64,000 nucleotides of DNA from a bacterium. Lineage in GTDB: Bacteria; Patescibacteriota; Microgenomatia; Levybacterales; UBA12049. Below are positions 1 through 64,000 of the stretch, piece after piece. The translations under genes were made by a program, and so were the position numbers. Where the stretch lies: NCBI GenBank assembly GCA_021813145.1, contig JAKALS010000005.1:8022-72021 (forward strand), given 5' to 3'. Each line of letters starts with the position of its first letter. Position 1 is the stretch's first letter. Under the pieces are notes generated by a model that did no database searches, had not been told where the DNA came from, and saw only the letters and a program-made list of their open reading frames with translations.

Positions 1-735
1 ATGCATAAGGAGCTTTTGCAGGGTGTAAGAGGAGATACAAAATCGCCAGGAGATTTTAGAACGTCACAAAATTGGGTGGGAGGAGTTAGTATTAACACTG
101 CCGCCTATGTTCCCCCTCCACATAATTATGTAATTGATTTAATGGGAAATATTGAAGATTATCTTCATGACAAGTCGCCTGTTCCAATACTAATAAAAAC
201 CGGATTAGTGCACGCACAGTTTGAAACGATCCACCCATTTTTAGACGGCAATGGAAGGATGGGAAGATTGTTAATCACATATTACTTATGTGAACAAGGG
301 ATACTAAGAGAACCTCTTCTTTATCTTTCTGATTTTTTTAAACGCAATAAGGGCCTTTATTATGATAAATTAACAGATTTTCGCAGGAGCGATGATATAG
401 AAGGGTGGTTAAAGTTCTTTCTCGAAGGTGTGATTGAAACATCTCAAAATGCCGTTGAAACAGCAAGAAAAATTATCAAGTTAAGAGAAGAGTCTTATGC
501 AAAAATATCTACTATGGGAGGGTCATCTGAAAAAGCGATGATTCTACTTAAAAGATTGTTCCAAATACCAATGGTTAGAGTAAAAGATGTTGAAACGATT
601 GTAGATTTAAAGAATCCGAACGCCTTAGCTCTGGTTTCCAAATTTGTTGCAAAAGGAATACTTAAAGAAATTACCGGCAAGCAGAGGAATAGGGTTTATT
701 CGTTTGTCGATTATATAGATATCTTTAATTCCTGA
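1..735 (+). CDS. Fic/Fido family protein, C-terminal part (5' end lies outside window)
   Basis: Translated ORF contains HPFLDGNGRMGR, matching the Fic motif HPFx[DE]GNGRxxR. The ORF is open from the window edge to a stop at 733-735. Confidence 0.8.
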   Translation: MHKELLQGVRGDTKSPGDFRTSQNWVGGVSINTAAYVPPPHNYVIDLMGNIEDYLHDKSPVPILIKTGLVHAQFETIHPFLDGNGRMGRLLITYYLCEQGILREPLLYLSDFFKRNKGLYYDKLTDFRRSDDIEGWLKFFLEGVIETSQNAVETARKIIKLREESYAKISTMGGSSEKAMILLKRLFQIPMVRVKDVETIVDLKNPNALALVSKFVAKGILKEITGKQRNRVYSFVDYIDIFNS

Positions 736-808
736 TAAAATAGTTTCTAATATCGTACAGACCAGAGAGCAAATTAGCCCTGCTACCCAGAATAAGACAG
801 AATTTTTA

Positions 809-857
809 TTGACAAACGTTAATAATGCTGATAATATATGAATATATGTTCATATAT
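809..857 (+). promoter_or_regulatory. sigma70-like promoter (TTGACA 809-814, 17-nt spacer, TAATAT 832-837) overlapping a perfect 9-6-9 inverted repeat ATATATGAA-N6-TTCATATAT (834-857); candidate ArsR operator
   Basis: Read directly from the sequence. The palindrome overlaps the -10 and the proposed arsR start (846), the classic position for ArsR/SmtB operators. Confidence 0.45.
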
Positions 858-1172
858 AAGAGGTGCAGCTGCAAGGTTAATCCCGGAAAATACGATTTCA
901 CCGATAAACAGGTTTTAGGTTTGGAAGAAAAGCTAAAGCTTTTGGGAGTTAAGGCAAGGCTTGAGCTTCTTTTAATGCTAAAGGAGGGTCCCCATTGCGT
1001 CTGCGATTTAATGACTCATACCAATCTTTCCCAAAGTCTTATTTCGCACCACCTCTCGGATTTGGCCTCGGCCGGTTTTATACAAAGCAAAAAAGAGGGA
1101 AAGTTCGTAGAATATGAATTAACAGACAAGGGAGAAAAATTAATAAATACGTTAAGGGAATTAGATGATTAA
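846..1172 (+). CDS. arsR: ArsR/SmtB family metalloregulator (arsenite-responsive type)
   Basis: Winged-HTH ArsR signature with PHCVCDL, matching the ELCVCDL As(III)-binding site of type-1 ArsR. The ORF track begins at 825, but that lies inside the promoter spacer, so ATG 846 is preferred. Confidence 0.75.
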   Translation: MFIYKRCSCKVNPGKYDFTDKQVLGLEEKLKLLGVKARLELLLMLKEGPHCVCDLMTHTNLSQSLISHHLSDLASAGFIQSKKEGKFVEYELTDKGEKLINTLRELDD

Positions 1173-1173
1173 A

Positions 1174-1416
1174 ATGAAAATACAAGTCTTAGGGTCAGGA
1201 TGCGCAAACTGCAGGAGACTTTTTGAAATGACAACGGAAATCGTCAGGGAATTAAATCTTGAAGCAAGCGTTGATTATATTACCGACGTTTCAAAAATTG
1301 TTGAACTGGGAATAATGTCTAGTCCTGTTTTGACAGTGAACGGGAAACCCGTGATGATAGGTTTTGTCCCCAACAAAGAGAAAATAAAAGATTTGATAGT
1401 CAAAGAATTGAATTAA
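1174..1416 (+). CDS. small thioredoxin-fold redox-active disulfide protein (CxxC = CANC), TM0996/MTH895-like
   Basis: MKIQVLGSGCANCRR...PVLTVNGKPV is the typical 'redox-active disulfide protein 2' architecture. Its start overlaps the arsR stop, suggesting an operon. Confidence 0.7.
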   Translation: MKIQVLGSGCANCRRLFEMTTEIVRELNLEASVDYITDVSKIVELGIMSSPVLTVNGKPVMIGFVPNKEKIKDLIVKELN

Positions 1417-1423
1417 TTTAGTT

Positions 1424-2392
1424 ATGGATCCTTTTTTCCCGGTGCAATTATTGGCGGATTTTGTGGCTTATAACCTTTTTCATTTGGGTAAGACAAGCCT
1501 TTTGGGAAATGCTCTTAATTTTTTTATCTACGACAGCATAAAAATTCTTATTCTTCTTTTGGTAATTATATTTTTGGTTTCTTATCTTAGGTCTTTTTTG
1601 TCTCCCGAGAAGACAAGAAAATTCCTTACGAAAAAATTCACTATTTTCGGAAATATTCTTGCCGCTTGCTTTGGCATCATCACACCTTTTTGCTCTTGTT
1701 CGGCAGTGCCTTTATTTATCGGTTTTGTTGAAAGCGGAGTTCCTTTGGGGGTTACCTTTTCCTACCTGATCTCGGCTCCGATGGTAAACGAAGTTGCGGT
1801 AATACTCTTGTTCGGCCTTTTCGGGCTTCCTGTTGCGCTTTTATACGCTTTTTCGGGAGTGACAATAGCTGTTATTGTCGGGTATGTGATGGGGAAGATG
1901 CATCTTGAGCCTCTGGTTGAGGATTATGTCTGGAAGATAAAAGGGGGAAATTTATCCGAAGAGAACAAATTAACAAAAAAAGAAAGAATAAACCAAGCTT
2001 ACCTGTATACTTTGGATTTAATTAAAAAAGTTTATCCTTATGTTTTGTTGGGTGTCGGAATAGGGGCATTGATACACGGATATGCCCCGTCGAATGCGTT
2101 GACAAAAATTGCCGGAAGGGGAAATATTCTGGCCGTTCCTGTTGCGGTATTGATCGGAGTCCCCCTGTACTCCAATTCCGCGGGCACAATACCTATTGTC
2201 CAGGCTTTAATTTCGAAAGGCCTTCCCCTAGGAACGGCCCTTGCCTTTATGATGTCCGTAACTGCTCTTTCTTTTCCCGAAATGGTGATCTTACGAAAAG
2301 TATTGAAACCAAAACTTTTGGGAATTTATATAGCAATACTAACATTAGGAATTATATTTACGGGGTATCTGTTTAACATTGTAATAAGATGA
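1424..2392 (+). CDS. arsP: ArsP-type permease (DUF318 family)
   Basis: Multi-TM protein with the conserved [10 protein letters not shown] motif (TPFcSCS) of ArsP organoarsenical permeases. It lies immediately downstream of arsR and the thioredoxin-like gene. Confidence 0.7.
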
Positions 2393-3591
2393 AACAAAAG
2401 CCGAGTTTAATAGAAATTATAAAAACAAGTTTGTTTATAGGAATCACGGGTTACGGGGGACCCGCGATTCTGGCCCAAATGAAAAAACATTTGGTAGAAA
2501 AAAACTGTTGGATAACAGAAGAAGAATTTATGAATACCTTAAGCCTTTCGCAGATTCTTCCCGGCTCAACTGGGGTAACTTTAATGGGATATTTCGGTTA
2601 TAAATTAAGGGGGATTTTGGGATGGATTATCCTCCCCGGTCTGTATATTCTCCCCGCATTTATTTTTACTACAATTTTGGCCCAAATATATTTTGAGTAT
2701 CATTCGTTAACCATAATTCAGAAATTCTTCATGGGTCTTGGGGCTTTGGTTGTTGCACTTTTGATTAACGCAATTTTAATGCTTGGAAAGTCAGTATTCG
2801 GAAAACTCGATAATAGAGACTATAAGGGATTTAGCGTTGCCATTGTTACCTTTTTACTCTCGGCATTTTCAGGCATAAACGTAATACTTATTATTTTACT
2901 CGCAGGTGTTCTGGGATTTTTATTTTATTTTTTTACCCATGAATATGAAGGAGCAAAACTGCATTCACACGATAAACTTCATATAAATACGCTACAAAAA
3001 TATTCCGTAGATATAAAACTTGTTTATCTTTTGATATTTCTAATCATTGCCTCTTTAGTTTTATGGTTTAGCCATTCGGTTATTTGGACACTATCGTCAA
3101 CATTTTTCCAGATAGGACTTTTTGCATTCGGTGGGGGGTTCGGCTCTATACCTCTAATCAATAGTATTGTCGTCAACGGATTTCATTGGCTAACTCTTCT
3201 CCAGTTTAGAGACGGAATTGCAATAGGTCAGATTACCCCAGGCCCGGTTTTTATTACCGCTGCATTCATAGGCTACAAAGTTTACGGATGGATTGGTGCA
3301 TTCTTTGCAACCATTGCAATTTTTCTTCCGTCACTTTTATTTATTATCTTATTGGGACAATTCCACGAAAAAATAAAACATTTAAAAGCGGTTAAAGTTT
3401 TGGTTAAGGGGTTCCAGGCGGGGTTTATAGGAATTATAGCAGCGGTTGCTTTGCAGTTTGGAGAAAAATCGCTTATTAACTGGCAGACCTGGGCAATATT
3501 TTTAGCAGCTCTTTTTGTTTTGATTAAACTTAAAAAAGATGTTATCTGGGTAATTTTAGGGACAGCTGTTGTGTCGCTGTTCTTATTTTAG
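2389..3591 (+). CDS. chrA: chromate transporter ChrA (two-domain CHR family)
   Basis: Both duplicated CHR halves are present ([11 protein letters not shown]... and [12 protein letters not shown]...[17 protein letters not shown]). The start overlaps the arsP stop by 4 nt. Confidence 0.85.
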
Positions 3592-3664
3592 GTGACAATA
3601 TTTTATTGAAATAAGTTCTATCCCCTTGATCGTATTCAGCGTAAACCATTTCGCTTCTGATATA

Positions 3665-4231
3665 ATGTCTTCTATCAAAAATATGTCGAAAATTAATTTT
3701 GAAACAAAACTTTACAAAATTAGAGATTGGACAATTCTTTGGCTTCCTCAGCAAGCAAGCGCAAAACTTCCTACCCGTGCCATAACAATGGTTTCGGGGA
3801 CTATAAACGGAGTTCCTTTTAAGGCGCTGCTCGAGCCGGACGGAAAGTATTCGCCCGATAAGAAGCCCAGCCACTGGTTTAGGCCCGACAAAAATTTGCT
3901 TGAAAAAGCCAAAGCTTCGGCAGGGGACACCGTTCGGGTTTCGCTTGAGCCGACCAAGGAATGGGTAGAACCCGAGGTCCCCAAAGATATAAAAAAAGCC
4001 CTGTCCACTTCAAAAAAAGCGGAGGAACTTTGGAATGACATAACACCGAGTGCCCGGTGGGATTGGATCCGTTGGGTCAGGGCCGTAAAAACGGAGGAGA
4101 CCAGGGAAAAACATCTCGGGGTAATGCTGGATAAACTAAATAAAGGCATGAGAAGGCCATGCTGTTTTAACAGAAATTTATGCAGTGAGCCCTATGTCTC
4201 CCATAACTGGGCTCTCCTAGACCCCTCTTGA
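3665..4231 (+). CDS. YdeI/OmpD-associated family protein (DUF1905 + DUF1801-like)
   Basis: An N-terminal DUF1905-like beta region is followed by a C-terminal ARWDWIRWV...EETREKH motif typical of the YdeI family. The start is chosen at an internal ATG. Confidence 0.6.
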   Translation: MSSIKNMSKINFETKLYKIRDWTILWLPQQASAKLPTRAITMVSGTINGVPFKALLEPDGKYSPDKKPSHWFRPDKNLLEKAKASAGDTVRVSLEPTKEWVEPEVPKDIKKALSTSKKAEELWNDITPSARWDWIRWVRAVKTEETREKHLGVMLDKLNKGMRRPCCFNRNLCSEPYVSHNWALLDPS

Positions 4232-4255
4232 CGCTATATCGTGAAGTGATATAAT
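4228..4255 (+). promoter_or_regulatory. promoter: TTGACG (4228-4233), 16-nt spacer, extended -10 TGaTATAAT (4247-4255), 6 nt before ATG 4262 (leaderless)
   Basis: Read directly from the sequence. Confidence 0.45.
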
Positions 4256-4261
4256 AACTTC

Positions 4262-4537
4262 ATGAAGAGTTTTAAAAAATATTTTTTTCTAACTTTAATT
4301 TTATCATTCATTCTTTTGGGAATAATTTTTATAAATCAATATTTCGTTCTAAAAAAAGCCCACAGTTCGTTTGAAAATTATTATGCTTTCAGGGGGTGTG
4401 TCTCTTTGATAAAAAGAACTGCCGGTTACGGGACTTGTAAATTGCAAAACGGCCGGCAGATAAAACTTGTCAAATTTCAGAACAAATGGTATCTAGACAA
4501 TGATTTGCCTTTGTGTTTATTCGGAAAATGCTTCTGA
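4262..4537 (+). CDS. hypothetical small secreted/membrane-anchored protein (4 Cys)
   Basis: N-terminal hydrophobic helix and a strong upstream promoter. No recognisable domain. Confidence 0.45.
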   Translation: MKSFKKYFFLTLILSFILLGIIFINQYFVLKKAHSSFENYYAFRGCVSLIKRTAGYGTCKLQNGRQIKLVKFQNKWYLDNDLPLCLFGKCF

Positions 4538-4577
4538 ATCGGTTGACAAAATCCCTCTTGTCTGAAAGCATTAAATA

Positions 4578-5561
4578 GTGGACAAATTAAAAATATTAAG
4601 AAATATTATTTTAATAATTTTTCTTCTTCTTGCGGTTAAAGTTTTATATCCCCATATCTCCGATATCCAAAAACTTTATGCCGCCAAAAACTCGCTTAAT
4701 TATTTTTGGATAGTAATTGCTATTCTTTCACAACTTAGCCAATACGTAGAAGACGGAATTTTTACGAAATTGATGTTTAAGCTTGTAAACTTCAGGATAA
4801 AAATCAAGGATACGGTAAGAGTGGCTTCTTTAGATGTTTTTGCAACACGTCTTTTCCCCGTAGGTCAATTGGGTCCTTTAGCTGCCACTTTTTATTTTTA
4901 TCACAAATTCGGAATAGACTACGATGCCATAATTTTCCTTAATTTTTTATACAGCGTTGCCGGAATTTCCCTAATGGTACTGCTTTTGCTTATTTCTTTG
5001 CCTACAATACCTTTTTCTACTTTTGAAATTCCCGTCCATCTTTATCTTTTCATAACTGTCGTTATTATGGTTTTAATATCTTTTACTGTGCTTTTTCTTT
5101 TAATAAGGGTAAAGGATTTTCATAAAAAAATTTTTTTCTATTTCAGTAAATTTGAATGGTTTAAAAAAGTTGAACAAATCCTCGGAAAAGTAGAAACTTA
5201 TAAAAATTTATTCAAGAATCATAAATTCAGATTTATCGGATACTCGTTCGGAAAAAATTTATTCTATTACCTTGCGGATATAGTCACTTTGGAAGCTTGT
5301 TTTTTGGCGTTTCATGTAGAGCCGCATATCTCATTAATAATATTTGCCTATATAATTTCTCAGGTTGCCGGGGCCCTGACGCTTTTGCCCGCAGGATTAG
5401 GTTCTACCGATGCAACTCTTGGAATAGTATTTCTCTCTACAAATATCAATCCGGGAATTTCGGTTACGGTTATTATCCTTTACAGACTTATATCTTTAAT
5501 TCTTCCTTTCCCGTTAGGTATTTTATCTTATTATTCGCTGAAAAAAGAATTTAAAAGTTAA
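4578..5561 (+). CDS. integral membrane protein, UPF0104/lysylphosphatidylglycerol-synthase-TM-like (flippase-like)
   Basis: About 8 TM helices and a C-terminal PAGLGSTDATLG motif resembling the GGLGxxE of the UPF0104 family. GTG start. Confidence 0.5.
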   Translation: MDKLKILRNIILIIFLLLAVKVLYPHISDIQKLYAAKNSLNYFWIVIAILSQLSQYVEDGIFTKLMFKLVNFRIKIKDTVRVASLDVFATRLFPVGQLGPLAATFYFYHKFGIDYDAIIFLNFLYSVAGISLMVLLLLISLPTIPFSTFEIPVHLYLFITVVIMVLISFTVLFLLIRVKDFHKKIFFYFSKFEWFKKVEQILGKVETYKNLFKNHKFRFIGYSFGKNLFYYLADIVTLEACFLAFHVEPHISLIIFAYIISQVAGALTLLPAGLGSTDATLGIVFLSTNINPGISVTVIILYRLISLILPFPLGILSYYSLKKEFKS

Positions 5562-6091
5562 GGTGAAATTTTAAAGTTCTGGTAACGGGGAAACCAGGAA
5601 ATTTGTTTTCCCGAACTATCGTAAATTCCTACATTCACAAAATAAGTTCCCGGGTTAAGAGTCGGCGGGGTATCCATAGAAATAGTTTTTGTTTCCGACG
5701 GATCAAGCGTAATGTTTGAAAATTTTTTGTCTGTAATCCTTTGGTTTTGTGAATTGGAAATAATAATATCCGCGGAGAAAGTTATTTGCACGGATGAATA
5801 GTTTTCCAAAGTTCCGTTAAAAGTGGAGGTTGAGCCCTTTTTAAAGTAATAGTCGGACATGGAGTTTTGCGTAAGCTGAACGTTTCCCTTTACCGTTGAG
5901 GTTTTTGAAAATGCGTTTGGCGAGGAGGGTGAAAAAGAACCGTAGGGAACGGCCGGAGAGGATTCCGATTTGAAAATATTAAAAATTTTTGCCCCGGATA
6001 TAATGACGGCAATTGCAAAAACTGCAATTCCGATTTTTAATATATTTTTATGGACAGGCAAAAGATATTTTTTAAAACCAGGCCTTTGCAT
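5558..6091 (-). CDS. hypothetical secreted protein (N-terminal TM anchor)
   Basis: 177-aa ORF convergent with the 4578 gene. No known motif. Confidence 0.45.
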   Translation of the reverse strand: MQRPGFKKYLLPVHKNILKIGIAVFAIAVIISGAKIFNIFKSESSPAVPYGSFSPSSPNAFSKTSTVKGNVQLTQNSMSDYYFKKGSTSTFNGTLENYSSVQITFSADIIISNSQNQRITDKKFSNITLDPSETKTISMDTPPTLNPGTYFVNVGIYDSSGKQISWFPRYQNFKISP

Positions 6092-6143
6092 ACGGGAATT
6101 GTAGAAAAAGGAAATTAAAATTGTTTAAAAAATCGGTAAGAAA

Positions 6144-6755
6144 TTATGAAGCGGCGGAAAATATAGGCACGGCAACCAGGGGTCTGTACGGGACAGGTTC
6201 AAAACGGACATTAAAAGGAAGAGGTTCTTTTATGGGTTGTTTTTCCCTGGGAGAAAGAAATTTTACGACAAGATTTGCGTCCGGAGGAATATAAATCGCC
6301 GGAATTGTAATTTCCGGCTCAAGCGAATTAAGGATATTCTGAAGTCTTTGAGGATTTTGTCGCACACGCTCAAGAGTACTCGAAATTTGGTTCATTTTTC
6401 TTACGACTCCGTTTGTTTTTCCCGATTTAAATTCCGCCAAACCGCTTAATATAACCCCGTCCCTATAAGGCTTAAACCACATTGCATCCATTCTGCCTTC
6501 ATCCGGCATGTCAGATTTTCCAAAAGCCCAGTCTATATAGTGAGGGCCGAATAAAAAAGCATTCGGATACATATCCATTAAATATTCGAAACAGGCATCT
6601 TCGTATTCCTGTTGTCTGTTTTTGTTTTTGACCTCGATATCCATTCCTCTTGGAGTCCTGATATTTGGATAATAGATTATTTGCGGCAATGAGGGGTCCC
6701 TTTCAAAAGGCGTTTGGAGCATTTCGGCCACTATTCTTCGTCCAAATTCAATCAT
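6144..6755 (-). CDS. hypothetical protein
   Basis: 203-aa ORF with coding-like composition. Contains ERD...GMDIEVK, a weak PD-(D/E)xK-like pattern. Confidence 0.5.
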   Translation of the reverse strand: MIEFGRRIVAEMLQTPFERDPSLPQIIYYPNIRTPRGMDIEVKNKNRQQEYEDACFEYLMDMYPNAFLFGPHYIDWAFGKSDMPDEGRMDAMWFKPYRDGVILSGLAEFKSGKTNGVVRKMNQISSTLERVRQNPQRLQNILNSLEPEITIPAIYIPPDANLVVKFLSPREKQPIKEPLPFNVRFEPVPYRPLVAVPIFSAAS

Positions 6756-7094
6756 CCTTTTAACAAAATATTAACGGAGAAAAATTATTTTCACAAGAGG
6801 CAAATTGAAGCTGGACTTGTGATTAAGATTACAAAATTATAAAATCGGCTTATGGAACTTGAGAAGGTGTCAAACATAGAATTTTCATTAAGCAAAAGAA
6901 CTAAGGAAGAGGTTTTGGAATGCTATCTATGTTACTTGTTTTTGCAGGAGGAGCGGGTTTTTTGGAGCAAATACAAAGACAAAATTATAATCCGGTTTTA
7001 ACAACAGCTTCGGTTGCGGCTTTTATAAGCGGTAGTATGATTAGTTTTTCCCCTATTGAGGAAAAATTTGAAGCGCCGCAGGATGGGGAAATAT

Positions 7095-7124
7095 TTGACA
7101 ATTTTTAGAAATAATGTCTATATT
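7095..7124 (+). promoter_or_regulatory. promoter TTGACA (7095-7100), N18, TATATT (7119-7124), 7 nt before ATG 7132
   Basis: Read directly from the sequence. Confidence 0.4.
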
Positions 7125-7131
7125 AGATTAG

Positions 7132-7629
7132 ATGAAAAAGTTCTTAAAAGAATGGGAATGGTTTTCATTTAAAGATTACAGGCATTTACCCGTTTTTATC
7201 GGTTTTATAGTTTTACTTTTGGGGCTCACTATAGCAATAACGCTTGCAACAAATGCTACCTCGGGAGGTCAGTCGGGAGCAAGTTACCAAAAATGCGTTC
7301 CTCTTCCTCCTTGCTACGCTTCAAACAGATGCCCTGAAATCATCAATTACAGAATTCCCAATATGAGATGGTGCCTTCCGAGCCCTACTCCGTCTATGTT
7401 CCCCGTACCTACGCCCGGGGTTTTTCCGACTCCCGGTCAAAGAGGTTGTTACTATGTGCAAGGAGTATGTCCTTTGACTGCATGTAGGCAGGGATATCCT
7501 TGTCCGACATGCCCGCCTAGGCTTATTTGTCCCAGCCCGGTACCGACTGCTACGCCGGTTATAAAACCGACCTTTACACCGGTTCCGGTCCATACACTTG
7601 TACCAAGGCCGAGGGTTAATCCCTATTAA
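7132..7629 (+). CDS. secreted Cys/Pro-rich protein (signal anchor plus 12 Cys)
   Basis: N-terminal TM helix followed by a PxP/Cys-rich low-complexity region. Confidence 0.5.
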   Translation: MKKFLKEWEWFSFKDYRHLPVFIGFIVLLLGLTIAITLATNATSGGQSGASYQKCVPLPPCYASNRCPEIINYRIPNMRWCLPSPTPSMFPVPTPGVFPTPGQRGCYYVQGVCPLTACRQGYPCPTCPPRLICPSPVPTATPVIKPTFTPVPVHTLVPRPRVNPY

Positions 7630-7642
7630 TGCGTTTTCTTCG

Positions 7643-8296
7643 ATGAACAAAATTCAAGTAGTAAATAAAACTGCCGCTTATGCGAAGAAAACGCTTTCCG
7701 GAGAAAGTTCCGGGCACGACTGGTGGCATGTAAAAAGGGTATGGGAAACATCAAAACGTATAGGGAAAAAAGAAAAAGCGGATATGTTTGTCGTTGAGCT
7801 GGCAGCTCTTTTGCACGATATCGCAGATTATAAGCTAAACGGGGGGAATGAAGAAATAGGCCCAAAAACGGCAGCGGTATGGCTCAAAAGCCTTGGAGTT
7901 GACCGAGAAACTATAGAGCATATTACAAGGATAATAAGAGATTTAAGTTTTAAAGGGGCAAAAGTAAAAACAGAAATGGAGACAATTGAAGGGGAAGTTG
8001 TTCAGGACGCGGACAGGTTGGACGCTTTGGGGGCAATAGGAATAGCCAGGACTTTTGCATACGGAGGAAAAATGGGAAGGGAAATCTACGACCCGGGCAC
8101 AAGAGCTAAACTCCACAAAAGTTTTAAGGAATATAAAAACTCAAATGGGCCGACGATAAACCACTTCTATGAAAAACTACTTTTGCTTAAAGCCAGGATG
8201 AATACCAAAACTGCAAAAAAAATGGCCGGGGAAAGAGATAAATTTATGAGAGATTTTTTGAAAAGATTCTATAAAGAATGGGAGGGGAGAGTCTAG
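7643..8296 (+). CDS. HD-domain phosphohydrolase
   Basis: WHVKRV...LLHDIADYK gives the H...HD motif of HD-superfamily hydrolases (YedJ-like). Confidence 0.75.
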   Translation: MNKIQVVNKTAAYAKKTLSGESSGHDWWHVKRVWETSKRIGKKEKADMFVVELAALLHDIADYKLNGGNEEIGPKTAAVWLKSLGVDRETIEHITRIIRDLSFKGAKVKTEMETIEGEVVQDADRLDALGAIGIARTFAYGGKMGREIYDPGTRAKLHKSFKEYKNSNGPTINHFYEKLLLLKARMNTKTAKKMAGERDKFMRDFLKRFYKEWEGRV

Positions 8297-8329
8297 ATTT
8301 AGCCGCTTTTTTTCTGTTATAATTGTCGA

Positions 8330-9526
8330 ATGCCCTCGAAATCAGGAGCAAAAACCAAAGCAAAAAAAACCCCTAAAAGAGTAAAATCTGCCCAGGCCAC
8401 GGGGATTTTGACACATAGAATTTCCGTTTTTGCGACAGGGTTTTTAGCCGCCGCGATATTTATTATTGCCCTGTCTTTTGTTTTAGTCCGGATAAACCAG
8501 ACTTTTGCCGCAAATTTTGCAGACAATGTTTTAAGACCCGTTATCGGAAATACGGCAACAATAAAAATAGAATCTTTATTTTTTGGCGTAGAAGATAATG
8601 TAAATAAGGTAAAATATGCTCTTGTAAAGCCGACGCCCGTTTTATTTACACAGGTTTCGCGGGAAAAAAGTATATATGCCGATTATAGTAATTCTTTTAG
8701 CTTAAACAGGATAACCTCTCTTTCTTATTTTTCTCTTTTTCCGGGCGAAGGCCAATGGAGCCCCATCTATAACGGTTCTTCGGAAGCGTATATGGAAAAA
8801 ACATTCGTAAGACCTGATCCTCAAAGGCCGTATGCGGTGGTATCTCTGGTTAAAATGGACATGAGCCATTTAAGTATTAATGCCGTTGCGGGGACCCGGG
8901 AACCGGGTGGTACTCAGAATCCCGGGCCCGGAAAAGTCCCCGAGGTAGTGCAAAAGAGCAACGATCTTGTGGCCGCTTTTAATGGAGGTTTTCAGCAAAA
9001 AGACGGACATTACGGAATGATAGTAAACGGGAAAACTTACCTCCCTCTTAAAAAAGGATTGGCAACCCTCGTAATTTACAACGGATATAAACCCCAAATA
9101 GTCGATTATGAGGGACAAAGCCTCGGGCAGAATGTAGTTACAATAAGGCAGAATGGACCGATGCTCTTGGAGAATGGACAGGATGTGACTTCATCAAGCG
9201 CCTGGAATATGCAGACCTGGGGGTTAACAATCACAAACTCGATGTACACATGGCGTTCGGGAATAGGGGTAACAAAAAACGGAAATCTTATTTATGCCGT
9301 AGGACCCTCTCTTGTTCCCGAAACTCTGGCTGCCGCACTAAAAGCAGCAGGAGCGGTAGATGCAATGCAGCTTGATATAAACCCGGTCTGGGTAAGGTTT
9401 GTAGTTTTTACTCCCCTGGGTAACGGACAATACAACTATTATCCTCTGACAAAAGACATGACTAACGGAGGCTATCAGGATCTTACGGGTTATCAAAAAG
9501 ATTTCTTCTATCTTATCAAAAAATAA
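8330..9526 (+). CDS. phosphodiester glycosidase family protein (DUF2233-like), membrane-anchored
   Basis: Lys-rich N-terminal tail plus TM helix. Central AAFNGGF...GMIVNGK...IGVTKNGNLIYAV resembles the DUF2233 family. Confidence 0.5.
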   Translation: MPSKSGAKTKAKKTPKRVKSAQATGILTHRISVFATGFLAAAIFIIALSFVLVRINQTFAANFADNVLRPVIGNTATIKIESLFFGVEDNVNKVKYALVKPTPVLFTQVSREKSIYADYSNSFSLNRITSLSYFSLFPGEGQWSPIYNGSSEAYMEKTFVRPDPQRPYAVVSLVKMDMSHLSINAVAGTREPGGTQNPGPGKVPEVVQKSNDLVAAFNGGFQQKDGHYGMIVNGKTYLPLKKGLATLVIYNGYKPQIVDYEGQSLGQNVVTIRQNGPMLLENGQDVTSSSAWNMQTWGLTITNSMYTWRSGIGVTKNGNLIYAVGPSLVPETLAAALKAAGAVDAMQLDINPVWVRFVVFTPLGNGQYNYYPLTKDMTNGGYQDLTGYQKDFFYLIKK

Positions 9527-9556
9527 ACCCTTGAAAACTAATGATATAATTTTGTG

Positions 9557-10603
9557 GTGAAAAAGACGGTAGGCTTGTTCATGCTGATCCTCTCTATTGT
9601 TGTAGTAGTAGAGACCCTCTATATTGCAAATAAGATTTATGTTGTAAAAAATATAGTTGCGGTAAAAACACCTTCCCCGACGCCTCTTATTGCATTCGAT
9701 TTTAATAATCTGAAAAAAACAAAATTTCCAAAGACTCAAATTATTTTTGGAAGGGTCATAAATCAAAATAACGAATATATCTCCCGGGTGTTTTATTATT
9801 CGGTTCCTAAAACTCCGGGAAGTACTGTTCTGGAAAAAGTTTCGGGACTCGCAAATATTCCCCAAAAACCCGGCACTTACCCGGTGATTATAATGTACAG
9901 GGGTTTTGTTCCGGATAATATTTATAAACCCGGAGTCGGTACCCAGCCGGTTGCAAGCGTCCTTGCTCAAAACGGGTATATTACTCTTGCCCCCGATTTT
10001 CTGGGATACGGGGAATCGGATATGCCATCAAAAGATCCTTTTGAAAACAGATTCCAAACGTACACCACCGCGGTAACCCTTCTGTCTTCAATTCCGACTT
10101 TAAACAAAGGATTGGACGCCAGCTATTCGGGACAGATAAAAGCGGATATGGGTAAAATAGGAATTTGGGGACACAGTAACGGAGGGCACATAGCATTGTC
10201 AACGCTCGAAATAACCGGCGTTAAATATCCAACGGTACTTTGGGCACCCGTATCTACATCTTTTCCTTATTCCATTCTCTATTATACCGATGAATCGCAG
10301 GATCAGGGCATGGCGCTTCGTAAAACTCTTGCAGGTTTTGAAGCTACATATAACACCAATTTATTTTCACCTACCAATTATTTAAATTGGATTAAAGCTC
10401 CAATTCTTGTAAACCAGGGAACTGCGGATGAAGAAGTCCCTTATTGGTGGTCTCAAAACCTGGTCTCACAGTTACAAAAAGACGGAGATTCGGCCAATCT
10501 GATAGAATATGACGGAGCGGACCATAATATGCTTCCTGAGGACGAATGGTCCCGGGCGGTAGGGAATACTCTAAATTTCTACAATAAGGCTTTTAATAAA
10601 TAG
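9557..10603 (+). CDS. secreted alpha/beta hydrolase (dienelactone hydrolase / S9 peptidase-like)
   Basis: GIWGHSNGGH nucleophile elbow (GxSxG) with a downstream Asp and His. Start taken at GTG 9557, 6 nt after TGaTATAAT. Confidence 0.65.
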   Translation: MKKTVGLFMLILSIVVVVETLYIANKIYVVKNIVAVKTPSPTPLIAFDFNNLKKTKFPKTQIIFGRVINQNNEYISRVFYYSVPKTPGSTVLEKVSGLANIPQKPGTYPVIIMYRGFVPDNIYKPGVGTQPVASVLAQNGYITLAPDFLGYGESDMPSKDPFENRFQTYTTAVTLLSSIPTLNKGLDASYSGQIKADMGKIGIWGHSNGGHIALSTLEITGVKYPTVLWAPVSTSFPYSILYYTDESQDQGMALRKTLAGFEATYNTNLFSPTNYLNWIKAPILVNQGTADEEVPYWWSQNLVSQLQKDGDSANLIEYDGADHNMLPEDEWSRAVGNTLNFYNKAFNK

Positions 10604-11246
10604 GGGTTAGTTTCCCCGTTTTTGTGTTATCGTCGAATATATATTCGTACCCCTTTTTTATGCGGACTATATTGGTATTGAAATTAGTGTCGTTAAAAGC
10701 AAGAGCAGCCGAACCCGAACTAACCGTAATATCCACCCTGGAGCCCTCCTTGTCTACGGTTATATTTGTTTCTCCGCTTTCTACGTTTATCAAAAGGTCA
10801 AGAGCGACGACGCTTAAGGGGATGTTCCCGTTTTTTTGAAAGCTTGCTGTTCCTTGAATTTCGTTTGCTACAAAATCAGCCGGAAGAGTTTGTATGATGG
10901 ATATCTGCGTATTTGAAGATAGGCTAAAACTTCCGATTTTTGGAAATACCACAAAGGCGCTGCCGTTGTTATTTGTATTAATTTCCTCTCCTTGTTCGAT
11001 TTGCCTTGGAGAATTGATTAAAGTTGCAAAATCCGAAGTCCTTCCCTGCCAGGAAACGCTTCCGGACAGACTTGCCACTTCTCCCTTAAGGGATTCATCC
11101 GGAGGGTTTTTAATAGAAAATAGCGTTTTCGGGAAAAAAGGTTTTAATACCTGACTGTTTTGGGGGGCAATCCAAAAGTAGCCGAGTATTATCATAAGAA
11201 GCCCCAGGCAGAAAAAAATTAAAAATAAAAGGATATTTTTATTCAT
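10593..11246 (-). CDS. hypothetical secreted protein
   Basis: 217-aa ORF with an N-terminal signal anchor. Overlaps the GH18-like gene by 8 nt. Confidence 0.45.
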   Translation of the reverse strand: MNKNILLFLIFFCLGLLMIILGYFWIAPQNSQVLKPFFPKTLFSIKNPPDESLKGEVASLSGSVSWQGRTSDFATLINSPRQIEQGEEINTNNNGSAFVVFPKIGSFSLSSNTQISIIQTLPADFVANEIQGTASFQKNGNIPLSVVALDLLINVESGETNITVDKEGSRVDITVSSGSAALAFNDTNFNTNIVRIKKGYEYIFDDNTKTGKLTPIY

Positions 11247-12390
11247 TTTTATAATTAGTCAAAGGATTTAAAATTAAATCCCCTTCGTACCCCAATGCCC
11301 AAAGAGCCAATCCTTCCAGCTGAAAATTATTCGCCATTGTTATTTTTGCCTGCGTAGAAGCTTTATCGGGGTAAAAAATCGTATGAAAATCACCGCTCGT
11401 AGGGTCAAAATAGACAATGTATTTTTCATCTGCCTCTTTGTCAAGAGTAGCGCTGCAGGAAGAGCACGAAGAAATAAGATTTTCCACCCTTTCGTTACTA
11501 GCAACAACTCCGGTTCCGGGGATAATAGCCGATCGGGGTACTTGTCCTAAAGTTTCCCATTCGTATCCGTAAAGAGGAATTCCCAGAACTAATTTTTCCG
11601 GAGGGATTAAATCGAGAGCTTTTTCAACGGCAGATGTTACATCGTATTCCGAACTTATTCCCGCTCCAGAGACAGGAGCCACAGGGCCCGTCACAAAAGA
11701 ACTTGTGGAATGATAATCGTAGGCCATAAGAACAACGTTATTTGCAATTTTTGAAATTGCATTGGGGTCTATTAAATTATTTTTTATTACGTCGGTAGGA
11801 CTTATCTCCACTGTCAGGGTTACTCCGTTTCCCAATTCTCTTTTGACTTCACCGACAAACTTTGTAAAATTTTGCCTTGAAGACGGGGAAGCCTGAGAAG
11901 TATATTCAATGTCAAGATTAATGTCGGAAAACTTATATTTTGCAATAATAGGTTTAAGATCCATAACAAGGTTTTTTGCGTGCGCACCGGGACTTGCGAT
12001 AAGCTCGTTTATGGAATCCACATCCCCGCTTACTATCATAAGAGATAAATTCTCATTATTTTTGAGCGCTTGCGCAAAAAAATTATCAAGTTTCCCGGAA
12101 TTAAGAGCATTCCATCCGGGTTCTTCCTCCTGAGGGTTTAAAAGTTTTTGAATGTTTCCGTTGCCGTCTACTCTCAGCCCGAAATATGCAAGGGTAGTTA
12201 TATATTTTAAATGATTATTATTCTCCTTGTCTAAAAGCCAGTAGGGTAAAAAACCTATTACCATTTTTTTTGGCGCCAGGGGATTTATTATTGCGTTGTC
12301 TGTTTTGGGAACCAGGAAATTAAGAACTATTAGGATTCCTAAACCAACTCCAAGCAATAAGCCGATTACGGCAACTAAAATTTTCTTCAC
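11239..12390 (-). CDS. secreted GH18-like TIM-barrel glycosidase (chitinase/ENGase superfamily)
   Basis: Signal anchor. DINLDIEY resembles the GH18 DxDxDxE region but is one residue short. C-terminal LEGLALWALGYEGD resembles the GH18 C-terminus. Confidence 0.5.
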   Translation of the reverse strand: MKKILVAVIGLLLGVGLGILIVLNFLVPKTDNAIINPLAPKKMVIGFLPYWLLDKENNNHLKYITTLAYFGLRVDGNGNIQKLLNPQEEEPGWNALNSGKLDNFFAQALKNNENLSLMIVSGDVDSINELIASPGAHAKNLVMDLKPIIAKYKFSDINLDIEYTSQASPSSRQNFTKFVGEVKRELGNGVTLTVEISPTDVIKNNLIDPNAISKIANNVVLMAYDYHSTSSFVTGPVAPVSGAGISSEYDVTSAVEKALDLIPPEKLVLGIPLYGYEWETLGQVPRSAIIPGTGVVASNERVENLISSCSSCSATLDKEADEKYIVYFDPTSGDFHTIFYPDKASTQAKITMANNFQLEGLALWALGYEGDLILNPLTNYKNE

Positions 12391-12410
12391 AATTTATTTT
12401 ACCATTAAAA

Positions 12411-12818
12411 TTATAGAAGATTTGCTATCGTGCCTCTGAGGCTCTGAACGCTGTAGTATGTGGCAAAGAAAAAAATTAAAGCAAGAGCTTCGTTGGTTAA
12501 AAATAAAAAATCGAATAAAGAGTCCCCGGAAAGATAAATCTGTACGGCCGAATACTGAAAAATAATAAAACCGCCCATAGAAAGAAGGGTATCTAAAAAG
12601 TCTACATATCTGTCTTTAGGACTAGTCATTCCCGCAAATATCGCAATGCCCAGGATTATAAGAATAGATAAAGAAAGCGGAATAGGAAGCTCTTTATGGA
12701 CGAAAGGAAGATCCAAAATCATTATTATACCTGCTACTATAAATAATTTTCTGACATTGTCCTCTGTAGCCGGAAGCAATTTTTTCCCGTAGTTAAAAAT
12801 ATCTACATGGTTTGCCAT
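12411..12818 (-). CDS. hypothetical membrane protein
   Basis: 135-aa ORF with 3-4 TM helices. Confidence 0.45.
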   Translation of the reverse strand: MANHVDIFNYGKKLLPATEDNVRKLFIVAGIIMILDLPFVHKELPIPLSLSILIILGIAIFAGMTSPKDRYVDFLDTLLSMGGFIIFQYSAVQIYLSGDSLFDFLFLTNEALALIFFFATYYSVQSLRGTIANLL

Positions 12819-12853
12819 TGGCTTAAGTATAGTCTTAAATAATTAATTGTCAA

Positions 12854-12940
12854 TTAATTGTGTAAGGTTCCTCTTCTTGGGCCTCTTTTTCTTTTTGCAA
12901 ATTGGCCTTTGCCGAGAGTTTTTCTTTTTGATTTAGCCAT
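12854..12940 (-). CDS. candidate 28-aa highly basic small protein (MAKSKRKTLGKGQFAKRKRGPRRGTLHN)
   Basis: Not in the ORF track because it is under 60 aa. A strong Shine-Dalgarno GGAGGT sits 5 nt upstream of the ATG. Confidence 0.3.
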   Translation of the reverse strand: MAKSKRKTLGKGQFAKRKRGPRRGTLHN

Positions 12941-13005
12941 TGTTACCTCCTTATTACATTCTATCATGTAAAAGCATCCTTTTATAAGGGGTGTATAATT
13001 TAGAC

Positions 13006-13491
13006 ATGGAAGATGAAGAGTTGAGACGGCAGCTTATAAGCCTTTTAAAAGGCGGGAATGCGCACATGACTTTTGACGAAGCTGTTTCAGATTTCCCTGA
13101 AGATAAAATAAATACCATTTTTACAAATGGGGATTATTCTTTCTGGCATTTGCTTGAACATATAAGAAGAACTCAAAATGATATTTTGGAGTTTATACAA
13201 AACCCCAAGTACGAGGAAAAAGAATGGCCAAAAGATTACTGGCCCGAAAAGTCCCGGAAAGCGACCAAAAAAGACTGGGAAAAAACAATAGAGTTTTTCC
13301 ATAGGGACCGGGAAGAATTGGCGAAGATAATAAATGATAAAAAGACGGATTTATTCAAAAAAATTCCCTGGGGAGACGGACAGAATATTGTCCGCGAAAT
13401 ACAAACCGTTTCTGACCATAATTCTTATCACATAGGGGAATTTGCAATCATGAGGCAGGTTCTAAAAACCTGGGGCAAGGGTCATAACTAG
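13006..13491 (+). CDS. DinB/YfiT-like (DinB_2) family protein
   Basis: FWHLLEHIRRT and a HNSYHIGE His-rich four-helix pattern. TATAAT at 12994-12999, 6 nt, then ATG 13006 (leaderless). Confidence 0.55.
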   Translation: MEDEELRRQLISLLKGGNAHMTFDEAVSDFPEDKINTIFTNGDYSFWHLLEHIRRTQNDILEFIQNPKYEEKEWPKDYWPEKSRKATKKDWEKTIEFFHRDREELAKIINDKKTDLFKKIPWGDGQNIVREIQTVSDHNSYHIGEFAIMRQVLKTWGKGHN

Positions 13492-15450
13492 CTAAAGCGA
13501 TTTATATTTTATAAGTTCCTGCAATAGTTTTTCCATATTAATTTTAGCTGCTCCCGTAACGGAATCGCCGGCACCGTAATATACAAAAAGATCGTTATTC
13601 AGGATTACTGCTCCGCATACAAAAACAACATTTGCAACCTGGCCGCTTTTTTCGTATTCCATTTCCGGAGAAAGAAGTGGATAATCAAGTCTTGAAATTA
13701 CTTTGGATGGATCATTCCTGTCCAAAAGGGCGGCCCCTATTTTGTAATAGCGCCCGTTTGAAATACCGTGGTAAATAAGCAGCCAACCCTCTTCTGTTTC
13801 AATCGGCGTAGCGCCTATTCCTATTTTACCGTTATCCCATTTATCAATTCTGGGACCCATAAGGATTTGCCCCAAAAGATATCCGTTTTCAAAATTTAAG
13901 TTATCAACATAATCTATCTCTATTTTTTCGTTAAGTCTGTGGAATACGACATATTTATTGTTTATTTTTTTGGGTAAAATACATGAGTCTTTGTCATCGA
14001 TCCCGGGCGGGGAAATGAGTTTTGGCGTTTCAAAATTCCAATTTTTATTCAAAAAATCCGATACTTTTATGGAAGTTAAAGCAACCCTCGGGGGATTTTC
14101 TCCGTCGTAAGCGGTATAACAGATATAGTATTTATCGTCTATTTTTGTAATCCTCGGATCTTCGCAGCCCGAATTGCCCGGTTTCTTCTTTTTTTCAAAT
14201 TCTTCTCTCGGTGTATAGATAGGCTCTGCAAGCCTTTGGTCTATCCTGAATCCGTCAATGCTTTCGGCGTATCCAAAAACGGATGTATTGTCGTCGGACA
14301 TAGCCCTGTAGATTATATGAACTTTTCCGTTTTCAAAAATTGCCGCCGGGTTATACGTAGCCCTTGATTCCCACGGATGATTTTTTAAGGGGGAAATTAT
14401 GGGATTTTCGGAATATCTTTCAAGCTTTATATTTTTTTCCTCATCCGGTTTTGTTATGGAGAATTCCTTTGAAAATTCAAGAAAATCATACTTTGCAAGG
14501 CAACAGGTTGTATCGGCCGCTCCGTAATAGACAAAAAGCTCGTTATCTGCAATGAGCGTACCCGAAGGAAAGACTATATTTGGGACATTCCCGTAGAGCT
14601 CATAACTTTTTTCCGGGGTTAAAAGTGGATCAGTTGTCCTCCAGATTATTTCGGAAGGATTTTCGGTGTCCATTAAAAGGGCCTCTATTCCGAAAATCTT
14701 TGAGCTAGAAAAATAATTTCTTATGTAAGAATATATTAAAAGCCATCCTTCTTTTGTTTTCACCGGAGGAGCGCCGACTTCTATTTGATCCCTTGAGTCT
14801 CTTTGCAGGGAAAGGGTGTGGTCGTTTAGGTAAGAATACCATTTATTCCAATATTCCTCTGACCAAATTTCTTCCAGGCTATCAAAGTACGCGATACAAA
14901 TTTTTGCCGGGGGCCTGTCGGTATTAACGGTAAGTATAGCCGCGTATTTTCCGTTAATCTTTTCCGGAAAAAGAGACATCGCTTTTGCGTTAAAAGGAGT
15001 CACCAGATGTTTTTCTTCTATTTTTTTAAAATCGCTTGTGATAGCCAGACCCACTTTAATTCCCGATGCCTGAAAAGGATAAGAAGACAGGGCTGTGTAG
15101 AAAATAAAATATTTCCCTTCAATTTTTGTAACCCTGGGGTCCTCGCATCCGAAGATTTCCCATTTTTCCTCGGGTTTTATAAGTTGCATATGATCTGAAA
15201 AATGAATACCGTCATAACTTTTGGCATATCCGATTGAAGATAACTGCATCTTGTTGCCTTTATAATTTATCGTGTTCGTTTGAGCTCTGTAAACCATATG
15301 AAAATCATTATCTTTTATGCAGCAACCGTTGAATGCGGATTTTTCTTCCCATGGATTATTGATATTAGGAGTTAATATGGGATTTTCGGGTATTCTTTGA
15401 AGGTTAATCATTGTGTTTATATACAGGGACCGTTTTAAAGTTTTTTTCAA
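13492..15450 (-). CDS. tandem double GH130 (DUF377) glycosidase/phosphorylase
   Basis: Two complete GH130-like halves, each with NPIL(T/S)P...YRA...GCEDPR(V/I)TKI...KEGWLLIYH...VYYGAAD. Alternative start at MINLQ (15414). Confidence 0.8.
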   Translation of the reverse strand: MKKTLKRSLYINTMINLQRIPENPILTPNINNPWEEKSAFNGCCIKDNDFHMVYRAQTNTINYKGNKMQLSSIGYAKSYDGIHFSDHMQLIKPEEKWEIFGCEDPRVTKIEGKYFIFYTALSSYPFQASGIKVGLAITSDFKKIEEKHLVTPFNAKAMSLFPEKINGKYAAILTVNTDRPPAKICIAYFDSLEEIWSEEYWNKWYSYLNDHTLSLQRDSRDQIEVGAPPVKTKEGWLLIYSYIRNYFSSSKIFGIEALLMDTENPSEIIWRTTDPLLTPEKSYELYGNVPNIVFPSGTLIADNELFVYYGAADTTCCLAKYDFLEFSKEFSITKPDEEKNIKLERYSENPIISPLKNHPWESRATYNPAAIFENGKVHIIYRAMSDDNTSVFGYAESIDGFRIDQRLAEPIYTPREEFEKKKKPGNSGCEDPRITKIDDKYYICYTAYDGENPPRVALTSIKVSDFLNKNWNFETPKLISPPGIDDKDSCILPKKINNKYVVFHRLNEKIEIDYVDNLNFENGYLLGQILMGPRIDKWDNGKIGIGATPIETEEGWLLIYHGISNGRYYKIGAALLDRNDPSKVISRLDYPLLSPEMEYEKSGQVANVVFVCGAVILNNDLFVYYGAGDSVTGAAKINMEKLLQELIKYKSL

Positions 15451-17251
15451 GTTCCAAATAGCCGGATTTTTTCAATCCTGTCAAAAGTTCGTCTAAATCC
15501 TTTGAAGCGACGCATAGAAATTTATCCGCCCCTCCGTAATAAACATATAAAATATCCTTAATGAGAGCCGCACCGCAGGGATAAGCCACCCCTGCCTTAT
15601 AACCTTCGTTTTCGTATTTATCGGTAGGCTCGAGTATGGGCCTTTTCGTCCTGTAAAGGACTTTTGTCGGATCATTAAGGTCCAAAAGCATCGCGCCTAT
15701 TTTGTATTTTGAATCGTCTTTGTCATCAACAGCATGGTATATTAAAAGCCATCCTTCTTTAGTCTTAATGGGAGGCGGTCCTGCCCCGACTTTTCTGCTG
15801 TCCCAACCGTCTGTAGTAGGTTCAATTTTATATTCGCCTTTTAAGTATGAACCTTTTTTAAAGTCCAAATCCTCCACGAAATCAATCAGGATATTGGGGA
15901 AAATTCTGTGGAGGAAAGTATATTTTCCGTTAATTTTCTCCGGAAATAAAACGGCATTTTTATCTACCACGCCGGGTTTTGAAATAATTTTGGGTTTTTT
16001 CCATTTCCAATTTTTATTGAGAAAATCTTTTCTTTTTATGGAGGTTAATGCAACTCGCGGCGGGTCAAATCCGTTAAAAGCGACATAAGTCATATAAATA
16101 GTATCATCTATTCTTGTAAGTCTCGGGTCTTCGCAGCCCCCGTATCCTCCGCCGGACATATAATTTGCAACAGCTTCCATGCCGTTTGAGTATTCGAACG
16201 GTTCGCTTGGGAGATATGCAGGCTGATCGAGCCTTTCATCTATATTTAAACCGTCCTTACTTGATGCATAACCAAGTACGGAAATATTATTGTCTCCCAT
16301 AGCTCTATAAAGAAAATGCACCTTTCCGTTGTCGTTTAAGGCGGCAGAATTGAATGTCGCCTGTGATTCCCAAAAATGTTCCATAACGGGTTTTATGATA
16401 GGATTTTTAAAATGTTTTTTTAATAGCGGGTGCTTAACAGACGCCTTATTGAGAAGCTCTTTGATAAAATTTTTAAAATGAACGGTGTATACGAATTTTT
16501 GCTCCGAAGAAAAATATAAGAAAAGATCATTTTTTAATATCGCCGCCCCCAGGGGATATATTTTTTTATCCTTAAGTTCTTTTTTGGGCTCCCATACCGG
16601 CTCTTCATTTCTCCAAATAAGTTTTTCCGGATATTTTTTGTCAAACAGCGCCGCTCCTATCAGGTATCTCCCCCCGCTTCTATCGGGAACATTAACGGAA
16701 TAAAAAACTAAAATACCCTGCTTTTCGTTAAATACGCTCAAAATCTTAAGCGGAAAGCTGTCAAAAGAACGGACTTTCGGCTTTAAAACCTCCCGTGTAT
16801 TTTGAAAATTCTTTAAATCCTTCGAGAAAGATACTTTTATTGTTTCCTCTCCCAGGTAAAATACATACATATTTTTATGTTTAAATTGAGGAGCCATCAT
16901 TGCCGTTTCCGTCAGGGGTAATTTTGAAGCTTTATTCCACAAAACAAGATCTTTGGATACCGCTATAAAAACATCTTTTTTCCCGTTGTGGTTCTTGATA
17001 TATGTAAGAAAATATTCTTCTTTGTTTTTTGATATTCTAAAATCGTTTAATCTTGAACTTTCTTCTTTTTTCCCTTTCGCGGTTATTATTGAAGGATTAT
17101 TTGGGTATAGCTTGAACTTAATACCGTTTCGGCTTTGGGCCAGCCTTAAAGTTTCTTTGGAGTAACCGTATAAATTGAGATAGATAAAGATATTTTTTTT
17201 ATCCTGAAGTATCCCTAAATCACGGTTGTCTAAAGGAATACTGTTATTCAT
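15404..17251 (-). CDS. GH130 (DUF377) protein with a divergent N-terminal GH130-like domain
   Basis: C-terminal half is canonical (KNPIIKP...YRAMGD...GCEDPRLTRI...KEGWLLIYHAV...YVYYGGAD). N-terminal half is degenerate (RYLIGAALFDKKYPEKLIW). Confidence 0.8.
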   Translation of the reverse strand: MNNSIPLDNRDLGILQDKKNIFIYLNLYGYSKETLRLAQSRNGIKFKLYPNNPSIITAKGKKEESSRLNDFRISKNKEEYFLTYIKNHNGKKDVFIAVSKDLVLWNKASKLPLTETAMMAPQFKHKNMYVFYLGEETIKVSFSKDLKNFQNTREVLKPKVRSFDSFPLKILSVFNEKQGILVFYSVNVPDRSGGRYLIGAALFDKKYPEKLIWRNEEPVWEPKKELKDKKIYPLGAAILKNDLFLYFSSEQKFVYTVHFKNFIKELLNKASVKHPLLKKHFKNPIIKPVMEHFWESQATFNSAALNDNGKVHFLYRAMGDNNISVLGYASSKDGLNIDERLDQPAYLPSEPFEYSNGMEAVANYMSGGGYGGCEDPRLTRIDDTIYMTYVAFNGFDPPRVALTSIKRKDFLNKNWKWKKPKIISKPGVVDKNAVLFPEKINGKYTFLHRIFPNILIDFVEDLDFKKGSYLKGEYKIEPTTDGWDSRKVGAGPPPIKTKEGWLLIYHAVDDKDDSKYKIGAMLLDLNDPTKVLYRTKRPILEPTDKYENEGYKAGVAYPCGAALIKDILYVYYGGADKFLCVASKDLDELLTGLKKSGYLELEKNFKTVPVYKHND

Positions 17252-17400
17252 AAAGGCAGTTTTAGGTATCCTGAATTTGCGGGTACTATAATTATACTAA
17301 TGCAACTACATATTTGAGTCAAGAATTTTACCTCTTTCTTACAAGATTTTTCCCCTCTTTAAATATTCTGTTTTTATACTCGCTGTTAAGAAGGTGTAGT

Positions 17401-17694
17401 ATGGAAAGCGGTAAAAAGAAAATAGGCACAAAAAATGTCGTCGCTGCGGTAGCGGGAGCTTTGGTGGGAGCGGGTATCGGAGCAGCCACCACAAAAACAC
17501 TTTCCGATAAAAAGACAAGGAAAAGAGTATCGGTGATACTGGACGGATTAAAAAATCAGATAATTGATTCTTTGGATTTGGCTAAGGAGAAGGCCGAAGA
17601 CAAAACGGATGGTACAAAAGAAAAATTTGATGAAAAAAAAGAATCCGTTAAAAAAACATTGAACTCCAAGGCGGAAGACAAAACTAGGTCTTAA
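17401..17694 (+). CDS. YtxH-like small protein (Gly-zipper TM helix plus Lys/Glu-rich coiled coil)
   Basis: VVAAVAGALVGAGIGAATT followed by a charged helical tail. SD GAAGGTG lies upstream of ATG 17401. Confidence 0.4.
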   Translation: MESGKKKIGTKNVVAAVAGALVGAGIGAATTKTLSDKKTRKRVSVILDGLKNQIIDSLDLAKEKAEDKTDGTKEKFDEKKESVKKTLNSKAEDKTRS

Positions 17695-18844
17695 ATTTTG
17701 TAAAAAAGACAAGTAAAATAATAGCCGTAAAAGAAATTAATGAGCCAAAGAAAAAGGGAGCGGAGGGATTTATCCTGTCCCATAAAAAGCCTGCTGCAAA
17801 GCTTGCGGGTAGGGTCATGAGCCCTACGGAAGCATTATATATTCCATAACCTCTTCCTCTGTTGTTCTGGGGTACCAAATCTGCAATAAACGCTTTTGCG
17901 ACTCCTTCTGTTGTGGCGTAGTAAATTCCGTAAAAAGCGAAAAGAAACCAAATTTCTAAAGAGTTATTTGCGAGTCCGAAACCCAAATAAGAAAGCCCAT
18001 AACAGAGCCAACCCAGTATTATTACTTTCTCTCTCCCTATTTTATCCGAAAGGCTTCCCAAGGGAATTGAAAAAGATGCATAAACAAAATTAAAAAGAGC
18101 AAAAACAAGAGGGATTGCAAGAAGAGTAACCCCTACGTTCTGAGCTCTTAAAATGAGAAATGTATCGGAAGAGTTCCCCAAAGAAAAGAGAAGAACAATA
18201 AAAAGGAACATATAATATTTTAGGGAAAGGCCTTTCGTTGTATTTTGCCCTACGTCTTTTGTTATCGGCACTTCTTTTACAAAAAAACTTAAAATGGTCA
18301 AAGTAAAAATAAGGGGGATTGCCGTTATAAAGAAAATATAATGATATTTAAGAGAATTGTTGGATAAAAAATAAAGGAGTACAAAAAGCAAAATAGGTCC
18401 CGCAACGGAGCCGAAGGTGTCCAAAGCCCTTACTATGCCAAATCCTCTGCCCCTTTTTTCGCTTTCGGTCGAGCCCGCTATTAATGCATCTTTTGGCGTA
18501 TCCTTAATTCCTTTTCCTACTCCGTCTAAAAATCTCAAAAATATTACCCCAAAGTAGGAAGTGAATACCGCAAGCAGCGGTCTTGAAACCATTGACAGAA
18601 AGTATCCCAAAAAAACGACGGACTTATTTTTTCCGAATTTGTCTATTATGAATCCCGCTGCAAGTTTAAAAATACTGGCGCTACTTGTCACGAGGCCTTC
18701 GGCAAGGCCAATAAATTCTTTGTCGAATTTTAAAACATTTGCCAGATAAAGGGGAAGTATGGGAATAAAAATATCCTGGCTTATGCCGCCGAAAAAACTT
18801 AAGAGGCCTACGAAAAACACATTTTCCGGGAGTTTTTTCTTCAT
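17684..18844 (-). CDS. MFS transporter
   Basis: 12-TM profile with the MFS loop motif (GKxxDKxGR-like: SDKIGREK). Start chosen at MKKKLPEN (18844), preceded by TATAAT and 6 nt (leaderless). Confidence 0.75.
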   Translation of the reverse strand: MKKKLPENVFFVGLLSFFGGISQDIFIPILPLYLANVLKFDKEFIGLAEGLVTSSASIFKLAAGFIIDKFGKNKSVVFLGYFLSMVSRPLLAVFTSYFGVIFLRFLDGVGKGIKDTPKDALIAGSTESEKRGRGFGIVRALDTFGSVAGPILLFVLLYFLSNNSLKYHYIFFITAIPLIFTLTILSFFVKEVPITKDVGQNTTKGLSLKYYMFLFIVLLFSLGNSSDTFLILRAQNVGVTLLAIPLVFALFNFVYASFSIPLGSLSDKIGREKVIILGWLCYGLSYLGFGLANNSLEIWFLFAFYGIYYATTEGVAKAFIADLVPQNNRGRGYGIYNASVGLMTLPASFAAGFLWDRINPSAPFFFGSLISFTAIILLVFFTKFKT

Positions 18845-18860
18845 GAGCCAATTATACTCT

Positions 18861-19565
18861 TTAGAGGATTTCTTTTTCCGCCATGAGTTGGAAAGATTCG
18901 TATTTGAACTGGTTTTTGTCAATTCTTTTTAAAAATCTTTCCCAGTCTTTATTCTGGGTTTTATGTTCCTTTAAAGCCTTTATTTTCTTATCCATTGTTT
19001 TTTCTATATCTACAAAAGTCGTTATGTTTTTATCCGCGGTTCCCCTCACTTTACCGAAAGCGTTGTAATCCAACCCCTGTTTCTCGAATCTTTTTACAGA
19101 GGTTCTTGGCATTGCGGTGTGATATAGCCGGGTATGTTTTTTAACAGTGTCTTTATATTTTAAATAAACGTTTGTAGCAGCCCTTCCGATTGCTTTGTGG
19201 TCGGGATGATTGGAGCCTCCGGTTTTATCGAAGGTTATTACCACATCCGGTTTTTCCTTTTTGAATATCCCGAATATTTTATTTTCCAACTCTTTATTTC
19301 TTGCATACCTTAATTTTCCGTCAATGTACCCCAAAAAAAAGATTTCCGATATTCCTAAAATTTTTGCAGCGCGTCTCAACTCCTGTTCCCTTACGCCTGG
19401 TAATTTATCCACAGTCGTAATCGGCGGTGTTCCGGGAAGTCCTGCTTCACCTCTGGTTGCTGTTATGAGTTTTACGGTATGTTTTTCCGAGGTTAATTTT
19501 GCTATTGTCCCGCCGCTGGAAAAAGTTTCGTCGTCCGGATGTGCAAAAACCAATAAAAGTTTCAT
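18861..19565 (-). CDS. PIG-L/LmbE family N-acetylglucosaminyl deacetylase
   Basis: KLLLVFAHPDDETFSSGG gives the AHPDDE motif of the PIG-L family. Confidence 0.8.
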   Translation of the reverse strand: MKLLLVFAHPDDETFSSGGTIAKLTSEKHTVKLITATRGEAGLPGTPPITTVDKLPGVREQELRRAAKILGISEIFFLGYIDGKLRYARNKELENKIFGIFKKEKPDVVITFDKTGGSNHPDHKAIGRAATNVYLKYKDTVKKHTRLYHTAMPRTSVKRFEKQGLDYNAFGKVRGTADKNITTFVDIEKTMDKKIKALKEHKTQNKDWERFLKRIDKNQFKYESFQLMAEKEIL

Positions 19566-19607
19566 AGACAAAGATTATACAACTTGTTGTAAAATAAAAA
19601 AACGGTT

Positions 19608-20753
19608 ATGAAAATTTATAATACTTTAACAAGAAAAAAAGAAGATTTTAAATCCCTGGAGGATAAAAAAGTCCGGATCTATGTTTGCGGAATTACGCCT
19701 TACGATACGACTCATTTGGGCCACGCATTTGTTTATGTTTCTTTCGACGCATTCATCAGGTATTTGAAATCTAAGGATTATTCAGTGGACTATACGCAAA
19801 ATGTGACAGATATAGACGACGACATATTAAGAAAAGCAAAAGAAGAAAATAAGAACTGGAAAAATCTCGGACAATTCTGGACGGATAAATTTTTAGAAGA
19901 CCTTAAATTTCTGAATGTGGCAATGCCAAATCACTATGTAAAGGCGACAGGCTCGGTAGATAAAATAATAGAAATAGTGGGAGATCTCCAAAACAAAGAA
20001 CTTGCCTACGAAAGGAAGGGTAATGTTTATTACGACGTAAAAAAATTTAAAAAATACGGTGAGCTATCAAAATATAATGAAGAACAGATGATACTGATAT
20101 CAAAAGAACGTGGGGCAGACCCGGAAGATCCTCTAAAGAAAGATCCCTTGGATTTTATACTATGGCAAAAACAAAAAGGCGGCGAACCGGCGTGGGAAAG
20201 TCCCTGGGGAAAAGGCAGGCCCGGCTGGCACATAGAGTGTTCGGCGATGATAAACAAATTTTTAGGCGACAGAATAGATATACACGGCGGCGGGAGGGAT
20301 TTGATTTTTCCGCATCACGAAAGCGAGATTGCCCAGAGCGAAAGCTACACTCAGGAAGAACCGTTTGTTAAGTACTGGATGCATATATCTATGGTTATGT
20401 ACGAAGGCGAAAAAATGTCGAAATCCCTGGGAAACCTGATAATGGTGTCTGATCTTAAAAAAAATTATTCGTCGAATGCGATAAGATGGCTTTTGTTATC
20501 GCATCACTACAGAGAACCTTGGGAATTCGATTATTCCGAAATGGACGAAGCGCAAGAAAAAATAAAAAAAATCGAGAAAGCTTTAAGGAAAAATAAAGAG
20601 GCTGGATCACCCGATTTGCTATGGAGCGAACTTGAATCTTTTTTAAGTGATGATTTTAATACTCCAAGAGTTTTGGAGTTAATCGAAGCCTCCATTGGAA
20701 AAAATTCTTCCTTTGCAAGGAAAAGCCTTAATATCCTTGGCTTTAATTTTTAA
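19608..20753 (+). CDS. cysS: cysteinyl-tRNA synthetase, short form (class I, catalytic core plus truncated C-terminus)
   Basis: CGITPYDTTHLGHA (HIGH), Zn ligands HIECSAM and HGGGRDLIFPHHESE, KMSKSLGN, and DDFNTP. At 381 aa it is shorter than canonical CysRS. Confidence 0.8.
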   Translation: MKIYNTLTRKKEDFKSLEDKKVRIYVCGITPYDTTHLGHAFVYVSFDAFIRYLKSKDYSVDYTQNVTDIDDDILRKAKEENKNWKNLGQFWTDKFLEDLKFLNVAMPNHYVKATGSVDKIIEIVGDLQNKELAYERKGNVYYDVKKFKKYGELSKYNEEQMILISKERGADPEDPLKKDPLDFILWQKQKGGEPAWESPWGKGRPGWHIECSAMINKFLGDRIDIHGGGRDLIFPHHESEIAQSESYTQEEPFVKYWMHISMVMYEGEKMSKSLGNLIMVSDLKKNYSSNAIRWLLLSHHYREPWEFDYSEMDEAQEKIKKIEKALRKNKEAGSPDLLWSELESFLSDDFNTPRVLELIEASIGKNSSFARKSLNILGFNF

Positions 20754-20773
20754 TTTTCTGTTATAATAGTTGT

Positions 20774-21586
20774 TTGATGGATCCGGATAAAAATATCATT
20801 GACGTAAGGGATTTAGTAAAAAATTTTAAAGGGTTTACCGCGGTGGACTCGATAAATTTTGAGGTGAAAAGAGGAGACATATTCGCTTTTTTGGGGCCAA
20901 ACGGCGCAGGTAAAACTACGACAATAAAAATGCTGACAACTCTTCTTGGTCCCAGTTCCGGAACAATTTTTCTTAACGGAATAGACGTCGTAAAAGAGGC
21001 GGAAAAAGCAAGAAAATCTTTTGGAATTGTTTTTCAGGATCCAAGTCTTGACGACGAACTTACCGCGTACGAAAATATGGAATTTCACGCAATTTTATAC
21101 GGAATAGGTAAGACTACGAGGACAGAAAGAATAAAAGAACTTTTAAATTATGTCGAACTTTGGGAACGAAGAAAAGATTTAGTCAAAACATTTTCGGGAG
21201 GAATGAAAAGAAGACTCGAAATAGCAAGAGGATTGCTTCATCATCCCAAAATCCTGTTTTTAGACGAACCGACTTCGGGTCTTGATCCTCAAACAAGAAA
21301 TCATATTTGGGATTATATAAAAAAACTAAATTCTTCTGAAAAGATAACGGTATTTTTTACAACACACTATATAGAAGAAGCCGACAGGTATGCAAAGGAT
21401 ATAGCCATTATGGATCATGGGAAAATTGTCACCAAAGATACTCCGGAAAATTTAAAAAAGAAAACAAATTCTAAAGATTTGGAAGCGGCTTTTTTAAGGT
21501 TGACAGGAACTACCATCAGGGATGAGGAAGCAAGCGGGATAGACAGACTAAGAATGAGGTCAAGAGTTTGGGGAGGAAGAAGATAA
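20774..21586 (+). CDS. ABC transporter ATP-binding protein
   Basis: Walker A GPNGAGKTT, signature SGGMKRRLEIA, and Walker B ILFLDEPT. Confidence 0.85.
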   Translation: MMDPDKNIIDVRDLVKNFKGFTAVDSINFEVKRGDIFAFLGPNGAGKTTTIKMLTTLLGPSSGTIFLNGIDVVKEAEKARKSFGIVFQDPSLDDELTAYENMEFHAILYGIGKTTRTERIKELLNYVELWERRKDLVKTFSGGMKRRLEIARGLLHHPKILFLDEPTSGLDPQTRNHIWDYIKKLNSSEKITVFFTTHYIEEADRYAKDIAIMDHGKIVTKDTPENLKKKTNSKDLEAAFLRLTGTTIRDEEASGIDRLRMRSRVWGGRR

Positions 21587-22332
21587 TGAATGCCGTCTAT
21601 ATTCTTTGGAAAAGGGAAATAATAAGATATTTCCGTTCAAGGGCAAGAATTGTAGGCTCTTTAGGCCAGCCTTTGTTATTTTTAATAGCTCTGGGATTTG
21701 GATTAGGACCTGTTTTTCAAAGAGCAGGACAAGGAAATTATTTTGAGTTTTTGGGACCCGGAGTCGTTTCCATGGGCATACTTTTTACGGGAATTTTTGC
21801 GGGAATCCAGATAATTTGGGATAGGCAATTCGGATTCTTAAAAGAAACTCTTGTCGCTCCCGTTTCAAGATTCGAAATAATGCTCGGCAAGGCATTAGGC
21901 GGCGCGACTGTTGCTTTCATGCAGGGGGTTTTTGTTTTCGTTTTAACTCTTCTTTTGGGAGTTAGGATTTCATCCCTGGCTTTTCTTCCGATAGCGCTTG
22001 TCTCGATGTTTCTCATAGCATTATTTTTTACCGCATTAGGTATTGCAATAGCGTCTCTTTTTGAAGATATGCAGGGTTTCCAGCTCGTAATGAATTTTGT
22101 CGTTCAGCCGACTTTTTTTCTTTCCGGAGCATTATTTCCCTTAAGCGGAGTCCCTAAGTTTTTGCAGCTTATTGCAAGTTTTGACCCTCTTTCGTACGGA
22201 GTGGATGCGGTAAGGGGAGCCGTTACTGGACAAAGCCACTTCGGAATGGGAATAGACATTACGGTGCTTGTTGTTCTTACTTTTACAGTCCTAGCTATAG
22301 GAAGCTATCTCTTTTCAAAAATAGAAATTTAA
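21586..22332 (+). CDS. ABC-2 type transporter permease
   Basis: 6-TM ABC-2 profile. Its ATG overlaps the ATPase stop (TAATG). Confidence 0.7.
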   Translation: MNAVYILWKREIIRYFRSRARIVGSLGQPLLFLIALGFGLGPVFQRAGQGNYFEFLGPGVVSMGILFTGIFAGIQIIWDRQFGFLKETLVAPVSRFEIMLGKALGGATVAFMQGVFVFVLTLLLGVRISSLAFLPIALVSMFLIALFFTALGIAIASLFEDMQGFQLVMNFVVQPTFFLSGALFPLSGVPKFLQLIASFDPLSYGVDAVRGAVTGQSHFGMGIDITVLVVLTFTVLAIGSYLFSKIEI

Positions 22333-22333
22333 T

Positions 22334-22879
22334 TTATAAAAACTCCTCTTTAATTTCCCGATTATATTTCACCAGCAACTTTTGAATTTTGGGGTCAATT
22401 ACAAATCTGCAATAAGGGTAGTCTCTGTTCTTGTCGTAAAAATCAATGTGGTAATCTTCCGCTTTATAAAAATTTTTAAAAGGTAAAATTTCCGTAACAA
22501 TTTTTTCTTTGTAAACTTTTTCTCTTTCTAATCTTTCTTTAGACTTTAAAATTGTCTTTCTCTGTTTTTCGCTATTATAAAAAATTACGGAGCGGTATTG
22601 GCTTCCTATATCGGCACCCTGTTGATTTATTGTCGTAGGGTTGTGGGTATGCCAGAAAACATCAAGGATCTTGGAGAGGGGGATAACGGAAGGGTCAAAT
22701 TCTATTTGTATACTTTCGGCGTATCCGGTTTCTCCGGTTGAGACTTCCCGGTAGGAGGGGTTCTCTTTTTCCCCTCCTGCATACCCGGGAATTACCTTAA
22801 TTATTCCTTTTAATCTTTTAAAGATTGCCTCAGTGCACCAGAAGCATCCTCCTGCGAATGTTATTGTATCTTTTTTCAT
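22334..22879 (-). CDS. msrA: peptide methionine sulfoxide reductase MsrA
   Basis: GGCFWCTEA active-site motif. Confidence 0.9.
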   Translation of the reverse strand: MKKDTITFAGGCFWCTEAIFKRLKGIIKVIPGYAGGEKENPSYREVSTGETGYAESIQIEFDPSVIPLSKILDVFWHTHNPTTINQQGADIGSQYRSVIFYNSEKQRKTILKSKERLEREKVYKEKIVTEILPFKNFYKAEDYHIDFYDKNRDYPYCRFVIDPKIQKLLVKYNREIKEEFL

Positions 22880-23259
22880 AAATATTTTTTTGCGAAATTG
22901 TCGGCTTCCTTTTCCTGTTTTTCAATTTCTTCAAGACTCTGTTTTTTTAATATGGAATTTCTGTGTTTTAATATCACGTGACCTATTTCGTGGGCTATTG
23001 TATATTGAATCTGACTTTCCCCTTCACTTAGAAGTTCGTCGCTTATAAATATAAGATGTTGACCGATAAGGTCATTTCCCCGGAAAGTAAAAGCCCAGGC
23101 ATCCTCCATCGAAGAGAAAAACCAACAGTTTTCCGTTATATATTCCGTTATTTCTTCCGGCATTTTGGATAATACTTCGCAGACGTTCTTTTTCATTTTG
23201 TAATTGCCCACGAGTTTTCCGTCAAATAAGTCGTAAATTATTTTGAGATTCTTGTTCAT
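22876..23259 (-). CDS. small HExxH metallopeptidase-like protein (ImmA/IrrE-like)
   Basis: TIAHEIGHVILKH zinc-binding motif in a 127-aa protein. Overlaps the msrA start by 4 nt. Confidence 0.45.
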   Translation of the reverse strand: MNKNLKIIYDLFDGKLVGNYKMKKNVCEVLSKMPEEITEYITENCWFFSSMEDAWAFTFRGNDLIGQHLIFISDELLSEGESQIQYTIAHEIGHVILKHRNSILKKQSLEEIEKQEKEADNFAKKYL

Positions 23260-23323
23260 AAAATCAATTGAAAGGTTTAATAAGGGGGGTTATTATTATA
23301 CTATACTTTGGGAAGTGGATAAG

Positions 23324-23947
23324 ATGAAAAAAACAATTATTTATGTAGTAAGACACGGCCAGGCAAAGGGAAATAAAGAAGATTTACTGCTTGGACAATT
23401 CGATGTTCCCTTAACAGAAAAGGGAAAAATGCAGGCATTAAAATCTTCTGATTTTTTTAAGAATAAAGACATAAACTTTATTTATTCTTCGGATCTGAAA
23501 CGTGCTTTTGAGACGGCCGAAGTAATTGCAGAAAAAATCGGAAAAAAAGTTATCAAAGACAAGCTTTTAAGGGAAAGGGATATAGACGTCTTTGAGAACT
23601 TAACTCTTAAAGAGGCAAAAGAGAAAGTGGCGAAAAATAGCCCTTTCTTCACTCTTTCCGACAAAGAAAAATTGACATACAAATTTACGCCCAATATGGA
23701 AAGTGCTTTCGAAACGGAAGAACGTTTCAGAAAGTTCTGCCATTTAACTGCAAAAAAACATCCGGGAAAAAATATAGTTGCGGTAACCCACGGAGGATTA
23801 ATGCTCTATTTCCTTATAAGTTTAGGCCTTGAAAAATACAGGAATCTTTTCGGCGATCCGAATCCTTTTGAAAATCTCGGATTTTTTAAGCTTATGACGG
23901 ATGGAAAAAACTTCGAAATCATGGAATTTAAAGGTTATAATCCTTAG
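23324..23947 (+). CDS. histidine phosphatase (phosphoglycerate mutase-like) family protein
   Basis: IYVVRHGQAKGN (RHG motif) and a downstream TH catalytic His. SD GGAAGTGGA upstream. Confidence 0.7.
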   Translation: MKKTIIYVVRHGQAKGNKEDLLLGQFDVPLTEKGKMQALKSSDFFKNKDINFIYSSDLKRAFETAEVIAEKIGKKVIKDKLLRERDIDVFENLTLKEAKEKVAKNSPFFTLSDKEKLTYKFTPNMESAFETEERFRKFCHLTAKKHPGKNIVAVTHGGLMLYFLISLGLEKYRNLFGDPNPFENLGFFKLMTDGKNFEIMEFKGYNP

Positions 23948-24050
23948 GAAATAGCTAACGCTTTTCTTACAAAAATTTTACCCTATTTTTTTACACAAAA
24001 GCTAGATTGTTATCTACCTTTCATCTGAGGGGGGGGTGACATAATAAAAA

Positions 24051-24185
24051 ATGCCTAACAATAAAAATAGCGGCAGAAATAAAACAGGAAACGGAAAAAG
24101 TAACCGTGGTCTTGCGTCTGCCGATAAAGCAACAAGACAAAGGGTAGCAAGCGAAGGAGGAAAAGCGCATGCCAGAAACATGTAA
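24051..24185 (+). CDS. 44-aa KGG-repeat general stress protein-like peptide (MPNNKNSGRNKTGNGKSNRGLASADKATRQRVASEGGKAHARNM)
   Basis: Not in the ORF track. Strong SD (GAGGGGGGGG). GLASADKATRQRVASEGGKA matches the KGG/YciG-type stress motif. Confidence 0.45.
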   Translation: MPNNKNSGRNKTGNGKSNRGLASADKATRQRVASEGGKAHARNM

Positions 24186-24312
24186 CGGCTACCGCCAGGC
24201 GGGGGGCTCTCCGCCTAATGAATTTATTATTTACAAATCCCATACTCTACAATTTAATATGATTGTGGGACAAGCATTAAGTAAACAACGAAAATAATGT
24301 ATAATTTTACAT

Positions 24313-24645
24313 ATGGGAATATTACTCAACTGGATTGTAAGCGCAGTAGTAATTTTTGTAATAGCAAATTTGCTTCCGGGAGTTCATATTGCCTCATTTA
24401 CTACCGCACTGGTTGCCGCGGTTGTATTGGGGATTATAAACGCAGTGATTAAACCCGTTCTGGTTATCCTCACCCTTCCTATAAATATTCTTACGCTTGG
24501 CCTTTTTACGCTTGTAATAAACGCTTTTCTTATACTTATTGCCTCCTATATAGTTCCCGGTTTTAAAGTAGACGGTTTTATCTGGGCTCTTATATTCGGA
24601 ATAGTTTTATCCATAGTGAATTCCCTCGTCCATAATTTTGTCTGA
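24313..24645 (+). CDS. 4-TM DUF360 / phage holin 4_2 family membrane protein
   Basis: 110 aa with 4 TM helices. Sequence is typical of the YvlD/Phage_holin_4_2 family. Confidence 0.6.
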   Translation: MGILLNWIVSAVVIFVIANLLPGVHIASFTTALVAAVVLGIINAVIKPVLVILTLPINILTLGLFTLVINAFLILIASYIVPGFKVDGFIWALIFGIVLSIVNSLVHNFV

Positions 24646-24899
24646 TTTCTTACTTTTTTTTAACATTTTTCCTTCCCTTTTATGGAATAATCCGCTCATG
24701 GCTGATGAATATCCTCAAGACGAGGAACAACAACTTGCCGAAGACAAAGGCGCTTGGGTTTTTAATGAACCCCTGAGGGAAATGGGGTGTTTTCCGGTAC
24801 TAATCGCCTTTATTACTTTTTTAGCCGTTTTTATCCTCTTTGTAGTATAACCTATAGTCCTATTGACAATATTTAATTTCCTGTTTATAATCAGGCTGT

Positions 24900-25625
24900 A
24901 TGCTCGAAGTTGAAAGATTTCAGGTTGTCCCCGAAGCTCCTTATCGTATCGTACCCAAAACTTTGCCGATAGTTCACTTAATAGATTTCGTAACCCACAG
25001 AGACAAGGATATGGCCAATCATCTCATAGAACAAGCTACAAGAGAATATAGTGATCCATACGAAAGATGGGAGGCAGTCAGAAGGTCAAGAGCGGATATT
25101 GTTACCGGCTCCAGTATTGTGGAAAAGAATTCCGGCCTTACCTTGCGCCATACCGGGTGGGAGGGTTTTTATGTCGGACGAGGCATGTCATCGGAGGAAA
25201 TAGTAATGGATCAGGCTCAAATAGGAGCAAGGGTGGTAAAAACGATGGAAACGATGTACCCCGACTCTTATCAAAGAATAAAAAGGATATTTGAAACAAA
25301 AAGGGGTTACAGTCTGGAAGACTTAAAAGAGATTGAGATATGGTTTAAGGTTATAAAGTCAAGATTTGATGCAAGAGAATTACCCAGCGAAGGAGAAATT
25401 TTCCGAAGGCAGACGACAGAGCTTGTCCAGAAAATGCCGCCTATTGTCCTGGAAAGAGATGTAAATGGAATAACGCAGTTTATTCCTGTTCCGGCAAGAG
25501 GAGAGCTATTCGGGGGTCAGACTATTGTAAATATGAGCCCAAAGGAACTCGCGGGTTACAGATTTATGGAAAATGTGGGAATAGTAGGTCAACCTCCCAT
25601 AAGGGCAATGCTCAAAGCTGCCTAA
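24900..25625 (+). CDS. hypothetical protein
   Basis: 241-aa ORF with coding-like composition. No recognisable motif. Confidence 0.45.
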   Translation: MLEVERFQVVPEAPYRIVPKTLPIVHLIDFVTHRDKDMANHLIEQATREYSDPYERWEAVRRSRADIVTGSSIVEKNSGLTLRHTGWEGFYVGRGMSSEEIVMDQAQIGARVVKTMETMYPDSYQRIKRIFETKRGYSLEDLKEIEIWFKVIKSRFDARELPSEGEIFRRQTTELVQKMPPIVLERDVNGITQFIPVPARGELFGGQTIVNMSPKELAGYRFMENVGIVGQPPIRAMLKAA

Positions 25626-26668
25626 AATTCACGGGCTTTTACTTCCTCTTTTAATTTTTCAAGCATCTTATCCTTTGTTAAAAGTCCCCTTTGGGCACCT
25701 ACGGCTCCTATTACCGCGCAGGCATTCAAAGCCCCCCATTCCATGCATTGACTAAGCCCGTTTCCTTTTAGAAAAGATGAAATAAATCCCGATGTAAAAG
25801 CGTCTCCCGCTCCGGTTTTTTCCACGATATCACATTTTATTGCCTCCATAAAAAGGCTTTCATGTTTTTCATCCATAATATAGGAACCGTTCTGCCCGTC
25901 TGTAATAACAACTATTTTTGGTCCAAGGCTCTTTAGTCCGTACAGGATTTTTTTTATGTAGCTTCGGGAATCAAGGGGAATTTTTATTTCTTTCCCGTAT
26001 AGAAGCTCTTCCGCTTCTTCTTTATTCACAAAAAGAATTAAGCTTTGGGAAATAATTTTCCAGATAAGGCTCCCTCTGTGTGCGATTTGCAAAGTTCCGG
26101 GATTGAAGAAAAGAGGAATGCCGTTTTCTATAGAGAAATTTAGGGTCTTTTCGTAGGCTTTTTCCCAGGAAGGGCCGAGGCTTGTAAGAAACAGGGCTTT
26201 TGTTTTTTTGCCTTCGTATTTAAAATTGTGTTCTCTTTTTATGTGTTCTACGAAAAGAGTCCTGTCGGCTCTAAAATTTATTCCTACGGAAAGCGAAGAA
26301 GCTTCGCTTTCTATCTGGTTTACAAGCTCCAAATCTACATCTTCTTTAGAAAGTGAATTTATTATTTTTTGGGAAAATTCGTCTTTCCCTATTTCTGCTA
26401 CAAGTCCGCTTTTAAATCCCAGTCTTGATATTCCAACCGCTACATTTGCCGCATTCCCTCCTATTGATAAATCATATTTTTTTACTTCTATTTTTTCTCC
26501 GTGTCCGAAGCGCAGCTCGTTTGTTTTTTCGTCGAGTCTTATGTGAGGATTTTTCTCATCTATGGTCAGAAAAACGTCTATGGTGGCGTTTCCGACGGTC
26601 AGTATATCTACGGGCAGCATACTATTATCGTATCTAAACAAAGGTTTTATTTCAATCGGCTTTGACAA
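25622..26668 (-). CDS. PfkB family carbohydrate kinase (ribokinase-like)
   Basis: GGNAANVAVGISRLG and C-terminal GAGDAFTSGF PfkB signatures. Confidence 0.85.
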   Translation of the reverse strand: MSKPIEIKPLFRYDNSMLPVDILTVGNATIDVFLTIDEKNPHIRLDEKTNELRFGHGEKIEVKKYDLSIGGNAANVAVGISRLGFKSGLVAEIGKDEFSQKIINSLSKEDVDLELVNQIESEASSLSVGINFRADRTLFVEHIKREHNFKYEGKKTKALFLTSLGPSWEKAYEKTLNFSIENGIPLFFNPGTLQIAHRGSLIWKIISQSLILFVNKEEAEELLYGKEIKIPLDSRSYIKKILYGLKSLGPKIVVITDGQNGSYIMDEKHESLFMEAIKCDIVEKTGAGDAFTSGFISSFLKGNGLSQCMEWGALNACAVIGAVGAQRGLLTKDKMLEKLKEEVKAREF

Positions 26669-26686
26669 GTCCTGTATAATCGAAGT

Positions 26687-27196
26687 ATGGGAAAAGAGGA
26701 AGAAGAAAGAAGATTAAGGTCGCCTCATGCAGGTATTTATCCGTTTGACCCGACGGCGGGAACGCCGGAGCAGATAGCGCAAAATCCTCCTCGTTTAAGG
26801 TCCTGGGAGAAGGGATTAAAAGAAGAGGTGAAAAGAACTCCGAAGACTTTAAGATTTAAAGCGGGAACTGTTTTGTACAGGGCAGGATATAATGCCGCAG
26901 GAGAGCCTATTCTCCCCAAAGATTTTAGGGAGGCAGACGATTTAAGGTTGGATGTTTTAAATTTTGAAAGAGATTTTAAAGTCGCGGAAAGTTCTATGGG
27001 GGAAGGCAAAAGAAAAGCAAGAGTAGTGAAGCCCTTAGGGATAACGCAATACGGCCCGATAATAGAGGTAATAGTCGAAAGGAAAGCCGGTGAAGGAAGA
27101 ATTATAGAAGAAAGAAGATTCGTAAGCTTATTGGATAGAAGTCTTCCGAGGGATAACCCGAGGAGAAGATGGGCTGCCCAAAGGGAAAATTTCTAG
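26687..27196 (+). CDS. hypothetical protein (Arg/Glu-rich)
   Basis: 169-aa ORF. TATAAT at 26675-26680, 6 nt, then ATG (leaderless). GC is locally higher. Confidence 0.5.
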   Translation: MGKEEEERRLRSPHAGIYPFDPTAGTPEQIAQNPPRLRSWEKGLKEEVKRTPKTLRFKAGTVLYRAGYNAAGEPILPKDFREADDLRLDVLNFERDFKVAESSMGEGKRKARVVKPLGITQYGPIIEVIVERKAGEGRIIEERRFVSLLDRSLPRDNPRRRWAAQRENF

Positions 27197-28446
27197 AGAA
27201 GTTTTTTATTTTCTGATCTTTTTAATTTGTCTTCACGCATTTTTACAAAAAGGTCGAAAACGGGAGCCGAAAGTTTTGGGTCTGCCTGAAGAAGACTTTC
27301 GATTCCCCAATAACTTAAAACAGAACTTTGTTGATTGGCCAGTATATCGTTTATGCTCCTTAAGGTAATGTATTTTATACTTGTAGCCCAGTCTCTGGGT
27401 AACGGCCGGTTTAGCCATTGCTCCGCTTGTATTTCGGACATCTCTAAAGGCGCATAACCGCGGTCTCTTAATGTGCCCAAAGTTACATTTCCCGGAATAA
27501 GAGATAAAAGCTGATAGAAAGAAGGCGAGTCGGGTCCGGGATAGCAGAAAGGATAATAGTTGATAGCAGGGACAAGTCTTTTTTTGTCTATAAAATCCGA
27601 GAGTATTTTAAATAATTCCGAAATCTGCGGGAGGTTTGTATATTCGGATGAATTAAAGAGAATTTTTCTTCCGGGTAAAAATTTATCTATATGCTCCACA
27701 AGTGTTGTCAGATAATCATTGCCCATTGTCCAACCGTGTTGACCGAAGCTGTGGAATGCTTCGTTTTCGGGTTGGATTTTTGTTATGGTTTCCAGTTCTC
27801 TTTTTGAATAAGAACTTATTAGATGATGCATCATGGAGTCGGCAAATTTTAAGTAGGCAGCCGATAGGGGACTTTCCATTCCGATTACCGACTTATCCGC
27901 AGGCATGATATCTTTATACATCGGGGGAACGTGGTCTTCGGGCCAGCGGAAAACTTTTATGCCGATATTGAGGCAAATATTTAAACCGTTTTGGATACAG
28001 TAATCGAAATAAGGTTTGTAAAAGCCGAAATCAAAATTTCCATTTTCGTCTACGGCGTTATCCCATCTTACCCCGAGCCGTACTTCGTCCGCTCCCAATT
28101 CTTTATGTATAAACTTTAATGCTTCGACTGATTTTTCCGTGAGCCTTTTTCCTTCTTCGGTTTTATAATTGGAAGCCGATAACCCGTAAAGCTGTTCCGG
28201 GGAGAAGGAAAAGCTTATATCCATATTTTTCAGTTTTTCTCCGTTTCTCTCTACAAACGCTTCATTGCTTAGCTCAGCTTCTTTCCACTCATCCGGCTGG
28301 TCAAGGAATACGTCAAAAACCCTTGAAAATTTATTTTGCATATTGACTCCTTCGGGAGAAAAAGAGGCTGTTCCCGCAAGGCCGGCGGAAAGAAGTTTTA
28401 AAAATCCTCGCCTTGAAACCGGGGGTAAAGTTTCAACAAAGCCCAT
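27193..28446 (-). CDS. Tat-secreted putative glycoside hydrolase (GH-A clan-like TIM barrel)
   Basis: N-terminal twin-arginine signal RRGFLKLLSAGLAG. Internal IQPENEAF resembles a GH-A catalytic acid (NEP) region. The family call is weak. Confidence 0.45.
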   Translation of the reverse strand: MGFVETLPPVSRRGFLKLLSAGLAGTASFSPEGVNMQNKFSRVFDVFLDQPDEWKEAELSNEAFVERNGEKLKNMDISFSFSPEQLYGLSASNYKTEEGKRLTEKSVEALKFIHKELGADEVRLGVRWDNAVDENGNFDFGFYKPYFDYCIQNGLNICLNIGIKVFRWPEDHVPPMYKDIMPADKSVIGMESPLSAAYLKFADSMMHHLISSYSKRELETITKIQPENEAFHSFGQHGWTMGNDYLTTLVEHIDKFLPGRKILFNSSEYTNLPQISELFKILSDFIDKKRLVPAINYYPFCYPGPDSPSFYQLLSLIPGNVTLGTLRDRGYAPLEMSEIQAEQWLNRPLPRDWATSIKYITLRSINDILANQQSSVLSYWGIESLLQADPKLSAPVFDLFVKMREDKLKRSENKKLL

Positions 28447-28486
28447 TAACTTTTATATTTTAATTAAGAGGGATTTTTATTTCAAG

Positions 28487-28786
28487 TTATATTTTTTCAC
28501 CGCAAGTCCTTACGGATTTTATTACCTGCTTAAAGATATGTCCTTTTGGGGTAAGCGAATATTCAACTTTGGGGGGGACCGAAGCATACACTTTTTTTTG
28601 TATATATCCTTCTTTCTCCAGCTGCTGAAGTCTTTTTGAAAGCGTTTTCGGGTTAATGTCTCCTACGCTTCTTTCCAGCTCCCCAAACCGTTTGGTTCCG
28701 CCCAAAAGAGAATTAAGGATTAGAATCGTCCATTTGCTGCCTATAATTTTTGCAACTTTTGAAACCTCCAAAAGATCTGCGTCCAT
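28487..28786 (-). CDS. HxlR family winged-helix transcriptional regulator
   Basis: ILNSLLGGTKRFGELERSVGDINPKTLSKRLQQLEKEGYI is the HxlR signature. Confidence 0.8.
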   Translation of the reverse strand: MDADLLEVSKVAKIIGSKWTILILNSLLGGTKRFGELERSVGDINPKTLSKRLQQLEKEGYIQKKVYASVPPKVEYSLTPKGHIFKQVIKSVRTCGEKI

Positions 28787-28803
28787 ACTTTACTTTCTGT
28801 AAC

Positions 28804-28845
28804 TACTTGACAAAGTCTAGCATTGTTACTATACTTTGTCAAGTA
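28804..28845. promoter_or_regulatory. perfect 13-bp inverted repeat TACTTGACAAAGT-N16-ACTTTGTCAAGTA; each arm carries a TTGACA -35 for divergent promoters (hxlR and FMN reductase); candidate HxlR operator
   Basis: Read directly from the sequence. Plus strand: TTGACA 28807-28812, N17, TATACT 28830-28835. Minus strand: mirror TTGACA, N17, TAGACT. Confidence 0.55.
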
Positions 28846-29390
28846 TGGATAAGGTTAGGATTTTAGGAATAGGAGGAAGTTTAAGAAGAGGCTCATTCAG
28901 TAAAGGACTTCTTTTGGAAGCGAAAAAACTGGCTCCCGAAAATATAGATTTTGAAATTTGGGAAGACTATAATTTTCCTCCGTATAACCCGGACATAGAG
29001 ATTCCCCAAAACGTAAAAGAATTTAAGGATAAGATTAAAAATGCCGATGCCCTCCTTTTTTCCATTCCCGAATATAATTATTCGGTTCCCGGGTTTATAA
29101 AAAATGCAATTGACTGGGCGTCGAGGCCTTATGGAGACAATTCTTTTGAGGATAAGGCTGCCGCAATTATGAGCGAATCTACAGGTACGACAGCAGGCTC
29201 AAAAGCACAATATCATTTAAGGCAGATTTTTGTTTTCTTAAATATACATGTTTTGAATAAACCCGAATTTATGGTTCCAAACGCGAGTGGAAAATTCGAT
29301 AAAGAAGGAAACCTGACGGATGAAGAGACCAAAGCAAAAATTCTACCTTTTCTTAATGCCCTGGCAGAGTGGGCAAAAAGGCTTAAATAA
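28845..29390 (+). CDS. NAD(P)H-dependent FMN reductase family protein
   Basis: RILGIGGSLRRGSFSK flavodoxin-like motif of the SsuE/ArsH/NADPH-FMN reductase family. Confidence 0.8.
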   Translation: MDKVRILGIGGSLRRGSFSKGLLLEAKKLAPENIDFEIWEDYNFPPYNPDIEIPQNVKEFKDKIKNADALLFSIPEYNYSVPGFIKNAIDWASRPYGDNSFEDKAAAIMSESTGTTAGSKAQYHLRQIFVFLNIHVLNKPEFMVPNASGKFDKEGNLTDEETKAKILPFLNALAEWAKRLK

Positions 29391-29450
29391 TTTTCCTGTT
29401 TATTATATAATTCTTACATACCTTTCATTTTTTAAAAATAAAATATTTTC

Positions 29451-29927
29451 ATGCTAAAAAGAATTGTTAAATTAATTCCTTCCGGGTTTGCGTACGCGCA
29501 CTGCGATATTCCCTGCGGGATTTATGACCCTCACGCCGCTCAGGTTGCGGCATTCACAGTCATAAGAATGACCCAGCTTTTAGAGGATTTGAAAAGAGAG
29601 GGTGAAACAAAAGCGGAGCACGACGTAGCAAGAATTACTCATGTAAAAGAGGAGCATTCAAATATTCTGGAAGACGAACTCGAAACTCTCAGAAACGACT
29701 ACTTCAAGGAAGAACATTTTAAAGAATTTCCCAATCTTAGCGAATTGTTTGTTAATACCCTTAAATTTTCGGCCAAAGCAAGACAGGGAATAGATATGGA
29801 GGCAGCCCAGGGTGCGCTTTCGGGAGTGCAGGAAATAGCTGAAATTTTTTTCAAAACAAAGGGAGTAGAACCTGTAAGAGTGAAATCGGTATACCCTACA
29901 GGCGGAGAAATTGTTCTCTACAAATAA
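29451..29927 (+). CDS. sodN: nickel superoxide dismutase precursor
   Basis: Ni-hook HCDIPCGIYDP (HCDLPCGVY consensus) follows a short N-terminal leader ending ...AYA|H. Confidence 0.85.
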   Translation: MLKRIVKLIPSGFAYAHCDIPCGIYDPHAAQVAAFTVIRMTQLLEDLKREGETKAEHDVARITHVKEEHSNILEDELETLRNDYFKEEHFKEFPNLSELFVNTLKFSAKARQGIDMEAAQGALSGVQEIAEIFFKTKGVEPVRVKSVYPTGGEIVLYK

Positions 29928-30217
29928 TGCTTCTTTTAAGAAAATTTAAAATCCTCGGGCATTCGATGGAACCACTGATTAATAACGGAAACGAAGTTGT
30001 TGTAAGTTTTATCCCTTATTTTTTTAAAAAACCCAAAACGGGAGATATTGTAGCTTTTAAAAAAAAACAGGAAATATTTATAAAAAGAGTTGTAAAAGAA
30101 AAAAACGGGGAATATTTTGTTGAAGGAGATAATAAAAAGGACAGTTTAGACAGCAGGAGTTTCGGTTCCGTCAAGATTAATGATATTATAGGTAAGGTAA
30201 TTTATATAGTGAAATGA
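29927..30217 (+). CDS. sodX: S26-family signal-peptidase-like Ni-SOD maturation protease
   Basis: GHSMEP (Ser nucleophile region) and GDNKKDSLDSRSFG (S26 box E-like). Its ATG overlaps the sodN stop (TAATG). Confidence 0.7.
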   Translation: MLLLRKFKILGHSMEPLINNGNEVVVSFIPYFFKKPKTGDIVAFKKKQEIFIKRVVKEKNGEYFVEGDNKKDSLDSRSFGSVKINDIIGKVIYIVK

Positions 30218-30726
30218 TATTTTATCTTTATACCTTACTTGCTATTATTTTTTTGCTTTTTCTTCTTTCTATGGTCTGGCCGCCCGACAGTCCCTGGGCT
30301 CCATGGTGGAGAACCTCCAAAAAAACCGCAAGGAAAATGTGTAAATTCGCGGGTATAAAAAAGGGAGACATTGTTTATGATTTAGGGTGCGGAGAAGGAA
30401 CGGCTTTGTCTATTGCTTCAAAAGAATTCGGGGCGAAGGGCTTCGGAATAGAAATTGACCCTCTAAGATACGTCTTTGCAAGACTACTCATAAGAGTTAA
30501 CGGTTTATCAAAAAACGTAAGAATAAAAAGAGGAAACCTTTTTAACGAAGATTTTTCTAATGCCGATGCTGTTTTTGTGTATCTTGTTCCAAAGACTTTG
30601 GAAAAACTTGTACCTGAATTTAAAAAACTTAAAAAGGGCGCAAAGATTATAAGTTACCGTTACGAAATAAATCTTAAGTTATATAAATATGATAAAAAAA
30701 GCGGAATAAGAGTTTATATTATTTAG
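30214..30726 (+). CDS. class I SAM-dependent methyltransferase (membrane-anchored)
   Basis: VYDLGCGEGTA motif I. Overlaps sodX by 4 nt. Confidence 0.7.
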   Translation: MIFYLYTLLAIIFLLFLLSMVWPPDSPWAPWWRTSKKTARKMCKFAGIKKGDIVYDLGCGEGTALSIASKEFGAKGFGIEIDPLRYVFARLLIRVNGLSKNVRIKRGNLFNEDFSNADAVFVYLVPKTLEKLVPEFKKLKKGAKIISYRYEINLKLYKYDKKSGIRVYII

Positions 30727-31699
30727 CTCGTAGAGCCAGCCATCGCAGCTTATTTGCCAGTTTATATAACAAATAAACATTTTTATTTATCACAAGATCG
30801 TAGCTCCCCAGAAATTCCGTCAGTTCACCGCCGTATCCCTGTTTAAACCGATGAAATCCGTACCAGGGATCTTTTGTATCCGGGTTGGGTCCCATTGATC
30901 CCCACATATCAAATTTTTTTAACCCCAGTTTCTTGCCGTATTTAATCGCTTCCCACATCATAAGGTTTGAGGCCATGACTTCACGATGATTAGAGCTTGA
31001 AGCCCCATACGGATAATAAAGTGTATCTTTGTAAACAAAAAGGATCCAGGTAACCAGGATTTCCCCTTTGTATTTAGCGGTAAACAAGTGTGCGGTCAGT
31101 CTTTCCTTATCGAAATTTTGATTTTTGATTTCTGAATTTTGAATTTTTAATGTTTCCCACATCAACCTGTGATATTTTTTGGTATGGGCATAAAAGCCCT
31201 GCCTTTTTGTTGTTTCCCAGGTTAGCTCCAGATATTTTTCAAAAGCTTTGTCGGAAAATTCTTCTTCTATACTAACCTGGTGTTTTTGGGCAACCTTTAT
31301 GTTATATCTGGTTTTCTGGTTCATGCTTTTTAACAATTCATCTTCGGTTTTTGTTAAATCCAGTAAAAAGGTATATCTGGTAAAAAGGGGATGGGCGGAA
31401 GGGACCAGATTAAGGCTCATAACTTTTATGTGTAGCTCTTCGGTTCTTTGTACGTTTGGCTCAAGCTGTATAAATATGCAATTTTCTTTTTTCCCTAATT
31501 CTTTAAGTTCTACGGCCATCTGTTTTGTTGGCATAGGGCCTTTCGGGAGATAGCCGATATTAAATTTTGTATGGGGCACGGGATGGATTGTTATAAACAA
31601 ACCTTTTTCTCTTATTACTTTAATTCCTGTTTTTCCCCTGAAATTTGCCCATTCTTCACTTTGAAGCGGATGGTTGGTCTTGTATAAATTATTTGTCAT
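30719..31699 (-). CDS. FemAB-family aminoacyltransferase (peptidoglycan bridge formation)
   Basis: GNAT-duplicated FemAB profile (…YLPKGP…; GASSSNHREVMASNLMMWEAIKYGKKLG). Confidence 0.7.
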   Translation of the reverse strand: MTNNLYKTNHPLQSEEWANFRGKTGIKVIREKGLFITIHPVPHTKFNIGYLPKGPMPTKQMAVELKELGKKENCIFIQLEPNVQRTEELHIKVMSLNLVPSAHPLFTRYTFLLDLTKTEDELLKSMNQKTRYNIKVAQKHQVSIEEEFSDKAFEKYLELTWETTKRQGFYAHTKKYHRLMWETLKIQNSEIKNQNFDKERLTAHLFTAKYKGEILVTWILFVYKDTLYYPYGASSSNHREVMASNLMMWEAIKYGKKLGLKKFDMWGSMGPNPDTKDPWYGFHRFKQGYGGELTEFLGSYDLVINKNVYLLYKLANKLRWLALRAK

Positions 31700-33582
31700 A
31701 AGAAATCCGGGCCGTCACTATTATTATCCACAAAACGAAGGTCGTTTGAAATAATCTCTTGGGGAAGCTCAAGGACAAAGCGGGAGACAACGTTTGTTGT
31801 TTTTTGTCCGAAAAACAGTCTTTTCCTTGCGTATGTTAAGAAGAGTTTTTTTCTTGCCCTCGTCATTCCTACATAACATAGTCTTCTTTCTTCCTCAAGC
31901 TCATTTTTATCCATAAGGCTTCTGGAATGTGGAAAAAGGCCTTCTTCCATTCCGACCATAAAAACCACAGGAAACTCCAAACCTTTTGCCGCGTGAAGAG
32001 TCATAAGATTGACTGCATTTTTTTTATCATCCGAGTCATCGGGATGGTCGGGCATATATTCCTGTTCCACAAGAGCAACATTTTCCAGAAAATTATCTAT
32101 CTGCGGAAATTCTATGGCTACCGAACGGAGTTCTTTTATGTTTTCAAGTCTCTGAAGATCGTCTTCATCTTTCTCGTCAAAGAGAGACAGATATTCGCTT
32201 TCTTTTACAATTTTATCCAGAATATCTATGGTTTTTTCTTTTGTAATAACTTCAGAGGTAAAATATTTCTGTGCTTGGGAGAATTTATTAAATCTCCCTT
32301 TGCCCAACTTTTCAATTCTTTTTAGAGAAATCTTATCTTTGGGATTTGCCAGGACCCTTACCATGGCAAGTATATCTTTTATCTCTTTCCTTTCATAAAA
32401 TCTTGTTCCCCCTATCAAAAGATATGGCAGTCCGAAATGAAGAAAAACTTCTTCTACGCTTCTTGACTGTGCATTAGTCCTATAAAGTACCGCAAAATCA
32501 CTGAATTTTAGGTCAGGATTCTGGTAACGCAGACTCGATACCTGTTGTATTATAAATTCTGCCTCTTTTTGTTCGTTTATTGCCTCGAATAATTCTATGT
32601 TTTCTCCGCCCGAATTTTGGGTCCAAAGCTTTAATACCGGGTGGCCCGTATTTTTTGCTATTATCGAGGATGCCGCGTCAAGAATTTTTTGTGTCGAACG
32701 GTAATTCTGCGAAAGAGAAAAAGTTTTCGTTCCTTTAAAATCTTCTTCAAACTTTGAAAGATTTTGAAAATCCGCTCCCCTGAAGCTGTAAATACTCTGG
32801 GAGAAGTCTCCGACAACGCAGATATTTTTAGCATTTTGAGCAAGAAGCCTGGTCAATTTATATTGTGCATGATTTGTATCCTGATATTCGTCAACCATTA
32901 TATATTGGAATTTATTCTGGTATTTTGAAAGTATCGCCGGATTTTGTTCAAACATTGAAACGGTTTTTAAAATGAGGTCGTCAAAATCCAGAGCATTATT
33001 CTCCTTAAGTATTTTTTGGTAAACTCCGTAGACGCTTGCTACCGTTTGCTGAAAATGGCCTCTTGCATAGTTTGGATATTCAGACGGGCCTATAAGTTCG
33101 TTTTTAGCTTCCGAAATAGTAGTCAAAACAGATGAGGGTTTATATTCTTTTGCCGACAGCCCCAATCTTTGAAAGGCTTCTTTAATTGCATCCTTTTGGT
33201 CCTGGCTGTCGTAAATTACAAAACTCCTGCCTATTTCCATGCTGTTTCCTTCTATCCTTAATATTTTTGCACAGAGGGAATGGAAAGTTGAAACCGTGGG
33301 CTTTGAGTTTAAAGGAAGGCCGAATTTATTAAAGAACTTTTGTATTCTTTCTTTCATTTCGTTGGCTGCTTTGTTGGTAAAAGTGACCATTAAAATATTT
33401 TCCGGGTCTACGGATTTTTCCGCTATCAGATAAACCACCTTATAAGTAAGTACTCTTGTTTTTCCCGAACCTGCGCCCGCCAGGATAATCATAGGCCCTT
33501 GCGAGTTTATTACCGCTTCTTGCTGCTGAGGGTTTAAGTCCTTGAGAAAGTCTTGTTTCATACCGTATAATGATACCATCAC
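31696..33582 (-). CDS. pcrA: ATP-dependent DNA helicase UvrD/PcrA
   Basis: GAGSGKTRVLT Walker A, DEYQDTN, and UvrD-family motifs. The real start may be the internal ATG at 33561. Confidence 0.85.
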   Translation of the reverse strand: MMVSLYGMKQDFLKDLNPQQQEAVINSQGPMIILAGAGSGKTRVLTYKVVYLIAEKSVDPENILMVTFTNKAANEMKERIQKFFNKFGLPLNSKPTVSTFHSLCAKILRIEGNSMEIGRSFVIYDSQDQKDAIKEAFQRLGLSAKEYKPSSVLTTISEAKNELIGPSEYPNYARGHFQQTVASVYGVYQKILKENNALDFDDLILKTVSMFEQNPAILSKYQNKFQYIMVDEYQDTNHAQYKLTRLLAQNAKNICVVGDFSQSIYSFRGADFQNLSKFEEDFKGTKTFSLSQNYRSTQKILDAASSIIAKNTGHPVLKLWTQNSGGENIELFEAINEQKEAEFIIQQVSSLRYQNPDLKFSDFAVLYRTNAQSRSVEEVFLHFGLPYLLIGGTRFYERKEIKDILAMVRVLANPKDKISLKRIEKLGKGRFNKFSQAQKYFTSEVITKEKTIDILDKIVKESEYLSLFDEKDEDDLQRLENIKELRSVAIEFPQIDNFLENVALVEQEYMPDHPDDSDDKKNAVNLMTLHAAKGLEFPVVFMVGMEEGLFPHSRSLMDKNELEEERRLCYVGMTRARKKLFLTYARKRLFFGQKTTNVVSRFVLELPQEIISNDLRFVDNNSDGPDFL

Positions 33583-33600
33583 ACTATACGTGACTCAAGC

Positions 33601-34266
33601 ATGGATAAGGTTTTTATAGTAGCAAACCTCAAGTCTTACAAGAATCAACAAGAAGCCCAGGAGTGGTTATATAGTTTAAGGACCAATAATTCAAAAATAG
33701 ATTTTACAAAAAAAGAAGTCATAATTTGCCCTCCCTTCCAGCTTCTTGCGGATTTTTCGTCATTTATAAAAACCAATAATTTGCCTTTTAAGTTAGGGGC
33801 CCAGAACGTTTCCCCTTTTCCCGAAGGAGCTTATACGGGAGAAATTAACGCCAAACAGTTAAAAGATTACTGCGAGTACGTAATAATAGGACACTCCGAA
33901 AGAAGACAGTATTTTAAAGAGGATGACGAAATGCTAAAAACCAAAGTACAGCAGTCTTGGAGCAAAGGAGTGATTCCTATTTTCTGCGTCCAGAACGAAA
34001 ACAACCCAATCCCCGATGAGGTCTCAATTGTTGCCTATGAACCTGTTTTTGCGATTGGAAGCGGCACTCCGGATACTCCCGAAAATGCAGAAATGGTAGC
34101 GCGTTCTATTAAAGAGAAAAAAGAAAACATTAAGGTACTTTACGGAGGAAGCATAGATTCGTTAAATGTTAAAAACTTCACATCCTCATCGAACTTAGGG
34201 GGAGTGTTGGTAGGAAGTGCAAGTCTTGATCCCCTTGAATTTATAAGGATATCGGAAAATGCGTAA
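33601..34266 (+). CDS. tpiA: triose-phosphate isomerase
   Basis: IGHSERR and YGGS TIM motifs. At 221 aa it is slightly short. Confidence 0.75.
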   Translation: MDKVFIVANLKSYKNQQEAQEWLYSLRTNNSKIDFTKKEVIICPPFQLLADFSSFIKTNNLPFKLGAQNVSPFPEGAYTGEINAKQLKDYCEYVIIGHSERRQYFKEDDEMLKTKVQQSWSKGVIPIFCVQNENNPIPDEVSIVAYEPVFAIGSGTPDTPENAEMVARSIKEKKENIKVLYGGSIDSLNVKNFTSSSNLGGVLVGSASLDPLEFIRISENA

Positions 34267-35356
34267 GAAAATAATCCCATTAATACTTGGAATACTATTC
34301 ATTTTTTTAATTGCAAGGGCCGTGACCGCGGCTCCGGGAGCTTTTTCTTTTCTTTTCCAACTTCTTTTTAACAGGGGAGTAGCATTAAAGCAAAACGGCC
34401 AAAGCCAGATTAATGTTCTTCTTTTGGGAATAGGTGGAGGAAATCACGACGGGCCGAATCTTACGGATACTATCATACTTGCAAACATTGATCAGAAAAA
34501 AGACAAGGTGACGCTTATTTCTATCCCGAGAGACATGTGGTTTCCCGATATAGATCAGAAAATAAATGCGGCATATGCGATAGGCCAGGCAAAAAAACCG
34601 GGTCTTGGGCTTTTGATGGCGGAGGCGGCTGTAGGGAAAATTACCGGACAGGAAATAGACTACGGGGTGAGGATAGATTTTTCGGGATTTGTTAAGGCAG
34701 TAAATCTTGTCGGAGGACTGGACATAAATGTGGATAATACTTTTGACGATTACCAATACCCGATAGACGGAATGGAAAACGCAAGCTGTGGCCATACCCA
34801 AGCGGAAATACAGGCGATGTCTAATGATTCCCAGGACCAGCTCGTTAAAGACTTCCCGTGTAGATATAAACACCTGCATTTTAATAAAGGTCCCCAACAT
34901 ATGGACGGAGAAACTGCGCTTGAATTTGTAAGGTCGAGACACGCCACCGGTGTTGAGGGAAGCGATTTCGCAAGAAGCAAGAGACAGGAAAAAGTAATAA
35001 AAGCGTTTAAAGATAAAATTCTTTCCCCGCAAACCCTCCTCAATCCTTCAAAGATAATAAGTCTTTACGACACACTTAAATCAAGCATAGATACCGATAT
35101 AAGTCAAAATGAGTACGACGACTTTATAAGACTTGCAGAGGAAATGAAAAATGCAAAAATACAAAGTGCCGTTATAGATACGGGTGATCCGGCAACAAAC
35201 CGTAACGGACTTTTAAATGAGAGCTCTGTCCTTTCGGATTACGGATATACTTCGGCTCTTTTACCGGTTTTGGGAAACGGAAATTATTCGCAAATACAAA
35301 AATACATATCTTGTGAAATCTCAACCGGAAATTGCTCTGTGCCTCCTGCCAAATAA
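34259..35356 (+). CDS. LCP (LytR-CpsA-Psr) family glycopolymer phosphotransferase
   Basis: TM anchor plus the INVLLLGIGG...TDTIILANID...ISIPRDMW LCP core. Confidence 0.8.
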   Translation: MRKKIIPLILGILFIFLIARAVTAAPGAFSFLFQLLFNRGVALKQNGQSQINVLLLGIGGGNHDGPNLTDTIILANIDQKKDKVTLISIPRDMWFPDIDQKINAAYAIGQAKKPGLGLLMAEAAVGKITGQEIDYGVRIDFSGFVKAVNLVGGLDINVDNTFDDYQYPIDGMENASCGHTQAEIQAMSNDSQDQLVKDFPCRYKHLHFNKGPQHMDGETALEFVRSRHATGVEGSDFARSKRQEKVIKAFKDKILSPQTLLNPSKIISLYDTLKSSIDTDISQNEYDDFIRLAEEMKNAKIQSAVIDTGDPATNRNGLLNESSVLSDYGYTSALLPVLGNGNYSQIQKYISCEISTGNCSVPPAK

Positions 35357-35364
35357 TTGTGAAA

Positions 35365-36618
35365 ATGAAAAAAATTATTGGATTTTTCCAGGAACCTTTG
35401 TTCTTAAAAATTCTCCTTTTTTTAATTGTGGGCTTAAGATTATTCCTGTTTACTTTTCCGAGTTTTAAAATAGACATGGGAGATTGGCAAGCATGGGCTT
35501 CAAGAATTAATCAGACGGGCCCCTTAGATTTTTATTTGCCGGGAATGCTTGCCGACTATCTTCCGTTTTTTTATCTCCTGCTTTTTATATTCACAAAAAT
35601 ATTTGTATTTATATTTAACAGTCAGGCAATATTTTCTCAAGCATTTGATCTTTATATAAGACTCATAAGCAACAGCTTTGATTTTTTAACCGCCTATCTT
35701 ATTTACAAGATTTTAAAAAACCATAATTCAAAATGGGGTTTTTTGGCAGGGCTTTTGTACCTCGTAAATCCCGCCGTAATTTTTAACAGTTCCGTTTGGG
35801 GTCAAACTGATTCTATTCCAACCTTCTTCTTTATATCGGCAATTTACTTTTTGAATGAAAGGAAAAAAGCAGCTGCATGGTCTATCGGTTCCGCCTTATC
35901 TCTTTTGGTAAAACCTTTAAATGTGGCTGCCATGCCTGTTACCGGAGTACGGCTTTTAAAAAACTTTTCATTAAGAGAAATTATTTTGGCGGCAATTTTT
36001 GCCGTCTTAATTTTTTTCCTTGTTACGGTACCCTTTTTTATTAAAGATCCGCTTTTTGGAATCTTCGGACATCTTTTAAATTCATTAAGTGTTTACCCGT
36101 ATACATCTTTAAATGCTTATAACTTTTGGAGTCTTGCCGTTGGCTGGTGGAAACCGGATTCGGGCCTTTTTTGGGGAATTTCTTATCATTTTTTAGGATA
36201 TATAATTTTCTTTTTAATTTTGGGAATTACCCTTATCCCATACGTAAAAATTAAGGGACGTTTTGAGCTTGATTATTTCGCAGCGGCGGTTTCTACTTTT
36301 GCGTTTTTTTTATTTTTGACAAGAATTCATGAAAGGCATCTTTTTCCTCTTTTTTCACTTCTAATTATTTCCGCTTTTCTATTCAGGTCAAAATTTCTTC
36401 TATTTTCCTATGTAGCGGTTTCTGTTATTAATTTTTTTGACCTTTTTTATTCTTATTATTACTATAATTTTGTTTATCAAAATCCGTTGTCGGCAAATAA
36501 TTTTCTTTTCTTAATCTCGCTGAATTTTGCAAACTTATTCGCACTGGTTCTTCTTTTTCTTTTCGCTTTTATATTTATATTGTATATGAGGACTGCTTTT
36601 TTAAAGCCTGAAAAGTAG
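35365..36618 (+). CDS. GT-C fold integral membrane glycosyltransferase (polyprenyl-phosphate-sugar dependent)
   Basis: About 11 TM helices with the loop architecture of the GT-C / DUF2079 / PMT_2 families. Directly downstream of the LCP gene. Confidence 0.5.
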   Translation: MKKIIGFFQEPLFLKILLFLIVGLRLFLFTFPSFKIDMGDWQAWASRINQTGPLDFYLPGMLADYLPFFYLLLFIFTKIFVFIFNSQAIFSQAFDLYIRLISNSFDFLTAYLIYKILKNHNSKWGFLAGLLYLVNPAVIFNSSVWGQTDSIPTFFFISAIYFLNERKKAAAWSIGSALSLLVKPLNVAAMPVTGVRLLKNFSLREIILAAIFAVLIFFLVTVPFFIKDPLFGIFGHLLNSLSVYPYTSLNAYNFWSLAVGWWKPDSGLFWGISYHFLGYIIFFLILGITLIPYVKIKGRFELDYFAAAVSTFAFFLFLTRIHERHLFPLFSLLIISAFLFRSKFLLFSYVAVSVINFFDLFYSYYYYNFVYQNPLSANNFLFLISLNFANLFALVLLFLFAFIFILYMRTAFLKPEK

Positions 36619-36634
36619 TATAATTATTTTTTGC

Positions 36635-37948
36635 ATGATAAAAAAATATTTAAACAGAAAATATCTGCCCGAGTTTCTCATTTTTTTCTTCGCCTTATTT
36701 ACGAGATTTTTCAGGCTCGATGTCCCCAAAAATTATATTTTCGACGAGGTTTATCATGCTTGGACGGCGGGGCAAATGTTTATGGGTAATCCGGCTGCAT
36801 GGGAGTGGTGGAATACTCCTCCGGCCGGCGTTGCCTATGAATGGACGCATCCTCCTTTGGCAAAAGAGTTCATGGTTTTGGCAATTGCCGCTTTTGGTAA
36901 TAACAGTTTTGCGTGGAGATTTTTTTCTGCCCTTTTCGGGTTCGGAGTAATAGTTCTTATTTATCTAATTGCCTACAAGCTTTTTAAAAGCAGGACAATA
37001 GCGCTTTTTGCATCTTTTGCGGCCTCTTGCGACGGGCTTTTGCTTGTAATGTCAAGAATAGGGATGAACGATATGTATTTCCTGTTCTTTGCGATGCTTG
37101 CTTTTCTTTTCTTTCTTAACAAGAAGAATTTTCTTATGGCAGTTTCCTTGGGTTTGTCGGTTGCCTCCAAGTGGACGGGGTTATTTGCCGTAGGCATATT
37201 GGGAATTATTTTTCTTGCAGAGCTTTCGCTTTTGCTAAAGAGGAAAAAAATAAAACAAAAAGAGGCTCTTAAAAAAATAATTATTTCGCCTATTTATTTT
37301 ATCCTTATTCCCTTTATTATCTATCTTCTTGTTTATCTCCCGTTTTTTACAGGACACCATACTCCTCCCGGGGAACAGCCGTCGCCTTTTAACGTAAATA
37401 CTTTTATAGGACTTCAGGAGCAGATGTATTGGTATCACACCGATTTAAAGGCAACACATCCGTACCAGTCCGTACCGGTGCAATGGGTTTTTGATTTAAG
37501 ACCTGTATGGATTTATGTAAATTATTCAGGAAGTACGATTGCCAATATATACAACCTCGGAAACCCTCTTTTTATGTGGTTCGGGTTAGCTGCCATGATT
37601 TTTCTTTTATTTGATTACATTAAGGAAAGAAATTTAAATCAGGGAATAGTTATTTTTTCTTATCTTGCTTTTTTTGTCCCGTGGGCGGCCTCTCCAAGAA
37701 TCATGTTTTATTATCATTACCTTCCTGCAGTTCCTTTTTTGGCGATTGCTACGGGGTATGTTCTAAATAAATTATTTGCTTCCTCTTCGGGCAGAATTGT
37801 AGTGGCGGTTTATCTTTTTACTCTTGTTGCTTTGTTTATTTACTTTCTTCCTTTATGGACGGCAATACCTGTTCCCAAATGTCAGATTCCGGGACCTAAT
37901 TGTACCAGCTGGTATGATTCCTTCTTCTGGCTCCCGAGTTGGAAATAA
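36635..37948 (+). CDS. GT39/PMT-family (ArnT-like) membrane glycosyltransferase
   Basis: N-terminal loop FDEVYHA (the DE motif of GT-C PMT/ArnT) and a PPLAKEF loop. Multi-TM. Confidence 0.7.
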   Translation: MIKKYLNRKYLPEFLIFFFALFTRFFRLDVPKNYIFDEVYHAWTAGQMFMGNPAAWEWWNTPPAGVAYEWTHPPLAKEFMVLAIAAFGNNSFAWRFFSALFGFGVIVLIYLIAYKLFKSRTIALFASFAASCDGLLLVMSRIGMNDMYFLFFAMLAFLFFLNKKNFLMAVSLGLSVASKWTGLFAVGILGIIFLAELSLLLKRKKIKQKEALKKIIISPIYFILIPFIIYLLVYLPFFTGHHTPPGEQPSPFNVNTFIGLQEQMYWYHTDLKATHPYQSVPVQWVFDLRPVWIYVNYSGSTIANIYNLGNPLFMWFGLAAMIFLLFDYIKERNLNQGIVIFSYLAFFVPWAASPRIMFYYHYLPAVPFLAIATGYVLNKLFASSSGRIVVAVYLFTLVALFIYFLPLWTAIPVPKCQIPGPNCTSWYDSFFWLPSWK

Positions 37949-37955
37949 ACTAAAA

Positions 37956-39161
37956 ATGAAAAAATTGGAGAGTTTTTTAAAAAGCAATAAAAACTCTTTG
38001 CCCCTTTTTTTGGGAACTCTTTTGGTATACGCACTGTCAGGAAATGGAAAAGGAGCCTATTACAATTATTATGTACTTCTTTCTCAAGCGTTCCTCAGGG
38101 GAGATTTATATGTCAGCCAACACCCAGCTTGGCTTAATGAATTGGTGCTGTTTGGCGGACACTATTTTGTCGTATACCCACCAATGCCGGCAATACTTCT
38201 GATGCCGTTCGTCTTTATTTTCGGGTCTTCCTTTTCCCAGCCTTTACTATCCGCCATTTTGGGTGCTTTAAGTGTGACCGCTTCATATTTTGTTATTAAG
38301 AAATTATTTAAGAGAAAGACAGCTTTTTTTATGACCGCTCTTTATGCTTTCGGTACTATGGAATGGTTCCACGCCTCGGTGGGTTCCGCTTGGTATATAG
38401 GCCAGATAGCGGGAATGCTTTTTATTTGGCTTTCGCTTTTAGAACTATTGACTAAAAAGAGACTGTTTTTTGTGGGATTTTTTATTGGACTGGCCTACAC
38501 TTCAAGATTGCCTACAATCCTGGCCTTGGTTTTTGTCCTCTTATATTCTTTTGAGGATTTTATAATCTTAAATAAAAATAGAATAAGGTTAAATCTTAAA
38601 AATTGTTTTTTATTCGGATTGGGATTTTTGCCTGCTTTATTATTCGAGGCAATTTATAACTTTTTAAGATTCGGGGTCTTTTACGACGCAGGTTATTTTT
38701 TGCTTTATAGAGCAGCTGAATTTAATGAGCCTTGGTATAAATTCGGTTATTTCAGTATAAGATATATTCCGGTACATCTAAATGAAATTTTTACCGCCTT
38801 GCCCAAATTTATTCCAACTCCTCCATATGTTATTCCGTCTATTTTTGTTATGGCCCTTTGGTTTGTCACGCCTGCATTTTTAATTATTCCCTTCGCAGAT
38901 TACAAAAAAAGACTTGCGGTAACCTCTTTGGTTACTGTTTTAATTATGTCTTTGCCTGGACTTTTGCATGGAGGCAATGACTTTACTCAATTTGGGTACA
39001 GAAATTCTTTGGATTACCTTCCCTTTATGCTCTTTCTTGTGGCAAGCGCCTTCGAGAAAGAAAAGCTGCAAAAAATAGGGATTGTTCTTATTTTGTTAAG
39101 TATTATTGTTAATCTTTGGGGCGTTGTAATGATTAACTTCTTGAATATTTGGGTTATTTAA
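37956..39161 (+). CDS. GT-C fold membrane glycosyltransferase, third in a row
   Basis: Multi-TM protein with a PMT_2-like layout. Start taken at ATG 37956, after the upstream stop. Confidence 0.55.
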   Translation: MKKLESFLKSNKNSLPLFLGTLLVYALSGNGKGAYYNYYVLLSQAFLRGDLYVSQHPAWLNELVLFGGHYFVVYPPMPAILLMPFVFIFGSSFSQPLLSAILGALSVTASYFVIKKLFKRKTAFFMTALYAFGTMEWFHASVGSAWYIGQIAGMLFIWLSLLELLTKKRLFFVGFFIGLAYTSRLPTILALVFVLLYSFEDFIILNKNRIRLNLKNCFLFGLGFLPALLFEAIYNFLRFGVFYDAGYFLLYRAAEFNEPWYKFGYFSIRYIPVHLNEIFTALPKFIPTPPYVIPSIFVMALWFVTPAFLIIPFADYKKRLAVTSLVTVLIMSLPGLLHGGNDFTQFGYRNSLDYLPFMLFLVASAFEKEKLQKIGIVLILLSIIVNLWGVVMINFLNIWVI

Positions 39162-39166
39162 AGATT

Positions 39167-40636
39167 TTACAAGGCAAACAAAAGTGCGGCTCCGATAATG
39201 GTAATTACTCCTCCTAAGAGTCCCAGTCCCAAAATAGTGCCGTCGGGTCCCGGTGATTTACCTCCGGGAGCCAGGGCCGGGGCCGAAGGGCTTGGCACCG
39301 GAGTCGGCGTAACAACGGGAGCCGGCGTAGACGTAGCGCTTGGAGTCGCCGTCGGAGCGGGAGATAGGGTGGGTTCTACCGTAGGAACGGGCGTCGGGCT
39401 TTGGGTAGGCGAAGGCGTCGGGCTTTGGGTAGGAACGGGAGTAGGCGTTGATGTGGGCATAGGCGTTGCGGTAGGAGTAGATGTAGGAGGATTATTAACG
39501 GGATTAACCTGGCTTCCGGAAGCGTAGACCACAAAATTTTGGGTTACAGTTCTTAGTATCCCGTTTGCATCTACGGTAGTTATAGTTATCGTATGGTTTC
39601 CGGGAGAAAGCGGAGTCTGCGGCCTGAAAGACCAATAGCCGTTTCCGTCTGTTGTAACCTGCGCGGTTATTACATCGCTTGAGTGAATCTCTATTTTTAC
39701 GGTCTGGTTTGGCTGGCCTGTCCCTTCGAAAAGAGGCTGCTCGTCGGAAAATCCTTCATTTGTTTTGGGTGTTATTATTTTGGGAACACCGTATGAAACG
39801 GCGGGTTTGGGAGTCGGAAAACTTTCCTGGTTGCTTTGAAAAGTTGAAGAGCCCGAAGCCGAAGGCGGTGGGCTGGAAAGGGGGCCCTGGCTGCTTGAAA
39901 AATCATAATCGTTTGACAGGGTTACGGTCGGCACGGGATTTATCTGGTTAATGGATAGTGTTACATTCGATGTAAGGCCGTCTCCGTAAACAAGCATTTT
40001 AAGTGTTGAAATATTGGAAAAATCCAGATATGAAGAAAGGTCAGATGTCCTTACCGAATTTAAGGGTATCAGATAAGTTCCGTCCGGTTTTATAAGGGAC
40101 GAGATGACTTGTGCATTATCCGCGGTTATATATACTATAGCTTGCGAAGGAGGGTTTCCGTTTGGCATTATAACTTTTCCTATTATCGGTTTTTGGGCTG
40201 AAGGAGGAGAAGAAATAGGCGTTCCGGTAACGACCTGGAAAGGAAGGCCGTTATTCAGAAAAGTATTTTGACCGCTTGTTATCGAAAAATAGTATTTTGT
40301 TTGGGGACTTAAATTTCTCACGGTAATGCTGTGTATGCTGTAATTTGAAAGAGTGCCTGTCTGTTGGTCCCGGTCGTCAAGGGCGGTTTGCCCAAGCGTT
40401 GACGTGCTCCCGTAATTTAAAGAGCCTATTACGCTAGCATCGGTTGAATAAGAAACGGTAAAAGAGGAGTCCGTGATATTTGTTATTCTTACGTTTTGCG
40501 GGCTTGAAGAAGGTGAAGCATTGCCCACTACAATTACTCCTTTTTCTACCAAAAAGGAGGTGACTCCTATTCCCACAACAATTAAGAATACCCCCAAAAG
40601 AGTAGGTATTCTTTTATTCCAAATAGATTTATTCAT
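39167..40636 (-). CDS. cell-surface protein: signal anchor, FN3/Ig-like domains, PT-repeat linker, tail-less C-terminal TM
   Basis: …[10 protein letters not shown]…YYFSIT (FN3-like), a (P[TS])n linker ([14 protein letters not shown]), and a terminal [16 protein letters not shown]. Confidence 0.6.
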
Positions 40637-40968
40637 GGCACTAACGTTCCACCGGCAGAGCTTTGAGGGCTATTCGCCGGTGCGCCCAATGGAAGAGCGG
40701 ATTGCGAAGAAGCGGGCGGTGCCGAGACAAATGGGGTAGGGGAAGGGCTCTGGGCGGTTTGTAGCTCGTAAATCGGATTCACTTGGGTTCTTTGTTTAAG
40801 CTGGGATATAGTAGCAGTATCAAAATTAGGGTTGATTGGCGCGATCTGAAGATTCAATAACGGGGGTATGGTAGATGAAACAGAGCTATGATAAATACTG
40901 AAAGCTATCCAGGCTATTATCAGAAGGAAAGAGGGGACAATTATTATCAAGATATCCTTTTGTTTCAT
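40633..40968 (-). CDS. small membrane-anchored Pro/Ser-rich protein
   Basis: 111 aa, in an operon position between the PilO-like gene and the surface protein. Confidence 0.35.
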
Positions 40969-40970
40969 AT

Positions 40971-41597
40971 TTATTGTTTATAATAAGCTGTTCCTTTAAT
41001 ATTTACAATCATGGCCGGACCTCCCGAGGATGTATTTTTGGCAATAGAGACGGTATTTAAAGAAATAATTCTTTGCATACTCAAAAGCCCCTGTGTAAAT
41101 TTGTTGATATTTTCGTAAGAGCCGCCGGCTGAAAGGCTGAACGTATAAGAATAACTGTCTTTTGCCGTTATGGAAGGGTCGGGGACTTGTGCTTCAAAAG
41201 TCTGGAGCCCGTTCAAACTGACTCCAGAATTTTGTGCCACTGCCTGGATTTGCGCTACTAAAATTGCGGATTCCGGAGTTTTTGGCACGGCGTTATAAAC
41301 GTAGGATAAATCGGGGGTAATCTGTGCATATTTCTGTTGGAGGGTATAAAGATTGTTAATTTTTGTCTGTAGCTGCTGGTCCACGTACATATCGTCGGAG
41401 AGTTGTTTGTTTAAATTAGCGATTGTCGATATCGTGGGGCTGATCGCAAATAGTCCGAAAAAAGACAATGCGGCAATTGTAAGGACCAAAGTCGTAAACT
41501 TCTGTGTTCTTTCTTCTTTAAAATCCGGAAGCATTTCCAGATATTTATTTTTTTGAATGTCTTTAAAAACGTTACTGCCCCGTACTTGCATATACAT
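40971..41597 (-). CDS. PilO-like type IV pilus assembly protein
   Basis: Short cytoplasmic N-terminus, one TM helix, then a coiled-coil periplasmic domain. Alternative start at 41534. Confidence 0.45.
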   Translation of the reverse strand: MYMQVRGSNVFKDIQKNKYLEMLPDFKEERTQKFTTLVLTIAALSFFGLFAISPTISTIANLNKQLSDDMYVDQQLQTKINNLYTLQQKYAQITPDLSYVYNAVPKTPESAILVAQIQAVAQNSGVSLNGLQTFEAQVPDPSITAKDSYSYTFSLSAGGSYENINKFTQGLLSMQRIISLNTVSIAKNTSSGGPAMIVNIKGTAYYKQ

Positions 41598-42135
41598 AAG
41601 CCGGTTTAAGATCGGCTGTTATATTTATACTTATCATGGCGCTTGAAGGCTTATTTTCTATTTTGTCTATGCTTATTGTGTCTATTGCCGGATAATTTTT
41701 TAAGGCATCTACAAAATCGGAGAGGGTAGAAATGGAATTTACATTAGCGTCTATTGTTATTCTGTCTTCAAAAAGGTTAAGGCTATTAAATGCTATCCCT
41801 TTGGGCGTAAGGGTAACGATATCGTTAATAATCTTCAGTCTTTGAGATGCAAGGCTGGAATTGGTTGATATAAGAGTAAGCCGTCCCTGCAAATTTCTAT
41901 ACTGCGCCTCGTTGTTTTTAAGATAATTCACTATTGCCTGTTCCTGGGTTATTTTTGAATGAAGGTCTATAAGTTTTCTGTCGAGGGAAAAACGGTAAAT
42001 AAAAGCACTCAGGGCTACGACCTCTGTTATTATTACCAAAAGTCTGCCTATTGTCAGCGCCCAACCCACGAATCTGTCTACAAAAGGAGTTTCTCTTTTA
42101 AGAAGATTTATGGAGTCCGGCCTTTTTTGCAGCAT
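41572..42135 (-). CDS. PilN-like type IV pilus assembly protein
   Basis: N-terminal SINLLKRE (the INLLP signature of PilN), one TM helix, and a periplasmic domain. Confidence 0.55.
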   Translation of the reverse strand: MLQKRPDSINLLKRETPFVDRFVGWALTIGRLLVIITEVVALSAFIYRFSLDRKLIDLHSKITQEQAIVNYLKNNEAQYRNLQGRLTLISTNSSLASQRLKIINDIVTLTPKGIAFNSLNLFEDRITIDANVNSISTLSDFVDALKNYPAIDTISIDKIENKPSSAMISINITADLKPAYVYASTGQ

Positions 42136-42188
42136 AAGTTTAGTCTAGGGTTTTTTTGATACTTTGTCAAAGATTTCGAGGGGAAAAT

Positions 42189-42494
42189 TTACTTTTTTGC
42201 TTTAGGTTTTTTCGGGGCCGTTTTAGACGTTTTTGCCGGTGTTTTTACGACCGTTTTTTTACCTTTTAAAAGTTTTGCTAGTTTTGATTTTAGCCTGTTT
42301 GCTTTATTTTCGTGGATTAGTCTGTTCTTCGCGGTTTTATCTATCATTTTTACGGCTTTTTTTATGTTTGCTTCGGTCGGAGATTTTTCGGCGAGTTTTA
42401 AAGTCTTCCTAAAAAGAATTTTAGCGGCTTTGTTGGCCGCTTCTCTTTTCCTGTCTTTCCTTAACTTTTTCTTAGCCGATTTTATTACTGGCAT
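42189..42494 (-). CDS. rpsT: 30S ribosomal protein S20 with a Lys/Ala/Pro-rich C-terminal extension
   Basis: MPVIKSAKKKLRKDRKREAANKA...HENKANRLKSKLAKL matches bS20. Extra tail TPAKTSKTAPKKPKAKK. Confidence 0.75.
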   Translation of the reverse strand: MPVIKSAKKKLRKDRKREAANKAAKILFRKTLKLAEKSPTEANIKKAVKMIDKTAKNRLIHENKANRLKSKLAKLLKGKKTVVKTPAKTSKTAPKKPKAKK

Positions 42495-42536
42495 GGGCAT
42501 ATTTTATCATGTTATACTTATAAACACAACAGATTT

Positions 42537-44195
42537 ATGCCTAGGGATTTTTTAAAGAGAAGTCTTGGTCTGCTACTTCGACAACAAAATAACATAATTT
42601 CGGCCGCTTTTGTCATAATGGCGACAATTATTTTTTCCCAGGTTTTGGGACTTGTCAGACAAAGGCTTCTTGTGGGAATATTCGGAGCGTCAAATACCCT
42701 AGGGGTCTATCTTGCTTCGACAAGGATGCCCGATTTCCTTTTTCAGATTATAATAGCGGGAGCCCTCTCCTCGGCTTTTATTCCCGTTTTTTCCGAGTAT
42801 CTGGGTAAAGGTAAAAATGAGGAAGCCCATAAGCTGGGGTCAACCTTACTTTTGGTGGCCCTTGCAATTTTTACCGCATTTTCCCTGGTGCTTTTCATAT
42901 TCGCAAACGACTTTTCAAAAATGCTTGCCCCGGGATTTTCCGCAAAGCAAATAGAGCTTATGGCGAATCTTACAAGAGTAATAATATTCGGAGAAATTCT
43001 TTTTATTTTAGGAAGTTTTCTTTCCGCGATTCTCCAGTCTTATAACCATTTTTTTATTCCCGGAATAGCGGCAGCTATGTTTAACCTCGGAATAATTATC
43101 GGGATTGTTATTCTTTCTCCTTTTGTCGGAATCTTTTCCGCAGCCTGGGGAGTCGTTATCGGAGCATTCATATTCGTGATTGTCCAACTGCCTCTTATGA
43201 AAAACGTTGGTTTTTCTTTTAAGCCTACATTTTCCTTAAAAACAGGAGGAGTTATGGAGGTATTAAAGCTCATGTGGCCAAGAACTATTTCTATCGCAAT
43301 TTTTCAGGTAGGTACCCTTATAACCGTAACTCTGGTTTCTTTTCTTCCCAATCCCGGCAGAAATTATGTAATTTTCGATTACGCCCAGACACTTGCTTTT
43401 GCCCCCGTAGCACTTTTTGGCCAGGCAATAGCTCAAGCATCCTTTCCGGTTCTCTCCAAGGAAAGGGAAAAACTTTCCGATTTTAAAACAACTTTTATAA
43501 CAAGCTTTAACCAGATGCTTTACCTTGTTCTTCCTATTTCGGCTCTTCTTTTGGTATTAAGGATCCCCGTAGTAAGGCTCATATACGGGGCTTCGCAATT
43601 CGACTGGGCAGCTACCGTTTTAACCGGAAGGACTCTCGCGTTTTTCAGCATCTCCATTTTCGCCCAGGCTCTTGTCTATCTTGTGTCAAGGGGTTTTTAC
43701 GCCCTTCACGATACGAAAACACCACTTACCGTCGGAGCTCTGACGACAGGACTTATGCTTTTGATTGGCGCTCTTTTTATTTTTATTTATCATTACGGAA
43801 TAGAAAGTATCGCCGTTGCCTATTCCATAGGCAGTATTTTAAATATTATTATCCTGTTTTTGTTTTTGGACAGAAAGGTCGGAGGTTTTGACAAAAAACC
43901 TCTTCTTATATCACTTTCAAAAATAACCATAGCGACCGTATTTACGGGTTTTGCCCTGTATATTCCCATAAAGCTTTTGGACCAGCTGGTTTTTGACACG
44001 ACGAAAACAGTAAATCTCATTTTGCTTACGGGAATATCCAGTTCTGCAGGGCTTTTGCTTTATCTTTTTCTCACGTGGTTTTTTAACGTCGAAGAAGCAA
44101 AAACTTTTATACTGATGTTCAAAAAACTGGGGGACTGGAGACAGATTCTTATGGGAAGCGAAGAGATAATAGACGGAAAACCCTTCAACCCTTAA
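42537..44195 (+). CDS. murJ: lipid II flippase MurJ (MviN)
   Basis: 14-TM MOP-superfamily profile with a MurJ-type N-terminus (…RQRLLVGIFGAS…). Confidence 0.85.
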   Translation: MPRDFLKRSLGLLLRQQNNIISAAFVIMATIIFSQVLGLVRQRLLVGIFGASNTLGVYLASTRMPDFLFQIIIAGALSSAFIPVFSEYLGKGKNEEAHKLGSTLLLVALAIFTAFSLVLFIFANDFSKMLAPGFSAKQIELMANLTRVIIFGEILFILGSFLSAILQSYNHFFIPGIAAAMFNLGIIIGIVILSPFVGIFSAAWGVVIGAFIFVIVQLPLMKNVGFSFKPTFSLKTGGVMEVLKLMWPRTISIAIFQVGTLITVTLVSFLPNPGRNYVIFDYAQTLAFAPVALFGQAIAQASFPVLSKEREKLSDFKTTFITSFNQMLYLVLPISALLLVLRIPVVRLIYGASQFDWAATVLTGRTLAFFSISIFAQALVYLVSRGFYALHDTKTPLTVGALTTGLMLLIGALFIFIYHYGIESIAVAYSIGSILNIIILFLFLDRKVGGFDKKPLLISLSKITIATVFTGFALYIPIKLLDQLVFDTTKTVNLILLTGISSSAGLLLYLFLTWFFNVEEAKTFILMFKKLGDWRQILMGSEEIIDGKPFNP

Positions 44196-44219
44196 TCTGG
44201 TATAATTCCCCCTAAGGCT

Positions 44220-45974
44220 ATGGAACAAAAATTTATAAGAAATTTCGCAATAATTGCGCACATAGATCACGGTAAATCCACCCTTGCCGACAGACTTTTA
44301 GAATTAACGAATACCGTTTCAAAAGATAAATTAAAAGAGCAGTTTTTGGATCAGAATCCTATTTCGAGAGAGAGGGGAATAACCATTAAGTTAGCCCCGG
44401 TGAGAATGGAATATGCGTATGGAAATCCAAAATCAAAGTACATCTTAAACCTGATAGATACACCCGGACATATTGATTTTTCCTATGAAGTTTCAAGAAC
44501 CCTTGCGGCATGCGAAGGAGCTTTGCTTCTTGTGGACGCTACACAGGGCATACAGGCACAGACGGTGGCGCATTTCAGGGTCGCGCAAAAACAGGGTCTT
44601 TGTGTAATTCCTGTGATTAATAAAATAGATTTACCAACGGCAAGAACAGAAGAAACTGCAAAAGAAATCTGCGAAATGTTCGGGTTCAAAGAAGAAGAAA
44701 TTTATTATATTTCGGCAAAAACCGGAGAAAACGTCGATAGGCTCCTTCCTGCAATTATAGAAAAACTTCCTTCTCCAAAAGGTAATTTGCATTTTCCGTT
44801 AAGAGCCCTCATTTTTGACGCCGAATACGACGAGCACCGGGGAGTTGTTGCTTTTGTAAGAATAGTGGACGGGCAAATCGAAAGACACGGGAAAATAGAA
44901 TTTCTGCAAAACGGGGTAAAAACAGAGGCTTCGGAAATCGGAACCTTTTCCCCTTTCTTAGTCCCGAAAGACGCATTGCAGGCGGGAGAAATAGGCTATG
45001 TGATTACCGGCATAAAAGACATAAGGAAAGTAAGGGTAGGAGACACCATAACGGAAATTTCAAATTTCAAATCACAAACCGCAAATATAGAAGCTTTGGA
45101 GGGATACGAGACTCCAAAACCCATGGTGTTTTTCGGGGTATATCCGAGGAGCACGAACGACCTGGTAAAACTAAAGGAGGCAATAAATAAACTGGCATTA
45201 AACGACGCTTCTTTAAGTATCGCAAACGAGTATTCGATATTTTTAGGAAGCGGGTTTCGGATCGGCTTTCTCGGTCTTTTACACGCGGAAATCTTTAAAG
45301 AAAGATTAAAACAGGAAGAAAATATAGAGCCCATTCTTACCATGCCCCACGTACTTTACGAAAAAAGGGAAGACGGGGGAATGTACGAGCCTTATATGTT
45401 CCTTACGATATTTACTCCCTCCGCATACGTTGGGCCGGTTTTGACCGTTGCCCAGAGAAAAAAAGGTTCCCTTTTGGACATGACATACTACAAAGACAAC
45501 GCGGTTTTAAAATACGAAATGCCCTACAGTATGTTTATAAGGAATCTTTCTTCGGAGATTAAAACCGTTTCTTCGGGTTTTGCCAGTATCGACTACGAAC
45601 TTTCGGATTATAAAGAGGCAGATCTTGTTAACCTTGAAATAACGATAAACGAAACGGAAATAGATGTTTTATCTGAGCTTGTTTACAAAGACGAAGCGGA
45701 TTTTCTTGCAAGGGAAAAGACGGAAAGATTAAAGGAGCTTTTGCCGAGAAAACAAATAAAACAGGTAATTCAGGCAAGGGTAGGGGGAAAAATTCTTGCA
45801 AGGTCGGAGGTGCCTGCTTTTAGAAAAGACGTTCTGGCAAAAATGTCGGGAGGCGACAGGACCAGAAAAGACAAGCTTTTGGAAGCGCAAAAAAAGGGCA
45901 AAAACAGAATGTTTACCACTTCAAAAATAGATATTCCCCAAGAGGCCCTTCTTCCCCTTATTACCGGAAAATAA
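44220..45974 (+). CDS. lepA: elongation factor 4
   Basis: IIAHIDHGKSTLADRLL G1 motif, DTPGHIDF, NKID, and the LepA C-terminal domain. Confidence 0.95.
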   Translation: MEQKFIRNFAIIAHIDHGKSTLADRLLELTNTVSKDKLKEQFLDQNPISRERGITIKLAPVRMEYAYGNPKSKYILNLIDTPGHIDFSYEVSRTLAACEGALLLVDATQGIQAQTVAHFRVAQKQGLCVIPVINKIDLPTARTEETAKEICEMFGFKEEEIYYISAKTGENVDRLLPAIIEKLPSPKGNLHFPLRALIFDAEYDEHRGVVAFVRIVDGQIERHGKIEFLQNGVKTEASEIGTFSPFLVPKDALQAGEIGYVITGIKDIRKVRVGDTITEISNFKSQTANIEALEGYETPKPMVFFGVYPRSTNDLVKLKEAINKLALNDASLSIANEYSIFLGSGFRIGFLGLLHAEIFKERLKQEENIEPILTMPHVLYEKREDGGMYEPYMFLTIFTPSAYVGPVLTVAQRKKGSLLDMTYYKDNAVLKYEMPYSMFIRNLSSEIKTVSSGFASIDYELSDYKEADLVNLEITINETEIDVLSELVYKDEADFLAREKTERLKELLPRKQIKQVIQARVGGKILARSEVPAFRKDVLAKMSGGDRTRKDKLLEAQKKGKNRMFTTSKIDIPQEALLPLITGK

Positions 45975-46042
45975 GTATTCAGGATTTCAAGAAATCAAAA
46001 TCAAAAATATCGGGAAAATCTTATATCCGAAAATCCGAAAAA

Positions 46043-47251
46043 TTAGAGTGCGAAGAAAAGAAGTATTCCTGCTACCGAGATTATTGTTCCTATTATGCCG
46101 GCAGCCATTATTTTGTCACTGGGTCCTGTTGCCGGAAGAGTTTTTCCGGGCGTAGGCGTAGCCTGGGCCAACAATGTAGGAACGGGAGTTGCGTTTATTG
46201 TTATCGTCTGCGTGCATGTGGAAGTATCACTTACATTGCCAATATTATCCGTAAGCTGCGCGGTCGCCGTAAAGGTTCCCGAACTGTTGTATGTATGGGA
46301 AGCCTGAACGCTTACAGAACTGCTGCCTATCCCGCCGGTAGAGGTAATATCCTGTGTGGCGCTGTCTCCGTAGTTGAATGTTACTTTATTTATTGTATTA
46401 GCCGAAGAAGTTCCGGTTGCGGTGAAAGTTAATGTATAGGGGGCAGTTCCCGTCGCAGGGCCCGAAAGTGTAAGGCTTTGGCAAACTGGAGCCTGTCCAT
46501 TAACTGTGGGAGTAGGAGTTGGGCTCTCAGTTGGAATTGGCGTAGCCGTAGGCGCGGGGGTAGGCGTGGGTGTGGGAGTAGGGGTAGGAGTAGGGGTGGG
46601 TGTGGGAGTAGGTGTAGGAGTAGGGGTAGGCGTCGGACTTGCGGAAGGAGTAGCCCCCTGGTTGATTGTTATATTTGCCGGGCTGACTGTCGAGAGGACA
46701 TTTTCGTTAAACTGGTCGGTCGAAGCAATCGAGAGAACTTGTGTCTGAGACGTAAAAGTTACCTGTGTGGGAGCCGCATCCGTCGGGGCAATTGCCTGAA
46801 ATGCGATAGTCCCTATTTTTGTGGTCGTTTGTACTATATTCTGGGGGCTTCCTCCTATTGAAAGGGTAACGGATACCGTTCCCGGTCCGTATACCGGACC
46901 TTGAAGCACCGACGGAAAGGCTACTACATTAGGACACAAAGCATCGTCGGGTTTTGCTGGACATACGGCTGGACCCGCAGCCGCTGTAGCCAATTTTGTC
47001 GGGTCGTAATTTATTACCATTTTTACAAAAGACACCTGATTTGAACCCGGATTCATCATAATGTCGAGGTTGACAGGATCTCCCACGTTTACGGTTGTTG
47101 CCTGCGGATTGAAGCCCAAGGTTGTAGACTTTTGTGCGCTGGATTGGGTTTTCTGCTGTTGTTGCACAAGATAAACAGTCAGGGGAATAATAACAAGCAG
47201 GACTGCAATAAATCCGAATAACAGCAATTTTTTGCCCGATGGTAAGGACAT
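46043..47251 (-). CDS. cell-surface protein with (PT)n linker and C-terminal LPATG plus hydrophobic anchor (sortase-substrate-like, no basic tail)
   Basis: (PTPT)x12 linker and a terminal [19 protein letters not shown]. Confidence 0.6.
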
Positions 47252-47319
47252 AATTATGTTCTAAATTTATGGTATAGAAGAAAACCTCTAGTGTCAAGTC
47301 TTGGCAGCAAATTTGCATA

Positions 47320-47376
47320 TTGACAAAAAATCCAAGTATGTTGTATAAATAAGCAGTCACTTACAACGAGTGATAT
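47320..47376 (+). promoter_or_regulatory. groES promoter (TTGACA 47320-47325, N18, TATAAA 47344-47349) followed by a CIRCE-like operator TAAGCAGTC-N9-GAGTGATAT (47350-47376)
   Basis: 14 of 18 matches to the CIRCE consensus TTAGCACTC-N9-GAGTGCTAA, with the correct 9-nt spacer. Located between the -10 and the groES ATG. Confidence 0.5.
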
Positions 47377-47379
47377 TTT

Positions 47380-47685
47380 TTGACTATGACTGCAAAAGCA
47401 AACATAAAACCTCTTTTTAATAATGTGCTTATAAAACCGGTCGAAGCGCAAGAAAAGACCGAAAGCGGAATAATTTTGCCCGAAACCGCAAAAGAAAAAC
47501 CCCAGATAGGCGAAGTTATGGCTGTAGGTCCGGGGGATATAACGCCAAAGGGAGAACAGGTAAAAATGGTAATCAGGGTCGGACAGAAGGTTATGTATAA
47601 AAAATGGGGAGGAAACGAAGTAAAAGTGGGAAACGAAGAGTGGACAATAGTTGACCAGAAAGACATTCTGGCAGTATTGGAATAA
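47380..47685 (+). CDS. groES: co-chaperonin GroES
   Basis: IKPLFNNVLIKP...GIILPETAKEKPQIGEVMAVGPG is the GroES mobile-loop signature. Confidence 0.9.
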   Translation: MTMTAKANIKPLFNNVLIKPVEAQEKTESGIILPETAKEKPQIGEVMAVGPGDITPKGEQVKMVIRVGQKVMYKKWGGNEVKVGNEEWTIVDQKDILAVLE

Positions 47686-49344
<1,659 letters not shown>

Positions 49345-49403
49345 CCTCATTTAATTGATTGTCAAATCGTTCGTTTCTTGCTATATTATTGGGGTATTTT
49401 TAA

Positions 49404-50255
49404 ATGAGAAGGCTTCTTTTTATTGTCGTTCCTGTCCTTTTGGCAGTTTTAATTTTTGCCGTTATTTTTATTTTAATCAACAAAAACTCGGCCCCCGGCG
49501 CTTTACAGGTAACGTCGTCTCCCATAAGTAAAGTTTATCTTGACGGAAAACTGATAGGTCAGACCCCTCTTTGCAGATGTCAGGGAAGCGATATGATTTC
49601 TTCGGGAAATCATACTTTAAGACTTGTCCCCACGCAGGGAAACTTTGATCCCTTTGAGGAACAAATAACAGTTACGCCCTCCGTTCTTACGGTTGTCGAC
49701 AGAACTTTCGGACAGGGAGCATCCTCCCAGGGCTCTATAATAAGCCTTTCTCCGATACAGGATAAGACTGCCGCGCAACTTCTTATTGTTTCTTTTCCCG
49801 ATAATGCCCGGGTTAGTCTTGACAGCAATCCGTCGGGAAATACCCCATTACTTTTGCAAAATGTTACGCCTTCGGATCACGATATTCAACTAACCAAAGA
49901 CGGTTATGTGAGTAAAACGGTAAGAGTAAGGGCGGTACCGGGCTATAAACTCGAGGCAATCGTGTACCTCGGGGTAAACCTTACCACCGCAACCTCTTCC
50001 GCCCTTTTGTCGGCCAGTCCTTCGGCAAGCCCTGCACCCACTCCCTCGACAACAGTAACGGTTACAATTCTTCAGACTCCTACGGGATTTTTAAGAGTAA
50101 GAAGCGAACCTTCCTTGGGAGGAACGGAAATAACTCAAGTTAAACCCGGAGATAAATACCCGTTTGTTTCGGAGCAATCCGGATGGTACGAGATAAAACT
50201 TAATAACGGACAAACCGGCTGGGTAAGCGGCCAGTATGCGCAAAAATCCTCTTAA
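49404..50255 (+). CDS. membrane-anchored protein with two PEGA domains and a C-terminal bacterial SH3 domain
   Basis: VTSSPISKVYLDGKLIGQTPL and ARVSLDSNPSGNTPLLLQ (PEGA-like). C-terminal GFLRVRSEPS...GWYEIKLNNGQTGWVSGQY (SH3b). Confidence 0.65.
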   Translation: MRRLLFIVVPVLLAVLIFAVIFILINKNSAPGALQVTSSPISKVYLDGKLIGQTPLCRCQGSDMISSGNHTLRLVPTQGNFDPFEEQITVTPSVLTVVDRTFGQGASSQGSIISLSPIQDKTAAQLLIVSFPDNARVSLDSNPSGNTPLLLQNVTPSDHDIQLTKDGYVSKTVRVRAVPGYKLEAIVYLGVNLTTATSSALLSASPSASPAPTPSTTVTVTILQTPTGFLRVRSEPSLGGTEITQVKPGDKYPFVSEQSGWYEIKLNNGQTGWVSGQYAQKSS

Positions 50256-51196
50256 GGGCCTACAAAATATACGATAACAATTACCAGAAAAGCCCAAAGG
50301 GTAACCGTAAAAAGAAGGGGTATGTCGGATAAAAGGACTCTTTCCGGACTTTCACCTTCATTTTTTTCGTAAATATCCTGGAGATATCTCATAAGTCCGT
50401 AAACTACGGGAATTATTGTTATCATCAGCCATTTCCTCTGGAAAAAAGTAGGGAGAAAATCGGGCATAAAAACACCAAGGGCGAGTTTGAATCCTCCGGG
50501 GTTTTCAAGGAACGTAAATAGGGAGTAAGAAACGAATGTCGAAGTGGCAAAAATCGAGGCGTAAACATCAAGGAGCCTTTCGGAATAATGAGAAAGGGAC
50601 TTACGGGTAGAAGCAATATCATTTTCTTTGTCCCCCGATAAAAGTGTGAGCTCAGACCTTCTTTTGCCTATAGCCAAAAACAGCGAGATAGATATGGTCG
50701 TGAGCAAAAGCCATACGGATATATGGAATCCGCTTGCAAATTCTCCTCCGTAAACTCTTAGTATATAACCAGTAGCGATTAGAAGAATATCCAAAACGGC
50801 TACCGATTTTAAGAAGGAGGAATAAAGGAATTGGATTATTAAATAACTAAGTACCAGGGCAAAAAATGCCGGAGTAATTTCTCTTGCGACTATAAAGGAA
50901 AATACAATAAGAAAAGCGGCAAGTCCTATTGCAAACGGGACGGGAACGTCGCCATGGGCGAGAGGCCGGAATTTTTTAAAAGGATGTACCCTGTCTTTTT
51001 TTATGTCAAAAAGGTCGTTTATTATATAAGTTGCTGACGAAAGTCCGCAAAATACAAAGAATCCGAAAAGAACCTTTATAAAAACCGGCGGGTCAAAAAG
51101 TTCCCCGGCAAAAGTTATGGCGGCAAAAATCGCGAGGTTTTTTATCCATTGCCTGGGCCTTAATAATCTTAGTGTATTAAATGCCAGTTTTATCAT
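50252..51196 (-). CDS. UbiA-family prenyl-phosphate phosphoribosyltransferase (decaprenyl-phosphate phosphoribosyltransferase-like)
   Basis: LRPRQWIKNLAIF (the RPRQWxKN signature of DPPR synthases) and NDLFDIKKDRVHP (UbiA NDxxDxxxD). Confidence 0.7.
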   Translation of the reverse strand: MIKLAFNTLRLLRPRQWIKNLAIFAAITFAGELFDPPVFIKVLFGFFVFCGLSSATYIINDLFDIKKDRVHPFKKFRPLAHGDVPVPFAIGLAAFLIVFSFIVAREITPAFFALVLSYLIIQFLYSSFLKSVAVLDILLIATGYILRVYGGEFASGFHISVWLLLTTISISLFLAIGKRRSELTLLSGDKENDIASTRKSLSHYSERLLDVYASIFATSTFVSYSLFTFLENPGGFKLALGVFMPDFLPTFFQRKWLMITIIPVVYGLMRYLQDIYEKNEGESPERVLLSDIPLLFTVTLWAFLVIVIVYFVGP

Positions 51197-52256
51197 TGTT
51201 GCGTCTTATAAAGAGCTGCAGGAAAAGTATAGCTCCTCCTGCAATAATAACAAGCATTATTATTGCGAAAAGTTTACCCTTGCTTGATAAAACAAGAGAC
51301 AACGCACCCAATATAGCAGAAACAGTCCAATAAAACAACGCGATACGCCTATGCCCGAATCCCAAATCCAAAAGTAGATGGTGGAGGTGTTTTTTATCGT
51401 GCCAAAAAGGAGAATGTCCGGTTGCTATTCTTCTGGCAATCGTAAAAGCTCCGTCCGTCATGGGAACTCCCATAACAAGAATTGCCGTTGCGAGTTTTGC
51501 TCCCGAAAGTATGGAGGCAACCGCCAAAAGAAGATATATAGCAGTTGCGCCGTATCCCGGAAATATTTTAGCGGGATAAAAATTGAAAATAAGAAAACCT
51601 AAAGATGCTCCCGCTATTATAAAAGAGAGAGTTGCGCTCATGAGGCTGTACTGGTCCAGAACCGGAAAACGGAGACTTAAGATTCCGATAATTATTGCAG
51701 AAATTGCCACAATTCCCGGCATCTGCCCGTCTACACCTTTGCTCCAATTCAACATGTTCATAACCCAGACTATCCAAAGAACGGCAATAAAATAAGAAAA
51801 AAAAGTAAGTTCGAAATTATTGAGAAAGGGAAGTTTTAGGGTATTCAAAAAAAGTATTCCCCCGAAAGGGTTAGTTATAAAAGGAATATTTACCCCGGCC
51901 CATACGACCACAACTGCGGAAAATATATTGATAACAAACCGGAAATACGGAGAAATGTCGTATTTGTCGTCGAACGTCCCTATTAAAAGACAAATTAAGG
52001 CAGCGCCGTAAATCGCAATCGTAATTTTTACGATAGGTAAAAATATCAGGCTTGTAAGTAAAACTCCGATAAAAAGGGGGATCCCCCCTCCTCTTGGAAT
52101 CGGCTTGCTGTGGACAACCGCGGGATGTTTATGGGTTTTAGGGTCATCCATTATGCCCCATTTTCTTATAAAAACAAGAGAAACGGGGGTGGCGATAACA
52201 GTAAAAATAAAAGCGGCAAGAAGAGGGAAGACAATAGTGTTTAAAGGATTAAACAT
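51177..52256 (-). CDS. GT4 polyprenyl-phosphate sugar-1-phosphate transferase (WecA/MraY family)
   Basis: 10-11 TM helices, MNMLNWSKGVDGQ (NxxNxxDGxDG-like), and a cytoplasmic loop HPAVVHSKPIPRGGG. Confidence 0.7.
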   Translation of the reverse strand: MFNPLNTIVFPLLAAFIFTVIATPVSLVFIRKWGIMDDPKTHKHPAVVHSKPIPRGGGIPLFIGVLLTSLIFLPIVKITIAIYGAALICLLIGTFDDKYDISPYFRFVINIFSAVVVVWAGVNIPFITNPFGGILFLNTLKLPFLNNFELTFFSYFIAVLWIVWVMNMLNWSKGVDGQMPGIVAISAIIIGILSLRFPVLDQYSLMSATLSFIIAGASLGFLIFNFYPAKIFPGYGATAIYLLLAVASILSGAKLATAILVMGVPMTDGAFTIARRIATGHSPFWHDKKHLHHLLLDLGFGHRRIALFYWTVSAILGALSLVLSSKGKLFAIIMLVIIAGGAILFLQLFIRRNNDKTGI

Positions 52257-52258
52257 TT

Positions 52259-52612
52259 TTATAAAACTATCTGTATAGTTCTTACAACAAAAAGCATGGT
52301 AAGAATGGCGACGATAAGACTTATAACGGCAAGAAGTCTCGAGACGAGGGGCGTCTTTTTATAAAGAACGGAAGATACGATTATGTTAACGATAAGGATA
52401 AAAAATGAGATGACAGTAGGAATAAAAACTCCCCAGGTCGGGGCAAGCCTCGGCGTTCCCCACGGCAGTTGGTTATAAACCGGCATAAAAGGCGGAAGCC
52501 CCTTATAATTTATCAGTATGTAGGGAAGCGGGAGGATTATAAGGATAATTGTTGTCAGGAAACCTCTAAAAGTGAGCTTGTCCTGCCTTATATCACTAAA
52601 GAACTCTTTCAT
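52259..52612 (-). CDS. small 3-4 TM membrane protein, operon member
   Basis: 117 aa. Its start overlaps the upstream GT-C gene. Confidence 0.4.
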   Translation of the reverse strand: MKEFFSDIRQDKLTFRGFLTTIILIILPLPYILINYKGLPPFMPVYNQLPWGTPRLAPTWGVFIPTVISFFILIVNIIVSSVLYKKTPLVSRLLAVISLIVAILTMLFVVRTIQIVL

Positions 52613-54080
52613 ATATTAAAACGTTATCGATTTCAATTTTTTCTTTGTAGTTAACAAGAGAAAAGGGAATGGGTCCGACGTTTGGCATGATAACAATAAA
52701 TTTCGGTTTTTTCAATGCTATTGCATTTTGTGTATTTGAGACTCCGTCCGGGTAATCTTCTACGTGATAAGCAACCGCATATTTTCCCGGAGGAAGTTTG
52801 TCCGTAAGTTTATAAAGCATAGCGTTGTTTCCCCAGAGAAATATCGAGTCTTTTTTTGTGGTATTTGCATTTATAAAGGCGGCAACTTCGTATGTAACGG
52901 GAGTTCCTCTGTCAAAAAAATTCTGATATGCCGTAACGCTTTCCCGTCCCAAGACAAACGAAGTAAAATTGACATAATAAGCCGCAAATTTATCGTAGAA
53001 CCAAAAATTCTTCAATACCAAAAATAAAGTTATAATTGCAACAACGGACGTGATAACCTTAAGTTTCCTGTCATAAAAAATAAAACCCAACAAAAGAACA
53101 AATGCGGGTAGCATATTCAGAAGGTAATGGGTGTAAGGTCTTTGGGAAAAGAAAGAATTAAAAAGGGAAAAAGCAAACCAACTCCATATAAATATCGCCG
53201 TCTTATCCAGCGAATGTCTTCTTGCATAAAGATAAAGACAGAAAAGGCCCAGTAAAATTATTTTGAGTATCAAGAAACCTTGGGGAATTATAAGTTTATT
53301 TCCGTAGCCGACATATCCGATATTGGAGAAAAATGTCGCTTTTAAAAAGGGTGAAATAGCGCCTTCAAAAAAGAAGAAAAGTACGGTAGCAAGAATCGGA
53401 ATTGCAAAGCCGAGAGTAAAAGGTACCATTTTTATAATTTCCGCTTTTAGCTCTTTTACTTTTAACAATTTTTTAAGATAAAATTCTTTGTCGGTTAAAG
53501 CGATAAATACAAAGAACGCCGCAAAATCAAAAACTGCAACTATTTTAAAAAGAAATGAAACGCCGAGTAAAAAACCTGCGATAAATTGTATTTTGTATTT
53601 GTTATTCAGTATTTTTTCATCGATAGATTTTAAGATAAAGAGGGCTGCGATAACGGTGGGGAGAAGCATAAAATTTTCTGCATTTGCTATGTTCCCTTCG
53701 ATAATCGGGAGACCGAAAAGAACGGCATAAAGCCCGGTAGCAAAAAATATTATTTTGTCTCTGTTAAAAAGTTTCTTTGCCAGGAAATAGAAAATAATTA
53801 CACTTAAAAGTCCTACAATCAGCGAGAAAAGTCTGACGTAAAACTGGTCGGAATTAAACAGGCTATATACAAAATATAAAAGCGGCGGTTTGTTATCCCA
53901 GATATCCCTGTATAAAAGCCTTCCCTGATCCATCGCCATCCCTAAAACCTGATATATCCCTTCGTCGCCGTACCAATAGGGTTCAAAAAGCGACGGGAGC
54001 CTTAACAGAAAAAAGAAAAAAGAGGTAAAAAGAAGAAACCAAAATTCTTTGCTTCTTTCAAGCCTTTGTAATAAATTCAT
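52596..54080 (-). CDS. GT-C fold membrane glycosyltransferase (PMT_2/ArnT-like)
   Basis: YWYGDEGIYQ first-loop DE motif, about 12 TM helices, and a C-terminal soluble domain. Confidence 0.6.
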   Translation of the reverse strand: MNLLQRLERSKEFWFLLFTSFFFFLLRLPSLFEPYWYGDEGIYQVLGMAMDQGRLLYRDIWDNKPPLLYFVYSLFNSDQFYVRLFSLIVGLLSVIIFYFLAKKLFNRDKIIFFATGLYAVLFGLPIIEGNIANAENFMLLPTVIAALFILKSIDEKILNNKYKIQFIAGFLLGVSFLFKIVAVFDFAAFFVFIALTDKEFYLKKLLKVKELKAEIIKMVPFTLGFAIPILATVLFFFFEGAISPFLKATFFSNIGYVGYGNKLIIPQGFLILKIILLGLFCLYLYARRHSLDKTAIFIWSWFAFSLFNSFFSQRPYTHYLLNMLPAFVLLLGFIFYDRKLKVITSVVAIITLFLVLKNFWFYDKFAAYYVNFTSFVLGRESVTAYQNFFDRGTPVTYEVAAFINANTTKKDSIFLWGNNAMLYKLTDKLPPGKYAVAYHVEDYPDGVSNTQNAIALKKPKFIVIMPNVGPIPFSLVNYKEKIEIDNVLIYERVL

Positions 54081-54099
54081 ATTTTTAGCTTATCACAAA

Positions 54100-55593
54100 T
54101 CAAAGTTTTTCGGTAACTTTATATTCGAGCCTTTTTCCGAGCATCAGCTGGGTGTGTGAAATGAGTGCCGGTAGGGCGGAAAGGAAAAAACCGACTATGG
54201 GTAAAAGTAAAAATTCGAGCGGGAAAAGGAGTTGTTTTGTCTTTGTGGGAGCGGCTGCTTTTGGCCTGTTCCTAAAGTCTATGATTATCATGCTAAAAGT
54301 CGCAAAAAGGCAAAGTGTAAGAATAAGTCCCGCAAGCTTCGGAAGGTTGTAGCCTAGCGTAGTTCTTGAAAAAACAGGATTAACAAAGGGCATGATATTT
54401 GCCGCAATAGTGATAATAAACCACTGTACGGGCCATAAAAGATGGTCCATCAAAACGTTATAAATCATCATTGTTTTTCTGAAAAAAGGAACGTTTGGAA
54501 CCGTTAGCCACCATTTAATAAACAGTCCGTCGTCCGATACTCCCCATGACCAGCGTCTCTCCTGGTTATACTTGTTTTTAAGGCTGTTCATATAACTTGA
54601 CGAAAGAGGAGCATCCATGGAGGTCTTTAAAAATATCGGCGACATCCAGATGTTCCCCGACTTTTTATAGAATGCCTTAAAAAATATCCGGTAATCCTCG
54701 GGTATTACGTCCGTATCCCAATAATCAATGTCGTGGAGGAGTTTGAATGAAAGCGAATAGGTGGAATTTGAAATAAGTCTGTCGCCCTGGACCAAAAGAC
54801 CGGTTCTCCAAAGGCTTCCGAAAAATGCAATAATCCTGACGGGAGCGGGAACGCTCCAGAAATTGTTATAGTTCACGTTTGCCGACTGCCAGAATTTATT
54901 GTATTTTTTCGGATCTCTTAAGAACTCATAGCTTAGATAGGAAAAATATTGTTTATCGAAGATCGAGTCTGCGTCAACGGAAGAAATTGTAGCGTAATCG
55001 ATGTCTATTTTCCCGCTATCTACGAGCCTTTTATAAGCTAGTCTGCCTCCGTACGCTTCGTTGGACGATTTTCCTTTTACTTCTCCCGATAAATCGGGGT
55101 GAAAGCTTGCAAAGATATCGCCGAAAACATTTTTAAATTCTTTTATGAGGATTTCCGCTTTTTCCTTGCCCGATTGTTCGCGTTCTTCCATTGCAAGTAC
55201 AACGAAGATCCTTTTTGTAGGGAACGTCTGAATTGCGAGGCTTCTTATAGTTTCCCTTAATTTATCGACGTTTTCCTTATAGTTGGGGATTACCACAATA
55301 TGCGAGACTTTTTCGAAATCTTTAAGTTCTTTCGCTTCTTTAAGCCAGTTCTTTCTTTCTGCCTTTTGAATTCTCTGGGAAGAAATAAAGGCAGTTATGA
55401 CAAGAGAAAAGGATTTATAGAACCAGTAGACGTCAAAAAAAAGAATAAAATAGGCAAGGACAAGCGGTATAAAAAAGGAGCCCCATAGGGGAAAGAGTAT
55501 CAGGGTCCAGGAAACAAGTCCCGGCATAATCTCCAAAGCTCTTTTTGTTTTTATGGGGTATCTCGAAAAAATCTTAGAAAAAAAATTTGTCAT
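54100..55593 (-). CDS. membrane-embedded processive GT2 glycosyltransferase (cellulose/chitin-synthase-like)
   Basis: IVVIPNYKEN, the DAD (DxD) motif, and QERRWSWG (QxxRW), flanked by TM helices. Confidence 0.75.
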   Translation of the reverse strand: MTNFFSKIFSRYPIKTKRALEIMPGLVSWTLILFPLWGSFFIPLVLAYFILFFDVYWFYKSFSLVITAFISSQRIQKAERKNWLKEAKELKDFEKVSHIVVIPNYKENVDKLRETIRSLAIQTFPTKRIFVVLAMEEREQSGKEKAEILIKEFKNVFGDIFASFHPDLSGEVKGKSSNEAYGGRLAYKRLVDSGKIDIDYATISSVDADSIFDKQYFSYLSYEFLRDPKKYNKFWQSANVNYNNFWSVPAPVRIIAFFGSLWRTGLLVQGDRLISNSTYSLSFKLLHDIDYWDTDVIPEDYRIFFKAFYKKSGNIWMSPIFLKTSMDAPLSSSYMNSLKNKYNQERRWSWGVSDDGLFIKWWLTVPNVPFFRKTMMIYNVLMDHLLWPVQWFIITIAANIMPFVNPVFSRTTLGYNLPKLAGLILTLCLFATFSMIIIDFRNRPKAAAPTKTKQLLFPLEFLLLPIVGFFLSALPALISHTQLMLGKRLEYKVTEKL

Positions 55594-56375
55594 ATGTTAA
55601 AAATTTTTCCGGCGTTTTCGGTTGTCACAGAATTAATTTTATCAAAAGAAACACCTTTGATACCGGCTATAAATTCGGCCGTAATTATAACATAGGAAGG
55701 CTCGTTTCTGCTACCTCTATGGGGTACGGGGGTAAGCCAGGGTGCATCCGTTTCGGTTATAAGCCTTTCCAAAGGAGAGTATTCTACAAGGTCTCTTAAT
55801 GGAGTATCTTCGCCCGGAGCGATACCTTTATATGTGATATTTCCGTCAAAGCCGACGTAAAACCCGAGGTTAAGCACTTTTTTAAGGTAATCTAAGTTTC
55901 CGGACATGCAATGAAACATTCCGGGAATATCCGGCAATTCTTTTCTATAGGAAGAAAGAATATCTATTATGTCCGAAGCTGCTCTTCTTGAATGTATCTG
56001 CAAAGGCATCCTCTTTTTTATTGCAATCTGCAACTGCTTTTCAAAAATCTTCTTTTGAATTTTGGAGTCTACGTCGTTATGGGCAAAATAATCCAGGCCT
56101 ATTTCTCCGATTCCTATCACCTTCTCTTCGTTTAGAAGTTTTTCAATTTCCTTTTCCCAACCGTCTTCAACGCTATTTGCGTCATGGGGATGTATGCCTA
56201 CTACCGCATAAAAGTTTGCATTGTTTTTTGCCAGTTCGACGGCTTTTCTGCTTGTTTTAAGATCTGTCCCCACGTTGACAATTTTTTCGACTCCCTTTTT
56301 TTCGGCTCTTTTAACAACCTCATTAAAATCATTTTCGTACCCGGGATAATTAAGATGGCAATGCGCATCTATCAT
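55590..56375 (-). CDS. tatD: TatD family metal-dependent hydrolase
   Basis: MIDAHCHLN plus the downstream His/Glu/Asp ligands of the TatD fold. Confidence 0.85.
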   Translation of the reverse strand: MIDAHCHLNYPGYENDFNEVVKRAEKKGVEKIVNVGTDLKTSRKAVELAKNNANFYAVVGIHPHDANSVEDGWEKEIEKLLNEEKVIGIGEIGLDYFAHNDVDSKIQKKIFEKQLQIAIKKRMPLQIHSRRAASDIIDILSSYRKELPDIPGMFHCMSGNLDYLKKVLNLGFYVGFDGNITYKGIAPGEDTPLRDLVEYSPLERLITETDAPWLTPVPHRGSRNEPSYVIITAEFIAGIKGVSFDKINSVTTENAGKIFNI

Positions 56376-56477
56376 GAATTTATTATAACAATTAAACGCC
56401 CCCTCTCAAAGCTGATTCTTGCGTAATTCTTACAAAAATCTAACGGTTTAATCATAGTTTGAGTTCATTATAGGAGC

Positions 56478-56672
56478 ATGGAAGGAAACAATATGAATCA
56501 GGACGAACAGTATTTAAGACTGCAGACACTCGATGAAGACGTCAGGGATAAAGCCCTGGAAATTGCATATTTACTTATTAGGGACGGGCTAAATTATAAC
56601 AGCGCAATTCTCAAAGCAATAAAAATTGCCATAATTTGGGGGGAAATTTATGGCAAGGATACAAAAAACTAA
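56478..56672 (+). CDS. hypothetical small protein
   Basis: 64-aa ORF. Weak. Confidence 0.3.
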   Translation: MEGNNMNQDEQYLRLQTLDEDVRDKALEIAYLLIRDGLNYNSAILKAIKIAIIWGEIYGKDTKN

Positions 56673-56728
56673 GGCATACAAGCCTGCCTAGAAAAAGAGG
56701 AAACTGCCGTTTCCTCTTTTTTAGTGGC

Positions 56729-57022
56729 TTACGAATAAAATTGGTTTCTTTTGAGAGTGGAATAGCTCGCAACACTTATTGCTCCGGAGGCGGCCGTTCC
56801 CAAAGCTGCAAACACAAGAATTTCGCCGTTATTTAAAAGATTTTGTTCTTTCTTATTCAAGTTTTGGCTGTTATTTTCTACGCTCAAAGCTTCCGAGATA
56901 AACTGCTGTCCCGAGGAATAGGTGTCTTTCGCTTCAAAAGCCGTCACTGCAAATCCTGCTCCTGTTGCCGTAAGCCCTATTGCTAAAACGGCCGCAGGTA
57001 TTAAATTTTCAACTTTTCTCAC
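56729..57022 (-). CDS. hypothetical small secreted protein
   Basis: 97-aa ORF with a signal-like N-terminus. Confidence 0.35.
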   Translation of the reverse strand: MRKVENLIPAAVLAIGLTATGAGFAVTAFEAKDTYSSGQQFISEALSVENNSQNLNKKEQNLLNNGEILVFAALGTAASGAISVASYSTLKRNQFYS

Positions 57023-57268
57023 AAGTTGTGATTATAAGTACAATTACTTGTGCCTGTCAATACTGGGAAACTTGACTTTACCCGTTACTTAGGAGAATAA
57101 TTTAAATATGGCCAAGAAGAAAAAGTCAAATCCGAAATATAAAAGCTTCCGCCTTTACGGCAATCATAATCCCAGGAATTTATTCTGGTATATAGTTTTA
57201 GATTTGGTTTTTGCCGTAGCCCTGGGATTCATACTTCAGCCGCAAATAACACAGGTTTTGGCCGCGTA

Positions 57269-57538
57269 TTAATTGTCGGATCCGCCTTCGCCTCCGTCTG
57301 CGGGAGGAATAATGGAACGGTGCACGGGAACAGGTGTCTGTAAAGTCGTAGGACTCGTGCTTTGTACGGGAATTTGTGTGGGGGTAAGCGAAGGGGGTAC
57401 GGTAGCAGCCGGATTCGAAAAAGAAGTTTTTACGGTCCTTGTGTTTACCGGGCTCATAAGATAATAAAGGAAAAAAATTATTCCGAGCGCCGCCAATAAA
57501 ATCAGAAGCCTTTTCCAGTTAAGCGAAGCATCTCTCAT
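57269..57538 (-). CDS. hypothetical membrane-anchored Pro/Thr-rich protein
   Basis: 89 aa. Overlaps the upstream gene stop by 4 nt. Confidence 0.35.
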   Translation of the reverse strand: MRDASLNWKRLLILLAALGIIFFLYYLMSPVNTRTVKTSFSNPAATVPPSLTPTQIPVQSTSPTTLQTPVPVHRSIIPPADGGEGGSDN

Positions 57539-58182
57539 TGGTTCTTAAGAGCATTTTCGCATGCGGCTTTTGCCTGAGGATTGGTTATCTGTTCGCAGGG
57601 AGAAGCGGTTTGAGGTCCCGCCGGGGAAGCCTCTGTTTTATTTAAAAAGTTTGACATATCTGTAAACTGAATGTTTGAAGGCGGTTGGAATTTTGAATTA
57701 TCCGCAGTCCAGGGGGAACATTTGTAGTTTACTTTCTGGTTAAGATCGACGCCTTGATTTTGGTTTTGAGCGCTTGGCAGGGGAGTTTCATTTATCGCGG
57801 TATCAAGCTTCATCTTTATTCCGGAAGGAGAATTGCTTGTCCAGACATAAACATAGGTCCCGTCGGAAACGGTATTGCCTGTCAGTGTTTTCCCGTCCTG
57901 TTCTTTAAGACTGAAGTTCCCCGCAAATTTATTCCCGTCAAAATAATAGGTTCCCGTAGCCGAATTATCGGGATAACTGAAGTTGCAGCTTTGACTTTTT
58001 CCGGAAGCCAAAAGGCTTTTTAAGGTTCCGAGGGCCGTTGACTGGGTTGCTTTTGGCGTTGCCGTTACGGTTGTTTTTGGAGAAGCCGGTTTAGATTTTG
58101 AAAGACCAAGATACACACCGCCTCCTACAAGAAGAAGAACTATAATTACCGCTCCGGCAATTACAAACTTATTTTTCATCAC
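57535..58182 (-). CDS. hypothetical secreted protein (signal anchor, 4 Cys)
   Basis: 215-aa ORF with coding-like composition. Confidence 0.5.
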   Translation of the reverse strand: MMKNKFVIAGAVIIVLLLVGGGVYLGLSKSKPASPKTTVTATPKATQSTALGTLKSLLASGKSQSCNFSYPDNSATGTYYFDGNKFAGNFSLKEQDGKTLTGNTVSDGTYVYVWTSNSPSGIKMKLDTAINETPLPSAQNQNQGVDLNQKVNYKCSPWTADNSKFQPPSNIQFTDMSNFLNKTEASPAGPQTASPCEQITNPQAKAACENALKNQ

Positions 58183-58279
58183 CTAGGGCGAGTATATCCC
58201 CAAAATTTTATATAGTCAATACTTTTTTCCTACAGGATATTGTGTCTGCTATTATTTTTTAGTACTATTTTTTAGTTCA

Positions 58280-58513
58280 ATGGAAGACTTTGACCAGCTG
58301 ATAAATATGGCAATAAAGGTTTGCCAGACAAGAAATTACGTTACCCCGAGAATTCTCCAGAGAGCCCTAAAAACGGATGCCGCAAAAGCGGAAACGGTAT
58401 TTTCCGAGCTTGAAAAAATGGGAGTACTCTCTTATTTTTGGGCGAAAGAATACGAGGGATTACAGGTAAGTAAAGTCGACAGGAAAAAACTGAGGGAATT
58501 TTTAGTGAACTAA
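58280..58513 (+). CDS. standalone FtsK-gamma-like winged-helix protein
   Basis: YVTPRILQRALKTDAAKAETVFSELEKMGVLS resembles the FtsK gamma domain ([29 protein letters not shown]). Confidence 0.5.
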   Translation: MEDFDQLINMAIKVCQTRNYVTPRILQRALKTDAAKAETVFSELEKMGVLSYFWAKEYEGLQVSKVDRKKLREFLVN

Positions 58514-59071
58514 ATCTTCAAGTTTTAGTATTTCCTTCCAGTTTTTCCAGTTAAGTCTCCTTTTTTCTTTTACGGACCCGTTGTAGGGCATTTCATAAAG
58601 AATGTGTTCCCAGTAAGGTTTTCTTACGCCTTCGGGTTGCGGTTTATCGTCTATTAGGTAATCTCCAAAGACGAGAGTCTTATCTTTAGTAAGAATAGTC
58701 CTTTTTACCCACTCATAACCCAGATTTTTTTCGACCCAAGCGTATTTCTCCAAAACACAATTTTCGTATTGGTGTATAAAACTGGTGCATATAAAAACTT
58801 CATGCCCCATTTCCGTCATTTCTTCTATGGCTTCCTTTCCGCCCGTCACTAAGGGGAGATTTTCAAAAAATCCTACGGAAGTGAGTATTCCAAATATCTG
58901 TTCTTTCAATTCTTTCGGATACTGTTCATGGATATAAAAAGTGCTTCTTCTTTCAAGAGGTATATAAAAATGTCCGGGGTATTTTTTTCTGAATTTTGTA
59001 AGAAATTCCCCTTCGTAATCCGCAAGGACATTGTCCATGTCAACAAGAATTATTTTTTTATTTTTATCCAT
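58502..59071 (-). CDS. HAD-superfamily 5'(3')-deoxyribonucleotidase (NT5C-like)
   Basis: ILVDMDNVLAD (HAD DxDxV motif I) and NT5C-family length and pattern. Confidence 0.7.
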   Translation of the reverse strand: MDKNKKIILVDMDNVLADYEGEFLTKFRKKYPGHFYIPLERRSTFYIHEQYPKELKEQIFGILTSVGFFENLPLVTGGKEAIEEMTEMGHEVFICTSFIHQYENCVLEKYAWVEKNLGYEWVKRTILTKDKTLVFGDYLIDDKPQPEGVRKPYWEHILYEMPYNGSVKEKRRLNWKNWKEILKLEDLVH

Positions 59072-59074
59072 TAC

Positions 59075-60517
59075 TCAAATTCTGGGAAAAAGGGGGGCTT
59101 CCGATTTGATTGTAGAGCCCTCAAATTGTTCTTCTATTTTTTCGGACGTTTCAGGCAAAAATGGCCTTAACAGTTCTCCTATTTCCTGTATCTGGTCGAC
59201 TGAATGTTCAAGTACCCCCTTTAGTCTCGGGTTATTATTTTTTGCCAACTCCCAGGGTTTTTCTTCATTTATATATCTGTCCAATTTGGTTATCTTCTCC
59301 CAGATTAAAGAAAGCGCGTCGTTGAATCTGTATTCGTCCAATGCCTTTTTATATTCCCCCTCAACGGTTGAAATATGCCTTGAATCTTCCGTTTTGGCCT
59401 TTTTAAAATTGGAAGTTTCGCAAAGTTTGGCAACTCTTGCTATTAAATTTCCCAAGCCGTTTGCAAGGTCGGAGTTATATACTTCCACAAGACGTTTTCG
59501 GGAAAAATCCCCGTCCTGGAAAGGCGAAATTTCCCTAAGAAGATAATAGCGTAAGGCATCTGCCCCGTATTTTTCTATAAATTCCAAAGGGTCTGCTACG
59601 TTGCCCAGGGTCTTTGACATTTTTTGTCCGTCTACCGTAAAGTATCCGTGGACAAAAAGGCTTTTTGGAAGGGGAAGTTTTGCGGAAAGCAAAAAGGCGG
59701 GCCAGTAGACGGCATGGAATCTTATTATCCCTTTTCCTATTACGTGCAAATCCGCAGGCCACCATTTTTTATATTTTTCTTCGTCCCAGCCAAAGCCTAC
59801 ACCCGACTGGTAAATATTCAAGGCGTCAAACCAGACATACATTCGCTGAGCCTCGTCTCCCGGAACCGGAACTCCCCAATTTTTTGCCCTTTTATTGCTT
59901 CTTGAAATACTGATATCCTGAAGGCCTTCTTTTAGAAAAGACAGGACTTCGTTTTTTCTGAAAGATGGGATTATTAACAGTTTATCTTTTTCCACTAATT
60001 CCCGGATTTCTTTTTGATATTTTGAAAGTTTAAAAAAATAATTCTCCTCCGAGACTTCTTCAAGGGGTTTTCCGGGATGTTCAAAACACTCTCCGTTTTC
60101 GTTTAGCTCGTTTTTCTCGTAGAATTGTTCGCACCCTACGCAATAAAGCCCTTTATACTCCTTTTTATAGATATCTCCGGCCTTAAAGCATCTTTCCCAA
60201 AGTTTTTGGGATGCTTCATGGTGCTGTTTTGAGCTTCCTTTTTCAAAAACATCGAATCCTACGTTTAATTTTTCCGCCAATTCTTCAAAAAGCTTTGAAT
60301 TTTTATCAATAAACTCCTGTACGGGAATTTTTGCGGATTCGGCTGCCTGGACATTTTTTATTGCGTTTTCATCCCCTCCCGAAAGAAGAAGAGTATCTTC
60401 TCCTAAAATCCGGTGGAATCTTTTTATTACATCCGCCTGGACAAATTCCAATGCATGGCCTACATGCGGTTTTGCATTCACATAGGGTATCGCTGTGGTT
60501 AAATAAAACTTGTTCAT
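59075..60517 (-). CDS. metG: methionyl-tRNA synthetase (short form)
   Basis: TTAIPYVNAKPHVGHA (HIGH region), KMSKTLGN, and the MetRS connective-peptide Cys cluster CVGCEQF...C. Confidence 0.85.
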   Translation of the reverse strand: MNKFYLTTAIPYVNAKPHVGHALEFVQADVIKRFHRILGEDTLLLSGGDENAIKNVQAAESAKIPVQEFIDKNSKLFEELAEKLNVGFDVFEKGSSKQHHEASQKLWERCFKAGDIYKKEYKGLYCVGCEQFYEKNELNENGECFEHPGKPLEEVSEENYFFKLSKYQKEIRELVEKDKLLIIPSFRKNEVLSFLKEGLQDISISRSNKRAKNWGVPVPGDEAQRMYVWFDALNIYQSGVGFGWDEEKYKKWWPADLHVIGKGIIRFHAVYWPAFLLSAKLPLPKSLFVHGYFTVDGQKMSKTLGNVADPLEFIEKYGADALRYYLLREISPFQDGDFSRKRLVEVYNSDLANGLGNLIARVAKLCETSNFKKAKTEDSRHISTVEGEYKKALDEYRFNDALSLIWEKITKLDRYINEEKPWELAKNNNPRLKGVLEHSVDQIQEIGELLRPFLPETSEKIEEQFEGSTIKSEAPLFPRI

Positions 60518-60564
60518 AGTTTCTTCAAGGATTGTAGCAAAGCTGTCAAGCTAAAACAAACAAT

Positions 60565-60897
60565 TTACTTTCGCTTCACAAACATTAATTCGATAACAGA
60601 CAAAAGAACAAAAAGAAGAATTATAAAAAAGGGATAGGCAAGATTTATAAGTTTTAGGATTGCGTATCCCAAGGCAAAACACGCGACTAAAAAGCCCCTT
60701 CTTTTATTGCCGAAAATAAAGGAAAAAGACGTGAAGAGAAAAAGAAAGGAAAACCCGAGAGCAAAAGGTAAAATTGTAAATTGCAAATTGTAAATTGAAA
60801 ATTGCATGTCCGGGGGATAGTTAAATATTAAGTAAACGGAACCTGCTAAGAACAACAAGCTCAAAACTAATAACTTTAAGGGTCTTCTTCTTCGCAT
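60565..60897 (-). CDS. hypothetical small membrane protein (contains a 7-mer DNA tandem repeat)
   Basis: 110 aa with 3 TM helices. Confidence 0.35.
   Translation of the reverse strand: MRRRRPLKLLVLSLLFLAGSVYLIFNYPPDMQFSIYNLQFTILPFALGFSFLFLFTSFSFIFGNKRRGFLVACFALGYAILKLINLAYPFFIILLFVLLSVIELMFVKRK
60771..60805. repeat. 5 tandem copies of the heptamer AAATTGN
   Basis: aaattgt aaattgc aaattgt aaattga aaattgc, read directly from the sequence. Confidence 0.8.
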
Positions 60898-61057
60898 ACT
60901 TTTAGTTTAGCAAAAATACCGTTGTGATTTAACAAACTGAAAAGTAAATATTCTTGTACAACTCCGTTTTTATAAAGAAGGGAGGTGAGAATGTGATTAA
61001 AAAGGGATTAATAGCGGGAGTTGCAATCTTATTGGGGGATATAGTAAAAAAAGGGGG

Positions 61058-61087
61058 TTGACAAAACTTTGGCAGTCATGGTATATT
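61058..61087 (+). promoter_or_regulatory. hrcA promoter TTGACA (61058-61063), N18, TATATT (61082-61087), with a 76-nt leader
   Basis: Read directly from the sequence. Same -35/N18/-10 architecture as the groES promoter. Confidence 0.45.
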
Positions 61088-61163
61088 ACTGCTAACCTCG
61101 TTTGAACGCTCACTTTCAAGCGGCAGTTATCTTCGCCGTCAGGGCGTTTAACGGGGAGAATTT

Positions 61164-61895
61164 ATGCACGATCTTACGCAAAGACAGGTTGAAATACTCA
61201 AAAGTTTGATCGAAGAATATATAGAAACCGCCGAGCCCGTCGGTTCTGAAACGTTGGAGAAAAAACATAATTTAAGTGCTTCTCCGGCAACCATTAGAAA
61301 CGAAATGGTAAGACTGACAGAGCTCGGTTATTTGAAAAAACCGCATATATCTGCGGGAAGGGTTCCTACTCCTTCGGGAATGAAGTTTTACGTAAAGCAA
61401 CTTATGAAGGAAAAAGAGCTTTCGGTTACCGAAGAAGTTGCCCTAAAAGAAAAAGTCTGGGATTTAAGAGACAGGGAGGTAGATTTCTTAAAACAGATTA
61501 CAAAAGCACTTGCCGATAAAACAAGGGCCCTGGCCGTGACCACGACATCCGACGGCAATTTTTTCTGTTCGGGTTATGCGAATATCTTGGACATGCCGGA
61601 ATTCTTTGACATTGATATTACAAAGGCTTTGCTTTCCGCTATTGACGAAAGCGATTATTTAAGAAGTCTTTTTTCGGGACAAATAGACGACGGAGAAATT
61701 CATATCCTTTTGGAAGATGAACTGGGTCCAAGATTAAACGGTCCATACGGATTTGTTTTTACAAAATACCAGACTCCGAACCATCTTGTGGGAGAAATAG
61801 GTGTTTTGGGCCCCTCAAGGCTTAATTATAATTTTATAGTTCCTGCCGTTAGATACTTCGGAGACTTAATCGAAGAAAGCGCAAGGGGATGGTAG
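61164..61895 (+). CDS. hrcA: heat-inducible transcription repressor HrcA (short)
   Basis: LTQRQVEILKSLIEEYIETAEPVGSETL...SPATIRNEM is the HrcA winged-helix N-terminus. Sits upstream of grpE-dnaK. Confidence 0.8.
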   Translation: MHDLTQRQVEILKSLIEEYIETAEPVGSETLEKKHNLSASPATIRNEMVRLTELGYLKKPHISAGRVPTPSGMKFYVKQLMKEKELSVTEEVALKEKVWDLRDREVDFLKQITKALADKTRALAVTTTSDGNFFCSGYANILDMPEFFDIDITKALLSAIDESDYLRSLFSGQIDDGEIHILLEDELGPRLNGPYGFVFTKYQTPNHLVGEIGVLGPSRLNYNFIVPAVRYFGDLIEESARGW

Positions 61896-61926
61896 ACGAA
61901 GGCGGGTTAAAAGTTTATAAAGTCAA

Positions 61927-62373
61927 ATGAAAAAAGATGAAAAAGATAAAAAACAAACTGAAGAAAACGAAGAATTTGAGAACCTTGAAAACCAGTTAAA
62001 AAGAGCGCTTGCCGATTACCAGAATCTTGAAAAAAGAATGGCATCGGAAAGGTCCGAATGGGTAAAAACAGCCAACAGGGGATTGCTTCTCAGGCTTTTA
62101 CCCGCATTAGACAATCTGATGCTGGCCCAAAAACATACCGAAGATAAAGGAGTCAGTTTAAGCGTAGACCAGATTCTTAACGCCTTCAAAGACGAAGGAG
62201 TCGGGAGAATAGAAGTTTTGGGAAAAGATTTCGACCCTAATCTTATGGAAGCGGTTTCGACCGCCGAAGGAGAGGAAGGAAAAGTTGTCGAGGAAGTAAG
62301 AACAGGTTATACTCTTTTTGGACAGGTTTTGAGACCGGCGCAGGTAATAGTCGGGAAAAGTAACGGGATTTGA
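61927..62373 (+). CDS. grpE: nucleotide exchange factor GrpE
   Basis: [15 protein letters not shown]...LLPALDNL is GrpE coiled-coil plus beta-domain. Sits between hrcA and dnaK. Confidence 0.85.
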
Positions 62374-62407
62374 AAACCGGAAATTAAAAATTGTAAATTA
62401 TAAATAT

Positions 62408-64000
62408 ATGGCAAAAATAATAGGAATAGACTTAGGAACAACAAATTCATGCGTAGCGGTAATGGAGGGAGGAAGTCCCAAAGTTATCCATTCCGCCGAA
62501 GGAAGAAACGTAATACCTTCGGTAGTTGACCCGGTTACCCATGTTGTGGGGGATGTGGCAAAAAGACAGATTGTCTTAAAGCCGAAGGAAACAATTTTTT
62601 CCATAAAGAGGCTAATGGGTAAAAAATTCACGGACTCCTCCGTTCAGAACGACATGAAATGGCTGCCTTATACCATTAAATCCGGAAGGGAGCAAATGGC
62701 AGTTGTCGAAGTGGCAGGAAAAACATACACTCCTCAGGAAATATCCGCAATGATACTCCAAAAAATTAAAGCCGACGCAGAAAACTATCTCGGGGGGAAA
62801 GTAACACAAGCAGTAATTACGGTTCCCGCGTATTTTGACGACTCTCAAAGACAGGCGACAAAACAGGCAGGAGAAATAGCGGGACTGGAGGTTTTGAGGA
62901 TCATAAACGAACCGACAGCCGCCGCCCTGGCATACGGGCTGGATAAGAAAAATGCCCACACAATAGCAGTTTACGATTTGGGAGGAGGAACATTCGATAT
63001 TTCTATTTTGGAGCTCGGGGACGGAGTATACGAAGTAAAATCTACAAACGGGGATACGCATTTGGGAGGAGACGATTTCGACCAGGCAATACTGGACTAC
63101 ATAGCTGAGGAATTTAAAAAAGAAAATAATATAGATTTAAGAAAAGACCCTCAGGCTCTCCAGAGATTAAGGGAGGCTGCGGAAAAAGCAAAAATTGAGC
63201 TTTCAACTGCCCAGGAAGCCCAGGTTAACCAACCTTTCATAACTCAGGGCCCGAATGGTCCTTTGCACCTTACGATGACTATCGGAAGACCCCAGCTTGA
63301 AAAAATTGTTGACGATCTTGTCCAAAAAACAATAAAACCCGTAGAACAGGCGCTTAAAGACGCAAAAGTAACGGTAAAAGACATAGACGAAGTCGTTTTG
63401 GTCGGAGGAATGACGAGAATGCCCAAAGTTGTCGATACGGTTACAAAATTCTTCGGGAAAGAACCGAATAAAAGCGTAAACCCCGATGAGGTTGTCGCGG
63501 TAGGGGCGGCCGTTCAGGGAGGAGTTTTAGGCGGAGAAGTTAAAGACGTTTTACTTTTGGATGTAACTCCTCTTACTTTGGGAATAGAAACTCTGGGATC
63601 GGTTTCTACGCCTCTTATCAGTAAAAACAGCACTATACCTACATCCAAATCGCAGGTATTTTCAACGGCGGCAGATAACCAGACCCAGGTGGAAATAAAC
63701 GTTTTGCAGGGGGAAAGGCCTATGGCAGCGGATAATAAATCTTTGGGAAGATTTGTTTTGGACGGAATTCCTCCGGCCCCGAGAGGAGTTCCCCAGATAG
63801 AAGTCGCTTTTGATATAGACGCAAACGGAATTTTGGACGTAAAAGCTACGGATAAAGCTACGGGGAAAGCCCAGAGCATAAAAATAACGGGGTCTACGGG
63901 GCTTACAAAAGAAGAAGTCGAGAGAATGACAAAAGAGGCGGAAATGCACGCTTCGGAAGACGCGGCTAAAAAAGAGGCGGTTGAAGCAAGAAACCAGGCG
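62408..64000 (+). CDS. dnaK: molecular chaperone DnaK (3' end outside window)
   Basis: [18 protein letters not shown]...DLGGGTFD. The ORF is open to the window end, which is why it is missing from the ORF track. Confidence 0.97.

What the first reader, a model, noticed from the sequence alone, without database searches (positions are those of the whole stretch)
50252..56375. Minus-strand operon: tatD, processive GT2, GT-C, small TM protein, WecA-like GT4, and a UbiA gene with the DPPR-synthase motif; an arabinogalactan-like glycopolymer pathway?
Six genes are packed with 4-20 nt overlaps (55590/55593, 52596/52612, 51177/51196) and carry a complete glycopolymer-assembly logic. The GT4 polyprenyl-P sugar-1-P transferase is an initiator, the QxxRW/DAD GT2 (QERRWSWG) is processive, the GT-C uses polyprenyl-P-sugar donors, and the UbiA protein's LRPRQWIKN plus NDxxDxxxD is the hallmark of decaprenyl-phosphate 5-phosphoribosyltransferase. 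In mycobacteria that enzyme makes the DPR/DPA pentose donor consumed by GT-C arabinofuranosyltransferases. Co-occurrence of these four enzyme classes in one operon outside Actinobacteria is not something I know to be described. DprE1/E2-like epimerases are not in the window, so the donor may be a ribosyl lipid.
Basis: partly seen in the sequence, partly recalled or inferred. Interest (0 to 1): 0.75.

Follow-up and report, generated by a model that had tools for sequence, protein, structure and literature searches.

The report
Conserved CPR lipid-linked pentose glycan operon
An uncultivated Levybacteria (CPR/Patescibacteria) genome carries a very strongly conserved operon for building a cell-surface sugar polymer from lipid-linked sugars, including a ribose lipid made from PRPP. 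The enzyme classes are all known, but this combination has unusual features and no description of it turned up.

Summary
The UbiA protein is a polyprenyl-phosphate phosphoribosyltransferase (PPPRS). It passes an NCBIfam equivalog cutoff, matches only Rv3806c in the PDB, and keeps all 11 Rv3806c ligand residues. The GT2 folds like hyaluronan and cellulose synthases. The GT-C resembles polyprenyl-P-sugar transferases (ALG3, PMT, ArnT) more than Emb or Aft enzymes.

The order tatD–GT2–GT-C–3TM–GT4–UbiA holds in about 80 Levybacteria species. UbiA and GT2 are as conserved as GroEL.

The claim that this is undescribed outside Actinobacteria is wrong. PPPRS plus GT-C "three-component" pentofuranose systems are published for Gram-negatives, Gram-positives and phage.

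New here:
- The small TM protein is fused to the GT4 in sister CPR lineages.
- This GT4 clade lacks two canonical Asp residues.
- This GT4 clade co-occurs almost strictly with the GT2 and the PPPRS.
- Sister lineages carry a Wzy_C–TPR ligase-like gene where Levybacteria carry the GT-C.
- No epimerase, phosphatase or GtrA homologue lies near any of about 160 loci.

tatD is probably a passenger of the metG–tatD pair. The most likely product is a ribose-decorated, synthase-made envelope glycan.

The parts
56382..56409 (-). Promoter-like site (TTGAGA, 16 nt, TG-TATAAT). Its -10 hexamer ends 6 nt before the tatD ATG, so this is a possible start of the operon transcript, which might be leaderless.
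   Evidence: 11 of 12 matches, extended -10. This is a consensus match only and is not evidence of function.
55590..56375 (-). tatD/YabD-family metal-dependent hydrolase (261 aa). It overlaps the GT2 start by 4 nt. It is probably a passenger from the ancestral metG-tatD pair.
   Evidence: PF01026 E 1.5e-80 and TIGR00010 271 bits. MetRS lies directly upstream of tatD in many Levybacteria and sister-lineage loci. tatD-GT2 adjacency is kept in 23 sister loci.
54100..55593 (-). Integral-membrane GT2 synthase (497 aa). It has two N-terminal TM helices, a GT-A domain and C-terminal TM helices. Motifs: E107, D207-A-D209, E299-D300 and Q344-xx-R347-W348.
   Evidence: The AF2 model has pLDDT 78.3. The best PDB folds are hyaluronan synthases and BcsA over the full length. 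The motifs are invariant in 37 homologues and in 34 sister-lineage homologues. Pfam scores are below threshold in my scan; a precomputed PF13632 hit is listed.
52596..54080 (-). GT-C glycosyltransferase (494 aa). It has an invariant E33-P-x-W-Y-G-D39-E40-G loop after TM1 and a C-terminal alpha/beta domain of about 110 aa.
52259..52612 (-). 3-TM protein (117 aa) with a conserved loop (LPxxxPxYxxxPWG). It is a partner module of the GT4, and in sister CPR lineages it is fused to the GT4 N-terminus.
   Evidence: No Pfam family. It is conserved in 75 loci. An HMM built from it matches, at full length, the N-termini of at least 24 GT4 homologues of 470-520 aa. One of these is from a candidate division WWE3 bacterium.
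51177..52256 (-). WecA-like polyprenyl-phosphate HexNAc-1-P transferase (PNPT, 359 aa) of an atypical clade. D96-D97-xx-D100 and H290-L-H-H293 are kept. K173 replaces WecA D156, and Y235 replaces the Mg-site Asp (WecA D217, EcMraY D267).
   Evidence: PF00953 E 5.9e-25. WecA TIGR02380 scores 93.6 bits, well below the cutoff of 326. Alignment with E. coli WecA and MraY is. K173 and Y235 are invariant in 75 orthologues. The role of the Asp is taken from PMC5039524.
50252..51196 (-). Polyprenyl-phosphate 5-phosphoribosyltransferase (PPPRS, DPPR-synthase type, 314 aa). It overlaps the GT4 end by 20 nt.
   Evidence: PF01040. NF008978 scores 223.5 against a cutoff of 207, and NF008977 scores 233.7 against 234. 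The PDB search matches only 8J8J/8J8K Rv3806c. R13, K19, Y57, N60, D64, K74, R77, Q122, Y125, K130 and Y144 correspond to Rv3806c R22, K28, Y70, N73, D77, K87, R90, Q135, Y138, K143 and Y157 (PMC10994848).
49404..50255 (+). Convergent neighbour: a membrane-anchored PEGA + SH3_3 surface protein (283 aa). It is syntenic at the end of the cluster in Levybacteria and in sister lineages. A functional link is not shown.
   Evidence: PF08308 and PF08239. It is present in 79/81 Levybacteria loci and 16 sister loci.

Best explanation
This is a core envelope-glycan module of a Levybacteria (CPR) cell.

Shown by homology, conserved residues and synteny:
- The UbiA-family enzyme is a PPPRS. At the cytoplasmic face it should join PRPP to polyprenyl phosphate to give polyprenyl-P-ribofuranose-5-P.
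- The GT4 is a WecA-like PNPT that works together with the 3-TM protein.
- The GT2 is a hyaluronan/cellulose-synthase-like polymerase-translocase.
- The GT-C is an outer-face transferase of the kind that uses polyprenyl-P-monosaccharide donors.

Inferred:
- The PNPT primes a polyprenyl-PP-HexNAc. Its nucleotide-sugar loop is WecA-like.
- The GT2 extends and exports a glycan, following the logic of the synthase-dependent WecA/WbbF/WaaL pathway.
- The GT-C adds a pentofuranose from the PPPRS product to that glycan or to another envelope acceptor.
- The sugar is probably ribose rather than arabinose, because no epimerase is nearby.
- tatD is co-transcribed baggage from the metG-tatD pair.
- The final glycan may be fixed to peptidoglycan by the LCP ligase encoded 15 kb away.
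For: - PPPRS identity: with PMC10994848.
- GT2 fold and motifs.
- Precedent for PPPRS + GT-C: PMC11127046, and the plasmid loci.
- Operon conserved in about 80 species. Median identity is UbiA 71%, GT2 71% and GT4 67%, against GroEL 69% and MetRS 63%.
- Beyond Levybacteria, the DGQ-type PNPT has this GT2 upstream in 30/32 testable loci and the PPPRS downstream in 30/32. For canonical PNPTs the figures are 1/18 and 2/15.
- Fusion of the 3-TM protein to the GT4.
- Synthase-dependent precedent: PMC2841628.
- An LCP gene is in the window.
Against: - No biochemistry exists for any of these proteins.
- The GT-C is absent from the sister-lineage clusters that keep GT2, GT4 and PPPRS. The PPPRS-to-GT-C link therefore rests on Levybacteria synteny and on precedent only.
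- No 5-phosphatase, epimerase or GtrA/SMR/MATE flippase is found next to the PPPRS in about 160 loci, unlike the published three-component systems.
- The PNPT lacks two Asp residues regarded as catalytic or Mg-binding in MraY and WecA. Its reaction may differ from that of WecA.
- The GT-C profile shows no sequence similarity to the GT-Cs of two reference PPPRS loci.
- The QxxRW region of the GT2 model has low confidence.
Confidence: 0.5

Rival explanations
1. The GT-C acts as a ligase or oligosaccharyltransferase. It transfers the finished polyprenyl-PP-linked glycan (primed by the GT4, built by the GT2) en bloc to its final acceptor, which could be a protein such as a pilin or surface protein, a lipid, or the wall. 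This is the job done by the Wzy_C-TPR protein in sister lineages. The PPPRS product is then used by another GT-C encoded elsewhere.
For: The distribution is complementary. The window-type GT-C is in 75/81 Levybacteria loci and in essentially no sister cluster. The Wzy_C-like gene is in 22 sister clusters and in 0/80 Levybacteria loci. Foldseek's best hit is the archaeal OST AglB. The window holds two further GT-C genes that could use the ribosyl lipid.
Confidence: 0.2
2. One reading: an arabinogalactan-like pathway. Polyprenyl-P-ribose is epimerised to polyprenyl-P-arabinofuranose by DprE1/E2 homologues encoded elsewhere, and the GT-C builds an arabinan on a GT4-primed, GT2-made backbone.
For: The same enzyme classes occur as in the mycobacterial cluster: WecA, a processive GT2, UbiA, GT-C and LCP. 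PPPRS loci with DprE1/E2-like genes exist outside Actinobacteria.
Against: No DprE1/E2-like gene is in the 64-kb window, in the 10 kb beyond its high-coordinate end, or within ±8-9 kb of the PPPRS in about 160 loci; the same search recovered the PPPRS as a positive control in 114-115 loci. The GT-C is not close to Aft or Emb. The GT2 is HAS-like, not GlfT2-like. No Glf is seen.
Confidence: 0.1
3. The PPPRS and the atypical PNPT act in series on one lipid. The PNPT transfers HexNAc-1-P onto the 5-phosphate of polyprenyl-P-ribose-5-P, giving a ribose-5-diphospho-HexNAc primer. The HAS-like GT2 then extends this primer.
For: The Asp-less PNPT clade co-occurs strictly with the PPPRS, and the two genes overlap by 20 nt. 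No 5-phosphatase is present. The acceptor and metal site of the PNPT is remodelled, with D to K and D to Y changes.
Against: This is inference only, and no such reaction is known for a PNPT. In sister lineages, response-regulator or other genes separate the GT4 from UbiA.
Confidence: 0.1
4. The genes are neighbours through inherited synteny in small, streamlined genomes and do not form one pathway.
For: tatD, metG, groEL, lepA and murJ are syntenic here too, and they have no role in glycan synthesis.
Against: The genes have overlapping, translationally coupled ends. There is a gene fusion between the 3-TM protein and the GT4. A specific PNPT clade co-occurs with the GT2 and the PPPRS across lineages where the surrounding genes differ. 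All five products act on polyprenyl-linked or membrane glycan chemistry.
Confidence: 0.05

Closest known systems
Three-component pentofuranose glycosylation systems: PPPRS + flippase + GT-C (GT136), as in Citrobacter youngae O1/O2 and the P. aeruginosa TfpW pilin D-Araf pathway (Kelly et al. 2024, PMC11127046)
   Same: Both have an Rv3806c-type polyprenyl-P phosphoribosyltransferase encoded next to a GT-C enzyme. With no epimerase, the expected sugar is ribofuranose. Both add the sugar outside the cytoplasm.
   Different: There is no fused or neighbouring 5-phosphatase and no MATE, SMR or GtrA flippase in the cluster. The GT-C has no detectable sequence similarity to the GT-Cs of two reference loci. 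The PPPRS is bound more tightly to a PNPT and a synthase-type GT2 than to the GT-C. The module is a core, GroEL-level conserved operon rather than a variable serotype accessory.
Mycobacterial arabinogalactan/DPA pathway (WecA, GlfT2, Rv3806c UbiA, Rv3807c, DprE1/E2, Aft/Emb GT-Cs, Lcp1)
   Same: The enzyme classes match, and the UbiA enzyme keeps every Rv3806c ligand residue. An LCP ligase is encoded in the same window.
   Different: No DprE1/E2 or PAP2 phosphatase is nearby. The GT2 is an integral-membrane HAS/BcsA-type synthase rather than GlfT2. The GT-C is closer to ALG3, PMT and ArnT than to Aft or Emb. UbiA identity to Rv3806c is modest (E 1.8e-36).
Synthase-dependent O-antigen assembly: WecA initiation, WbbF synthase, WaaL ligase (summarised in PMC2841628)
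   Same: A PNPT initiator sits beside a HAS-like processive GT2. In sister CPR lineages a Wzy_C (WaaL-family) ligase-like protein is also in the cluster.
   Different: CPR cells have no outer membrane or lipid A, so the acceptor is unknown. A PPPRS is an added constant member. The PNPT is an Asp-less variant with an extra 3-TM module. Sequence relatedness to WbbF was not tested.
WecA/TagO/MraY PNPT superfamily
   Same: PF00953 is matched. The DDxxD, NxxN, xGxDGx and HxHH motifs are present, and loop 5 (RRxxxGxSPFxxDxxHxHHL) is WecA-like.
   Different: K173 replaces WecA D156, and Y235 replaces the Mg-site Asp of the (F/L)MGD motif. The protein scores far below the WecA equivalog cutoff (93.6 against 326). 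It has a dedicated 3-TM partner that is fused to it in relatives.

Membership tests
DPPR synthase / PPPRS (Rv3806c type, UbiA superfamily) | UbiA-superfamily membrane fold | tested here: met
   PF01040 E 9.4e-22, 77.9 bits against a cutoff of 34.2.
DPPR synthase / PPPRS (Rv3806c type, UbiA superfamily) | Scores as the curated equivalog rather than as heme-O, menaquinone, ubiquinone or DGGGP prenyltransferases | tested here: met
   NF008978 scores 223.5 against a cutoff of 207, and NF008977 scores 233.7 against 234. All other UbiA equivalogs score at most 56 bits, except PRK08238 (174 against 351). The PDB search hits only Rv3806c.
DPPR synthase / PPPRS (Rv3806c type, UbiA superfamily) | Mg/pyrophosphate site: N73, D77, R22, K87, R90, Y138, K143 | tested here: met
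   All are identical: N60, D64, R13, K74, R77, Y125, K130. They are invariant or conservatively replaced (K to R) in 30 sister-lineage homologues. Residue roles are from PMC10994848.
DPPR synthase / PPPRS (Rv3806c type, UbiA superfamily) | Phosphoribose-specific residues not shared with prenyltransferases: K28, Y70, Q135, Y157 | tested here: met
   K19, Y57, Q122 and Y144 are identical.
DPPR synthase / PPPRS (Rv3806c type, UbiA superfamily) | PRPP-dependent transfer of ribose-5-P to polyprenyl phosphate | not testable with these tools
   This needs an enzyme assay, for example farnesyl-P + PRPP as in PMC11127046.
Three-component pentofuranose system (PMC11127046) | 5-phosphoribose phosphatase (HAD PRP domain or PAP2) fused to or next to the PPPRS | tested here: not met
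   UbiA is 314 aa with no extra domain. No homologue of the Lactococcus HAD-IB phosphatase is in the window or in about 160 loci. The NT5C HAD gene at 58502-59071 is syntenic in only 1/81 loci. The rest of the genome was not searched.
Three-component pentofuranose system (PMC11127046) | Dedicated MATE or SMR/GtrA flippase in the cluster | tested here: not met
   There is no GtrA homologue. The only small TM protein is a PNPT module. A MurJ/MOP gene at 42537-44195 is syntenic but is most simply the lipid II flippase.
Three-component pentofuranose system (PMC11127046) | GT-C enzyme of the GT136 type next to the PPPRS | tested here: inconclusive
   A GT-C is in the operon. hhalign against the GT-Cs of two PPPRS loci gives no match. 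The ORF12/GT136 sequence itself was not available.
Mycobacterial DPA/arabinogalactan pathway | DprE1 (FAD oxidase) and DprE2 (SDR) epimerase pair | tested here: not met
   The pair is absent from window 1-64000, from the 10 kb beyond its high-coordinate end, and from all related loci. The whole genome is not testable here.
Mycobacterial DPA/arabinogalactan pathway | Emb/Aft-type arabinofuranosyltransferase | tested here: not met
Processive membrane GT2 synthases (HAS/BcsA/chitin-synthase type) | D, DxD, (T)ED and QxxRW motifs | tested here: met
   E107, D207xD209, E299-D300 and Q344xxR347W348 are invariant in 37 and in 34 homologues.
Processive membrane GT2 synthases (HAS/BcsA/chitin-synthase type) | GT-A domain flanked by N- and C-terminal TM helices that form a channel | tested here: met
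   In the AF2 model (pLDDT 78) the best full-length PDB matches are Chlorella virus and Xenopus HAS and BcsA, with E 6e-8 to 1e-6 and TM-scores up to 0.57. The QxxRW segment is modelled with low confidence.
Processive membrane GT2 synthases (HAS/BcsA/chitin-synthase type) | Pfam family membership at the curated threshold | tested here: not met
   The best hit is PF13641 at E 0.012, 16 bits against a cutoff of 27. A precomputed PF13632 hit is on record.
PNPT (WecA/MraY, PF00953) | Family HMM and the DDxxD polyprenyl-P/Mg motif | tested here: met
   PF00953 scores 88.5 bits against a cutoff of 27. D96-D97-K-Y-D100 aligns with WecA D90-D91-R-F-D94.
PNPT (WecA/MraY, PF00953) | Mg-site/catalytic Asp of the (F/L)MGD motif (EcMraY D267, WecA D217) | tested here: not met
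   The motif reads IFPG-Y235-GAT. Y235 is invariant in 75 orthologues, and the position is F or Y in the sister clade. The role of the Asp is from PMC5039524.
PNPT (WecA/MraY, PF00953) | First Asp of NxxNxxDGxDGL (WecA D156) | tested here: not met
   The motif reads NWS-K173-GVDGQ. The position is K or N in this clade and D in canonical relatives.
PNPT (WecA/MraY, PF00953) | WecA equivalog score | tested here: not met
   TIGR02380 scores 93.6 bits against a cutoff of 326. mraY scores 33 against 192.

The most novel reading that the evidence does not exclude
A CPR-specific lipid-linked primer chemistry. The PPPRS makes polyprenyl-P-ribose-5-P. The Asp-less, 3-TM-assisted PNPT then uses the 5-phosphate, rather than polyprenyl-P, as its acceptor for HexNAc-1-P. 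The HAS-like synthase extends and exports this ribose-phosphate-bridged primer. This would explain three things together: the missing phosphatase, epimerase and flippase; the remodelled PNPT active site; and the near-obligate GT2-PNPT-PPPRS triad, which is conserved at the level of GroEL in Levybacteria, WWE3 and related lineages.
Probability: 0.1. Interest if true: 0.85.

Novelty: new variant of a known kind. Interest (0 to 1): 0.6.

Why it matters
CPR/Patescibacteria make up a large share of bacterial diversity, yet their envelopes are almost uncharacterised. This operon is as conserved as GroEL across about 80 Levybacteria species, and its GT2-PNPT-PPPRS core extends to WWE3 and other lineages. 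That points to an essential, lineage-wide surface glycoconjugate built partly from PRPP.

It gives concrete, expressible targets:
- a PPPRS without its usual helper enzymes;
- a PNPT that lacks the Asp residues thought necessary for Mg-dependent catalysis;
- a 3-TM module found both split from and fused to that PNPT.

These targets can be used to test how PNPTs work and what CPR cell walls contain. The operon also extends the recently defined pentofuranose-lipid pathways to a new part of the tree.

Tried and rejected
- PDB sequence searches for the GT2 and the GT-C found nothing at E<=1, so fold searches were needed.
- The 3-TM protein has no Pfam match even at E<=10. I first took it for a GtrA/SMR-like flippase. 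The fusion to the GT4 and the absence of any GtrA similarity make that unlikely.
- I considered the NT5C HAD phosphatase (58502-59071) as the missing 5-phosphatase and rejected it, because it is syntenic in only 1/81 loci.
- Genes inserted between UbiA and the PEGA gene in some relatives are unrelated cargo, such as toxin-antitoxin pairs and a methyltransferase.
- I rejected the idea that the GT4 is the cell's MraY. WecA-type loop 5, the NCBIfam scores and the alignment all argue against it.
- An hhalign of the GT-C profile against the GT-Cs next to the PPPRS on Lactococcus and Chondrinema plasmids found no relation.
- One contig look-up returned only a 3.6-kb fragment.
- Literature searches for this system in Patescibacteria/CPR found nothing.
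- My first motif classification used wrong column indices. It was redone with regular expressions.

Full report
**Observation.** One search shows six co-directional minus-strand ORFs at exactly the stated coordinates:
- tatD, 55590-56375
- GT2, 54100-55593
- GT-C, 52596-54080
- a 117-aa membrane protein, 52259-52612
- GT4, 51177-52256
- UbiA, 50252-51196

The overlaps are 4, 17 and 20 nt, and the other two junctions are gaps of 19 and 2 nt. The quoted motifs are present. A strong promoter-like site with an extended -10 ends 6 nt before the tatD ATG. The window is the reverse complement of a 123.6-kb ENA metagenome contig. Its relatives are named Candidatus Levybacteria/Levyibacteriota, within Patescibacteria.

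**UbiA.**
- It matches PF01040.
- It scores 223.5 bits on the NCBIfam equivalog NF008978 for decaprenyl-phosphate phosphoribosyltransferase (cutoff 207) and 233.7 on NF008977 (cutoff 234). Heme-O, ubiquinone, DGGGP and chlorophyll synthase models score at most 56 bits.
- In the PDB it matches only Rv3806c (8J8J/8J8K, E 1.8e-36) and no other UbiA-family structure.
- Mapping the residues that contact PRPP, Mg2+ and decaprenyl-P in the Rv3806c structure paper (PMC10994848) onto the alignment gives identity at all eleven positions. This includes K28, Y70, Q135 and Y157, which bind the phosphoribose and are stated there not to be conserved in prenyltransferases.

**GT2.**
- Pfam scores are below threshold. 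A precomputed PF13632 hit exists.
- An AlphaFold model built from 37 homologues has pLDDT 78.3 and pTM 0.79.
- Its best PDB matches run the full length: Chlorella virus and Xenopus hyaluronan synthases and bacterial cellulose synthase BcsA.
- E107, D207xD209, E299-D300 and Q344xxR347W348 are invariant.
The QxxRW segment itself is modelled with low confidence.

**GT-C.**
- It hits PMT_2 and PMT. Its model has pLDDT 88.6.
- Foldseek finds AglB, ArnT, OST and PMT.
- It is a genuine GT-C, closest to enzymes that use polyprenyl-P-monosaccharide donors. It is not specifically Emb- or Aft-like.
- An invariant EPxWYGDEG loop follows TM1.

**GT4.**
- It matches PF00953 and is closest to WecA, but far below the equivalog cutoff (93.6 against 326). 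mraY scores 33 bits.
- I aligned it with E. coli WecA and MraY. It keeps DDxxD (D96, D97, D100), the NxxN asparagines, D176 and a WecA-like loop 5 (RRxxxGxSPFxxDxxHLHHL).
- K173 stands where WecA has D156. IFPG-Y235-GAT stands where WecA and MraY have VFMG-D-xGS.
- That Asp (EcMraY D267, Aquifex D265) lies at the Mg2+ site and is described as catalytic (PMC5039524).
- Both replacements are invariant in 75 orthologues.

**Synteny in Levybacteria.** A scan of one genome per species with UbiA returned 80 loci, nearly all labelled Levybacteria or Patescibacteria.
- The order tatD-GT2-GT-C-3TM-GT4-UbiA, followed by a convergent PEGA/SH3 gene, is kept throughout.
- Median identities to the window proteins are UbiA 71%, GT2 71%, GT4 67%, GT-C 51%, 3TM 44% and tatD 54%. 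For comparison, GroEL is 69%, MurJ 70%, LepA 64% and MetRS 63%.
- MetRS often lies directly upstream of tatD. From general knowledge, the same metG-tatD pairing occurs in Bacillus (metS-yabD). tatD is therefore best read as a passenger.

**Beyond Levybacteria.**
- An exhaustive search of 1.8 billion representative proteins with the GT4 found many relatives of 470-520 aa carrying an N-terminal extension.
- An HMM of the 117-aa protein matches those N-termini at full length in at least 24 clusters. One of them is from a candidate division WWE3 bacterium. The small protein is therefore a module of the PNPT that is split off in Levybacteria.
- The nearest PNPT clade carries S[KN]GVDGQ and PGYG/WGFG motifs. 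More distant relatives carry the canonical DGxDGL and MGD/LGE motifs.
- I scanned metagenome contigs with an alignment of the fused proteins. DGQ-type PNPTs have this GT2 family immediately upstream in 30 of 32 testable loci and the PPPRS downstream in 30 of 32. For canonical PNPTs the counts are 1 of 18 and 2 of 15.
- In those sister clusters the window-type GT-C is absent. Instead, a 185-aa membrane protein and a Wzy_C (O-antigen-ligase family) protein with TPR repeats follow UbiA. Neither has a homologue in the window or in the Levybacteria loci.
- The PPPRS ligand residues and the GT2 motifs stay invariant there.

**What is missing.**
- Pfam-annotated gene lists cover the whole window and 10 kb beyond its high-coordinate end. 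They show no FAD-oxidase/SDR pair, no PAP2, no GtrA/SMR and no GtrB-type GT2.
- I ran tblastn with a DprE1-like and a DprE2-like protein from a Bacteroidota plasmid, and with a HAD-IB phosphatase and a GtrA protein from a Lactococcus plasmid. It found nothing in the window or in about 160 loci. The PPPRS controls hit 114-115 loci.

**Comparison with what is known.**
- Kelly et al. 2024 (PMC11127046) describe widespread three-component systems. A PPPRS, usually with a phosphatase, works with a MATE or SMR flippase and a GT-C (GT136) to add alpha-pentofuranoses outside the cytoplasm. Optional epimerases are present. Examples come from Gram-negatives, a Bacillus and a phage. The P. aeruginosa TfpW pilin arabinosylation pathway is older.
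- PPPRS homologues occur on plasmids of rhizobia, Vibrio, Legionella, cyanobacteria, Bacteroidota, haloarchaea and Lactococcus.
- The Lactococcus plasmid locus has a putative GT-C, the PPPRS, a HAD phosphatase, GtrA and an LCP gene. The Chondrinema locus has the PPPRS, an FAD oxidoreductase, an SDR and GT39 proteins.
- So the co-occurrence of a PPPRS and a GT-C outside Actinobacteria is established.
- The trio of PNPT, HAS-like synthase and Wzy_C ligase matches the synthase-dependent O-antigen logic (PMC2841628).
- No paper in the searchable library connects any of this to Patescibacteria.

**Interpretation.** The best-supported model is an envelope-glycan module.
- The PNPT, with its 3-TM module, primes a lipid-linked HexNAc.
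- The synthase-type GT2 polymerises and exports the glycan.
- The PPPRS supplies a ribofuranosyl lipid.
- In Levybacteria, the operon's GT-C transfers that pentose on the outer face.
- An LCP ligase at 34259-35356 is available for attachment to the wall.

Homology, catalytic residues, synteny, the fusion and the co-occurrence are shown. Substrates, reaction order and the acceptor are inferred.

The main uncertainty is the GT-C. Its distribution is complementary to that of Wzy_C-TPR, which suggests it could instead be the final ligase. Its fold neighbours favour a monosaccharide-donor transferase. A bolder reading is that the PNPT acts on the 5-phosphate of the PPPRS product. That would account for the missing helper enzymes and the remodelled active site, but it has no direct support.

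**Verdict.** What is new is a CPR-wide, highly conserved variant of known lipid-linked glycan pathways, built around an atypical PNPT.

Noticed in passing
window 34259-39161 (+): This is a second envelope cluster. It holds an LCP (LytR_cpsA_psr) ligase at 34259-35356, a 417-aa protein without a Pfam family at about 35365-36618, and two further GT-C genes at 36635-37948 (PMT, PMT_2, PMT_4TMC) and about 37956-39161 (PMT_2). These are candidate partners for attaching or decorating the glycan made by the operon.
   Followed up: partly
window 46043-47251 (-): A 402-aa surface protein with a PKD domain, a long (PT)n linker and a C-terminal LPATG motif followed by a hydrophobic tail. This is a sortase-substrate signature, implying Gram-positive-style anchoring to the wall. 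The gene is syntenic in 58 of the related loci.
   Followed up: no
window 51177-52256 (GT4) and relatives P0361-P0510: A whole clade of PNPTs lacks the two canonical Asp residues, with K or N for WecA D156 and Y or F for the MGD Asp. It keeps DDxxD and HLHH. The Lys could stand in for Mg2+, but this is unexplained.
   Followed up: partly
L091, L095, L101, L105, L108, L118, L119, L125, L126 (downstream of UbiA): Sister CPR clusters carry a 185-aa membrane protein (MFSKxLxKLIDxAIVP...) on the opposite strand, plus a Wzy_C O-antigen-ligase-like protein with TPR repeats (400-650 aa). A response regulator often lies between the GT4 and UbiA. One locus (L121) has a pilin-like protein with an N-terminal methylation motif there.
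   Followed up: partly
L011 2569-7944: One Levybacteria genome (RIFCSPHIGHO2_01_FULL_37_17) lacks the GT-C between the GT2 and the 3-TM gene. Just upstream of tatD it has a 430-aa PMT_2 protein and a DUF2079 membrane protein.
   Followed up: partly
window 42537-44195 (+): A MurJ/MOP-family flippase (MurJ, Polysacc_synt_3 and a weak MatE hit) is syntenic with the cluster in 46 loci and 70% conserved. It is most simply the lipid II flippase. It is also the only candidate flippase of the MATE-related superfamily near the PPPRS.
   Followed up: no
window 56375-56409 (-): The -10 element of the best promoter-like site ends 6 nt before the tatD start codon. If the site is real, the operon mRNA would be leaderless or nearly so.
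   Followed up: no
window 8330-19571: A block of glycan-turnover genes: two adjacent GH130 phosphorylase-like proteins (13492-17251), GH18 (11239-12390), an NAGPA-family protein (8330-9526) and a PIG-L deacetylase (18861-19565). An ABC-2 exporter pair lies at 20774-22332, and a small protein with a weak Wzt_C domain lies at 5558-6091.
   Followed up: no
L007, L010, L013, L015-L018 and many others: Many GenBank MAG records titled 'uncultured Gammaproteobacteria bacterium' carry this Levybacteria-type locus at 65-81% protein identity with full synteny. The organism labels of those records look wrong.
   Followed up: no
L086 (Lactococcus cremoris plasmid pF27D, 5584-10647): A dairy Lactococcus plasmid carries what looks like a complete three-component pentofuranose system. 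It has a 462-aa unannotated membrane protein, a PPPRS, a HAD-IB phosphatase and GtrA, next to an LCP gene, an O-antigen-ligase-family gene and a flippase.
   Followed up: no
window 29451-30217 (+): A nickel superoxide dismutase (Sod_Ni) is followed directly by an S26/S24-type peptidase gene (presumably its maturation protease).
   Followed up: no
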